DNA from: Microbotryum violaceum
Lineage: Eukaryota
Direction of reading: 5' to 3'
Assembly (NCBI GenBank): GCA_001244265.2
Contig: CDLV01000012.1
Location: 310,001-374,000 of the forward strand
DNA length: 64,000 bases
Below are positions 1 through 64,000 of the stretch, one piece after another; within the stretch, counting starts at the first letter, position 1; each line of letters starts with the position of its first letter. A program made the translations under genes and the position numbers. Below the pieces are notes generated by a model. The model saw only the letters and a program-made list of their open reading frames with translations, did no database searches and was not told where the DNA came from.

Positions 1-2382
1 CGAGGCGGTTAAGGAATGGCTCAGATTGGAGTGAGTAGCAAGCTGACCGAAGCTCTCACAACCCGTCCGATATGATTGCTGACACGAACGCGCTTACACG
101 CTTACACACTTACAACCTTGTGCGCGATTGGCACTCCGCCACAGTCGGGTGAGCCCCACTTAGTGCACCACTCAGGGGCCAATGCCAACTCGGCAGCCTC
201 TTTTGAGAGCTAGATACCGCCTGGCTGATCATCATTTCGAGGCATCGATGCACAGAATCCATACACCCGCCAAGACGTTGAAGCACTTCGAGATGCGGGT
301 GACTACACCAAGCTAGCGAAGCGCTTCGACACCCGGATCGCCTTTGGCACCGCCGGTCTACGAGCTCGTATGCAGGCGGGGACGTCATCGATGAACGATC
401 TCGTAGTACTGCAAGCGACACAAGGTCTCGCTTCTTACGTCAAAGAGCATGTTCCGAATGCGCTGAGCCGAGGCGCTGTCATCGGACACGATCATCGGTC
501 TTTTGGCGGACTCAACTCGAAGCGATTCGCTCAGCTGGCCGCCGGGGTTTTCCAGCGCGGAGGGTACAGGGTGTACCTCTTTGAAGGTCTTATACATACA
601 CCTATGGTCGTAAGTAATCGACGATGGCGGTGACTAGTCCCGCCCCGGCTGAGCCTCCTCCAATTCTGCCAATTCTTCTAGCCTTTTGCGCTGAGCAAAT
701 TGGGCGCTGCTGTGGGACTCATGGTCACTGCTTCCCATAATCGTGAGTCGTTTACGACTCATAAAGACACTTGATTATCACTTATCGTGCCGTTCTTTTA
801 AAAGCTGCCGCCGACAATGGCTACAAAGGTACCGTTATCCGCCAAGTCCGCCGAGCTTTTTAGCACAGCTGAACGTCTTCTTTTCCGTTCGCTTAACAGT
901 CTACTGGGAGAATGGTGTACAGATCATTCCTCCCCATGATCATGGTATTGCAAAGCGTATTGACGAATCTCTAGAGGTCGACGAGGCGGCTTGGGATGTC
1001 GACCCGGCCAACTTCGAGTGGAGGGACACCGAGGCTCTGAAGGACGACTACATCGCGATGACGACGACGCTGATTGATCCAAAAATTGGCAGTGGGACAG
1101 CTACCGGGATCGTTTACACAGCGATGCACGGGGTCGGTCGACCTTTCGCTCAAAGGGCTTTCACTGCATGCGGATTCGACCCGAGGGAGTTCATCACCGT
1201 AGAATCGCAGGCAGAGCCCGACCCAACATTCCCAACAGTGAAGTTTCCCAATCCTGAAGAGAAGGGGGCACTCGACGAAGCGATGAAGAAAGCGGATCAA
1301 GTCGGATCGCAGATTGTGGTAGCCAACGACCCGGACGCTGATCGATTCTGCGTAGCCGAGAAAGTCGGTGCGACATGGAACGCTTTTACAGGGGATCAAC
1401 TGGGCACCTTGCTCGGCGCTTGGGTGTTGCACAAGTACAAAGCGAGTGGAAAACCAATAGGTCCGCTTCCTTGGCTGACCCGAGCTGTTGTCGAGATCGA
1501 GGCTAACTCTCAAAAGTGGGGACCACAGACAAGCTGGCAATGTGCGCCTCCGCAGTGTCGTCCAAGATGCTCAAAACGATTGCCGAGAAGGAAGGCTTTG
1601 TTTTCTGCGAGACCTTGACGGGCTTCAAATAGTGCGCAGCGCTTCTTCTGGTGGTCCCGAAACGATTCTGGTAGATGCTGACGCTGAGTTAACATCACCC
1701 GCGCAGTCTCGGTAACGAGTGTTTGACCTGGGAAGCTAAGGGCTACGAGCCGCTGTTCGCGTACGAAGAAGCAATCGGCTACTTGCACGGATCCGTCGTC
1801 CGTGACAAAGATGGTGTCACCGCCTTGGTGTCGTTTTGCGAATTAGTGGCTTACCTCGCCTCGATCGGCAAGACACCCTCGTCACGGCTTGATGAACTGT
1901 ACAATCAGTATGGCTTCTTCAAGACGAGCAACTCGTACTTCATCTGTCGCGATTCGAAAAAGACGGACCGCATCTTCTCAAAGTTGCGATTCGGCACCGA
2001 AGCGCCTCCTACCACGACCAAAGAGATGAAGGCAAAGTTGAACCTACCCAAGCTGATGTCTGGGTACCCCGTCGTCTGGTTCCGAGATCTGACGATCGGG
2101 TACGATTCGGCCAATGCGCCTTCGTTCGAACCGAGCTTGCCCGTGGACGAGAAGACTCACATGATCTCATTCAAGATCGGAGGCGAGGACGGTGTCGAGG
2201 TTGTTGGGACAGTCCGCACATCTGGCACAGAACCCAAAATCAAGTTCTATCTGGAGGGGAGCGGGGCCGATCGTCACTTGGTTGGAAAGAAGCTTCAGCA
2301 GGTCCGAGAAGCTCTCGGTGTCGAATGGCTCGGTGTCGATCCGGCAAGGATCAACGATGCTGTCGTCGACCTCACAGTATGA
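1..2382 (+). CDS. PGM3: Phosphoglucomutase/phosphopentomutase (PGM2/PGM3-PRM15 type alpha-D-phosphohexomutase), 5'-partial, multi-exon
   Basis: Motifs FGTAGLR, VIGHDHR, catalytic TASHN (721-741), DNGYKVYW across a 24-nt micro-exon, FPNPEE, metal-binding DPDADR, AYEEAIG and RTSGTEPKIKFY. Stop at 2380-2382. Confidence 0.93.
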
Positions 2383-2534
2383 TCGGGACCACGTGAAGAT
2401 TAGTCAGAAGAAGATGCTTGCGTTGCAATTGCATAAGAGTTACATCCAATAAGTATATATATAAGGCCCTGTGAAATTGCTTCAGAAAACCCCTGCTCTA
2501 AAACATGGCAAAGGGGGAGGTATATCTGAGGTCC

Positions 2535-5500
2535 TCAGAGGAAGCCGCTCTCGCTGAGCAGGCGAGCGATCTTTTCGTCGTCTCGCTCGCGCGGTTCGCG
2601 CAGCAGACTGAGCTCGTACAGGCGTTGATCATCGGTCGCAGGATCGGCGTGCGAAGGGAAGAGGTGTTCGTCAATGTACTTGGCGAGCGAAGGGACGGCG
2701 GCGAGGTTGTAAGAGGTCGCTTGGTGCAATTTGATCATCAGGATCAATTCCGACGCCTTTTGGCGCTTGTTGAAGTTGATCTGATGCGGTCGTTCACGAA
2801 GCATGTCTGGGTTGCCGTCACCAATAAAGGTCCAGTCGGTAAGATAAACACCTGTAGTAAATGACAAAACTGTCAGCACATGCAAGCGAGATAACTGGCG
2901 CTGGGATCGACGTTAGGAACACTGACCAAGGAACGGGACGCAGGGCGGAGCGACTTGGCGCAGCTGTTCGCGGTACTCCTTGTAATTCTTGTCCGGTCGC
3001 ATTACATTGTTCATGAGGCCGAGCTGATAGATTGATTTCTGATTAACTTGCTCCCACGTCCGACGGAGGCGATGAATTGGCGTCGAGTTGAGTCCGGCGA
3101 TGATGTGTATCAAGGTTGAAAAGTTGTTCAGAGTGAAGCAGCGCTATGAAAATGGACCGATACCATCAGCTTCATACAAACATGCTCGTTTTCGATGACT
3201 CCTTCTCACCTCAGCCACGAGTATGAAATGCTTGACGATCGACGCTCGTTTCTTGAGGTCCTCTTGTAGCAAGATCGTCTCTGTCACCCACCGCGTCACG
3301 GCGTTGGACATGTCGATCATGGCGCTGATGTTGGGAGCATCGGAACCAAACTCCTTGGGCCAGGCTTTACCGAGACATTCTTGCGTTGTAATCTTGGCGA
3401 AGAGACGACTGTCCATGATGGTCAGTTGTCGAGCTAGCTCCAGTGGGTCGATGTCGAGGAAGCGAAGCTTGCGGAAGCTGCGCGGAATAATCGACGGAGG
3501 GAGGGGCCCGGGAGCTAGACTACCCATCGGTCGAGGGGCTTGGCCCGAAAGCTGCGTCAATAAAAAGGTAGGTAGTCTTTGGTTAGCTATCGCCAATACT
3601 CCCTGTAAGGCTTGGGTTACGTACCCGTTCATCGACGACCTTGATGATCTGCGGGGACTGCACCGGATCGCTCATCGTGACTGACGCGAACGTGGCAATC
3701 CTTCTCAAAAGTTCCGGATCCTTCTCGTCATAGTCCATGTACTCGCGAACCCATGACTTGATCAAGTTGGCGACACGCGCTCGTATAGGTTTGAACTTGC
3801 GCGTCTCCCAGGTCTTGTGTTGCTCCGGTGTCAGCCCTTCGGGTACTGGTACCTTGTACCGTTCGATGAGTAGGTCGAGCAATAGATGCGAGGTACAGAA
3901 GGTGCGGTAAGTCATCAGGAATGCTGATAGGTAGCTACCGTCGACTGGAATAGATGGAAGAGAACTCATGTCAACAATCGATACTACGAACTCAGACGTG
4001 CACCCGGAAGTCATTTACCTCGACCCTCGTGGCTCGTCCCGGCAACAATCAAAGCGCGGAGTGTGGCACCTCGGATCTGGCCCTCCATATTGTACGACAC
4101 CTCGTCGGGACCATAATCTGGACCAAGCCAAGGAGGTACAGCCTCGGCCACGCTCGCGAGCGAGCTTGAAGTTGGATAAGACGACTCGCCGGTAAGCTTG
4201 GCGAGCTTGGACATGGGTGTTAAAGGTGTCGAAGGTTTGGAGGGAGAGGAAGGAACGGTGGCTGTTGGGAAAGGGCACGATCAGTGCCATCCACTAGGAG
4301 GACCCCGCGTCATCGCTCAAAGGACTCACATCTCGGAAGCTCCTGCGAATAGTGATCCGACACACTCGTCGCGACCGATCCTCTCCTCAACCCAGCATTG
4401 GTCAAAAGCTGCTTCAACGACGACCTCGTTTTGCTGCTCGACGTCCTCCCCGTCCCGGCGTTCGAACCGGAAAAGAAGAAGTCGCTATCGGCACTTTCGC
4501 GACTGTGCATACTCGTTGCTTTGCTATGTCGGCCCATACTGAGGCCGAAATTGTCGGGGAGGATCGAATGGCGTGATGAAGCGGGGCTCCGCGAGGTTAC
4601 GGCATCGAGCTTGCGAGGGGATTGATGCGGCAAGCCATCTTGGAATGAAGAGCCGGAGATGGACGCCGTGTCGGAATCCAGTGGCGTCGGTGAGCGTTGC
4701 GTTGTACGATTCCGCCTCAAGCTCGGTGGTGCGGATGACTGGACTTCGGCGATGGCGCTCAAGGCCACGAGAGCAAGAGTTGACTTTGTGACGGCGGTAC
4801 CGAGGTCGTCCAGAATTTCGAGCATCGCCTTGGACCCTGTTGCTGTCGCAGGCGGCGATGCATACAAGGAGAGAGGAGCAAGTGACGAAGGCTGCGGGCC
4901 AGAAGAGGCAGCGGATGTCGTTGCACAGTCTTCCTCGAGCACAGACAGGCTCTGCAAAGCGCAAAGCAGTCGGGGCGGAACATTGTACAGCGCTTGCTTG
5001 CTGACTTCGAACTCGGCCAGCAGCGGCTTGGCCTCGATGACGCTCGCTCGATACGGCCCCGACGACGGTGGTTCATCCTTGCCCTCGGCCGCCGACTCGT
5101 GACCACTCTTGTCCGACATCGAGTCCTTAGCAACAGAACCGTCCGTGTCGCCGCGAGAGATGGGCCCCGCATCGTTGGCGAGCTCGATGTCGACGCCAGA
5201 CGCGATGTCGATGTCCTCGACGGACCTCAAGAACGAAGCAATCCCGCCCAATAGTTGACCCGCTTCTTTCGTCAGATCCGTCAAAGCAGCTTGATCCAGA
5301 GGGCGTTCGACGGCTTCGACCAGTGTACGCAGAGCCTGGGACTTGGATTGAATCGTTATCGACTCCTTGCGAAGAGATTCAACAGTCTCGGCCGAGATGG
5401 GTCGGACGGGATAGGCGTAGACGAGTCGAGGCGAGGATGATACAGGCTCTGGATTCGGCATCGTAAGTGGGCTCGGCAACGTCACAAACCCATTCCCACG

Positions 5501-7576
5501 CCAATTACCACCAAAGCCACCACCAGGTAGCAAAAGTGCTGCCGCGTTCGTCCTCAATGACCCTGTCACGGCTTTGGGCGCTCGAACGAGAGCAAGCGGA
5601 GCCCCTTCCTCGTTGACCATGTTGGATTTGACGATGAGATCGTACTCATTCAAGAAGATGACGACATTGGCGTGCACCTCCTTCGTCGATACCAAGACCT
5701 CGTGACGCAGCTTGTTTTCGATCGCGTGCCTCGTTTCCCTTGCTCGCGCCCAGTCAGCGATCACCTGTTGGCGGAGCTGCTCCTGTTGGGCAAGATCGTT
5801 CGACTCGTCGGCCGAGGCGGCGATGACGTCGTCGACGGCGAGGACTTGATCGGCTGGAATCGTTTCGAGCAAGCCCCAGACCGCTCGGACGGCCAAAACC
5901 AACTTCGAGAGTGTGGATGTCAGTCGTCGAGTGGTAGGCTTGAGCTGGAGTTGCGTTGCAGTGCTCAGGACGAGCTTGCGTGAGAAAGCCCCTCTGATAT
6001 CGTTCGCGAGGCCCTGGGTGGTCGAGGCCGACTTGCTCGAAGCGGCCGGATCAGACAGACGAAGCATAGGGTGCTCCAGAATGCCACAGGCGTGTAGCAA
6101 GTTGCGCACGGCCGCGACGATCTCATCGCATTGCTGCGCCAACACCTCGCGTTCCGGCCCAGGACCAAAAAGGGTTGCAGCTTCGCCGCTATCCGCTGCC
6201 CCTTGCTCGCCGACGAGTTCACCGAGCTTCGATAAAGCCTCCATGATCACCGACTCAAGATGGCTGAGCAGCGGTGGTGGTGAAGGTTCGAGCAATTGCG
6301 CCGTCGATACGGTCCTCTTGGAAGGCCTCTTGGACGATTTGGTCGAGCGCCTCTTCTCCAGCTCACGCGTCGCTTGTTCCAAAGCCGCAGCGATCTGTTC
6401 CTCCATGGCCTTGGCATCAAATTCGCCCTCTGCCTCCAGCCCGTTGACTTCGGCGACAGCTACACCGCTCGCAGTCGTATCGCGCAGACTGCGCGCCGTC
6501 GTCTGCCGTGAGCGTTGCGAGTAGACGCTCACGCGCTGGGACCCATCCGAGTGTTCTCCATCCTCTGCAAGAGAAGGGCGTTCCGTCCAAGCCGACAAGA
6601 CAGAAGCGTCACCCATCGAAGTCCGATCCCTCTTCGAGGTCGAAAACGAAGCTGCACCCGAGGTCGAACCCCACGTCGCACTGTACGTGGTCGAAGAAGG
6701 TCGTCTCCCAGTCCTATGTTTCGAGGGCGTAGACTTGGCGGCTCGACTCTTGCTCAAAGCGTTGCGTTCGTCATCGTCGAGGGCGAATTCTGTAGGATCG
6801 ATGCGGATCCCGTCGCCTCTTCCTTCGACGGGCATATCGCGCGAGGTCTCGCCCGTCCTCGAATTGAAGTAGAACAGTTGGCCCCGGTGCGTGACTTTGG
6901 GGACCCAGTAATCCTGCTCGTCATCATCACCGTCGACCTCGTCCCCCTCCTCATGCTCGACATCGCCATCTGAACCTCTAGCATATCCGTCTGCTCTTGA
7001 ACTGGCCATTTTCCGTACTCCTCCCACGCCGTCGCCAGCGACTTCGGCTCTTGCTGCCGCAGCGATTTCCGAAAAGATGTCACCCCCTTCCGAAAAGCTC
7101 ATCGTCGAGTCGTCGTCGCCGATCGAAGCGCGAGCCAGAAATTCTTCGATCGAAGCCGCGGTCGAGGTCGAGTTCTTTCTTGCGTCCAAGAAGCTGCCAG
7201 AGTGTGCCTGCCCAGGTCGAAGGCCACGTTGCTGCTCTTCGACGTCGTCTTCGGATTCGTCGCCTTGCCACCAGCCCGACATCTGTTGCCTCGCCCATCG
7301 TGCGTCTTGTTCGTCCAACCGTTGCACGTAGTTGGAAGGGAACCAACCCCTGATCTTTTGCTCGCATAGTACGCCGTCCCACCAGCCTGAACTCAGCGTC
7401 GACAAGACCTCGATCACATCCCCCGGCCGGAACGATAAACAGGACGTGTCGCCACCCGAATAGGCGTACAAGGCCTGAACGTAGAAGGAGGACGAGTCAT
7501 CGGTCGGGTCATGTTCCGAGTCGCTGGACTCGAAGTTTTTTGTAGAGGTCGAGGTCGAGGCTTGCACATAGGACAT
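2535..7576 (-). CDS. CDC25: Ras guanine nucleotide exchange factor (Cdc25/Sql2-like; SH3, WW-like, REM and CDC25 domains), multi-exon
   Basis: SH3 (VQALYAY...GWWDG...GWFPSNYV), WW-like YWVPKVTHRGQLFYFNSRTGE, REM (FLMTYRTF...NLIKSW) and CDC25 core (ELARQLT, PCVPFLG, YLTDWTFIGDGN, INFNKR). Confidence 0.93.
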
Positions 7577-9177
7577 TGGGGAGGGCTGTCTTGGGGTCGT
7601 CGCTCGGGTGACGGGTGATCCCCTTCTCTCTCTCTCTCGCCGAGACTAGCGTAGGGAGAGCGGACCAAGGCGTTCAGGGGGAATGAGCGAATCGTCGATG
7701 CGTTTTGTGGTTTTGTGGGGGCGATTTGAACGCAATTGTATCGCTTTGCGGGAGGAGGATAATACGCCCAGCCCAGAACGAGTAGTAGAAGGGCACGGGG
7801 AAGAGGTCCCGGCGTTGATCCGGATATCGCAAGCCGGCCCGGAATGACGCCCGATCACTGCACTGCCCGGAGAAGTGGAGCGTGAAAGACCAGCAGTACG
7901 GGGGTCAGCTCTTGAGCAGTGTCACTATCTACTGAGACCGTATGGAAGCGGGTCGATAGGCGTAGAATCACGAGGCGTCCTGAGCCCGGATCTCCTGACC
8001 TGCGCCTCGTCAGCGACGAGATGTCGGTTGGAGCGCAGCCGACTCAGAAAGTGGGTGACTGTAACGCGTCTACGATGATCCCCACACTCCCAATGCAGAA
8101 GTGGACTATGCGCATCCCTCCGCTTCACTCGTGGATGAGTTTGGGAAAGGAGGTGGCTATATGCGGTTGAGACGTTAGGCGTGGCCAGTCAAGCGGCGGT
8201 CACGCGCGGGTCTGCGCGGGTGGGATCGACGGCGCGACGGGAGGACGAGAGAGGCCACGACCTCAACTCGACCCGACCGAGCGACCGACCACGTTCCCAC
8301 GCTACCTAGGGCCAACCTGCCATGACGATCACGGCGACTGTGGATGTTGCTGGCGACTCACCTTTTGAGACGAGGTGTGATGCGAAATGAGGGGCGTGGT
8401 CAAGGACAGAGCCGGCGAGAGTTGCCACTCCAGACTGACTGACACAAAGCCAACTTGCAAACCCGGGCACCCTCACGCCCAGGCACCCCCAGCCAAAACG
8501 GCGGCAGACGACGGCACTCGATCTCACTCGATTAGAAACCTCGGCGCCAACTGGCAGTCGCGCGCCAACCCCCAAGTGTCAACTCCTTCAAGGAGGTCGA
8601 AGATAGACGACTTGCTCTTGGGATAACAATGTGTCGTATCTTGTCTTTGGGGCTTCGAAGCAGGAGACTATTTCCCGTGTTACTCAGTAAAAGGAGCTGC
8701 TACACCTTGTCAAGGGGGTTAAAAGTTCGCTGGCAGAAAATGACAAGCTTCACGTATAATTCTGTTTCATTAGTCGGTCATGCATCAGGATCGACCACGT
8801 CCCTACTTCGGGTTAATGGTCAGTGGGTAAGCGGTTTGTCGGAGCCCTGAGGTCCTTATCTCTGATGCCTGAGCTTGTAGATCCCTGTTTTCAAGGATGG
8901 AGCATGTCATCTTCCAGTCGAGACCTTCCAAAGAAAGGAGTCGTCGCAGCAGCAGGGATGAAACCTCCCTCGGCGGCAAGCTCAAAGGCCTCGAGGGTGA
9001 TCTCGGTTTGTAGTCGATGTCTCAGGCATGGTGCGCGCAAGGTCGCAGAGTCCCTGATCAGATCAAGAAGGACTCTTTCCCTTCTGTTCCCACAATTCGG
9101 CTTTAGAAGAAACCTGATGTACATAATTCCGTTCGCACCGAATAATAGAACCTGGTTACGAGAAACCCCCTCCCTCC

Positions 9178-10387
9178 TTAAGCAAACACGCTCCTCGTCT
9201 CCAACGGTTTCTCGGGCCTCGATTCCAACAGATCGCTCTCCCTCGTCCTCCTCTGCACCTCCTGATCCTTCCTCCCCCTGTACTTGCTCGCCCTGACCAA
9301 TTTTTGCCCCAAGTAAGCCTGTTGACTCGGGACGAATTCCTTGTTCTCGTACAAGCAGGCACCGTTGAAAGAGCCTTCAAAGATCTTGACGGGGGTCAGG
9401 ACGAAACGAGGACCGATTTCGTTGAGAGACATTTTGGGACCGTTGGCTGCGGCGGCTTTGGTGGCTTTGGTGGTGGATGGAGTCGAGGAGGTGGAAGGGA
9501 GGGTCGGGTCGGCGGAAGGGTTGTCGAGAATCTGGGGTAGGAGGGCGAGCAGAGAAACAAGATCAGATCAAAGAGGGACTCAACAACCCAAGTTGACTTG
9601 AAACTGTACCTGGAACTGTCGGAACCAAATCTTGCCGTCAACGATGGAAAAATTGATGACATGGTCGACGAAAGGTTTTGCTCTCCTCGCCGTCTTTGGG
9701 ACCGCAAAGATCTGAAAAGGGAGGGACACAAGAGAATCAGTCCATTGTTCTGTGATAATGCTCAAGAGTACGAACTTGAACGTGCATGGGTCAACATTTC
9801 CTTCATGATCTTCCACTGGGGCTGCGCATCGGGTGCATCGAACTGCTGATCAAACACAACCAACGGCCTGGACCCCTTGAGGCAGTTGCCCGTCATCTTC
9901 ATCTCGTCCATGGTGTGGATGTTGAGCACGTGGAAACGGATCGAAGGACCGTTGGGGGCTTTGGCGGCCCAGAGGTAGAGATCGTTGTGCTTGCGTCGGG
10001 CCTCAAAGAAGAGCGCGTTGTTGCAGTTGGAGAGGTCGCACAGCTCGTTGACGAGCGCGAGTTGATGCTTTGTATCCAATTTGGCGTCTTTTTGAGATGC
10101 GAGGGAGGTTTCGAGAACGGGAGAGAGTCAGGATCAGTCCAGACTGACTCCGTGAGGGACAGGGGGCACACTCAAGACGACTGACCCTTCTTGGCATGAG
10201 GCAACATGGCCGTAAGATCACTCATCAAATGACGCTGACGCTGACTGATACCTCTTGAACTGAGCACCAAGACGCGTTGCTTGTAGGGGCGTGCAGCAGC
10301 CGTGGTTGATGCGGATGCTGCTTCATCGTCATCCTGTGCGAGCGAGCGTTTGCGCTTCAAGTCCTTGGTCACTGCGGAGGGGGCCAT
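9178..10387 (-). CDS. BRX1: Ribosome biogenesis protein Brx1 (Brix domain), multi-exon
   Basis: KQRVLVLSSRGI..RHLMSDL, LFFEARRK..DLYLW..PNGPS, HTMDEMKMTGNCLKGSRP, DHVINFSIVDGKIWFR and EIGPRFVLTPVKIFEGSF. Confidence 0.96.
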
Positions 10388-10577
10388 GGTTGGAGAGGAG
10401 AGGCAAAATTAAATTGAAGAGAATGCGATGGACCGTAGTGAGTCCTGACGATGGGCTGCGCGGTGGAATGAGGTTGAGGCGAGAGGCGAGGCTGCGCTCC
10501 GTCGTCGTCGTCTCGGGCGCTTTCACCTTTCACTTGCTGCGAAGCCCCGATTAGAGCCCCGTGAGCAGCCAGCGCCA

Positions 10578-10640
10578 GCCGTGAGCGCGTGAACTGCCGT
10601 GAGCGCGTGAACTGCCGTGAGCGACTCGGCAGCGCGTGAG
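10578..10640. repeat. Short tandem repeat (GCCGTGAGCGCGTGAACT x2 plus further GTGAGC motifs) in the divergent BRX1/PLP2 intergenic region
   Basis: Read directly: gccgtgagcgcgtgaact gccgtgagcgcgtgaact gccgtgagcg, with more GTGAGC copies at 10561 and ~10636. Confidence 0.8.
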
Positions 10641-10788
10641 CCAGCGCTGGCCAGCAGCGACGCGTTGAAGCGGTCCGTGCGTCAATGACGAGTCGGGCTG
10701 ACCGTTGAGCGCCTCACCGCTGCTTCCCCCTACACCCGTCATAACACCAACCAGATCTGGCATCGTCCCAGCTCAAGATCTGTGCAAT

Positions 10789-11966
10789 ATGGTCCGTCCC
10801 CTTCCCTTCCCCCATAGCCCCCTCCAGCTCCTCTTGAGCCGCTCCCCCTGAGGCCGTCCTCCTGCAACTGACTCGATCCGTATTCGCCCTCGCTAACAGC
10901 CCGCCATCAACTACGAAGAAGACACCGAATTCAACGAAGCCCTGCGCAAACACGGTATAATACCCCCCAAAGCCACCGACGGCACAAGCTCCCGTTCCCC
11001 CTCCCCCCCACCCGCTCCCACGTCCCCCTCCCTCTCCGACGTCGACGACCTCGATGAGCTCGATATCGATCGCGACGATTCCCTCTCCCGCGACGTGGTC
11101 GAAAAGTATAGGGCCGAGAGGATGGCCAAAATGAAAGTGGCGGAGCAGAGGAGAAAGTTCGGCAGGGTCTATCCAATCGGCAAGGTCGATTATACGAGGG
11201 AGGTGACCGAGGCGAGTAAGGCGATCATCGAGGGGGAACCGGAAGGGTATGGCACGGGGGTGGTGTGTGTGCTCTACAAGGATTCGTGAGTTTCGTAGCG
11301 GGGTACAGGCACGCTTATAGTCGGCCATAACCTGAACATCGTACCGCGACCCACAGCCTACCAGCCTGCAAGATCCTCCTCCCCCTGCTGGACCAACTGT
11401 CCCTGCTGTACCCTTCGTCCAAATTCGTCAAGATCATCTCGGACCATTGCATCGAGAACTACCCTGACAAGAACTGTCCGACCATGATCGTCTATCGTAA
11501 CGGCGAGATGATGGGGCAGATCGTCGGCCTCGGAGCGATGGGGAATGAGAAATGTAAACTCGTTGGTGAGGGATCAGCCTCAACCGCAATCGAGCACCTG
11601 AACTACTTGTGGGGATCTGATTCGCACAAAACTATTCACCTCACAGATGTCGAAAGGATCTTGTTCGCGTTCCGAGGCATCGACTTCCACCTCAAGATCG
11701 GTAACGAAGCCCGCGGATCACAATTCTCATCCAAGACCTCTTCTGCCGCCGCACCCTTGGAGAAGAAGACCGCCAACACTTCCTCGAACAAGTCGAGAAC
11801 AGGGAGGGATGAGGTGGGATCTGATGAAGACGGGCAAGCGGATGAAGATTCGGATGAGGACGATCAGACTTTTGTGGGCGGGGGGAGGAGAAGTGGCATT
11901 CGGAATGGCACGAGGGGGAGGAAGAAGGGCGAGAAGAGTGATGATGACGACGACTTCGATATTTAG
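10789..11966 (+). CDS. PLP2: Phosducin-like protein (PhLP2/Plp2, thioredoxin fold)
   Basis: ATG-only first coding exon, intron 10792-10899, then PAINYEEDTEFNEALRKHGIIP, KFGRVYPIGKVDYTREVTEAS and CIENYPDKNCPTMIVYRNG. Acidic C-terminal tail. Confidence 0.9.
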
Positions 11967-12145
11967 ACTTGTCTGTGCAAATGCTGATGCTGCGGTGGCC
12001 CGAGTTTCTCTGAGCGCGTGTCGGCGTAATAGGGGCTACGGCAGCCTCACGACGCGATTGGCATAACACGGACGCAGTGCTTCCCACCAACTACCGAACT
12101 GCCCAACCAACCCACTAACTCACCTCTATGACCTCAGCGATCCTC

Positions 12146-13828
12146 ATTTTTCCTACACTTGTACTCCGAACGAATTCCTCACGGTGATACGAATCCCTTA
12201 CACCTCACTTCCCTTCGTAACGACCATGAGGAGCCAATACCGGATACTGTTAACTGTTCTTTGCGCTCGTAAAAGGACAGAATAGGAGACCCCCCTAACA
12301 CTCGCCTGTAAAAAATGTGGACGCCTTTATCGATCTGCGACATAGCAGAAGGATGGTGTTTATTTCCCGGCGGAATTTTTCGCCGGCTTGCCCGAGAAAA
12401 CTTACTCCTGTCCGATCCCGAACCCGAGCACGCCATACCAACAACCGATCACATCATCTGGCGGAAGTCACTTGGTTCCGACATTCAGGCACTTTTCCGG
12501 AATAAGGCCGTAGACGTTGCATGCGAAAGTGGTGGCCATTCCAATAGAATATGGAGTAGCATACCCCACTGGTGGAGGCGATGGTGGCAAGCTTGCACCA
12601 TCTACCCTCAGGAGCCGGGAGCCGAGGGGGAGGATGGAAAATTGGTGTAAACCCTGAAAGATGGGGGCATCAGCCCTAATCCCAGCGAGGCAATGGCCCG
12701 TATACAATATGGGTGTATGATATATGATATGTTATGGTGGTCCAGCGGATCTAGCGTTTGTTAGATTCTGTTTTTGAATAAGACTAGCTGGAATTTATGA
12801 CTTTAAACCTTTAAACACCTCTTCCAAGCCTCGCTCTTCCATCTCCTGCTCCCACTTGCTCTTCCACAATACGACTTCTCGCGCTCTGCAAGGGTCCCAA
12901 AGCCTTTCATCGAGAACAACTGCACACCGATCCGCAACACGTAGCCACTCCCGCACCGGTTCATCATCTCTAACCTTCCCGCTATTTCCGGGGTTGTGTA
13001 CTGGGTGTCGTTCTCGGGCCCGATGAGCTCGAAGTAATCTGTATCTAAAGCTTTGTACCTTGACTGGGGAGGATCCGATAGGCCCGTGGGGTACCCGACC
13101 TTGTTTGACTCGAAGAAAGCTGACTGGTCGTTGGGGCCAATCCCGGTCTCGGAAAGGTGTTCCAGGGGGTGGCCTCGGCCGTTTGCTTCGCTATGTCGCC
13201 GGAAACAGCGGGAAGGTTTGAGACGATGAGCCGGTGCGAGAGTGGCTGAGTGTTGCGGATCGGTGTACAGTCGTTCTCGATGACAGGCTTTGGGACCCTT
13301 GCAGAGCGCGAGAAGTCGTATTGTGGAAGAGCAAGTGGGAGCAGGAGATGGAAGAGCGAGGCTCGGAAGAGGTTTGACGTCTGCGGCCTTATTCCGGGAA
13401 AGTGCGTAAATGTCGGAAACCAGTCGCTTCCGCCTGATGACGTGATCGATTGTTTGGTATGGCGTGCTCGAGTTCGGGGTCGGACAGGGGTAAGTTTTCT
13501 CAGGCAAGTCCGCTAAAAGTTCCGCCGGGAAATAACTACCGGGCTTAGCAGCGCAGAATACGGGGTTAGGAGAGACAGAGGAGTGGGTGACAGGTCTCAG
13601 GTTTGACATTGGATGGGGAAGTTGGCATCCCTCAACAGATGGAATTGAAACTATTGTAGGTGTCGAGTAAGAGGGTTGCGTGGTAGTGTTAGGCAGAGTA
13701 TTGGGGCAGCAAAGGCGGGCGGGAAAATAAGTGTTCGAATAGGAGCTCCTAAAGTGTTCACGTTCTTCAGAGATGTAGTGGATTTGTATCACTGTGAGAT
13801 CCTTGGGAGTCTGAGTGTAGGAAAATAC
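12146..13828. repeat. Large degenerate inverted repeat (palindrome) with ~207-bp central spacer
   Basis: Reverse-complement matches: ~12815-12991 with 13199-13375, ~12360-12517 with 13377-13535, and ~12146-12205 with 13772-13828. The left arm is interrupted by an insertion at 12518-~12815. Confidence 0.9.
12518..12816 (+). mobile_element. 5'-truncated non-LTR retrotransposon 3' end inserted in the left palindrome arm
   Basis: Absent from the partner arm. Begins with HAKVVA/SNRIWS (frameshifted), resembling the WH...TARIWG terminus of the LINE at 26.8-26.9 kb. Carries the GGTGGTCCAGCG-hairpin-GACTAGCTGGAATT motif and ends in (CTTTAAAC)x2. Confidence 0.65.
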
Positions 13829-14180
13829 CTGGAAGAGGTGGTAATGCGACAAGATGCGGACAATATACCTATATTATCTCGTATGTCAGAGCTGTCAGGG
13901 GATGGACGTGGTATGCGAATCGAAAACGGGCCGACTGCGCCAACGGTGATCGCGGCACCTGCGATGCGGATGACGAGATAGCAGAGAGCACTGACCCTCC
14001 CACTTCCATGGCCTTTGAGAGGGAAAAGATGGTGGCTCAGTCCTTGCATCAATCCTAAAAGAGCCGCGGCTCACTCACACATTCGATCGCCAACAAGGAC
14101 TGGAATGACCTCGTCCCCGGTAATCTGGTTGAGCGGGACGTCTTTGACCGACATCACGAGTCGTGCGGTGCGGGATCAGC
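13820..14180 (-). pseudogene. Inverted partial duplicate of the neighbouring RTA1-like gene (end of intron 1 to exon 4, introns retained)
   Basis: Reverse complement aligns with 15333-15680, including the exons encoding GTRSFQSLLAI, MEVGG and YIVRILSHYH and the introns between them. Confidence 0.88.
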
Positions 14181-14452
14181 GACCTTGCATTGATCGTGGC
14201 GTGTGCTTGAATTGGTGGTGATTGATATGCATGATTCGGCCGGGGCGTCGATCATGTCCTCGAAGTGCTTGTCGAGGTGGACCTTCACCGCAAGTTGCGG
14301 TCCATCGTCACCACGGATTACGAGCCAGCGACAGGAACAGGACAACACCAAAAAGCGGTCTCTCAATTGTCGGTCTCCACGTCCGCATGCGTCGTACTTG
14401 GTCCAAAAAATAGTTCCCACACTGCCCGCTTTCGATAAATGGCACATGTAAC

Positions 14453-14527
14453 GGTGGTCCAACGAATCTAGCGTTTGCTAGATTCTGTCTTTGTACAAAA
14501 CTAGCTGGAATTTATGACTTGCAACTT
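14453..14527 (+). mobile_element. Second short copy of the LINE 3'-terminal motif
   Basis: Near-identical direct repeat of 12736-12803, with the perfect hairpin AATCTAGC-GTTT-GCTAGATT followed by ACTAGCTGGAATTTATGACTT. Confidence 0.65.
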
Positions 14528-15114
14528 AGGGATATACCCAGAGATGGTCTACGACGTTGAACCCATCCAGACCGAGGTCCTCCGTCAGCTGATCGAGCTT
14601 CGTTGAGGGATGGAGCTTATCTGCGCGTCGTCCCGGGTTCGTTCGTCGATTGCCGTTGGAGGTCGAAAAGGCTTGGGGCGCGGCTCCGATTTTGCGCAGG
14701 CGAAAAGTGTCTCACTCTGCTCGCAGAGTTGGCGTGGTAGTAGTGTGACGAATAGATAGCTCTAGTAGTGGATCGGAACATTGGAATACCTAGGCCTCAC
14801 TGCCCCACCCTGTTACCAACCTCATCCCCGACCACTTGCGAGAAATAGCGACTCGATTATCCAAGGCTTCGGTACTTGAGTGGGGCCACACGTCATCGAC
14901 CATCACTTGCCTCGACCGCGGCGGAGTTCCCACGCACCTCGCAGTCGGACGTTGGACGTTGCGGGAAACGGCTCGGTACGCGTCGCTTGCTCCAGTCGGC
15001 CGAGGTCGAATCGAGTTAGCATCCCATTGACTGCGACTTCGAGTGGACAGAAAACAGTCCGGTGACAACAACGTCCCCGACCAAGTCCCAGGCAACTCCT
15101 CCAAGTGACCAATC

Positions 15115-16709
15115 ATGTCGATCCCGCCGAATTACCATGGCCCGATCAACGCGAACCCGAGCAGCGGCGAAACGACCATCTCCATCTTTGGCTTCATACC
15201 ATCCCGCGCATTGGCCAGCATCGCCGCGATCGTGTTTGCGTTGGGTTTGTTGTGCCATGTTGTGTATCTGATCCGGTGCGTTTGCGAGGGCTGGATGTAC
15301 ACATGGTCGGGTAGGGCGTGCCAGAGCTGCCGAGCTGATCCCGAGCACCGCACGACTCGTGATCTCGGTCAACGACGTCCCGCCCGACCAGATTGCCGGG
15401 GACGAGGTCATTTCAGTCCTTGTTGGCGATTGGATGTGTAAGTGAGCCGCGGCTCTTTTAGGATTGATGCACGGACTGAGCTATCATCTTGTGCCTCCCA
15501 TAGGCCATGGAAGTGGGAGGGTCAGTGCTCTCCGCTGTATCTCGTCATCGGCCAAGACGGGCACACCGCATCGCAGTCCCCGCGATCACTGCCGCGCTCC
15601 GCGTACCACGTTCAACCTCTGACAGCTCTGACATACGATCATATAGGTATATTGTCCGCATTTTGGCGCATTACCACCCTTTTCTGGTATCGTTTTACGT
15701 CGCGCAATGTGAGCACTTCCGAAGCGCGCGTTCACGTATCGCCTCAACCAAGGTCACGTGAGCTGAACATCCGATCCGACTTGTCTGTCTCCAATGTCGC
15801 AGACTTTCTCATCGTTGTGGCCCCATGTTGTGAGCGAAAACACTTTAACTTCATTGACGTTAAGAACCTAAATCTTGCCGAGACTGACCAGTGAAACCCG
15901 CACCTCTACAGTCTTTAGTGGCGCTTTCGTGAGCTCGAGCACATGAAGGTATCGCGCGGTCCGGGTGCGCACCGTTCTTCTGACACGTTCATCGGCCTTC
16001 TTCCGCACAGTATCTTGCCCTAGGCTTGGCGATCAAACGGCTCCCTGTCACATTGGCCCATGGCCTACTTTCCTTCCCCCCCAAGATCTTTATCATCAGT
16101 ACGTTGAGCTCCGCTCGGCGCCAGTTTTCTCGGTAGAAGACGCTCACCATTTTCTCTCCACGCCCTTCCCCACGATCATCAGTCTTCATCATCGCGGATA
16201 TCGTTACAACCGCGATCCAAATCACCGGAGCCGCCTTGATCGGTGCCGCCGAATCCTCCCGCACGCCCGGTTCCGTCCCTACAGCCATCACCTCCGCGCA
16301 AGCGAACGACATCCTCCTCTCCGGTCTGGCGATCCAATCCGTCTCCTTCCTCGCCTTCATCTACATCCTCAGCCTCGTTGCCTACCGTTCGAACCAAGTT
16401 CGACCGCACGTCCTCCCGCCTCGTTTCTCCGCAGCTTTAATCATTTCCTCCCTCCTCGTCTTCCTCCGAACCGTCTTCCGTCTCGCCGAAGTAGCTCAAG
16501 GCGTTTTCGGGTTCGCCAGTACGCATGAAGTCCTTTTCGGGATCTTGGAATTTGCTCCCGTCGCTTTGGCGATGAGCATTTGGGCCGCGTTAAGTTTAGA
16601 CGAGTTGTTACCTCTTGCGAGGGCGAATCATGAGATTGAGAAGTGGGATGGGAAAAAGGCGAATTATGGAGGGATAGAGATCGTCAATACTGTCACGAGG
16701 GGAAGTTAG
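15115..16709 (+). CDS. RTA1: RTA1-like protein (lipid-translocating exporter family), many short exons
   Basis: FGFIPS..ASIAAIVF, MEVGGY, IVVAP, ADIVTTAIQITGAA, ILLSGLAIQ, LVFLRTVFRLAE and THEVLFGILE. Confidence 0.88.
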
Positions 16710-16956
16710 TATCTGCCTTTTTTCTTCTCCTTTTAAAGATGGTTACGGGTAGTTGGTTTGTTGAATGTTGGCGCCCACTGCGTGGAGAAAGGCGTGCTTG
16801 CGGTGACTGCGCAACGCGCCGATGAGTCCACTTCGCGTACATGTGTATGTAGATAATGAGATAATATGACATAAAAAATGAGAGCAGAGAGGTGATATCA
16901 TACGATCCAACACACACCGAACGCTCCGTTTACACACCCCAAGAGACAAATACAGC

Positions 16957-19000
16957 TCACCTTTTAAAGACCCTAACCTCAATCGTCCTCAACACGAAGT
17001 AAGCGACCAACGACAACCCGACCGACATCTCGAATCCTAAATCACCTCCAAAAACCGGTTCGACGGCTTTCGCGATCGGACCCGTATAATACGTTTGCGC
17101 CATCGCAGGCACGATCCCCCCGATCGCGATCGCGATAGCACCCACACAAGCGAATCCAGGTGGAAGTCGTTTCCAATCATTGAAGCTATCGAAATCGGGT
17201 TTTCCCAAAGGTCCTGAGGGCCTTCGGAACCATTCGAATTCAAGCAAAATAATGACGATGAAGAAAGCCGTCCAATACGATAAGATGGAAGCGAAGTTGG
17301 AGACGATCTCGGAGAAATGTTCCCTTCCTACGATGGAGGCGATCAAGTAGATGGCGGTGAAGAGGACGACGAAAAAGATACGAGGGATTTTGAGCAAAGG
17401 TGGGGCGAGCGATTGCATTGCGAGCGAGCCGGAATAGGTGTTCGGGGCGTTGGTGGCGATGGTGGAGAGACCGAGGAGGACGAGGAGGAACTTGCCGAAA
17501 CCTCCTAGGGGACCGAGGATCGCTCCGACGACGCCGCCCAGGGAATCGGATTCAAAGGCGGCGATGTAGGAAAGTTCCTGTAGGGTCATTAGTTGAAAAC
17601 CTCAGACTGGAGTGGATCATGATCATTACGCTGCTGCCGCTACTCACGGTGAGGGTTTGGAACGTTGCCGAGACGGTGCAGGTGAAGACGATGGGCAAGA
17701 AGGTACCGAAAAAGGTGAAGAAGAAGACTCGCCACTTGGGCGTATCGGCGGGTAGCTTGACATTGTCTGATCGATACGATCCACCAGATCATAAGTTTTC
17801 AACTCAACTGAAGCAAAAGTCAGTAGATACACGCTACTTACAATCTGCAGCGATCACACCCCAGCCCGAAGCGACCGAGAACATGATGCCCGCAAAGCTC
17901 AGAATGCCCGCACTCAACGACTTGCCCGTCGCCTGTTGCGCCGTCAATCGATTGACGTCATAACCACCTTTCGTTCCCAATCCAAGGATGATGCAGTAGA
18001 TGATGAAGCAGGCTATCCAGCAGTATCGTGCGAAACGGTGGACCCAGGCGAGGCCGAAGATGGAGAGGACGAAGACGACAGAGGAGACGACGACAATGCC
18101 GACGATGAGACTGAGGGAGTGGTTGATCGCGTGGAAAGCTTGGGCACCGGCAAGTGCGTTCGTCACCGAGTACTGTTGGGCAGCATAATTGAGGGTCAGA
18201 AAAGGAGGCCGGCATGCCGGAATTAGGGAAAACCTGTACTCACCGAAAGCTGGGTCAACACGTTCAAAAACGAGCAAATGAACGTCCCGGGAATACCGCC
18301 CGCGAACCTAAACAAAGCCATCGTCCTCAACCCACTTAACCCCAACGTCGCAACATAAGCCGTCGCCAAACACCCGACGACGGCCATGGTCCAAATCACT
18401 GCGAGCGAGGTGCGGAAGTCGAGGCCAAAGTATTCACTGCCGAGACCCCCGACCGCGAGAGAGGAGAAACTGAGGTTCACGCTCATCCAAAAGAAGAAAA
18501 TTTGGAGACCCGACTGGAGTAATTGAAATCGAAAAATCAGTGATTTTAATCTCTGTAAACTGCCTTCGACATGATCGCTGTCGAAAGGGGTTTATAGCGC
18601 CACCCGCGCTTGGCCGCCCTCGCGTGTGGTGGCACGCCTTGGGCCGGGACAGCGGCGGCCGACCGTCGTCGGACTGCGAAACTCACTTGAGCGATGCGTT
18701 CATCCTCCGGGACCCTGTCCAATCCACGAGCCTCGACACCTCGATCCGCAAGGTAGGTCATCACTTTGGCAAAAGGGCCATGTAATGCAACGACTGGTCA
18801 AACCGTACCCCATGATCAGCCTTCCTAAGCCTGGTTGAAGGGGTCAAGCGAGCGAGCTCGAAAAGGACTGAGGACTGACCTCGACCATGCGCGACGACGG
18901 CCTCGTCCGAGGAAGCATCCTTCGCAACGGGGATCGACCCCGTCTCGGCTCGGGAGAGGACGTTCTTCTCCTCTTCACCAGAATGGAACGAGTGGCTCAT
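16957..19000 (-). CDS. Purine-cytosine/vitamin permease (NCS1, Fcy2/Tpn1-like), multi-exon
   Basis: GVEARGLDRVPEDER, FFWMSVN, SGLRTM, SVASGW..AADY, NAPNTYS..L, NFASILSYW and MAQTYYTGPIA..GDLGFE. The exact 3' end is uncertain. Confidence 0.92.
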
Positions 19001-19376
19001 CTTTGTGAAGAGGTCGGAAAAGATGATGCGCCAAGATGGTGAGTGGGGACAGGAAGGGATCCACACCGTAATTCGGTAGCTCTAGCTTCAGGCCCGACTG
19101 AACAACTTTCTAGACCATGCCCGACTTTTACGATGATGGGTGCTAAAAATGGGATGAACGACTTGCGATAGGCTGCGCGCGCGGCACGACGAGATTGTGC
19201 GCCAAGCGGCCCGCGTGGTCCAATGCGGGGTAGCGCCGGGCCAATCCCGAGCCCGACGGGGTATGAGAGACCAGGCTTCACTCCTTTATCACCACTATCG
19301 CTGCAAACCTTAAGCTGAGAGGTAACACTCGTGATTGGTATGGATACGGCATGATATAGATTCGGGCAAGGAGGCT

Positions 19377-22197
19377 CTACTCGAAGATGGCTTGAATGCG
19401 AGCCTCGAGTTGATCCGCGTCGAGCTTGAGATACTTTTCAGGATCTAGGTCGCGAGAGTCAGTCCTCGGTCAGCCATCTTTCCACGAGCAATCGAGATAA
19501 AAGGGGTTTCTCCACCCTATCACTCACTCTTGGAGAAATCGCCATTCCTATGCTTCGCCAAGAACTTTGTATAAGTCGGCACGATCATCCTCTCGACCTC
19601 GCCCTTCAACCTCTCCTTCAACTCCTGTTCCCCTTCGTCCAACTTGGCAACAGCATGCAGATTCTCCACTTCTTGCAAACCGTCCCCGAAACGCAGGAAG
19701 CGATCTTTGGTTTGAGCCCTTTCGTTGCCTCCACCTCCACCTCCTTTGACGGCGGCTTTGATAGCCCCTGCTGCACCGGATTGCTCCAAGCCTGCGTCCA
19801 ACAAGGCTGACACGAGCGGGGACCAAATTTCCAGATACGAGGCCTTGGTCGTCCTCATCAACTTGTTCAACGCGTCCTCGCACGCTTCTCCCAATACATC
19901 CCCAATTTGTGACGACAAGACCTCCCTCCGGATGAACGAGATATTGTTGAGTAGGAAGATCGCCGAGATGCCCGATCGAGCTCTCAGTCCTTTGGCGCGT
20001 TGATCCAACGCAGCGAGCAGAGTCTGTAGAACATCGTTGAGGTACCGGGTCAAGAGGGATTGTTCTTCGTCGCCGTCGCGTGTCGACACGGGAATTTTGG
20101 GTCCGCCCCAGTTGCCTGGACCGAGCACGTTGAGGAAGCCTTCGACGACGGTTTGGTTGTCCGAAAGTTGACGCATAAAGTTGACGACCTAGGTTCAAGG
20201 GAACGGCAACGAGTCAGCATGCATTTTGATAAGACCGGTCGGGGAGCCTAGACTGACATTAAAAGTGACTGTGCCGACTCCAGCTCCTGATTCACTCGCG
20301 GAGATTCCTCGTGCTCCCCATTGCTGCGTCAAGACCATCACAGATCAGTCCCAGCCACTTCCATCTGTGGGCGGTCAGCTCCAATGCGCTCACCTTTGTC
20401 GTATCAATCATCGCCGGCAAACTAGTCAAACAAGTACCCCTGAACGCATGCAACAGCTCGCCCAACTCGTTGTCCTTCCTCGCGGCTTTGATCCGTACCC
20501 ACTCTTCGAACTCGGCGATCTGTTCTTGCAGTTCCGAGAAGGTCGAAAAGGCGATGGGGACAAGCGCATCGAGCGCTTTCTTGACGACGCCATTGAGCTG
20601 GGTTCCTGTTGTGTAGAAGAGGGAGAGGGAAGGGGGGAGAATGTTGGAGTAGATCTCGCGTCGGGTCGACGGTGGGACATTGGCAAAGACGGTCGAGAGG
20701 AGCGCGTATTCGGACTGGCGGAGGGGAAGACAAAGAGAAGCTTCAGTGCTCATGAGGAGGGCAACGTGCGAGGCTTCGCTCACCTTGAGCAACCCAAACA
20801 TGACATCCAAGAACCTGCCCAAGCTCCTCCTTATATCGCTCGCCGAGAGCATGGGTGTCGCATCGGTCAACACATCCTTGGACGCGTTCGCCAAAGCGGC
20901 TTCGACGAAGGAGGCGCGTTCTTGACCATAGGCGATCTGCAAGTCCTCGAAGGCGCGTGGCCCGACTTCGGGTAGAGCTCGGATGTAGGCGATGAGAGGT
21001 AGTGCCGAATCGACAAAGGTCGGGGTGAGGGTCGGGAAGGGTTTGCCTGTACAGGAGTGATGACTTGAATCAGTGAGCTTCTCATAGGGTGTCCGGCAAA
21101 TACTTTGGATCCCGGCCTTCGCTCGCATACCTTTGTCGTACAACGATCCGGCATCAATCTGGGGACTGGTTTCGTGTACCCATTGCCTGAAGACAGCGGC
21201 GAGCTGTTGAGCTCCCGATTCTACCAGGCCCGTCTGCGATAAAGAAGAGTCTGGATTAGTGCCCGTGTTGGGAACGAGAGTGACTCGCTGGTTGCTCACC
21301 ATTTGACCGAGCGCGCCGTTCCCCTTTGCATCCGTTTTGCGCACGGCTTCGGTCGCGATGGTGAGACGGTCGATCGCGTCCAGGTAAGGCTTGAGGTCGC
21401 TTGGATCCGGTCTAGTGGGGAGATGCAGGTCGTAAAAGGGCTATGAGTGATCGTGAGGTGGTGCCTTGTTGAGCCGGGGGTTGGACGACGAACCCGACTG
21501 AGATGAGCTCCTGCTCGTTCGTGACGAGGTCGTGGTGGCCCAACAGTCCTTGGATCGACTTGAGCGTGCTCTCGAGGTCTGTGGAAGACAGCCCATAGGG
21601 TCCGGTCAGTTACCGGGTTGAGAGCCGAGACATGCTGGGCTACCAAGGGCGTGCCCGGCAGGTTGACCGAGGGGGTGCCCCACATCCCATATGCAGCTCC
21701 AGGTGGTCGTCAGCCCAGCTTGGGCCGGCCTAGGCGTCGGCAATGCACTCACTCTTGGACACCCTCGTCAATCTACCGGTCTGCTTGTGGATTGGAACCA
21801 AGCTCTTTTCCAATCGTGCGAGGCTGGGATGGCCGAGACAGAACGAGTAGGTCAGCCTGCGCGCTTCCTCTTCAGTCGGAGTGCAAGGCCGGCGTACGCA
21901 CCGATCATCAAAGTCGCCGAGCCTCGAGGTCATCTTGCCCGTGATACGTTTGGATTTGGCCAGCGACTGATTCAACAAGGTGAGATCGGCATTGCTCTGA
22001 ACTCACACCGAGGCGGGGGCACCAGTCGGCGGCGCGTGTCAGGTGTCAGTTGGGTGAGAGGGGGGCAAGGGGGCCAGGGGGGAATACACCGATCACAGAC
22101 CACCGACCACCGACCACAGACGACGTACCTGCTCCAGAGCTATCGAGGCCGAGTTGGACGTCGAAGCGGTCGGTTGAAATCGGGTGTACATGGCCAT
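19377..22197 (-). CDS. EXO70: Exocyst complex subunit Exo70, multi-exon
   Basis: N-terminal coiled coil (LLNQSLAKSKRITGKMTSRLGDFDDR..LEKSLVPIH), AIFLLNNISFI, KDRFLRF, IVPTYTKF and DPEKYLKLD at the C-terminus. Confidence 0.92.
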
Positions 22198-22443
22198 CGT
22201 GAGCGAAAGCAGCGGTGGTGTGACCTAGTGGGGATCAGACTCGCCCGGCAAAGTGATCCAACTCGAGCTGATCCTGCTCGAGTTGGAGAGGTGGGCGGAG
22301 GAGGGCGGAGGAGAGCGGAGTGAACATCGCTGTCGCACGCGTCAGTCGCGCTCGGACCTCTCTCTCTCCTCTTTGCACCCACTCGGGCTGCTTTCCCTTC
22401 TAGGCTCTCTCCGGCTCACCGCTTCGACCCGAGTCTGGTCGAG

Positions 22444-23457
22444 ATGCCCTCCTCCCGTATCCTCTTTCCCGCCCGCATCCCTTCGCGTCAGCGCCTCCTC
22501 AACCCATCGCACCCCTGTCCTGGCTCCTGGCGGCTCTCCCCGCCCGGCTCTGCCCTGCCAACCCAACACCGATCCACCAGTTCGAAATCGTCCTCCTCCT
22601 CGCAATGGCTATCCCGCCAGCGACGGGACCCCTTTGTCCGCTCACGCACCAACACCCTCCTCGACCCGTCCTCCTCGTCGGCGCAATCCTACGTCGCTCG
22701 ATCCGCTTTCAAACTACTCGAATTGCACCAGTCTTCGATAGGTGGCGGGAGGAGACCTTTGGTGAGAAAGGGGATGACGATCGTGGATCTGGGTGCGAGT
22801 CCGGGCGGTTGGATACAGGCGTGTAGGACTCTGGTCGTTAGTAGTCGATCGTCCGGTCGAGCGACCAGTGGTGCCCAAGCTCCTCGAACCCGGATCATAG
22901 GTCTCGACCTGCTCCCCTTGGACCGCTCTCTCGATTCGGACCCCGACCTCGAATTCCTCCAAGGCGATTTCCTCGACCCCTACATCCAAGCCCAACTGTC
23001 CGAGCTGCTCGGACAAGACCATGTCGATCTCGTGCTTTCGGACATGTTGAACAACCAATCCGGGTCGACGTTGAGGGATTCGCAGAGCTCAATCGATCTC
23101 TGTCGTTCGGCTTGGGAATTCGCGAGAAAGCATTTGAGCGTTGACAAAGTACGGCAAACGGAAAAAGAAGGGGACGCGGCAAAATCTTGGCCGAGTATTC
23201 AGTTGGTGATCAAGTGCCTTCAGTCGGATTTGGCCATCGAGTTGGGCAACGAGTTGAGGGGTGATTTCCAAAAGGTCAGGTGGGAGAAACCCAAGAGTTC
23301 GAGGGCGGACAGTCGGGAGGGGTATTGGGTTTGTTCGGGGTTCAAAGGACGAGGCGGTGCGGGTGCAGGAAAGGAGTCCAAGGAGGGGAAAGGAAAAACG
23401 GGGGCCGGAAAAGTCGACGAAGGAGTAGAAGAGAGTAGTGATGGGCTCTTTTTTTGA
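22444..23457 (+). CDS. MRM2: FtsJ/RlmE-family rRNA 2'-O-methyltransferase, probably mitochondrial
   Basis: WLSRQRRDPFV, YVARSAFKLLEL, DLGASPGGW, VDLVLSDM and KPKSSRADSREGY. Basic/Ser-rich N-terminal presequence. Single exon. Confidence 0.92.
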   Translation: MPSSRILFPARIPSRQRLLNPSHPCPGSWRLSPPGSALPTQHRSTSSKSSSSSQWLSRQRRDPFVRSRTNTLLDPSSSSAQSYVARSAFKLLELHQSSIGGGRRPLVRKGMTIVDLGASPGGWIQACRTLVVSSRSSGRATSGAQAPRTRIIGLDLLPLDRSLDSDPDLEFLQGDFLDPYIQAQLSELLGQDHVDLVLSDMLNNQSGSTLRDSQSSIDLCRSAWEFARKHLSVDKVRQTEKEGDAAKSWPSIQLVIKCLQSDLAIELGNELRGDFQKVRWEKPKSSRADSREGYWVCSGFKGRGGAGAGKESKEGKGKTGAGKVDEGVEESSDGLFF

Positions 23458-23702
23458 CTGCAACCATTCAAAGGAAATTGTGAAAAATCGCTCCCCCTTC
23501 TGGCAAACTCGAAGCGGTCCGAGCTCAAACTCGCCTTGCGCGCTGAACGACCGAATGATGACGACGCGTCACCGATCGGCTCCCTCTCTCTCTTGCTCAT
23601 CTGCCCGCTCCCGCACCTCCACCCGCACCTCTTTCTCGCCGCACCGCACGCGCTCTTCCTCCTTCTTATCTCTTCTGCCAACCACCCCTGCTGCCCTGCC
23701 CC

Positions 23703-25500
23703 ATGGCGCCCAAGATGGACGTGGATCAATCGGATGCGAGCGTGTACCTCACCCGACAACTGAGCTCGCCTTCGCTGCCCCACGAGCTGAAGCCGTTCTA
23801 CCAGGCATTCGAGAGGTTCTACAACAACAAGTAAGTCAACTGGAGATGACTTGCAGCTGTGAGGTGCGATGTGGGCTGCCTCACTTCTCACTTGGCTAGC
23901 CGGTGTGAACTGGCGGGTTGTGGGGAGCTGCTCCGTCCATTCCCGTCGGCTCACCCTAATCCCCCCCTTCTTCTCACCTTCCCCTCAGGCTCTGGTACCA
24001 ACTCACAAGTACGATCGAAAACTTTCTCCAAGTCCCCTCGTCGGGACCGTACCAGATCGAGCTATGGGAATCATTCGTCTCGACTTTCGCGCAGAGGATC
24101 AACCAGCTCAAGTTGATCACCATTGGGATTAGCACGGCGAGGCAGTTCAGTGGTCAGTTCTTGCGATATCGTAAATGATTTGTGGGGGACAGGCGTCGTC
24201 GAGCGTCCGAAGTTGGTGCTGCTGAAGGAGGCGAATCGAGCTGACGTATCCCCTCTCCCTCCCCCTCTCTTCCCCACCCGACTCTACGCACGACGTATTT
24301 CAGACGGCACCCAAGGCCTCGACTTTCTGACCAGGTTGGCCGGAAAAGTCGACACCCCCGAAACGCGCGAGGCGTACGTCCTCGCGACCATGGAAGCGGC
24401 CTACTTCAAGCTCTTGCTCGGCGACAATGAAGGCACCAAGAGCGCGATCGATACTTGCGCCAAAGTGCTGGACGCGATGGACAGTGTTGATTTGGTGGTG
24501 CATGCGAGTTATTATAGGGTTGCGGGGGATTATTACAAGGTAGTTCTGTGGTCCGGGTGAGCACGCAAGGTGAACCGTGATATGACCGAGCTGACAACCC
24601 CATCTCGACACTTCGCTCAGGCCAAGGCCGAATACGCAGACTATTACAAGAACTCGTTGCTCTACCTCGCGTGCGTCACCGTCGACAAGGACCTCACTCT
24701 ACCGGAACGAGTACAACGCGCCCACGATCTCGCCATCTCGGCCCTCTTGGGCAAGATTTACAACTTTGGTGAACTGGTCCGTCTTGGTCATGTCGGAGAG
24801 ATGGTCGGGGGACTAGGTACTGATGATCGATCGTTGTCTGCGTACATACAGCTCATGCACCCAATCCTCGATTCACTGAATGGGACTGAGTACGCGCCGA
24901 TCAAGAACCTCTTGTTCGCTTTCAACGCCGGTGACATTGGTCAATTCGAGAGCCTGTCCCATGCGATTGCCCAAGAGGTGAGTTTCATTCATCCCCTATT
25001 GGGCCTAGAGACAAGCCCAACTGATCTTACATCTTTACCCTCGCTTCCCTGTAGCCCATCCTGCAAGAGAATTACAGCACCTTGCGCCAAAAGATTTGTT
25101 TGATGGCCCTGATCGAAGCCGTGTTCCGAAGACCAACGTCCGAGAGGGTCTTGCCTTTCAGCGTCATCGCCGCCGATACACGGTTACCGATCGACGAGGT
25201 CGAGCATTTGGTCATGAAGGCTTTGTCGTAAGTTTGAAACCGTCTGTACCGAATGGGTGGGCGGGAGGATGTTCAGCTAAGTAAGGAAGATTACCCCTTC
25301 ACAACGCTCACAGACTCAAACTCATCCGAGGCACCCTGGACCAAGTATCTTCCACGACGTCCATCTCATGGGTCCAACCGCGCGTGTTGGACAAAGTACA
25401 AATTGCTGGATTGAGGGATCGATTGGCGGGGTGGACGGATCAGGTCACGAGTGTGGGGGAGTTCACGCAGTCGCAGGCGCCGGAATTGTTTGCTCAGTAG
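23703..25500 (+). CDS. RPN9: 26S proteasome lid subunit Rpn9 (PSMD13, PCI domain), multi-exon
   Basis: KLWYQLT, INQLKL, YYKNSLLYLAC, IYNFGELLMHPIL, LRQKICLMALIE, VEHLVMKALS and SWVQPRVLD. Confidence 0.96.
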
Positions 25501-27390
25501 GGGCGCACGGGGTTCGGATGGGCTGGTGGTGTATGAGATGACAAATGAAACGAAGCTGCATTCACTTGATAGGCTCCGTTCTTTGAGATGTTCGTCAAAA
25601 TGCTTTCCTGGGCGGTGAGACTCCCGAGCCAAGTTTCATTCTCATTCTCGAGGTACGTCTGCCTCGCAGGGCAGATACTCAAACTGATCCGTGTTCTTCA
25701 GTGAGTCGGTCGAGATCCAGGGCCTCTCGGTTCATGGTAGGCAACGTGTACTCCACCCGAACGATCAGGTGATCTGCTGATGGCCCCTGTTGCCTACGGT
25801 CCAGATTCCTTCTTCGTTCATGGTGCTGCGGTCCCCCAATGCCGAGCCCGCCCCGTTTCGGGTTGATTCGCCTCTCTCGTGGTCTCTGGTGTCTTGAGAG
25901 AATGACCTATCTTTATCCCGCTTTGTCGCTTACGCGGTGAGGGGCATGCTGTAGACGCAGCAACCCCTGTCTGCGCCTTTCCGCCAGCTCGTCACCCAGG
26001 CCCGGTGGCACCCCAAGCCCCAAGGAACTGACACCTAGCCTCGTTCTAGTATGCTCTCACTTTGGCCACGCATCCCAACCGCAGTCTGGTATACCCGTCT
26101 CCTCCATCAGCATCTCCATATGGAGCGGACTCGAGGCAGTTCGGGGCGATTCCCAGGTCGACCGGAGCCCTCGTGCAGGTTCCTGAACGGCCTGAACCAT
26201 CGGATCACCCAGAGCCGGGAGCCCATATCTTTGCTTGTGGTGCGCTAGACTACTCTTGCTGCCATCATATGCATATTTGAAGCCGTTTCTTTGACTGCGA
26301 CAAAGAGAGAAAGCATTGTAATGACATGTGATGACATCGTAAACGCTATATAGAGCCCGCTGTTTCAGGGGTTCGATACGCTGCTCCACAAGTGTAGTGC
26401 TTGTTAAGACTTGTCGCTTCGGCGGATACAACTTTTTGGACCACGGAAAATCGGCTGACCAAAGTGTTGGACAATCCCATGCGCTATAAGAAGGTCAGAA
26501 AGGTGCAAAAACAGGTCGATGGGACCGGGGTTCCCTATCCGTGGTACAGGTAAAGTTGGGTTCTTTTGTACCCAAACTAGGGAGAAATGAGAATTGACTT
26601 TCCAGCTAGCTCTATAGCTACAAATGGAGGCGACTCTACTTAAATGAGAATAAGAATTTGAATTCCAGCTGGTCTACAATGAGACGACCCTTATCGGGCG
26701 CTGGACCACATTAACTGGGCTATCGCCTCTGACCTGACCTACGACTTCCAACCGCTCCCCTTACCCTGTTCGATATTGCAACCTACACTGCTCCATTGAG
26801 CTGCACCCTGTCCATCCCTTCTTCCTTGACTCTCACTATCTTCTACGGATTTCCGCCCACGCCTTTTGGCGATCACCCCATATCCTTGCTGTCCCTTTAA
26901 GCAGTTCATGACAGTGCCATGTCTGCAGTAATTTCGCCCTCATGCGTTCTGGAATGGCCTCCATGGCTAACGCCGGTACCGGAGTAAAGCTCACACCATA
27001 CCACCATCCGTGTTGTGATACCAAATCTTGTGCGAATCGGACCAATTTCTCCCGTTCCCCTTCGCCCACGTTGTCAGCTGTAGCCTTGATAAAACCTATG
27101 GTTGCGTTTTTCTGATTGGAGTTGTACTCGGATTCTCACCGATTTTGGGCATCTGAGAAAAACGTGCTCCTCCGTTCGAACTCCGATCCCTTTGCGCTGG
27201 TATACCGTGGGCAAGAGGGATCAGTCCGATTTCGCTGCTCTTCACTTCCGCGCCGCTTCATTCTTGTTGTTAGTGGCAGTGATGAGCTTCGAAGTTGCCA
27301 TTGCACCAGTGCAGCATACGACGATCTCGCTTTTTTGTAGGGGTAAATTGCTGGTTTCATCCCTGTTAACTGTAATAGGCGAATTTTCTT

Positions 27391-28590
27391 CTATGTTGTG
27401 TCGGCTAATTTTCCAAATTGAACCTGTGTCAGCCTTTTCTCCACTATCTCTCCAATGTTGTTTTCGATCCATTCGGTATCGTCCTTTATGACCCAGCTTG
27501 AAAGTCCATGTGTTGGTGGTCGAAGCACAAAATGCATATCCTTGTGGGCACGATTCGCTTCCGCGTCGGCCCTTCGGTTCAGTATTGACCGTTCATCCTG
27601 TCCCGTCGTGTGGGCTTTCACATGGTGTACAGGAAGTATTGACGTGGCCAACACCAACCTTCGGAGCCACGAGTGATACGAGAGACTGGGTATTTTCCTC
27701 GATATCTCCCGCTCTGGGTGCGCCTGCCACTCCTTGATGAGGCGCGCCGTTCCCAGATGGTCCGTCATGATAGTGATCGGTGCCCTGTCTGACGTCATGT
27801 ATGGTGCAGCAATCACCGCCACAATGAGCGCGGTAACTTCCGCTTGCTGAATTGTTGCACGATACGGGAGAAGTAACCTAAGGTCCACTGGGCCCACCAC
27901 TGCTGCTGCCGTGGATGTCCGACAGGTCCCCCACTTTATGACGGAGCCATCCGTTGCCCATACGCTCTGCCGGATCTTCTGTGTCGGGTCGAGTCCCTGT
28001 GCTCTGATCTGGGCTTCCACGTTTGCCATGATGTCGTTCTCCTGTTGGCTACATCGAGCCTGCCGACTCTGACCGTCGTTCGTTCCCCGGCCGGAAGTCT
28101 CCAAGGACAGGAGCTCTTTCCTTGCTGGCCGTGCGATCAGCTCAAGTTGTGTTCGGATTTGACGGCTTTCTCCGTCGATCAGGTTCATCCTGCGGCCCAG
28201 GTCTGAGAGGGTTCGTGTGTTTGCGGTTTTGAGTGCTTGTACTGCGGAGTTGATGGCCCGACCTTGATGGCCTCTGGTATACTTGACTAGTAAATGTGCC
28301 AAGCTGACGTCCCCGGACCGCAGACTGATGTCGTCGGTGTTCGCTATTTCTAGTGAATGACGGGCGTCCCGAATCGCAAAGGCGTTTGCCCAGTTTGGCG
28401 CAATTGTCCTTGTCAAGTATTCCTTTTTATTTTTTTCTGCCCCCCAAAGTTTAAGCAGGCTTCTCCCCTTTGTTTTCTTTCTCGCAGGGTTTCTTGGCCA
28501 GGTCGCCAGTGGCATCGATTTCACTCCTGATTCGCATTTGTTCGGCCCGCAGTGCAGGTCGCTGAGCGTGATTTGAGCCATCGCTCGCAT
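27391..28590 (-). pseudogene. LINE fragment containing the RNase H domain
   Basis: WATDGSV, QQAEVTAL, MTDH, HHVKAH and NRRADAEA give the D-E-D-(H)-D RNase HI pattern. Confidence 0.88.
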
Positions 28591-29057
28591 GGTGGTTCGA
28601 GATCCCGTAGTACTCCTGTTACGATCATGTTGGCATTAAGCCTCCAGATGCTTGAAAGTCCCATGCCGAATTCTGCTATCGGCATACATAGGAGTTTAGC
28701 GCTTGCCGTAAGGGGCAGGTTGAAGTACTGCTGGACTTGATTCGCGAGCAAGTTGTCAAGTTTCTCGGCTTGGTCCATGCTGACTGGGCTAAGACTCAGC
28801 TTTCCCCGAAACCACCGCTTGTTCTAGATATCTCAGCACCGCCGTCAGTGGCAAACGTTGTGTTGGCCTTGATGGAATCCCCGAACAGATGGAAATTATT
28901 TTGATACTTTCAAAGTGAGCGTTTTCATAGTCCAGTGAGGTCCGTAGAAATGTCAGCCCCTGAGCAACTCGGACATCTCTGGGTCCGTGGGGTGTTTCGA
29001 TTGTCATTTGGGCATGAGGACTCGGCCTTGGGACTTTCCTCTGCATTTGTTCCGTGT

Positions 29058-30010
29058 CTACGAGGTCGGTTGGTATTCCCCTACGATGAATATCTTTGTC
29101 TTTTCGCCCCAGTCCGTCTGAGCTCCATATGCCTCCTGAAACGTTTCCATAAGTAGCGCCCTTCGGCTAAGTTCTTCTGGCGAGCGCGCAAAAATCATTG
29201 TGTCGTCCATAACAGACACCATTGTGAGGTTAACCTCTGCGTTGTCGCCTTCGTGATGTATGCAACCTTTTCTGGCGTTTCCTGACTTCAGAATGAGCGG
29301 CGTGGTCGGGTTTTCATCTGTGGCTTTATTGTCCTGCTCTGTCTCGCTTAGGTAATATGCCCCCATTGCCATGCTGAGTGCAAATTTTAGGGGGTTTGGC
29401 GGGTCACCCTGCTTCATTTGTCCGTCGGCCGTAAATGGTTCCGTTGGCCCATAAGGGGACGAAAAATCGGCCTTGTGCTAGGCAGGCGTGATCGAAATCC
29501 TCCACTGCTTTGGGCAGCCCAAAGAAGTTGTAAGCATCATATCCCGCTTCTGCTCGTAGTAAATCGAAGCCTTTCTTTTGATTTCGTACAAGGGCGTAGA
29601 TAATTTCATCGTGGCGGTATGCCCATGCCTGTACTTGTGAGAGGTAGCTTGTGAGATCGCGTTGTGGGGTCCCGCTTTGTACTGCGGTCTGGGTTTCTGG
29701 AATGAGGTGGCGCCTCATTGCATACTCCTGCCCCAGCGTGGTGAACCAAGAGGTCGCTAAGATCGCCAGTATAGGTCCGAAACATACCGCTCGATAATTG
29801 TTGAGTTCTGTATACAGGCCTCGATTCTTATGCATCGGGAGGATATAGTGATCTTTTAACTTATCAAAATGATTGGTTGTCAAAACGAAGTTGAGCAGTT
29901 TCCGGACAATCTCTTAAGTCACTCTCCGCTAGTTCTGCCACTGCAGAACCCACTTTTCCAACCCATCCGGCCCTGGTGACGGACTTTGGTTTCCTTTGTG
30001 AAGGAGTTTG
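29058..30010 (-). pseudogene. LINE reverse transcriptase fragments
   Basis: KGNQSPSPGPDGLEKW, then in-frame stops at ~29914-29932, LPMHK..NYRAVC, NQKKGFD, a frameshift, KQGDP and SVMDDT. Confidence 0.88.
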
Positions 30011-30099
30011 TGCAGATCATTCTTTTTTAGTATCTGTGGCCATGTGAATGGCGTTTCACGGGCCTCAGCAAGAAAACTTTCTGCTGCGCGGCTGTGCAT

Positions 30100-32598
30100 T
30101 CACGGTCGTTCCGGCGGGATCCCTTCCGCGTCCTTCTGGAACAAGTTCTCGAAGTACGCTTTTGTCTCTGCCTTTACGGCCCCCGATTCGCTCGCCATTG
30201 CTCCATCTACTGGAATTGCGTACGGCTCAATCGGTTCTGACCAGTGCAGAAGGGTTCTCTTTACTGGCCCTCCGTGAAGCATACTTGCCAGTTTTGCCCC
30301 ATCTTTCTTTTTCGCCGCTTCGCGGAGCTCCTTTCGTTTTAGAAACCCTTCTTCTTTATTTAGGCGTGCGCGCTCCTTTTCAGCTACGGCTAGAACGTTG
30401 ATGTGGGTCTCGAGGGCGATTCTATCCAACCTAGTTAGGAGTCGGGGAAGCCACTTGTGTACTCCTTCCGCTTGCATCAGCCCGTCAAGATAATTGTTCT
30501 TGGGTGCATGTATCAACCGGTTGAGCTGTTTCCCGTCGCCCAAGACATGGCGGTACTGTGCCGACCCCATCCATTCCTTCTGTTTTACCGGCCCTCTTGT
30601 TCCGAAAACCTTTCTGGCAGTAGTGTTGATCAGCTCTATGAATTCTTCGTACACGCTGTCCCATTCCTCCGTGGATTGAATTTCCTTTCCGTTTAGAGAT
30701 AGGTATGGTTGAAGGATGTCGTTCGTCCGAAGGCTGCTGGAGATTGTGGCTCTGAAGAGGGCTTTACTCGCATCTCCTTTCCTCGCCAGTCGGACGCGCT
30801 TAGGGCCTGCATTGTTCACCTGGGCAGCCGGTGGTTTACATCCTTCGAAGGCGATGAGAACTACTATCGGCTTATGGTCTGAGCCGGTTGGCGTTCCTCC
30901 CCTAATCGTTTCTATATCGATATACCCTGGTGCGACTGAACTGGCTGCGCGATCCAGGAGCGCTTTTGTTTTGTGCGCCATGGATTGGTGCGTCCAGTCT
31001 TTGGTTACCGACATTCCTGCTTTCGCATTCTATGAATCTGTTGCCTCCATGTCTCGTAAGAACCGCGAGTATCGTAAATTAGCTTTGTTCATTGTGTAGG
31101 TTGTTGCATCAGACTCGTGGACGCCAAGAGTAGCATTAGTGTCGCGCAACAGGATCCAGTTGGTGATCGATCCGTTCCTCAGATTATTCGTTACTTCTGT
31201 CCAGAACAGGTCCAGTGCCGACTCTCCTCCCGTCGTCTGATGCTCGAAATCCAAATGGGGGCAGTATGCGGCTAGTATCCGGACCTTCTCACTGGGGCCC
31301 CTTTCTCTGCTCAAGAGAATGTCAGCTATCACGACTCGTCCGGCAAGTGGTCCTTCGGCAAACATTTTGTGCTGTATGACCGGTATACCCTTCCGAACCA
31401 AGAGCAACACTCCATATTTTGCCGATGCACCCCCTTGTGCTCTCTCAACTGGCAGAGAGTTTGTCTGAAACGCTAGGTAGCCTTGGGTGTTAAGGAGTCG
31501 CTGCGTGTTGATTGGCTCTTTGAGCTCCTGTACAGTTAGGACGTCTGGTTTCTGCGTGTCGAGCAACTGCTGGATGCAGTTCGCTTTGATTGCACTCGTG
31601 CCATTCATGTTCGCCGAAAGGAATTTAAGAGGAAAAATTCCGATTGCAGCCGCGGCTGGGAGGTTTGACAGGAGTAGTATGAGGGCTAAAGGGACTGCTC
31701 GGGTAGGCTGGCTAGCTATGAGGGCCGTAAATACGAGGAATTCAATACAAGTTTTGAGTATGGGCTGGTTGAGATCGCGATGTTGGTTTTTAACCTCAGT
31801 AGTTGGTAGGTCCGCTTGGCAGATGTACCTCACTCTTCTACCTCCATGGTGCTGTCCGTACTGTTGGTTATTTTGGCCTGCTGACATCGAAAGTTTATGA
31901 GCATCGCTCTCGCTACGTATCAGTACAGCGGTGGTGTTAAATAAACCGACCAAGGTAGATCGTACTCGGCCCAGTTGTGTGTCGGTACTACTCCTTTTTA
32001 GACCGGTGCGCGGCGCTCGGCGTCCTGTCGGAGACGGGCTTGCAGGCGATGGGCTTTCAGGCATGGCCAGTGTACTTGCCACAGCGGGGTCCGTGGTTCT
32101 CAATTCGGTCAATGTCGGGGGTGATCGGCCGTTGCCCGTACTGACGGCCCGCAACATCGTTATCTGTCCGGCACTTGCTTGTATGGTCGATGTCCAGCTC
32201 GTGTCTAGTCCGCTGGGCTCGTTGGTGGGCTGTAGCAGTGTCTGACGGACTTTGGCGGCTCTTTGGTCGACGATGCTTTGGAGGTCCTTTTCTGCCTTCT
32301 CCAGCTGCGCCCGCGCTTTGCTCTCCATGACCACGGCTCGCTGAAATTTTGCAGTCAGGTACTCCTTCTCGTGTGCGGGAAGGTTAGGTCGCTCCAATGT
32401 AGCTGGCACGTCATCGATGGCGGCTTCTGCTTGCTCGGCACGTGACGTGAAAAGCTCGATTTGTAAGAGTTGTCCGCGCTCTTGAATATTGGAGTCCATC
32501 ATGACATCAGACGCGCCATGCTGGAAGGCACACTGACACAGCGGCAGAGACGCCGTTCGAACGTTCCTCTGACAATCCAGCTTGGGTGGCGGCCGCAC
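30100..32598 (-). pseudogene. LINE N-terminal coiled coil, hydrophobic segment and APE endonuclease fragments
   Basis: The 522-aa ORF carries FLSANMNG/QELK/YGVLLL/AYCP/DTNA. The 304-aa ORF carries the terminal APE motif SDHKPI. Confidence 0.85.
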
Positions 32599-34239
32599 CG
32601 GTGAAGTCCTGCATTTTGAAAGTTGCCATTGCGTTCAATTTTGTTGTTGTGTTGAGTTGGGTAGGGATTTGGTTGAAGGTAATTGGATGGGCTGGGGGAT
32701 CAGTGAAATGGCAAAGGGAGAGGAGCGCGGCGCGGCGAATCAGGCGGTGGCATGATCTCTTTTGTTTTCTTGTGCATTGTTTGTAGATTGATCGGGAAAC
32801 CGCAGCACTGGGTAGTGGGTCATGAGCATCGGTTCGCTTGTCCGTTTGCCGAGGTGGAGATTGTCGTTCGTGGGAATGGGCGAAGCGCGAGAGTCCATGC
32901 CTTTTGAAGAGTCCGTGCCTTTGGATAGCGCGTGCCACGCTGCTCCTATAGTCAGGGTGTTGAAACGTTGGTCTCTTGGGGTCCTGTTTGTCAAAAGTTG
33001 TTTGGGGTGCCACATTCCTTCTCTGGGTTGAGTGAACTTGAGGGGATCAGGTCTGAAAGAGGTTGTGTTCCTGACACTATTTCCAAGTTTGGGTGTGGCT
33101 ACCTTACACAGGCCATAATTTACGCCGAGGTATGATTTCCCGCGTCGATAATGAGGAAAAAATCGTAGTTCCTCTATCCGTAGGTGTATGTTGCGTATGA
33201 TGATGAGTATGGTGCAGGTTAGTCTGAAGTGTTTCCCGATCTTATTTCCGCAGGCCGCAGTGCTTTCTTTGTGACACTGAGCAAGGCCTTTGACTGTTAA
33301 CTTGAATTTGTTTTGTTGGGCATCACGTGACGTTAGTGAGCTTAGTGAGCCGGGTGGGCCGGCCCTGGTGGGGTCCAACGGTTCCAGCCAACGTAATGTC
33401 ATAGTTTCCTGGGCAGTGGGGAGGGTGATGTTTGCATGCGGATTCCGTCTTTAGATACTCCGTGTCACTGTTTGGGTGCTTGAAGTCTGTGTTGGGTCTA
33501 GGGTTTGTGCGGTATTTGTCCGATGCTACTAACTGTGACGAGCGCTGCTTGTGCGGCGTTCCGATTAGGCTTGGCGGAATTGCTGGGTGCTTGCAGCTTG
33601 GTTGGGTGATCCTGTTGTATTCAGAAACCAGGTTGTGGTTTTTTTCTTTGGGGTTCAGATAGATGTGCCATTTTTTAAAGTGGTTTTGTATAGATATTTG
33701 TGTGTTTTATTCGAGCGTCGTCTGGGCTGCATTGGCCTTAGGAGGACGTCGGTTGGTTTTGGGACGATGGTTCTCGCACATACAACGCTGGGGTCCATAG
33801 GACCTGTCGCAGATGACGATTGATAGAAACATTTTCCCTTGCATGGCATGTGGTGACTACCGGAGATCCAGATGGGCTTGGCTAATGGCCGTACAAAGGA
33901 TTCCAGTAGTTCACAGCTCTCCCCTCCTCCTCTTCTTCCTTCCCTTCCTCCTCTGTCGGTCCTATAGTGTCGTGATTTGGTCAATATAGTGCTTCTTGTG
34001 GTGCTGTGTTGTTGAAGTTGATAGTGGCGTAGTTTGTTGGCCGCTAGTCCAGTGTGGTGATGGGTTGAGGGTCGAGCTCGTTCCGAGTTGAGTGACGGTT
34101 CGCGGCTGCGGGCCGATACCGCTTGAAAGCGGGTGGTGTAGACGAATAGGTCGCAAGCGAGCCAGATCAGGTGGAACAACTGTACAGTAAACATCAAAGG
34201 GTAAAGAGCGTAAGAGTGTAACGTATGGGGTATGAATGA

Positions 34240-34285
34240 CGGATGGATGGATGGATGGATTGACGGATGGATGGATGGATGGATG
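34240..34285. repeat. (GGAT)n microsatellite, ~11 imperfect units
   Basis: ggatggatggatggatggattgacggatggatggatggatggatg, read directly. Confidence 0.95.
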
Positions 34286-35032
34286 AAAGGCCCCATCTCC
34301 GACCGGCGTAAATGACCTCGACAAGGCGGTGGGAAAGAGTGCGCACGCGCAGTGTGGTCCGATTCTCCGAACCTTAGAATACCCATGCCCAGGGGTTGCC
34401 CGCGAAGCGGAAAAAGAGAAAGAAAGAATGCGTGCAAAATATACGCACACTCGAACCCACAATTCGGCCAAGCCAATATTTTTTGGGCCAAATTGCCCTG
34501 CTTTTGACCGCCCTATTGGGCCGGTTCGGTTCGAAATAAGGGGGCGGGCTAGGTTGCTCAAATGTACTACATTACAAAATCATCCTCAGATCCCCTGCTC
34601 GCCCCGTTCTCCCCATACTCCTCGTATTCTCCTCTGCTTAGCCCCCCATGTAGAATACCCATTCGTCACTGACTTGCCTGTCTCGATGAAAGCCTCGGCC
34701 ATCCCGTCGGACTTCGGAGTCCGCCAGCCGTGTGAGAGGGTCGCATTCATCAGCCTCCAACTCCTGCAAAGTTCGAAGCAGCTTTGGGTGTACTCGTCCG
34801 GCTTCCTCAGCAAGTCGTCGGTAGAGTTGAACGCGCGAGGACAATGAAAAGCTTGAGTGTGTGGATACTTCGATCCGCCGCAGAAAGAATTCGCACTTGG
34901 CGCGTTCTGGGGACACCAGCGCGCTTCGCCAACCGCGACCTTCACGTGACGTCAGCATAGTAGCCATCGGCGTCGGCTCCCAGTGCAAGCGCTGCTCGTT
35001 CATTCAGGACACTCACATTCGACCGAAGCGAT

Positions 35033-37483
35033 ATGGCTACGTTCGCCGACTTGCTCAGCTTCGTTTTCCCCTCGACAAGGTTCATGGTCGACAATACGGC
35101 CGAGCCCGAAGCACCTCCTCCCCTCACACAGCGCGGGCCTGGTGAATACTTCCCGCCGGGACTAGACCTGATCAGTGCCTGCCACGACTCTTCGCTCGTT
35201 GATAGGGTCCTGTCGGATCTGGGACGAGGATTTGACAAGAATGGGAAGCTTGACCTGGCCTTGCCTTGGACAATCGACAGCGCGGTCGTGTGGGGTGGTT
35301 ACGTGATCGACAGCGTGGAGATCGCACTCGGACGACTTTACTTGACGGCAATACGAGAGGTGTCCATGCTCAAGGCGATCGGTCACGAACGTTTAAGCTT
35401 TGATGTGTCAACAGAGAACGAAAAGCACCATCCTCTGTCCGTGGCCAGTTGCGAGTACTATTTGTTCAGAGTGCCACCCGACGACGGCGCGCCGCCTCGG
35501 TCACCCGGCCCTGAGGACGACGAGGTCAGTTTCACTCCGGTGGTCGTACATGGCTACATGGCCAGTGATCTCAAGACGTACTATGACGGTATAAAAAATG
35601 CATCGGCCGTTGAAAGACCAGGACTTGGTGCACACCTACTCGACATTCGCATCGTCAACGCCACAGGCGAACTGGTCAGACTGGAAGGGGCCAGGGCCAT
35701 TGCCGCCAAGGTGGGGCTCACATTCATGGGCGAAGCCGCCCGGTTGCGTTGCAGTCGGTGGGTGCTCTCATTTCTGATCATCTCACCCTTTGCATCCCAG
35801 ATTGCCTTGCATGCCACCGAGCGCGGCGATCGTCGGTTTGCAATCATCTTGGCTTTGCCGTACTTTGTCGTCATCGAACTGGGTTGGTATAATTCCTCCG
35901 AGCTTTCGCTGGCCAGGCCAAACTCGCTGGCGTCTTTGCTTCGCTTACCCTACTACCTCTCGTAGTCTTTATCGATGGAAAACGGCACCTACTGATCAGT
36001 GACCTGTGCTCGGCAGTCGTCGAGCCCGAGCATTCGACTGCCAAGTCTAGATCGCTCATGGGCGTCCTACTCGGTACCCTCATGAATGACTTTGACGACT
36101 ACCGTGTGGAAGGTCACTCGTCGGAGGTGGAACAGCGGATCCGTGATCATGTGAAGCATCTTGATGCATTGAATGTGGTGAATGAGGTCCAATCCACCGA
36201 CGATGTCTCGCCTCGCGATTCGATGCTCAACAATTCGCCTCCCGCCCAGACCAGTACTGCCCCGAGCGACGAAGCCGCTGAATCAACCTCGATCCGTCGA
36301 CCGGACGACACGTCCGACTCTTCAGAGGATTTAAAAGCCTTTGTCAACCAAGGTAATCAGACTGTGATGGCTCGCCATTTTCCAAAGCAGGCGGTAAGCA
36401 AGGTCGACATCTCCTCTGTGCGCAGCCTCGAAACTGATCTGCTCACGAACATCTGCTCGGTCGTGACGGAGAACAGATTGTGTGCGATGTCAAAGAATTG
36501 CCCGACTCTCGAATGGTAGCGATACCCATCGAACTCGAAATGGACACCGCACCCGCGCTTTCACCCCAGCAGCCACCGGCCAAAAAGATTCGTCTCGACT
36601 CGGATGCGCACCGGCCGAAGCTCACTGAAGCTCTATCCCTTGCGATACAGGAGTTGTTCTCCCCCGACGCATTCTTCAGCAAGGCGGAAGGCACATTTTC
36701 CTCACCGCTCGCCTCGACGCTTACCTCGCGACTGAATCAGGTCCGTCGAGTCGGCCGCGGAGCGAGTAGCTCGGTTTGGCAGGCCGAATGGTTGCATCAC
36801 AGCGCGGGCAGTGCATGTCCGAGTGCGAGCGCTTCCACTAGGGAAAGGTCTTTCACTACGAGCGCCAGCTCCTCAATGCCTATCGCCATCGTCCGAGACA
36901 ACACCCAACACGTCTCCACAATTGCCCCTTGATGTTATGAGCACACCTTACCCGCCGCCCGCCCCATATTTGCCGTTGGCGATGAGTGGTCGTTTTGGTC
37001 CTTCCTCGAAAGGCGTCGGACGAGGTAGGCTCGCGGCCAAAGTAGTTTGGGAAGAGTATTCCCCTTCGATCGCGCGGGAGTACTTTGTCTACACCTCAAT
37101 CGTTCCTCTACTTTCTTCCCAGGCGCAGGAGTATTTCTCCGCTTTCCATGGTTTGTACCGGAGTGGGAACGAGGGACAGGCCTACATCCTCGTGATGGAG
37201 GATGCAGGGTCGCCGATCACCCACAAGCAATTGGAAGCGGATGCTGAGTTGAAGGCGAAGGTCGAGTGAGTTCGGACCGTGTGTGGACGTGTCGCAATCC
37301 GTGTCGCGACTCGACGGAGCGGATCTGTCGATGCTGACTCGACGTTCCTGTGCGTACAGTTTCGCACTGAACCTCATTGCTGACGAGGGTCTCCATCACA
37401 ATGATGAGGGAGCGCGAAATGTCTTGCTTCGGCCCGACGGTCGGATTTGCCTCATTGATTGGGGCGAGGCACAGGTGAGGTGA
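35033..37483 (+). CDS. Uncharacterised protein with a C-terminal protein kinase-like domain, multi-exon
   Basis: Gly-loop VGRGASSSV, LAAKVV, REY, LVMEDAG, HHNDEGARNVL and LIDWG. Plausible introns at ~35711-35800, 36392-36476, 36811-36868 and 37266-37359. Confidence 0.7.
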
Positions 37484-38200
37484 CTGCGGTGTCTCGGGAC
37501 TCTATCTGTACTGCGTTTGTGTCGTAATTACAAAGCGCACTGTTCCATCATCGTGAAAAGAAGAGAGCAACAATTTGGGGCCGCTCACTGCACATCCGGG
37601 TGTCATCATCCCCTCGACACCGCCGGGCTCACCACTTGATCAACCCCATAGCTATCGAGGATGTGCGTGTCATGCGAGTCATTTCTGGTATGCGCGTCAA
37701 ACCTCGCTTGCTCGTGAGCTATCCCCTCCGCTCTCGTGACGTCGAGGCGTCTGGGTCACGGTAGCCCAGTGGCGCTTGCACGTGTCGACGAGGACGATGC
37801 AGCATCGACGTCACAATATCTGCACCTATGCTGATACGTACACACCCTCTCACGTTGATGGGGACTCGGCGACTTTCCGTAGCGTCCCAGCTTCAAGAGG
37901 CAGCTTCTACTACAAGTGTTCTTCTTCGTCTGGGGTCTTGAGAATCTTTCGCGCGGATTTGTCTTTTAGGCGCCGCCCCACTTCTAGATCTTCATTTGCG
38001 TCCTGCTAGCAACAAAACAACTTCCCTTCAACTTATAAAAGCGATTCTGACATCAGAACAGTCTTCCTTTAGCTCAACCTGGGAGACTCAGTGTTTGTTT
38101 ATCAGGTTAGTCGGTCTGAAAGTTGCGCTGCCAGTCGCCCCGCCAGCGCCCTTCCCCTCCTCTTCTCCGCACCTCAAAGCAAACCCCATTGGAAAGCATC

Positions 38201-38927
38201 ATGGCCCGGTCCCCGAAATCATACGACCCTTCCGAACCGCGGGATCCGAAGAAGGCTCTTCCGTATACCTATCCGTATTCGGATAACATCGTTGCCGGTG
38301 AGTTTGGAACCTGGTTGTGGGATCACAGGGGAAGGCAGGAGGGAAGGAGGGAAGGAGAGGTTCCCCACATAGCCCGTCAGACGTCAGTTGCTGCTCGTTT
38401 GGGTGGTTGAGAGCGGCTTGGAGGAAAGAGATATCGTCCCAGGGCTGAAGAAGCGTCTCTCACTCCCGTCAAAGACTAAGCTCACACCCTTACATCTCTC
38501 CCACCCCCCCTCCACCGCACCAGACACCCTCGCGATCGTCGCAGCCATGTTCGCCTCCTTGGCCGTGATCACCCGTTACCCCGTCTACATCTACTTTGGC
38601 TTTTTGTTCTCAATCTCGGCCATCAACACGGGCAAGAAGCTGGACAAGAGCAGGAGAGCGACGAGCGTTTCAGGTCCGTCTTAGGCTCTCAAGGTCTTGC
38701 GGCTCTCCGGGCTTCATCTGCTCACTCCCTCGCTCGTCCTGTGGTTCATAACAGGTTGGAGCGGTCTTCTCTTCGCCCTCACTGCTTTTTTATCCGTATA
38801 CTATCCTCTTGTCTCCGGAGTAGCCGTGAAAGCGCCGTACGATTTCTGGTCCAAACCTTTCCCGCTCGGATTGGGTGCAGGCACGATCCCGGCGCCGAGG
38901 TTAGCTCAAGTCGTGGAAGGGATCTAA
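38201..38927 (+). CDS. Small 3-TM membrane protein resembling PAT-complex subunit Asterix/PAT10 (UPF0139)
   Basis: Spliced product MARSPKSYDPSEPRDPKKALPYTYP..DTLAIVAAMFASLAVITRYPVYIYFGFLFSISAIN..GWSGLLFALTAFLSVYYP. Size, the P.DP....Y..P N-terminus and the TM spacing match Asterix. Confidence 0.65.
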
Positions 38928-39031
38928 GTCGGGAATAGTCTGTGTGTCATTGTTGTGCAATTAATAGTATCATATCTACATCAAGTTCCTCGGGAGAAAA
39001 ACACATTTCGAAACTTCGCCACCCCACCCAC

Positions 39032-40763
39032 TCAATCGAATGGGATTCTCCTCAACTTGCCCCCACTACCTTCCTCCTTCCTCCTGATCGCCTCGGCAGC
39101 CGCAAAGGCCGAAGGGATCGCGATCCCACAACAATCGCCAAAACCCTCACCTCTCACATGCACATGTCCGTGCGCATCCAAATGAACGCCTTCCTCCCCC
39201 TCCCCATTCCCTTCCAACTCTTCCCCATCCGGTGGTAATGGGAAGGTGAGAAGCGTGCCGAATAAAAAGTGTTGCGCGACGGGTAACTTGGCTAGTACTT
39301 CGGCCGTATACATTTTGAGCATGCCGGAATTGACTTTGGCCCAGGTTTTAACACCGGAAATGTCGTCCAGCATCGGGGAGTGCCAACGAAGAGAGGCCGT
39401 TTTGATCTAGTTTTTTTGGACGAGAGGTTGGCTCAGTAAAAATGAGAAGGTTGGTCAAGGGAGGGGGAAATGAGTCTTTCTTACCGAGTTGATGTACCGA
39501 ATGTAGGAAAAGTACATATAATCCTTGGCGAACTCGTCCAAAATTTCGGGATCATGAATCGCCTTGGGTCGTAAATGCTTATGATTGCGCAACTGTGCCG
39601 AGCCGAAAACTGTAGCACACAGGCAAGACAAACAGAGTTCAATCAAGTCGAGGAATCTATGTTTCGCAGAGTGTACTTTGTGGGACCTACTGAAGACGGC
39701 AAAGTGATAATCGTCCAAACCTTGAGCACCGTGCGACCCGGCGGGTTCGAGCCAATATTCAGTTTGCAGGAGACGCGCGACCGTCATGTACCTGAGATGG
39801 TGGAGGCTGTCAGACGTTCCCAAGACTTTTGCAGCTCTAGTGCGGACAGGGAGAGGGAGGCCCACCTCCAAAAGAGCTTGATCACGACCGCTCGATCGTC
39901 GTCGGGGGTCAAGATTTTCAATTGGTCCAAACACAGCCTGCTCGGGCAACCCATACGCACGATGGGTTAGCCTTGATGACCAGGCGATGGTAGGAAACGT
40001 TTCATGGTCTTGTGTACTCACAACCAGCAAATGAAATTCAACTCCATACCGGACCCATAGTCGACGCGGGTGCGATTTCCCCAGCTTTCGGTGAAATAGC
40101 CGCTCAGCTCGGTCACGTGCTCGGTTGGGAGATTTGGGATCGACCGATGCAGTTCAGCAGATTGCTGTGAGGTTGTGGATCGATGGGGCGTTGCAAGCCG
40201 TGTGGGGTCGAGAAAAAAATGACAGGACATTGTCTGGATCAGGATTCGGTGGATAGCCCGGGTGCATCGAGTCAGGGAAGCGAGGAGGGAAGACCGACCT
40301 CGACGACTTTGTCGTAAAAGGTCCTGAATGCCGGATTGCCGAACCTGCTCTTGCCGTTATCGATTGGTGGAGTCTCCTCGACGATGTTTTCGATCCGTTG
40401 CAAGACGCTCAACAGAGCATCGACGGCCTGCAGATGAAAAGAGGACGTCCGAAAGTTGAGATCGCCCCCACACGCAGATGAGTCAGCTCCGAGCACCTAG
40501 CTAAGAGGTTATAGCTCGGCAGAATGAGTACTTGCGGGTGAGCACTGGACTGTATCGGTCAGTTTTACGTCTACTACAGCCTCGTTGAGCCGTTGGATGT
40601 AGTCGATCACGTGCTGGTGCGTCGGCGAGTCGAGGAAGCGCTGCAGATGGGCGCGCGAAATGATTCGTTTTGCAGGGGAGGAGGAGGGCGAGGGAGGAGA
40701 CTGAGAGTGGGGGCCAGCAGTGGTAGGCATGTGTTCGGGTAGTAGTGTGGTAATGGAAGCCAT
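39032..40763 (-). CDS. RRD2: PP2A phosphatase activator (PTPA, Rrd2-like), multi-exon
   Basis: [46 protein letters not shown] and [36 protein letters not shown]. Confidence 0.95.
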
Positions 40764-40990
40764 AGTTGAAGCTGCGACGCGGGCAAAGGAAGGGAAAGAG
40801 GACCCGCGCGGTGATCCGTGCCCGGGTAATACAAATTGCGCATCACTAATGCGGCCGACAATGTAACACTTGCCGCATTACAACTCGTGATTGAACCTCG
40901 CGCATCGCTCTCCACTTGACGCCGACGACAGCACCACTTCGGACTCGGACTCGAACTCGGACTCGGACTCGGCGTCGCAACTCGGCCCCG

Positions 40991-43900
40991 ATGCCACCTC
41001 CGACACTCGTACTACCCGAGTCCGACGCCCAACCCCCACCACCACAACATGCTGGCCATCCTACCGGTCCTTTGCCCGACCTGCCACACGAGCTGTTGAT
41101 CGCTTTGGGCCAGGCGATCGACCGTGACGCGCTCGACTCGTTCGTGCTCAGTAGCAGTAGCAGTACCAGTAGCAGCAGTCGGTCAGCCGCATCCGGCACA
41201 GCCACCAACAGTGGTGGAGGACCATTGCGTGTCGAAGAAGTGCTCAACGAGCTGATCCCAGATGGTCAGTCACGCGTGCTCGTTCAGAACAGAGCCCGCG
41301 TCCTGACCTCGACCTCCTTGGCGACCTAGAACAAGCGATCGCTCAAACACCGCTCGTGTCGCTGCTCCTGCGAGCCAAGATACAAGACCTGCGCATCGAG
41401 ATACAGGGCTTGACCCTCCTGCTCGAACAAGATCAATCACCGCACAACATGACCCTCATACAGGAACTCATAGGCGTTGAGTCCGCCGGCACTTGGGCAA
41501 ATTTCTTCCCTTCCCCCACCCACTCACTCTGCCGCTCGCCCCCACAGGAACTGCTCAGTCAGGTCACCGCCATCAGGAACGCCGCAACCGAGAGCGAGAT
41601 GGTCGTCAGGGAGATCACCAGGGATATCCAATCGCTCGACTTGGCCAAACGCAACCTCGTCGCTTCCATCACCGCTCTCAAGCGATTCCAGATGCTAGGT
41701 CCGTTCGAGCAACGCGTGCATAGATCAACCCGCCCGTGGAAAACTGATCTTTTCCGGTCAAACTCCGAGACAGTCAGCGCATTCGATCAACTCAATCGAC
41801 TGGCCAAATCGAGACGGTATAGAGAGACCGCACAGGCCTTGGGCGCGGTCAAGCAGCTGTCGTCCTACTTCAAGACCTACGGCTCGGTCGATCGAGTCGC
41901 CGCCGTCAGTCGGGGCGTCGTCGATGTGCAAGGCGTACTGAGAACGCAGGTGATGAGGGACTTTGAAGAAGCGTGAGTGCCATGTTATCAGATCACGTTA
42001 AAAAACATACTCACATGATTTGGAACGCCAATTTTCACAGATTCGCGAGCGAGGCATCGAGGGTCGGCAAGAATGGCCAACTCGCCGATGCGTGTCTCGT
42101 CATCGATGCGCTGGGGGAAGAAGCCAAGTAGGTCCTGCCTTTTTCAGCCCGTTTTCCGAGAAATTATTGATCCGATGTGCATTCTCCCAAACAGGAACGG
42201 CCTGTTCAGTTGGTACACTGTCCTCCTCCTGCGCGACTACCGCAAGGTCTTTGGATCCAACTCTGAAGCCGGCCAACTCGACAACATCTCGAGGAGGTTT
42301 GCATGGTTCAGGAGGATACTCAAGACCCACGAGGACGAGAATGGGACCATCTTCCCTTCCGTCTGGAGTGTCGGGGCCGTTTTGGCCGGGGGATTCAGCG
42401 AAGTGACAAGGTGCGCTCGAATCTGTTCCTGTGACGGGTGTCAGCCGACTGCAGCTGATTGGCGCGATCGATTCGATCGCCCACAGAGACGACCTCAAGA
42501 GCGTCCTCCAGAAAGCCGCCCCAGGTCTCCAAGTTGGCCTCTTGCTCGAAGCCTTGGGACAAACGGTCGAGTTCGAGCGCGAACTGTCGCGCAAATTCAC
42601 GCTCCCCTTCGACTACATCGCCTCGCTCTCGGCCGTACGGTCGGGTCGATCAGGCCCCACGGCACCCATCTCGGCCGTATTCGAACCTTACCTTGGCATC
42701 TTTGTCGACGCCCAGGACAAAACCCTGTCGGATATGATGGGCGCCTTCACCTCGTCCCGCGTGTCCATCTCGCCCTCTGACAACCCGTCCGCAGTGTTGC
42801 CCTCTTCGACCGAGCTATTCTACTTCTACCGAGAGGCATTGGAGCGGTGCGCCAAGTTGAGCGTCAAGCAACCCTTGTTGGATTTGTGCAAGGTCTATCG
42901 CAAGTGGCTCAAGGTGTATGCCGAGGACGTATTGGCAGGGGCTCTGGTTAAGTGAGTGGAGTGCATCCGGAGACGACTCGCACAGTCCATGGGGGGAGGC
43001 TGACGACTAGTCTTCCTCCCTTTCTTCACCTCACAGAACCGATCGAAGATCAGTAGAAGGGCGAGGTCCCTCCTTGCACGAGCTCCAAACTGCCTGTCTG
43101 GTCCTCAACACCGCCGAATACTGTCTCGAAACCGCAACCCAACTCGAAGAACGCCTCATCGAAAAGATCGACGCTGATCTCAAAGCCCAAGTCAGCCTCG
43201 AACGAGAGAAGGACCTCTTCGTCCAAACTACCTCTGCGAGTTTGTTGGCTATTCTGAAAGAGTTGGAAATGAGTTTGGAGGGACCGTTCAATTTGATGTT
43301 GAGGAGTCCTTGGAGGGATGTCGAGTATGTTTCGAATGAGAGTCCGTACGTCGCGGATCTGGTCAGGTGCGTCGAGACGGTCGTTACTGTCGTAAGGGAT
43401 GGGGTCGAGCAGAAGAAATATGTCAGGAGCGTGTGCGATAAGATTGTTGGGTGAGTCGCTTGAAGGCTGTGGTTGGGTTTGGAGGATCACATCGCTGATT
43501 ACGGGTGCTGCTCGTGTGCAGACTCGTGTTGGCCAAGTTTACGCAGACGATCGTCCGGTGTCGACCGATTGCTCAGATTGGGGCAGAGCAGGTGCGTTCA
43601 GGTTTCGATCACGGTGGGAACGATTCGAGTTGGTAACTGACCCTCCCGTGACTCCGATTCAGATCCTGCTGGATCTTCAATCCCTCAAGACGTGCTTGCT
43701 CCATTTGGTCCTCCCTCCTGGCGATACCTCAGCCGTGCCCATGTCGTACGTACGATCACGGGCGTACGAATAGGGCTCAACACTCACCACCTCTTCTTAC
43801 GATCTCAGATATTCACGCTACGTCTCTCGAAGTGTCACCAAGATCGACACGTTGCTCAAAGTCATCATGACGCCCGAAGAGCCCACCGAAGAATTCGTCA

Positions 43901-44535
43901 AGAATTACCTCGTGTTGGTGCCATGCCAATCGTTTAGCGATTTCCAAAAAGTCTTGGACCTCAAGGTGACTGCACAAGTCAGGATGATTTAGCGTACAGT
44001 ACCTGGCGCTGATCGCTTAATGTTTTGGTGGACTACTCAGGGAGTTCGTCGAGCTGAACAAAACAACCTGCTCGACATCTTCCTCGCTCGAACTTCCACC
44101 GCAACGGGTTTGGACGATACGTCCTTCCTCACCTCGCTCGATATGGACCCGAACGCGACGTTGCAATCTCCTTCTGGGTCGGGAGTTAGTTCGCCTTTAC
44201 TCGGTTCGTCGAATACGAACTCGAATGCTCTAGGTGGAAGTATGGGCGGAGGAGGTGGCTTCCTCGGCCTGGGAGCCAGTACTTTAGGCGGCTCCGGAGG
44301 CGGCTCAGGAGGAAGTCGAGAAGGTAGTCGAACGTCGACGCCCATCGGTGGGTTCGGACGAGCCGGATCCTTAAGCGGACCTAGTGGTGGTGGACAAGGT
44401 CAGTCCGGTCCGGGTGGGGGTAGTGAGGGTGGGCATGGACATGGTGGGAAGGAGGCATTGGCGGAGTTTAAGAAGTTTGGGCAGAGGATCGGCATGGCGT
44501 CGAGGTTGTTTAGCGGGAGGGAAGGGGCGCATTAG
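40991..44535 (+). CDS. VPS53: GARP/EARP complex subunit Vps53, multi-exon
   Basis: ESEMVVREITRDIQSLDLAKRNL, EAGQLDNISRRFAWF, PSSTELFYFY, LNTAEYC, QIGAEQILLD and FQKVLDLKG. Confidence 0.95.
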
Positions 44536-44713
44536 ACTGGAGTTGGTTCATGGAGGTTCGGCTATCGTTTTTTGTCCGTGCCGGTGTTTAGATGTATTCG
44601 TCTACTTGCAATGACCGAGGGTTGAGGACACGGATCTACACGAACATGAAACTGGCGGGGGCGGGTCTAGGTACTTGGGTTCAAGCCGCTAACAGATGAA
44701 CACGCCGCCGCAT

Positions 44714-46443
44714 CTATAACTTTGCCTTACCAAAAAAATAACTCTCGACCTCATCCCCTGGAGCTACCTTATAAAGCCTTTCCAAATGACGTACGATCGC
44801 CTCCGCAGTATCCTTCGGACGTTCCTGAACGAGCAAATGACCCGCACCTTCGAAAATCTCGTGTGTCGCCCACGGGATGAGGTTCAGGAGGTTCGTAAGC
44901 GCCGAATCCAGTGGAAAGATCGAATCCTCGGCGAAGATGAGATGGATAGGAAGGGTTGGAGGTATTTGAGGGAGGCGAAGGGTGGCACGGCAGACGGTTA
45001 GGCCTTGGACGTCGCAGAAGACCAACTGGTGAGGGTGGGTCAGAGACAGCGTGAGCACGTGAACGTCCTTCCGAGAGAGGGAGGTGAGGAGTTCAGAACG
45101 TACCGCTTCATCCTGGGCCCGACATTTCAAACCCACACCTCCCTCGGGAAGGTGTTTGCTCCCAGACTCGACATACATCTCCAAACACCTCTCATCCCAC
45201 TTTCTAAAGAATTCCCTCTTCAACAACCCCTCCTTCATCCCCCTCTTGGAAATCCATGTTTCTCTCCTCCCCAGAGCCCCCTTCGTCAAGCCTTCGCAGG
45301 AACAAATCGCTCCTGGCGGAGGAAGGATGGGTTCACACAAGATGAGAGAGGAGAACAAGGAGGGCTGCGCCGTTGCTGCGTAGGCCATTCCTGCTCCACC
45401 TAGGGAGTGACCGATCCCGACTATGAGCCGGTTACGGAAGATTCGGTGGGAGGGGAGGGGATGGCCCGGGATCGGCGCGATGGTATCGAGGGCTTGGAGA
45501 AGGGTCGTTTCGGGTGTGTGGATGAAAGGGAGGTGCGGTGGGGACAAACTGGGTGATAAGGCGTCGGGTAGATACGAGATGAGAAAGTTGGCAATGTCGC
45601 GGCCGTGGTCGGACCAATCGACTGGAGAAGGGAATACACTGAGCATCTGTTCGATGGGCGTATGTGAATCTCGCATACATACATGTTTTGCCGAGTCTTC
45701 CTTGGTTCAAAACGGCCGAATCTCCTTGATTGAAGGCGTCCAAACACCACACTTCGCCGATCGGCGTCCCCGAGTCCCACGCATCGAGCACGTCCGAAAT
45801 AGCCGGTTCCCACGTTTCTGCTCATTGACGACCTGAATGAGTGACACATCGGCTGCCAGAGACAAGGTTTCAATCGCTCACCTTTGTGCAATCCATTGGG
45901 GTGAGCGAAAACCAGCGTCAAGAGAGGCTTATCCTTGGAGGGTCTAACGGCCGTGTTGACATAGCGATTCACAGCGATGAACAATTGCGCTTGATTGCGA
46001 AGCTCTTGTTCATCGTCGACCGAAACTTTGCCTTGTTTCAAAGCTTCGAGCTGATCGGCACAAATCTGTATATACGCCTCTTCGATGCTGAGTCGAGCCT
46101 TGGGCGGTTCAGTTCGGCCTTTGGTCGGCTCGGTCGAGTTCGTCGGGGGATCCTGATTCAGCGCGTTCGGGCTCGACGCCGGCGACGTAATAAGCGTAGC
46201 AGCGCTGTTCTTGAACGACCTGGGAAAAGCAGCCGAGACTACAAATGTGTCGACTCTCCAAGCTGTGTGCTTATCACCACCGAACGGGTAGCGCCTCGAC
46301 GAGCCACGCAGTGCCACGTCGCGTGAGATGCCAGTTGGATAGGAGGCTTTGGGAGCTAGTAAGGGGACGAGAGGTCCTTCCGGCGCTAATGAGCGGGCTT
46401 GGGCTTCGATTGAGATGAGGCGTTCGCCGGGAGTGGGCGACAT
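44714..46443 (-). CDS. Alpha/beta hydrolase (Abhydrolase_6, Lpx1-like), multi-exon
   Basis: FAHPNGLHK(E), DAFNQGDS, nucleophile elbow GIGHSLGG and catalytic His in GAGHLLVQE. Ends in AKL, a PTS1-like tripeptide. Confidence 0.88.
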
Positions 46444-47114
46444 GGGTGCGTGGACACTGGCCAGCTTGGTAGATGGAGAGGAAGAGATAAGGAATCGATG
46501 GGCTCGATCAACTTTGAACTCATGCCCGCCGCAGAAATATTGGCCCCCACCTCAAATCTTCTAAAATCGATCGGCGTTTAGAAGTCCCCGTCGGACCGGG
46601 TTCAAATCGCCGCAAAATGTCAGCGCTGTGACGTCATTTGGAGCAGTTAGACCGCGATGGCTTGAGGAACGATGGGGGCAGCGCGGCTAAAGCGAATTTA
46701 GGGGTGCGTTGTTTCAGAGTCGCCCATTGCGGATCACGATTCAGGCCGCGACGTCGGCCTCGGCTGAGCACAGGGCGCCGAGGGCGGGTGGGCGCGGACC
46801 GGTGTGGTACCCGAGCCCGGTTCGATTAAGCGTCGAATTGTCGGGCGCGCCTTGCTTGGCCTGGGACAGACGCGAGCGGTCAACCTTCCCTCCGGACCAA
46901 CACATGCACCAACAACCGGACACAACCTACGAGTCCACGGCACTACCCGATACTACATACATACTTGTAGTTCATCAAAAGTCAACGCCCGCACCTGATC
47001 TCGAATCGCGACACTCCGTCGGACGACTCTTTTTGGACGTTGACGTCGGTCGGCCATTGCACAACCAGTCGCCGTCCTTGCAGTCCGTTCACACATTGAG
47101 GAAAGACGAAGACA

Positions 47115-47994
47115 ATGCTGTTGTCTTCCACAATCCGTGCCTTGGCCTTGACTCTGTTTCTGCCATATACCTTGGCTCAAATCTCCAATCTCATCGTAAG
47201 TATCACCTGCTGCTCCTCGACCGTCGCGGAGAGGTATATGCGGCCACGGCGACCGGCGTCCGACGAGGGCCATTGTGCGCTTGCCTGGACGCCGGGCGCG
47301 GGCTAGCGCGCTAGCGGCCACGGCGAACGAAAGCCGTCGTCGAGGTCACGAGCGCAGGCCAGTTGCTAGCTAGCGCGCCATGATTGCACTGCTGCGCGTT
47401 GGTTGTAGGCCGTAGCCGACCCACAGTGCTCAGCGGCAGAATGCAATGGTCCGAGTCTCAAGTTGACGAACTGATCGACCCCCAATTCCGCGCTCGCAGT
47501 ACACTTACGAGGGTCAATCCGCGCCGGCGAGCGTGCTCCAGGCGATTTCGTCGGCCGGCGCTCCCGCATTGTCGATCCTCAACAGCCAGGGTGTCGACAC
47601 GGCAACAGGACTCGTAGCTGCCTTCCCGACAACGGCAACAGTACTTGATACCGTAACCGCTCCTGCTGAGACAGGAGCACCGATATTTTCGAGTGGCTCT
47701 CCGTGAGTACATAGATCATTGGCCAGTGGATCGCGGTTCGGCCAAGTGCTCACCGCGAAGACCCTTTCTTCCGCGATGCGCAGTGGCTTGAACACAGCAA
47801 CCGTCCCACGATCACCCTACGTCGCAACTGGCACAATCAATCTCTCCTTGCCCACAACATCGGCTGCTGCGAGTGCGACTTCAAAATCTTCGGCTGGACG
47901 AGTCTCACCGCCGAGTGGATTCACGTTCGGCTTCTCGGCAGGCGTCCTGACCACCGTCGTAGGGATGTTTCTCGGCCTCGCCGTCGCTCTGTGA
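47115..47994 (+). CDS. Small secreted, probably GPI-anchored Ser/Thr-rich protein, multi-exon
   Basis: Signal peptide MLLSSTIRALALTLFLPYTLAQ, GT-AG introns, a Ser/Thr stretch, then SSAG and a hydrophobic C-terminus. Confidence 0.65.
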
Positions 47995-48607
47995 TCCCGA
48001 TTTTGATGTTCGCATGGACATTACTTCCTTCGACATCCTGTCGAGTTATCACCTACGATTTTTGCTCGTTTCGATTCTCTTGTTTGTATGACCATTAATA
48101 ATTAGGCATCTGCGGAGGAAATGGCAGTCATTGCTTCGAGTCAACCCGCCGCAGGAATGGGCCACATACATGCGAGCATGGTCCAATTGCTCGTAAGCAA
48201 ACATTGCATGACACCGATTCCGACTCGGGCGAACCAAGATAATCGGTGCCGCCCGCTCCGGGAGCTCCGAATGACAGGAGGTTTGACGTTTCTCGAAAGG
48301 AAAACGAGTTGGGAATATCCTGGCGCAAGCCTTTGAACCTGGAAGTGAAAGAAAGATGCCGTGTTATGCTGTGCAGTTTTTTTTTTTCCGCGTGCCTCCA
48401 ACTGCGTCGCTAGTCCTTTGCTGCCGTCGACTGGTCCGCCGACGCGTACGCTCTGGACGCGATAGTCCTCGCTTTGCCTCATGCCTTTCTCCGATTCCGT
48501 TCTATCTTGACTATCCGCGTCCCAATGACCGAACTTTAAAGCAACAACCATGATCGTAGCCGACATCAACGACCTAGTCCTCCGATGTACAACGTTTTCA
48601 TTCAGTT

Positions 48608-48835
48608 ACATTAGTGACCAAATATTGGACTTAGTACATTAGTGACCAAGTATTGGACTTAGTGACATTAGTGACCAAATATTGGCCTTAGTGACATTAG
48701 TGACCAAATATTGGACTTAGTGACTTTAGTGACAGGCGAAAACCTGGTGACATAAGTGACAATAATAAGTGACCGAGGGTCCGACTTTTGTCACCTATTA
48801 GTGACAGGGCCAAAACAATTAGTGACCCAGCCCTA
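48608..48835. repeat. 28-29-bp tandem array (x4 plus partial) with dispersed AGTGAC motifs, ending in a hAT-like terminus. Probable solo DNA-transposon end
   Basis: Unit ACATTAGTGACCAAATATTGGACTTAGT(G). The right end reads TAGGGCTGGGTCACTAA on the minus strand. Confidence 0.7.
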
Positions 48836-49064
48836 GTCGCCAAGGCCTCGACCAAATGCCAAGCGAGCAACTTTGCATTGGGTCACTCGCGTCGCGCGTG
48901 CGGGCGTACACGCCTCTGCCGTCGATTGATCGGCCTAACCTTTTCTGCTGCTCGTGATCGACACTCGGTCAACTCGATCGGTCAACTCTCTCCGGCTCCC
49001 TCCTTTCTTCCTCGTCCCTTATCCTTCAAACTCCCCGTCTAACTTCCCCCATACCTCAACCACC

Positions 49065-51472
49065 ATGAGTGCTCAAGAAGAAGCCAAGAAGCTCGAGCAA
49101 AAATACCGCACCGCCAACTACAAGGCCAATGCCGTGAGTCGGCGTCGTCATCGTCATCGGTGGCCGAATCAAGAAGGCGCTTTATCCGAGTCAAGCCGAC
49201 AAAGCTGACACGTGATTCCACCAATGTTATCAATGCCATCCGTTTAGCGTGGCCTGGGTCGGGAACAAGAGGAGCATCGCAACTACACCATGATGCAAGG
49301 TCAGTAGTCGCAGTCTCTACAGAGGCGGCCTCGCGAGTTCCGCCCTGGAAGTTGCGATTGGGGTATAGATTATCGGCCCCCGGAGCTAAGAAACTGATCG
49401 GACACTCCATTGCTGAACACCAGGTTTCGAATGGTACTCCAAGGGTGGTGGAAAGTTTTGGAACGACTTCAAGCAAAAGTCTAAGAGTCTTGCCGACATG
49501 GGCATCACCGCGGCTTGGCTGCCACGTACGTCCGATTGCCTATCGCTCAAGGGGAGCCTTTCGGTCCTCGAGCTGCACAGCCACGAGGGCTGATCTGCTT
49601 TGCTCCTCCTTCTTTTAAGCTCCCACCAAGGGCCAAAGTCCTGAAGACAATGGCTATGGTGTCTATGATATCTACGAGTAAGTCGCACTTAGCCCTCCAA
49701 TCCTTCGGATTTGCTAAAGCTTCTCCGCCTCGTCTCGCGCTGCAGCCTGGGAGAATTTGACACCAAGGGAGGCAAGGCGACCAAGTGGGGTACAAAAGAA
49801 GAGTATATTGACTGCATTAAGACTTGCAAGAAGAACGGCATCGTCGTGTACATTGGTCAGTCTTCGACTGGCTCGAGGCTTTCTCCTAGTGTGAAAACCG
49901 ACCTGACACGTACTTTCTGCAAACTCCTCTCAGATGCGGTCTTGAACCACAAGGCCGGCGCTGACGAAGCCGAGCCTTTCATGGCCACCGAAGTTGACGA
50001 GAATAACCGCAACCAGGATGTTAGTGGAGCTGTAAGTTTGCCCTGCTGCAGTCGAGACGAGCTGGAAGACAGGATCATGGGTGCTGACCTACCTAGCACT
50101 CGTCGACATAGTACGAGATCGAGGGTTGGACCAAGTTCGATTTCCCCGGTCGTGGTGACAAGTACTCGGATCTCAAGTGGCGCCACCACCACTTCACCGG
50201 TGTCGATTGGGACAATCGTGCCGAGAAGAAGGCCATCTTCAAGATCCAAGGTGAAGGTAAAGGCTGGGCCCTAGCCGTCGATGGCGAGAAGGGCAGTTTC
50301 GACTACCTCATGTTCGCCGACATCGATCACAGCCACCCCGAAGCCCGCGAGGATATCAAGAAGTGGGGCACGTGGATCATCAAGGAGACCGGCGCCGAGG
50401 GTATCCGCTTCGATGCCGTCAAGCACATCGACGAGGGCTTCATCTCCGAGTTTGTCCAACACATTCGCAAGGAGCTGGACAACCCTGACTTGTTCTGCGT
50501 CGGAGAGTTCTGGAAGGACGACATTGGAAGCTTGACCGGCTAGTGAGTCTGGAGCCTTGACTTGTTCTCTGTGTTGGCCTCTCAGCCGGACCGTGCAATA
50601 ACGACGATCTCACATTGCACTCTTTGCAGCCTGGATCGTTTCGGTGACCAATTCAGTTTGTTCGATACCGCGCTCCATTACAATTTCAAGGAGGCGTCGA
50701 CCCGCGGTGGCGACTACGATCTTCGCGCCATCTGGGACGGCACCGTTGTCAAGGACCACCCTATGGATGCCGTCACGCTCGTCGACAACCACGACACCCA
50801 GCCCCAGCAGGCGCTCGAGTCGTGGATCGACCCGACGTTCAAGCCCCTCGCGTACGCCTTGATCTTGTTCCGCGGCGATGGATACCCTTGCGTCTTTGCC
50901 GGTGATCTCTTCGGCTGCAGCAGCGAACCTTTCGTCGAGCCCATGGTAAGGCGGCCACGACGACTTCAACCTGACACCGCTTGTGTTCGAAAGCTGATAA
51001 GCTTATTTTTTTTGCATTTTCAGTCGCAACTTGACGACTTCGTCAGAATCCGCAAGTGCTTCACTTATGGCCCGACCCGAGATTACTGTGCGTCACACCC
51101 GTGCCTGAAAGTCCTCCTGACCTTGTGCGTGTCGACACCCTGACTTCACCATTCATTACATTACATATCGTTCTTTTGGTGCACCACGAATCATCTACAG
51201 GGGACCACCCGCATTGCGTTGGATGGGTTCGTGAGGGCGACGCCGACCATGATGGCTGCGCCGTCGTCATCTGCAACGGCTCCGAGGAAGGCAAGAAGCG
51301 TATGCAGATCCCCGACGGCCACGCGGGCGAAAAGTGGACCGATGTGCTCGGCTGGTACCAAGGCGAGGTCACGATCGGTGATGATGGATGGGCTGAATTC
51401 TCGTGCCACGAGCGATCCGTGTCCGTTTGGGCCAAGGTCGACGCCAAGCATCGCGAGGAGTTCAACAAGTGA
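49065..51472 (+). CDS. Intracellular alpha-amylase, GH13 subfamily 5-like, multi-exon
   Basis: NYTMMQGFEWY, GYGVYDIYDLGEF, region I DAVLNHK, region II GIRFDAVKH, region III VGEFW, region IV VDNHDT, and GYPCVF. No signal peptide. Confidence 0.94.
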
Positions 51473-52897
51473 GCGCGCGCGTGCGTACCGCCCCTACTGG
51501 AAAGGAAGCCATGTCGCGAAATGTATGGAGCGTTTGGTTTCTTGATGTGCTAGACCCGTTTGTTTTCTGTATGCTTCCTGGTACCACAATATATTTGACT
51601 CGTAATGTTTTGGGGCTGTGCTGAGTCCTGCAATAGAAGGTCTCGGACATGTGAACGGTTCTTTTCCTTTCTGGGAGAGGGCAGGAGCCCCTTTTGCTCG
51701 GGGCCTGCGAGGCCGGGGCTGCAGGCCGTGCAATTGGCCAGTGCACACTTAGAATCTTGAAATTCCAATAAGTGCAGGCCTAATTCAACTGGTTCGTGGT
51801 TACAAACTCGGGGGCGGCGCTCACGGCCGAGCGACCGCGAACTTGAGGCGGGCACACTTGCCTCGAATGGTAAGCGCCGCCGCGCACAGCCTGAGTCGAC
51901 TGTCCCACCTGGGCAGGCCCCCTTGTGCGGACGGCGCTGACGCTGGCCGAGCGCAATCAAGCCCGGATTACTTGTTTTGGAGTGTCCGGTCAGGAAACAC
52001 TTGTTGCGGCTTGTGTCCAAGGGCTCACATCTTTTGGGTATGGTCGTGTCTGCTTGGGATCGAGCGACGCAACAGTGATCACTGTGCACAATCAATTGAA
52101 GGCCCCCTCCCGGGCTTCCCCTTACACGGCCCGCAGCTTGTGACGACCGACCGAGCCCTGTCGCGCTTTCGGCGCCGCCGCCCTTCGCGCCCCCGCGACC
52201 GGCACAAGCCCCCTTTCTCGCTTCGCGACGTTCAAATGTCTCAGATCTCACCCTTTTCTGATATGCGTCTCGGTGCACGAGTAACGCTTAAAGACGACGC
52301 TTCTCAAATCTCAAAACGATTCCGACAATCAAGAAACACTTTCGATCCGTTTTGATACATCCTGCCGCGACACCTTTGCGATCCTAATCGGCCGATGCGC
52401 ATCCCACTTGAGAGCTGGGCTATAGGCAGCCTACTCACACATAGGAGGAAAGTACATAATTCACCCCTGTAGCGCACTATTTCAATCTTGATGTCATCGC
52501 CTAGTTTACGAAGCAAGAGTTCGGATTCGCGCGCCCTGCTTTGGCGGATGATCAAAGGCGCCAACGTGCCGGTGAATTTACGTCAGGCGCCACTCAGGGG
52601 CTTAGGGTTGAGCGCCTGGAGCAGGCTGCCTCCCTTCCCTCACGTTTTTACACCAAAAACGGGTCTTTGACAAGTTTAAGCTTTGCATATAATCTTCGTA
52701 ATTGCATGGCTACTTCTTTTGAGTCCAACGTACAGACGTTACCAACCCGAGCCGTTGGGAAAGCAAGCTACAGAAACCCGAAACTAAAGCCCTTCCCGTT
52801 TTAAATTTATTCCTTGTTCCCCATTACATGGTTCGAACCTCAGTTCAGACGTCCGTGCACTTAAAGTCAAGCTGGGAAGCGGGGTAAGATAACATGC

Positions 52898-53883
52898 TCA
52901 TCTTCTTGTCAGAGTGGAAGTACGAAGCACAGCAACTTGAGGTTGTGTCACACCCACAGGAGTTTCGTCGCGGATGTGGGTGCAGTTGTAGACGGGCGTG
53001 ACACCGGCGAACTTGGGGAGTGGCAAGGTCAAGTTGGTGCCGGTCGCACTGATGGACGTGCAGGGGTTGGAGCAGTCAAGGACACCGACAACGTTCTTTT
53101 GCTTTCCACTGGCGGTCCCGGTGACATTGATGTAGGTGACGTCGGAGATGGTCATCAACGAAGGGTTTGCCTCGCAGAACGGCTGCTTGTAGTTGTAGCA
53201 ACTCGTGATGATTAGGGGAGCGTCAACGTTGTTGTTGACAAAGTTCTTGAAGGTGATGTTCTTGACGAAGCCGAGACCTCCACCACTGGCGGGGTCAGCG
53301 AAAGGGCTGTTGGGCCAGACCTGTTACATAGAGAACGAAAAAAATGAATCAGCCAAGTTGGTCTCGCGCGCCCAGCCCACGGCTCTCGGCCCCAGGCAAC
53401 TTACCTTGATGCGGGCACCAGCTTGGGCGTTGGACATGGAGATATTGTAGATGTTGAAGTTCTGGACGATGTCAGTTTGGCCCCTGTATTGTCCGAGCGA
53501 TCCAACCGAAACACCGTGCGAGCCGTTGCAAACCATGTTGCCGATCTCGATCTCGGTCGAGTTGGGCTTGAGTGACACTCAATCGTCACCATTGTTCACG
53601 TTCCAGTTGACGAGCTTGACGCTCGACGATCGGTACACATCGATACCGTCGGTGTTGTAGATGAAGTACTTGGACGCGGACACGGCGTTGATCTTGATGT
53701 TCTGGATCGTGACGTTGTGCGAGTCGGCGTCTGATCACCATGTCCACCACCGTGGACACGGCAGCGACCTGTCCTCGGAGGAAGAGCTGCAACTGCTCGC
53801 TTGTCGATGGGAGCAGGGGCGGCCTGTACTGTGGCAGCCAACAAGGACGCGCCGAGTAAGAGGGTCGAGAAAAAGCCCTTCAT
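52898..53883 (-). pseudogene. GH28 (exo)polygalacturonase pseudogene
   Basis: Signal peptide and KR propeptide, with NTDG, GDD, GSHG and RIK motifs present. A large N-terminal part is missing, there is a frameshift at ~53730, and TGA replaces Cys after GDD (53579-53581). Confidence 0.85.
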
Positions 53884-54777
53884 CACTTTTCGTCTTTGGC
53901 GAGGGTGGGTCGGAAAAGATAAAAAGAGCGAGTGATGGAGGAAAGAAGTGAAGGAGAAAGAGAGAGAGGATCTCGAAAAATACAGTTCAATGAAATGAAA
54001 AACTGACGCGGAACCGGGTGTGGTCACTAAAACCACAGGTATGGAGGTCCGGTCACCCCGGAGAGAGAGCAGGGCCAGTCGAATTTGCGGAGACGAAAAC
54101 TGGAGAAGGTTGGTGCTAAAAAGGGGCCTCGGCGGCGCCGGTCCGGGCGCCGCAAGCCTTGAAAATCGGGCGCAATGCGAGTCGACCACTCCCAGGCCAC
54201 AGTCGCGTGCGTTTTAGCCTGGGTCCCGGATCGACGCATGGCTGACGCCGATCAAGGAGACTCACCGGGTGCTCAGTCTTGAGTCCTGACTCTGGGTCGT
54301 TAGGGCAGGATTCTGGTCTAGTTGCACAGAAAGGGCTCCCCCACACCTCGGGCTAAGCGCGTGCGGAGGCCCTGCTCCTCGTCATGGGCCGGACCCGAAC
54401 GGGCCGACGACCGGCGCGCGCCATAGCACCTCGGATGTGATGGCAAATATTTTGAAGGAATGGTCGCACCGAGTTGAAGCAGTAATACTTATGACATCAT
54501 TCATCCCCATCTTCTCCTTGAAGCGAGGATGGAATCGCGTTGGAAAATAACAAAACCAGAGATCGTTGCGAATCACGATTTTCCGGTGGTCACGTTCTTC
54601 AATCTTTCCCACTTATTTGATTTAGCAAAGCAGCTGCTTCGGTTTTAGCGAACTCCTGATTCTGTCGACGTTGGAAGAGCGAGGGCGACGGTATCGGAGT
54701 CATGGTACCAGAAGCTACTTGGCAATCTCCTTCCTAAACAAAGCTACACAGGGAGAGGAAAACGGGCTGTGCGCACT

Positions 54778-56769
54778 TCACTTGGTCGCCCGGCTAAGTT
54801 CGACATTCGCGAGCTCGGCAGTTCGAAAGACCCACATCCCAGGTAACAAGTCCTCCCCAATCCTTCCGAGTGTACCCTCCTCTTCGACAACGGTTTCGAT
54901 CGTCGCTATCCCCAACTTGGCCGCTTCCGACTCGATCCTCCTCCGTTTGGGCTCTTGCCTCTCCGCTTCGTTCTCCCACAGATGTGGCACCTCATCAACG
55001 ACAACGGTCTGGCTCCTCGTCGCTTGGGTTTGTTTCCACACATGAGGGATGTTGGTCTCGGGTTCGTAGATCCCTCGTAGCGGATTGTAAACCCTGACCC
55101 TTCGTCTCCTCTCGGGCCCGGCATCCATCCTCTCTTCACCCGTCTCCTCATCGCTAGGCACATCCTCCTCCACTTCGAGCCATGCATCCTCTTCGCGATC
55201 GCCAATCAACCCGCTAGGGTTCAAATGCACTTGTCCGACATTGGCTCGGCGAATGTTGCTTAGTTCGACATCTTGGCGTCGTACAGCTTTAGCGTATTCG
55301 AGCATCCAAATTTCCATATTCAGATGAGCTGGCGGTCGGGCCTTTTTAGCCGTAGGGTCCCACGTCTTGGCGAAAGGTTGCAGACCGATCCCGCCGAAGG
55401 TCGTTCCACCTCCTGCGATGGAAATGTATTCGTCGCGTGGGGCGGATCGCTTCGTCGAGGTTGAAGTCGAGGTCGTCGTGGTTGCTGGGGCAGCGGCCGA
55501 GGCGCTGGCGCTGGCTGCGGCGGTTTCGGCGTCAGTCGGTTCGACTGGGTCGTTCGAGGCTTGTTCTCCAGGTTGATGGCCTTCGGCAAGGGCCTTGTCC
55601 TCGTCTGTAGGGCGAGGGCAGCAAGGGTCGGATCTGGGTCAGCTTTCGCCCTGCCTCCAGAGCTTGGACGCTTTCGAGGCTCACAATAGTCGTCGAATAC
55701 GTATTTGCCGTCTGTGAATGAGAGCAATCAAGAACCAAAAGATGAGTACGGCACTCAAACAAAACGGGACATCTCATTGGTTTGCTCTACTCACTCTTGA
55801 TGAACTCTGCTCCGAGGACCTTGAAGACGTTCCGCGCGGTGACCATGGTGACGATCCTACTCTTCATGCTCAACGATAACTTGCCTTCCGCGATCAGCTT
55901 GTCCTTTTCGGCTTGGCCGATCGTGATTTTGTGGACGGTAGGGTGCCGACGGAAGAAGTAGAGCGAGTCGCGGAAGCCGGCGGCGCGGGCGGTGTCGATG
56001 GAGAACATGTAGAGCTTTTTGGGATTGGGTCGCATCGATGAGGTGAAGGCTTTGGTTTTGTATTGTCGACCTGCAGCGCCGACGGAATGAGATGTGAGAT
56101 CACACCTCGTGCTCCTGTCCAGCGCGGTGGGACTCACCTCCGAGCAAGTTGCCGAGTGCGTCTACTTTGGCGTCACCTCTCGGGTCATCATCGAGCATCA
56201 ACTCGTCGTTCGAGATGGTGTAGACTTGGCCTTTGATCACCTGCGTGATCGTGATCGTGCGCGAGCGTTGTTAGCGTGGCGGTCGAGGGGAGCGGCCCGA
56301 TGAGAGCGCGTGTCCGATGCTCTTCAAGGTGCACGAACGCATCAGTACTGACCTTTGTCTCGAGCTCTTTGCGCTTGTGAAAGTTGATCGCTTTGCTCCT
56401 CCTGACATTGTCCGACAGGGCGGGGGTAGCTTGACCCGAGTTGATGGGGTCAAGATCACTATCGTTGATCTCGGCGGGCTCCTGATCGTCCTCATCCTGA
56501 TCGTCCTCATCCTCGTCATCGTCCTGTCCATCATCGTCGTCGTCGCCGTCGTCGTCATCATCGTCATCGCTCGCGATGGGTGTAGCACTGTTGGTCGTGG
56601 TCGTGCCGCCGGTGGTGACCCTCAACGAGCGACGTTGGTCCGGGTTGAAAGTCGAGGTCGAACGTTGACGAGTCGAACGAGAGCCTTGGTCGTGGGTGGA
56701 GGTGCCTCGGGGTGTGTACGATCGTCCGTAGGTCTCGTCTTCGTCTTCTGAATCGTAGACGGCGGGCAT
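54778..56769 (-). CDS. NPL6: Chromatin-remodelling complex subunit Rsc7/Npl6/Swp82 family, multi-exon
   Basis: DDPRGDAKVDALGNLLGGRQY, LYMFSIDTARAAGFRDSLYFF, VTARNVFKVLGA and DDYYE. Acidic N-terminus. Confidence 0.88.
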
Positions 56770-57236
56770 GCTGGCGGGTGCGCGGATCGGCGGCGGTGGT
56801 GGGACGCGCTCAGTGTGGCGGCAACGTGACCACTTAAGAGTGGAGAGCCGAGGCGTGGTGTGTGTTGAGGGTGGGACCGATCGACGATCGTCGCAGAGTG
56901 GGTCGCAGAGTGGGTGCACTCGTCGTCAGCTCGGACAAAAAGAAAGGCACAAAGGCAATGAAAAGTTTTCGAAAGCGCGTCGCGTAGCAATTTGACGCGC
57001 TTCGACCACGCACAGGAAGGCAGTAGTAGGAAAGGAGTAGTAGGAAGGCCCCGCTACTAATAGTAACTGCCCCGCTCGTAGCTGCTCGTCCAGATCGCAC
57101 GAACAGACCGTGCCCAGCCTCAGGACCGTCGTGGGCTCCACCACCCGAGGTCCTTCCTATTCTGGTGCTTTGACCCCTCCGCCTTCCTGGACATCCCTCA
57201 CCATGAGTGCTCGGCTCTGAAACGCTGACTCGGTCG

Positions 57237-60200
57237 ATGGGTCCCTTTAGCAACCCTCTGCGGTCGACGCATGTGGGTACGGCCTCTACCTCGGCAGCCC
57301 CAACGTCAACGTCGCTCAAGTCGTCGTCGTCGCCTGCGCTGCGCTCACCGTCACCTTCGTCGACTTCGGCTTTCCAGCACGAGCAGCACCGCGCACGGTC
57401 TGCATCGCTCTCGTCGCCTTTGTTGGGGTGGATCACCGGTAGATCACCTACCAAAGGGGAGAAACTACCCAGTGATCAACTGCTCGAGCTTACGAGGTGC
57501 GTGGCCCATCAGCTCCGATCGTTGAGGTCGTGGCCAGTCCGCGCCTGTTCGAGGCCATTCGGTGCTCTATCTTGACGAGCTTGATCACCGAGCGCGCCTC
57601 AAAGCACTACCCATCTCGTGCTGAATCCGACTTGATCTCGGTCCGGTAAACAGATTCGCTCACAAGAAAGTCTGGATAGACGAAAAGATCAACGTCCGTC
57701 CCATTCGCACCCATCACCCCACACATCCGAGCTGACTTTCTCTCTTCTTCCCGTCCATTTCGGAGCGAACAGTTTCTCGCTTCTCTCCCGCCGATCAATG
57801 TCACGGCCCCTGCACCGCCGGAGCCTTCGACGACGACGGCTGAGCAATTGGAACAATGGTGGACCGAACATGATCGTATAGAAGAGCAAGTGCAGCAGTA
57901 CGACATGGGTGATCTCGCCCATCTCAAACGACTCGCCAAAGGTCAGCTCTTCTCCGGGCTTTGAGCAGGTGGGTAAGTCACTTTCGCAGTGCTGACGGCG
58001 ACGAAACCATCTTTGGGCACGCAGAGGCGAGTCAAAAGGCCATGTCACCCAAAGACACGGACTTGATCGAGATCACCTTGACCACGCTCTTTGCCGTCGA
58101 CAAGTTGCTCAGTCTGCTCAAGAACAGGAGAAAAGCTTTGACCTTGCTCGATCATCGTCTCCAGTTGAGTTCTTCGGTCGTTCTGTTGGCCTGGGGAGAA
58201 CTTTCACCGACATTATACCATTACATGTACCCCACAGATGGGAATCCCAAGTCCAGCAATGTTGGCAATCGCATCGAACGATCCTTGCGGACGTGCCTTC
58301 CTTCCTCTCCAAATCGCGCTGGACCGTCCCACCCACCTCGGCACCTGCCCTCGTATCTCCGACTTCACCGACCACCCGCTCGTTCCCGCTCGATCGTCGC
58401 TCCTCGATCCTTCTCCCCTCCTCCCATCCTTCATCCTCCTCCCTCAACCGTACCCTCCGAACCGACACCCTCTCCCTCTCCCTAGCCACCTTCAAATCCC
58501 GTCTCTACGAACTCTCGCACCAACTCCTCCCCGAATCCGCCTCGACACTCGATCAATTGATCGATAACACGCCCGAACCTTTACCCGATGGTTTTCTGGA
58601 CGAACAAGATCGGTTGGAGGATCGGATCGAATTGGAAACGCAAGGGTTGGAGATGTTCTTGATCGAGATGAAGGCGCAGTGGGTGGTCGCGGATTCGATT
58701 TGGGACGGATTGGGAATCACGCTTGGGATGTTGGAGAAGGCGAGGGAAGGAGTACTTGCAGCTGCGGAGGAGGGGGGAAGGATCGGAGGAGTTGAGGAGT
58801 TGTTGAGGAACGCTAGGACGGGGTGGGAATTGGGCAGGAATCGATTCCGAGGCGAACTCATCATGCCCAACCATCCAACCGTACACGACCAAGCGGACGA
58901 GAACAAGAGGTTGTCGCGCACGTTCGAGAGAGCGATTCGTAAGATAGAGGCTGAGCTTTTAGAAGTCGAGACCTTGGTGGGAGAACATAAGGGGGCTGTT
59001 GAGGTGCTGAGGAGGGCCGATGAGATGGGACAAGAGCTCGAGCGGGTCACAGTCGCGCTGGATGGCTTTGTGGAGGCTGAAAGGGGTTTGAGTGGGAGAC
59101 CGGATTTGGACGATGTGAAATGCTTGGATCTCGATGCGACGGGGTTCGAAAGCATTCAAGAAGGCTTGACGAGCAAGGTCAAGGTCGATTCGTTGGATCC
59201 TTTGCCGACTTCGGTTCAAAGTGTCAATTCGGTCATTGTGGATCTAGGCAAGTTACCGACGAGGTTCACCACGTCGAAAGAGGTTCGCAAGTCGATGAAG
59301 GCGCGCTTGAACGATCTCACGGAGGGTCGGACTCGAGTCGAGAAGGTTTTGCGACTGGCCCAGGAGAGCAAGAAGTGCTTGAAGGCCGCGCAGAACCTGA
59401 GCAGCGCGACAAAGGAATGTATAGCGCTCGTCGAGGGGGTCAAACAGAGGTTCTCGAAGAGCATAGAAAACGTCAAGTGGCACCCGTCTCGATCATCCCC
59501 TTTGGCACCGAGTGAGGGTTCTGTCGAGTTGCGTCTGGCACTTACGCAGGTTAACGTACAAATCGCAAAGCTCGTTCCACAGCCCTTCGAAGTCGCGCGG
59601 GAATGCCTCGCCACACCTCATCCGGGGCTGTACCAGCACCTCGCTTCCCTCGTCGATGAATTGCACGATCGATTGGACGAGCTCAGGAACTTGGATGCGA
59701 CGCTGGAGAGCGTGGAGAGCCAAACCGCTGCGGTTGAGGGGATCGTGCAAGAGCTCAAGGAGGCAGAAGCCGAACTGGAAGCCATTCGAGTGGAGATTGC
59801 TTCGCGAGGGAACGAAACGAACGTCGAAGAACTTGCTCAATTGGGATATCGACTGGGCTCAGAAATCGATCGAGTCGAGCAGCGTATCGTAACCATTTCG
59901 GATGGAATCCACGAACGAGTCACCTTCTTGTCGACCCGTTATGAAGCGAAGGAATTAGCAGAACAAGACTCAGTCGTACGGCAGGGGTTGAACGAAGCGG
60001 TCGTGCGGAGTCGGGCGGCTGTGGTGGAGGTACGGGGGAGGCTGGAGATGCTAGGGTATCGACGTGAAGGCTTGATATGGGATGGGCAGCATGGGAAAGC
60101 TGCGGGTGACTTGGATGCTTTGCGAGTTCGGCTCGATCAAGCGCAACGGGATTTCAGTGCAAGAAGCACTGATGACCCAGGTGGGTGTGCAGATCGCCCC

Positions 60201-63200
60201 CGCAATGATTGGGATATTCAGCTGACCACTCACCTTTGACGGTATTCAGATACCTTGGATCAATACACTAAACGTATTGCCGACCTCAAATCACATCATC
60301 AGCTGCTCCTTCCCGTGCTCGATGATCTCACGTTCTCGCATTCGGCCCTCAGTTCGACCAGGCACGCCGAAGCACGATCCCCTCAACTTGAACAGACCAA
60401 AGCGCACCACGTCAATATCGGCAGCTCCATCGCCGAATTTGAGCGCTCGATTGAACAAGCTGGGGTCGCGTACGAAGTTCGACAAGCGGCTGAATCACAA
60501 GCTGCTCTTGAAGCCTCGGCAGCGGCTATGGCGGCTCGTCGGGCGCAACTTCTTGCTGAGGCGGTGAGCTTGAAGTCTGAAGCAACGGCGCTTGTTGAGG
60601 ATGCTACAAAGGTGACGGCGAAAACGGAGGAAAGGGAAATGACGACAAAGGAGCAGCGTGCGGTGTTACTCGCGTCGCAGGACATGTCACTCGAGTCGGA
60701 TGTCGATCCGAGTTTCGTAGAAGAGTCGGAGCAGCAATTGGTCGAACTGCAAGCACGCGTGGCCGAGCTCGAGAGACGAAAAACTGCGTTACATATACGA
60801 CTTGATCAAGAGTCGGGAGACGAAAGTAATGATCTGGTGGCGACTTGTCTTTCTGAATGCGATACTCAGGTGGACCGCTCGAGTACATTGCTCGATACGC
60901 TGCAACATCACGTCGAAACGAGTCGGCTGCGACGAGGCGATTGGATTACAGCTCGACAAGCTCGTGTCGAGGCTACACAGCGATATTCTAGCCTCCAAAA
61001 AAGGATTGAGGATGTTCTCGCTGGAATGAGCCGAGATGAACAAGAGGTCGAACAGTCATCGACGGCAAGGAGACTCGCTTTGAATAAGGTTGTCGAACAA
61101 AGGGCTAACTTGTCCCAGGCTCGGCACGACCTCCTTTCTTCGTCTGACTTTAACAGCTCGACCCCCAGCCCGGCGATGGATGTAGCGGGTGAGAAAATTC
61201 ATCTTGAACAAGATCTCACTCGACTGGAACAGCTCCAACAACGCGCTGAGGCCAGAATACGAGCGCGCCAGGCCATCGTCGAGGATTTGCACACGTTGTC
61301 GAGTGACGGTGAGGAGGGAGTCGAGCCGCTTGTGTCGCTAACGAAACGGTCGCAAGCCCTCGATAAGCGATTGGAGGACCACTCGGCGTCGTTGGCCGAA
61401 TTTACAACTGTCTTGAGAGGCATTGCATCGGACGAGCAAGACTGGTCAGAACGACGTACGGCTTTGCATGAGAAGCACAGAGAACGGAAAGAAGAGGACC
61501 AACGTCTGGATTGGGAGGCACGGACGAAGGAGCGCTCGACTGAGATCGTCAAGATGAAGCAACTACTCGAGCAAGTGGAACAGAAGCTGCGAGAGCAGCA
61601 ATACGCGATTGCTGAATATGATGTGAGTTAAGTGCGAGGTTCTTGACGGTATATCTTTGGCGTGTGTTGATTCTTCAAAAGCAATTACAGGCACTCCTTG
61701 AGGTTCCAGCGCTGGACGCTTCACCACGAGAACTGGCCAAGGCAGTCGAGGATCTCCAACGATCGGATGTCTTCGACCTTACCAAGAACGATTTGGCCAC
61801 AATCGAGGATCGTCGCACGGCATTACTACTCGCGGCGCGGGAACATGAGGAGGAGAAAGCAGTGACCACTCAACTTGAGCCCCTCGACGATCGTGTTATT
61901 TTGACACACGCAATGCTCGAGTCGGTCGGTTTGGGGTGGAAAGCTTGCTTAAAAGCGTTGAGCTCGCGCTTGTTCGAGGTTGAAAGGGTGCAGGAGAACG
62001 TACGATCGGAGACGCCTACCTCCACGACACGTTCGCCCTCCGTCGCGCAGCTTCGTGAAGACGGCTTGCCTCAAGTTAGAGAGGAGCACGCCGAGACCAG
62101 CGATGCGGCGTCGCGTGGAACGCTTCCTCGATCAAGTGGTCAAGATCTCTTTGGTGCGCCTCAGCACGTCGTTGACGTCTTTGGAACCAAGTCTTCGGCG
62201 CCGCCTTACGAATTCGATACCACGCCTGAGGAGTCAGTCGAGGTCATCTCGTTTCGAGAGCAGCTCGACGCAATTGCTGTCGACGTTTGGTTGGACTCGA
62301 AGGCCACTCAGCGACTCCCAACAGCGGAAGAAGTTGCTCAGATCAAAGTGCAGGTCTCACGAGTCGACGCGGACCTTCAAGCGTTTGAGAGCGACACAAG
62401 TGGTGCGGGTGTGTGGGCCGATCTCGACCCGTTGAAAGAACAGCTCAAGCGCAAGACGAAGAGTCTCGGCCAGGTCGAGAAGCTCGGTCACTTCAGTAAT
62501 CTCGTTGCGCAGGCGGATAAGACGCTCAGCAAGCTACTCATCGTCATCGACTCGGTCACGATGGAATCCACCGACTTGGACGACGCGAGCTCGACGTCTT
62601 CCCTGGCTAGTGATGGCGATTCTCTGGCGACGGCGACAGAGTACCCCGTTCCCGAGGCGCTGAGGTTGGCTGGTGAAGCTGTCACGCTCGTGCGCAAGAG
62701 CGCAATCCCCTTTATCGACGACGATCGCGTGACCAAGAACGTCGAACGGATTGAAGAGACTTACGGCGAGATGTCGTCGATGGCGATGGACCTCGTGCCA
62801 CGATCGCCCTCGCTTCCGAGCAGCAGTGGAGACGACATGTCTGACGCTGGAACCGAGCATGCTGCGCACGTTACCAAGGCCCTCTCCAACAGCACTCGAT
62901 CCGCGTCGTCCTTGAGCTACGTCTCTTCTTCGGCTTCCGCTTCATCGAGTCGAGCTTCTTCGAGACAGTCGAATGCCTCCACCACGAGAACCCCCACGCG
63001 TCCCCGGCGGATTCCCTTCATGGGAGACCCCGAAGCGACCCCTCGTTGCCGCCCTTTCTTGCCCAGCATCGATGCTTCTCCTGCTTCTGCCAAGTTGGGC
63101 GTTCCTCCTGTACCCTCGTTTGGCTCCTCCGTCAAGTCTCGGGCTACCCATCGATCCGTCTCTTACAACCCTCCCTCTACGACGAAGCCGGTATCGACCT

Positions 63201-64000
63201 CGCGCCGATCCAATCGGCACGCCTCGAGCTCGGATACGTTCGACAGCCATAATATGCCTCTTTCCTTGGATGCTCCCCGCGGCAGCACCAGATCCCGCTC
63301 TGCGTCTCGAATGTCGCCGCGTCGTACCTCCAAGTCCTCCGCCCGGCCTCCACCACGAGCGCTATTCGATCAGGCGTCGACGTCGAAGAGCAAGCGCAAG
63401 TACCGTGCCAATCCATCACGACAAGTTGATGTCGAGGTCGGTCGAATCGTCAACGAGCTTGATGTAAGTCGAGTCGAAAGTCCGTGCCTGACAGGACTCG
63501 TCGTGCTCACGTTGACTCGGTTCCTGCAGATTGATGTACCGATTCAAGCTGCCGAAGACGCCCAGGGCTCGGACAGTGGACAGTACTGGATCGGAGATAG
63601 TGACACGGGTCGGTACTTCTACTGCCGCATCCTGCGCTCCAAGACGGTCATGGTTCGCGTCGGTGGGGGGTGGGAGAATCTTCACCAGTGAGTCCTAACC
63701 TTTTTACCGGCGTCGCAGATTGCTCTGATTTTCTGATGATCGTCTTCGTATTCCTGTTCTTAGTTTCATCGTGACTCGGTTCAATTCCAACAGCGTGGTC
63801 AACCTGTCTCCTCAACTGTCGCCCAGTTCAGCTCGACAGCTGAGTCCGGAGCCGAAGTGGATCACGGGTGGCGGCAGCGAGCGCGAGTCCGGTGGTCTCG
63901 CCGGTCGCACAAGCCTCACACCTTCCCGACTGGGGTCGAGTCTGCGCGTCTCGGAGCAACACCTCTCACCTCGCCTGTCGAACAGCTCGAAGCTTGCTTC
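57237..64000 (+). CDS. Very large coiled-coil protein with a C-terminal GAR/GAS2 microtubule-binding domain, 3'-partial, multi-exon
   Basis: Successive 648-, 458- and 682-aa helical ORFs joined by introns. YRANP...DVEVGRIVN and YWIG...YCRILRSKTVMVRVGGGWE form the GAR signature. The start codon is tentative. Confidence 0.85.

Follow-up and report, generated by a model that had tools for sequence, protein, structure and literature searches.

A conserved three-way-junction RNA predicted at the 3' ends of two LINE families of Microbotryum violaceum and of their basidiomycete relatives

We analysed a 64,000-nucleotide stretch of the Microbotryum violaceum genome (contig CDLV01000012.1, positions 310,001 to 374,000; hereafter the window), in which the 3' ends of LINEs of two families, F1 and F2, are found (Table 1). 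Both families encode an endonuclease, a reverse transcriptase, RNase H and a zinc finger, and their proteins are 33-51% identical to each other. The zinc finger lies in the F2 coding region and is seen as a zf-RVT match in F1; the RVT_1 match was weak and fell on P0005 (83% identical), and the best PDB matches were L1 ORF2p (E 0.07-0.2). As judged from other copies, the F2 element reaches 5' to at least ~33890. The APE endonuclease and the reverse transcriptase occur in one frame order and without LTRs, as in APE-type non-LTR retrotransposons. The young F1 copy, which is 91% identical to F1 positions 8258-8551 (41 genome matches listed), sits inside an older F1 remnant, and a clear target-site duplication is absent. 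This remnant is scrambled: fragments of the 5' part, lying on both strands, adjoin its own 3' end, and its joint at 14436/14444 is absent from all others of 35 matches.

Table 1. Features of the F1 and F2 elements in the window (window coordinates)
Feature	Position	Strand	Remarks
F1-related remnant, old, scrambled	12067..14527	.	74-91% identity (blastn, tblastn of F1 vs window)
F1 young 5'-truncated copy	12519..12816	+	~299 bp; last codons, 3' UTR, junction, tail
Junction copy 1 (F1)	12741..12792	+	MFE = centroid, -19.9 kcal/mol, z -2.4, 2/200 shuffles as good
Parts of copy 1	P1 12741-12746/12787-12792; P2 12747-12768; linker 12769; P3 12770-12784; linker 12785-12786	+	first linker 1 base; second linker TA
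F1 tail	12793..12816	+	short spacer, TTTAAAC-type unit ~twice; element end
Junction copy 2 (old F1 3' end, decayed)	14458..14509	+	z -0.7; centroid retains P2 alone
F2 tail	26643..26663	-	spacer, TTCTCA-type unit ~twice
Junction copy 3 (F2)	26664..26705	-	-16.6 kcal/mol, z -1.7, 12/200 shuffles as good
Parts of copy 3	P1 26705-26700/26669-26664; P2 26699-26687; linker 26686; P3 26685-26672; linker 26671-26670	-	
F2 stop codon	26836-26838	-	130 nt before P1
F2 LINE broken coding region	26836..32634	-	Pfam PF03372, PF00075; tblastn with F1 proteins
F2 RNase H	~27547-27966	-	PF00075
F2 reverse transcriptase region	~28599-30204	-	tblastn with F1 proteins
F2 APE endonuclease	~30985-31632	-	PF03372

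Copies were counted as far as DNA and pattern searches reach, and 3' ends were compared for 38 copies of F1 (of 41 listed matches) and 17 of F2 (of 42 listed, with few of the short ones included). The 3' ends were fixed and without poly(A), and the 5' truncations were scattered, with copies starting at +1, +1, +2, +3, +6, +9, +12, +14 and +20. One copy had a 15-nt target duplication overlapping the tail, and stretches of at least 8 nt shared by both flanks were found in only 3/46 copies. Domain content and truncation pattern exclude a Helitron end, a tyrosine-recombinase retroelement and a MITE. SINE-like passengers, which the first-pass annotation had envisaged, were not encountered, since neither the 38 F1 nor the 17 F2 copies have a common upstream head. 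The impression that F1 is a SINE of 300 bp whose 5' end is fixed proved to be an artefact of comparison with the truncated window copy; longer copies continue into the coding region.

Two sequence boxes mark the three sites. As the first-pass annotation had it, GTGGTCCARCG was found at 12737+, 14454+ and 26709-, and ACYAGCTGGAATT at 12783+, 14500+ and 26673-, and all three sites (3/3) are LINE 3' ends. Sites 1 and 2 share 86% identity across 80 nt and belong to one family, so the window holds two families, not three. Single boxes with mismatches were not above shuffles (5 versus 2.8, and 4 versus 1.9). The paired motif is confirmed as real and extends far outside the window: across the 33-Mb genome, the paired-box pattern is matched exactly 32 times and its reversed control 0 times. 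Of the two alternatives proposed within the 3' box, GACTA is present in 46/55 copies and GACCA is rare (2/55).

Between the variable hairpin and the 3' box we found a second hairpin, GTCT(T)..(A)AGAC, which had been overlooked, and which makes the fold a three-way junction: a closing stem (P1), the variable hairpin (P2) and the second hairpin (P3), followed by a tail in which a 5-9-nt unit occurs about twice. The element is contiguous and 42-60 nt long. The letters of P1 and P3 are identical in F1 and F2, the P2 arms and tail units are wholly different and the remaining UTR is unalignable. Copy 2 has lost one P1 pair and one P3 pair, and at P2 positions that form G-U in young F1 copies it shows Watson-Crick pairs. 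The second linker of copy 3 is CA, compared with TA in 16/17 F2 copies. A further pairing of TGGTC with GACYA, postulated as overlapping the first, had to be rejected, also in the form of a pseudoknot: it is paired in 57.9% of cells and equalled by 463/500 shuffles, because GAC is part of P3.

Relatives of these elements were chosen from metagenomes by protein alone, and loci with a complete C-terminus and at least 150 nt downstream were considered eligible (60 loci). A descriptor search by itself gave false folds and missed variants; anchors and a covariance model were used instead. The model gave 56 matches in the 80 protein-selected loci, never more than one per locus and on the sense strand only. 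The junction was present at the 3' end in 52/60 eligible loci, and in 14/22 of those outside training; P1 lies 21-195 nt downstream of the stop codon. In the 8/60 eligible loci lacking a model match, remnants could be recognised by eye in 5 and nothing in 3. The relatives' proteins are basidiomycete. Protein and pattern searches of viral contigs gave no relatives, and the sole match of the pattern in prokaryotic genomes, inside a long bacterial ORF with P3 broken (13.5 bits), was attributed to chance. Elements from Phenoliferia (Microbotryomycetes) are among the relatives, and several relatives have long reading frames of 2100-2300 aa.

In the aligned relatives, 95.3% of 509 cells were paired, a level that 0/500 shuffles reached, and a two-sided change was seen at 9/14 pairs. 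Compensatory changes fell in P1 and P3, and the base of P2 (AGG/CCU) is nearly invariant, so that almost no covariation is seen there. On the protein tree we counted 8 coincident two-sided changes, where 20,000 null draws averaged 1.6 and gave 7 at most; true pairs had 1.14 such changes each and non-partner pairs 0.29. Of the variable pairs, 2/6 had changed two-sidedly on a single deep branch only. RNAalifold on an automatic alignment recovered P1 and not the other stems. There are 16 G-U cells versus 1 C-A, and the mean folding energy is -15.9 for the sense and -12.4 for the antisense strand. Three junction letters, A37, A55 and G56, are invariant (38/38 rows). Mushroom-type relatives have a single A before P3 and GUA before the 3' strand of P1, where F1 and F2 have C or U, and UA. 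The stems persist while C-terminal proteins of this genome and of the relatives drop to 16-31% identity. These data support a conserved, structured and covarying RNA at the 3' ends of a fungal LINE clade, as predicted, and such a 3' structure with compensatory changes is what characterises stringent-type LINEs.

None of the three window copies was recovered in full by the covariance model trained on the relatives, and the link between the two sets thus rests on position, on the common P1 and P3 letters and on an anchor model. In the window, the anchor model places these copies 2nd, 3rd and 10th, with scores that are also attained by random windows; inside 5/5 long elements the junction ranks first with a one-base deletion introduced post hoc, and 1, 1, 4, 4 and 1 without it. 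An old swap of 3' ends could have given F1 and F2 their common boxes, the fold being merely convergent with the mushroom-type junction; this would fit both the missing model matches and the identity of P1 and P3 amid unalignable UTRs. We nevertheless consider it very unlikely, given the equal location in homologous elements, the top rank inside each element (with the post hoc deletion) and the closeness of F2 to the commonest relative type, from which it differs by two single-base gaps in P3 and linker and by compensated P1 pairs. A recent swap is disfavoured by the wholly different P2 and tail units of F1 and F2.

The distance from the junction to the element end is constant though the repeat unit varies. 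The alignment of copies ends at a median of 22 nt (F1) and 21 nt (F2) beyond P1, and the short tandem-repeat tail of stringent-type LINEs, ending 17-27 nt beyond P1, was found in 42/52 relative loci versus 13/43 controls; two loci that pass the anchor score, L054 and L055, have neither an element end nor a model match and were excluded from these counts. Taken together, these findings suggest that the junction is most likely the handle by which the element's own reverse transcriptase would recognise its RNA, and we think it probable that a basidiomycete-wide clade of stringent-type LINEs uses this compact RNA as its 3' cis signal, to which the element protein would bind in order to start target-primed reverse transcription. 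In the transcript, P1 would stack coaxially on P2 and P3 would exit the junction, the linkers being short and conserved. The element protein may bind the junction by its shape and position it ~20-25 nt before the end of the RNA, which would let the unpaired repeat tail enter the reverse-transcriptase site and anneal by a few bases to the DNA end made by the endonuclease. Copying would frequently stop early, leaving the many stubs of 55-300 bp. The constant distance would fit equally well a junction that sets or protects the RNA 3' end, as a termination or cleavage signal, an exonuclease block or a host-factor site, instead of binding the reverse transcriptase; with ends lacking poly(A), something must set or tolerate the RNA end. 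We regard this alternative as unlikely, since the best-studied LINEs with a structure and a short tandem tail use this layout for ORF2 recognition (PMC4176376, PMC3747384), and the two roles can coexist.

A ribozyme-like role in 3' processing, as suggested in the first-pass annotation, found no support: a catalytic core is lacking, and copies run ~20 nt past the fold. Rfam gave 0 matches in the window at the gathering score and only weak unrelated ones, no ribozyme among them, at E up to 10, and the element is thus without a matching Rfam family. The hammerhead consensus has a CUGANGA + GAAA core and a cleavage triplet; here the linkers are G, NA and GUA instead, and the hammerhead was rejected. 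Also rejected were a twister-sister-like ribozyme, in which a conserved CA cleavage site goes with an internal loop of 5 and 6 bases (PMC11620745) that the junction columns do not show, and a k-junction, which has tandem sheared G:A and A:G pairs and a loop on the bulged strand (PMC10573300), as column 36 is G in 17/38 rows and no loop separates P1 from G9. It appears highly improbable that the junction belongs to a new or reduced class of small self-cleaving ribozymes, its layout recalling a type III hammerhead without most of its core. The three short stems, the invariant junction letters of the relatives and the occurrence of ribozymes in LINEs, albeit at 5' ends (PMC8501958), would suit it, but the unpaired junction bases number just 3-5, and of these F1 and F2 either lack A37 and G53 or have other letters in their place; copies continue beyond the fold and have no common 5' start.

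The closest parallels to our preferred reading, recognition by the element's reverse transcriptase, are the 3' stem-loops of UnaL2 (eel), ZfL2-1 and ZfL2-2 (zebrafish), which ORF2 was shown experimentally to bind (PMC4176376). As in these L2-clade stringent LINEs, the structure stands just before a short tandem-repeat tail, with stems kept and loops family-specific (PMC4176376, PMC3747384); those are single stem-loops, and our prediction for this fungal clade, whose proteins bear RNase H, is a three-way junction in which the linkers are conserved. In the 43-nt R2 tag of R2Bm, the recognition core similarly consists of short stems close to the RNA end, together with a few linker adenosines that are conserved (PMC10499050). 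R2 differs in its restriction-like endonuclease, its fixed target and a core assembled from distant parts of a 248-nt UTR, in contrast to the contiguous element and APE endonuclease of F1 and F2. Compensatory 3'-structure changes in some plant L1s with their SINEs, and in LINE/SINE pairs of the ascomycete Tad1 clade, were also read as stringent recognition (PMC3747384); those systems have one hairpin and partner SINEs, whereas here we find a three-way junction and no SINE among the copies compared.

More tentatively, and with less probability, the junction might be a portable 45-60-nt tag read mainly by its shape and preserved between smut-like and mushroom-forming basidiomycetes even as protein identity dropped below 30%, such that families with different P2 and tails cross-mobilise. 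If so, the RNase H-bearing proteins of these elements would insert any RNA that carries the tag and a tail, and the 3' recognition module would be multi-branched, unlike the single hairpins described in other APE-type LINEs. The relatives of F1 and F2, with their basidiomycete proteins, may be allied to Inkcap, a named clade of fungal non-LTR retrotransposons (Novikova 2009). A mushroom LINE has been assigned to Inkcap, and the clade is not known outside basidiomycetes.

Few clades (R2, L2, SART1) have been worked out in detail as to how a LINE protein chooses the RNA of its own element, and the junction offers a small, self-contained and covariation-supported candidate signal in a little-studied fungal one. 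Natural variants split its shape (P1 and P3 pairing, linker A, UA) from the family-specific P2, loops and tail, which makes a test direct. It may also serve as an RNA tag for gene-insertion tools, and it helps to annotate these elements, most copies of which are stubs without coding sequence. Related copies were also seen in contigs from other runs.

Both boxes that the first-pass annotation had reported were found at their places in the window. As single boxes they were no more frequent there than expected by chance, and the paired pattern gave 32 exact matches in the genome (33 Mb) versus 0 for a reversed control. These matches split into two LINE families, F1 with a long hairpin and a TTTAAAC-type tail unit, and F2 with a short hairpin and a TTCTCA-type unit. 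DNA searches matched at least 41 F1 and at least 42 F2 sequences, the longest F1 copy (about 8.5 kb) being sited elsewhere in the genome, outside the window. Both families carry an APE endonuclease, a divergent reverse transcriptase (RT), RNase H and a zinc finger. Between the two families, protein identity is 51% across the first part of the RT and 33% over the C-terminal part; the 3' UTRs of the two cannot be aligned. No third family emerged from protein searches. The closest named protein is from Microbotryum saponariae (83%); the RT region was matched by 530 cluster representatives, including many that are a single frame 2100-2300 residues long. Species names were present on 12 of the 20 representatives looked up, all 12 basidiomycetes, with further cases elsewhere, and the clade may be Inkcap.

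Every intact copy folds into a three-way junction, in which a closing stem P1 (TCCAGC/GCTGGA) encloses a variable hairpin P2 and a second hairpin P3 (GTCT(T)/(A)AGAC), the stems being joined by 0-1, 1 and 2 linker bases. We then examined relatives from metagenomes, which were scanned by protein with an alignment of 30 C-terminal sequences, the motif not being used; 121 stretches matched, 90 were confirmed and the best 80 were kept. Their closest named proteins belong to mushroom-forming fungi (35-78% identity, 38 rows checked). In most of the 80 loci the same architecture was found 3' of the stop codon, in the order 6-bp P1, G, P2 (AGG/CCU base, free length), NA, P3, GUA, the 3' strand of P1, and a tandem tail. 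In an alignment of 38 non-redundant rows, pairing held in 95.3% of 509 cells, with slid controls at 25-48%, and 9 of 14 pairs showed two-sided change. Since kin share changes, these were also counted on the protein tree: across 7 pairs, 8 two-sided changes coincided versus 1.6 expected (maximum 7 in 20,000 draws), and with F1 and F2 added the figure was 11 across 6 pairs. G-U cells exceeded C-A cells by 16 to 1; therefore, the sense strand is the folded strand. A loose test found the junction closed in 35 of 38 rows, two of which differed in their arms on visual inspection. RNAalifold on an automatic alignment recovered P1 and no other stem. A covariance model trained on the relatives matched 56 of the 80 loci, once per locus and on the sense strand throughout. 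Among eligible loci the yield was 52 of 60, and for those outside the training set it was 14 of 22. The tail ended 17-27 nt beyond P1 in 42 of 52 loci versus 13 of 43 control stretches, and the median element end past P1 was 22 nt in F1 and 21 nt in F2. These results demonstrate that the junction is a real, clade-wide, covarying 3' RNA element, as the proposal of a conserved structured 3'-end motif had anticipated. The second, overlapping pairing proposed with it did not hold: it draws on the 3' strand of P3 and forms in 57.9% of the relatives' cells, no better than shuffles, and its GACCA variant occurs in 2 of 55 copies. One subclade (with a strict pattern, 9 of the 80 loci: L062, L063, L077, L079, L080, L085, L090, L102 and L104) has a further conserved hairpin-like stretch just after the stop, upstream of the junction.

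On the window, the relatives' covariance model did not detect copies 1-3 as whole matches, because three features of the relatives are absent from them: the AGG/CCU base, the A of the linker and the G that opens GUA. With an anchor model built solely from the relatives, they ranked 2nd, 3rd and 10th among window sites, at scores that random windows can reach. When one deletion was allowed, a choice made after the data had been seen, the terminal motif came first in all five long F1 and F2 elements (ranks 1, 1, 4, 4 and 1 without it). Because of the same position in homologous elements, the near-identical P3 and the compensated P1, the window motif is likely homologous to the relatives' junction, with less certainty than the structure has. 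In F1, P2 begins with a sequence resembling that at the start of P1, and the relatives' model takes this P2 for a P1-like hairpin (E 0.35), possibly reflecting an internal duplication.

What is conserved is the shape, a small number of bases in the linkers and the spacing to the end; loops, P2 and tail unit are free. For this reason we propose that the junction, its stems probably stacked, would act as a protein-binding handle and set the unpaired tail in place for priming. The pattern matches those demonstrated for ZfL2 and UnaL2 (excerpts of PMC4176376 and PMC3747384) and for the R2Bm core (excerpt of PMC10499050). The main rival is that the junction sets the RNA end. Most F1 copies (29 of 38) begin inside the fold or no more than 100 nt from P1, and their starts do not gather at one site. 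A 15-nt target duplication overlapping the tail was seen in one copy, and among 46 copies only 3 share flank stretches of at least 8 nt. A catalytic junction is unlikely, because it lacks the features of the hammerhead, of twister-sister-like ribozymes (as excerpted from PMC11620745) and of the k-junction (as excerpted from PMC10573300).

Rfam holds no family for the junction, and among the papers listed by literature searches no title or abstract opening describes it; Novikova 2009 and Repbase entries, outside that scope, could mention such ends. Neither transposons nor basidiomycetes are covered in the main text of a fungal motif survey (PMC5640933). The recognition signal of stringent LINEs, whose protein recognises its own RNA via 3' structure, is already known; the three-way junction is probably a new form of it.

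SINE-like passengers, also suggested earlier, were not found: no SINE head was seen upstream of the truncated copies examined (38 F1 copies and 17 of the 42 listed F2 matches). Their upstream flanks match mutually only where the downstream flanks match too, or in short unrelated pieces, the pattern of copies that landed in other repeats. Other repeated elements, partly of the same family, harbour short F1 and F2 copies (loci L001, L005, L133; L006, L016). At about 1290-1600 of locus L014, an F2 stub is bordered on each side by fragments of its own 3' end in inverted orientation, an arrangement that a fold-back or twin-priming event might produce.

Features of the window around the three motif copies
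Feature	Position	Strand	Description
Copy 1	12736-12803	+	motif of a young truncated F1 end (299 bp in all) inserted into an old scrambled F1 remnant
Copy 2	14453-14520	+	decayed own 3' end of that remnant
Copy 3	26660-26709	-	terminus of F2
F2 large element	~26643-33890	-	
Second F2 end	26634-26583	-	degenerate, by eye
F1 P1 and P2 stretch	12738-12768		start of P2 like start of P1
Inverted repeat	12355-12517 with 13377-13540		F1 5'-region
Inverted repeat	12817-12991 with 13199-13373		F1 5'-region
Inverted repeat	13825-14171 with 15345-15690		~350 bp, 86-90%, not F1-derived
Tandem array	48571-48733		28-29-nt unit, ~4 copies
Host gene	4313-7645	-	SH3 and WW domains
Host gene	20295-21440	-	Exo70 domain
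Host gene	22324-23454	+	FtsJ methyltransferase domain
Host gene	61622-63688	+	GAS2 domain

The apparent degenerate F2 end, right behind copy 3 and absent from the first-pass annotation, would be a fourth site, with what look like the P3 region, 3' box and tail. The long F1-derived inverted repeats are an inverted duplication within an old LINE remnant, and copy 1 breaks their left arm; the third inverted repeat encloses copy 2.
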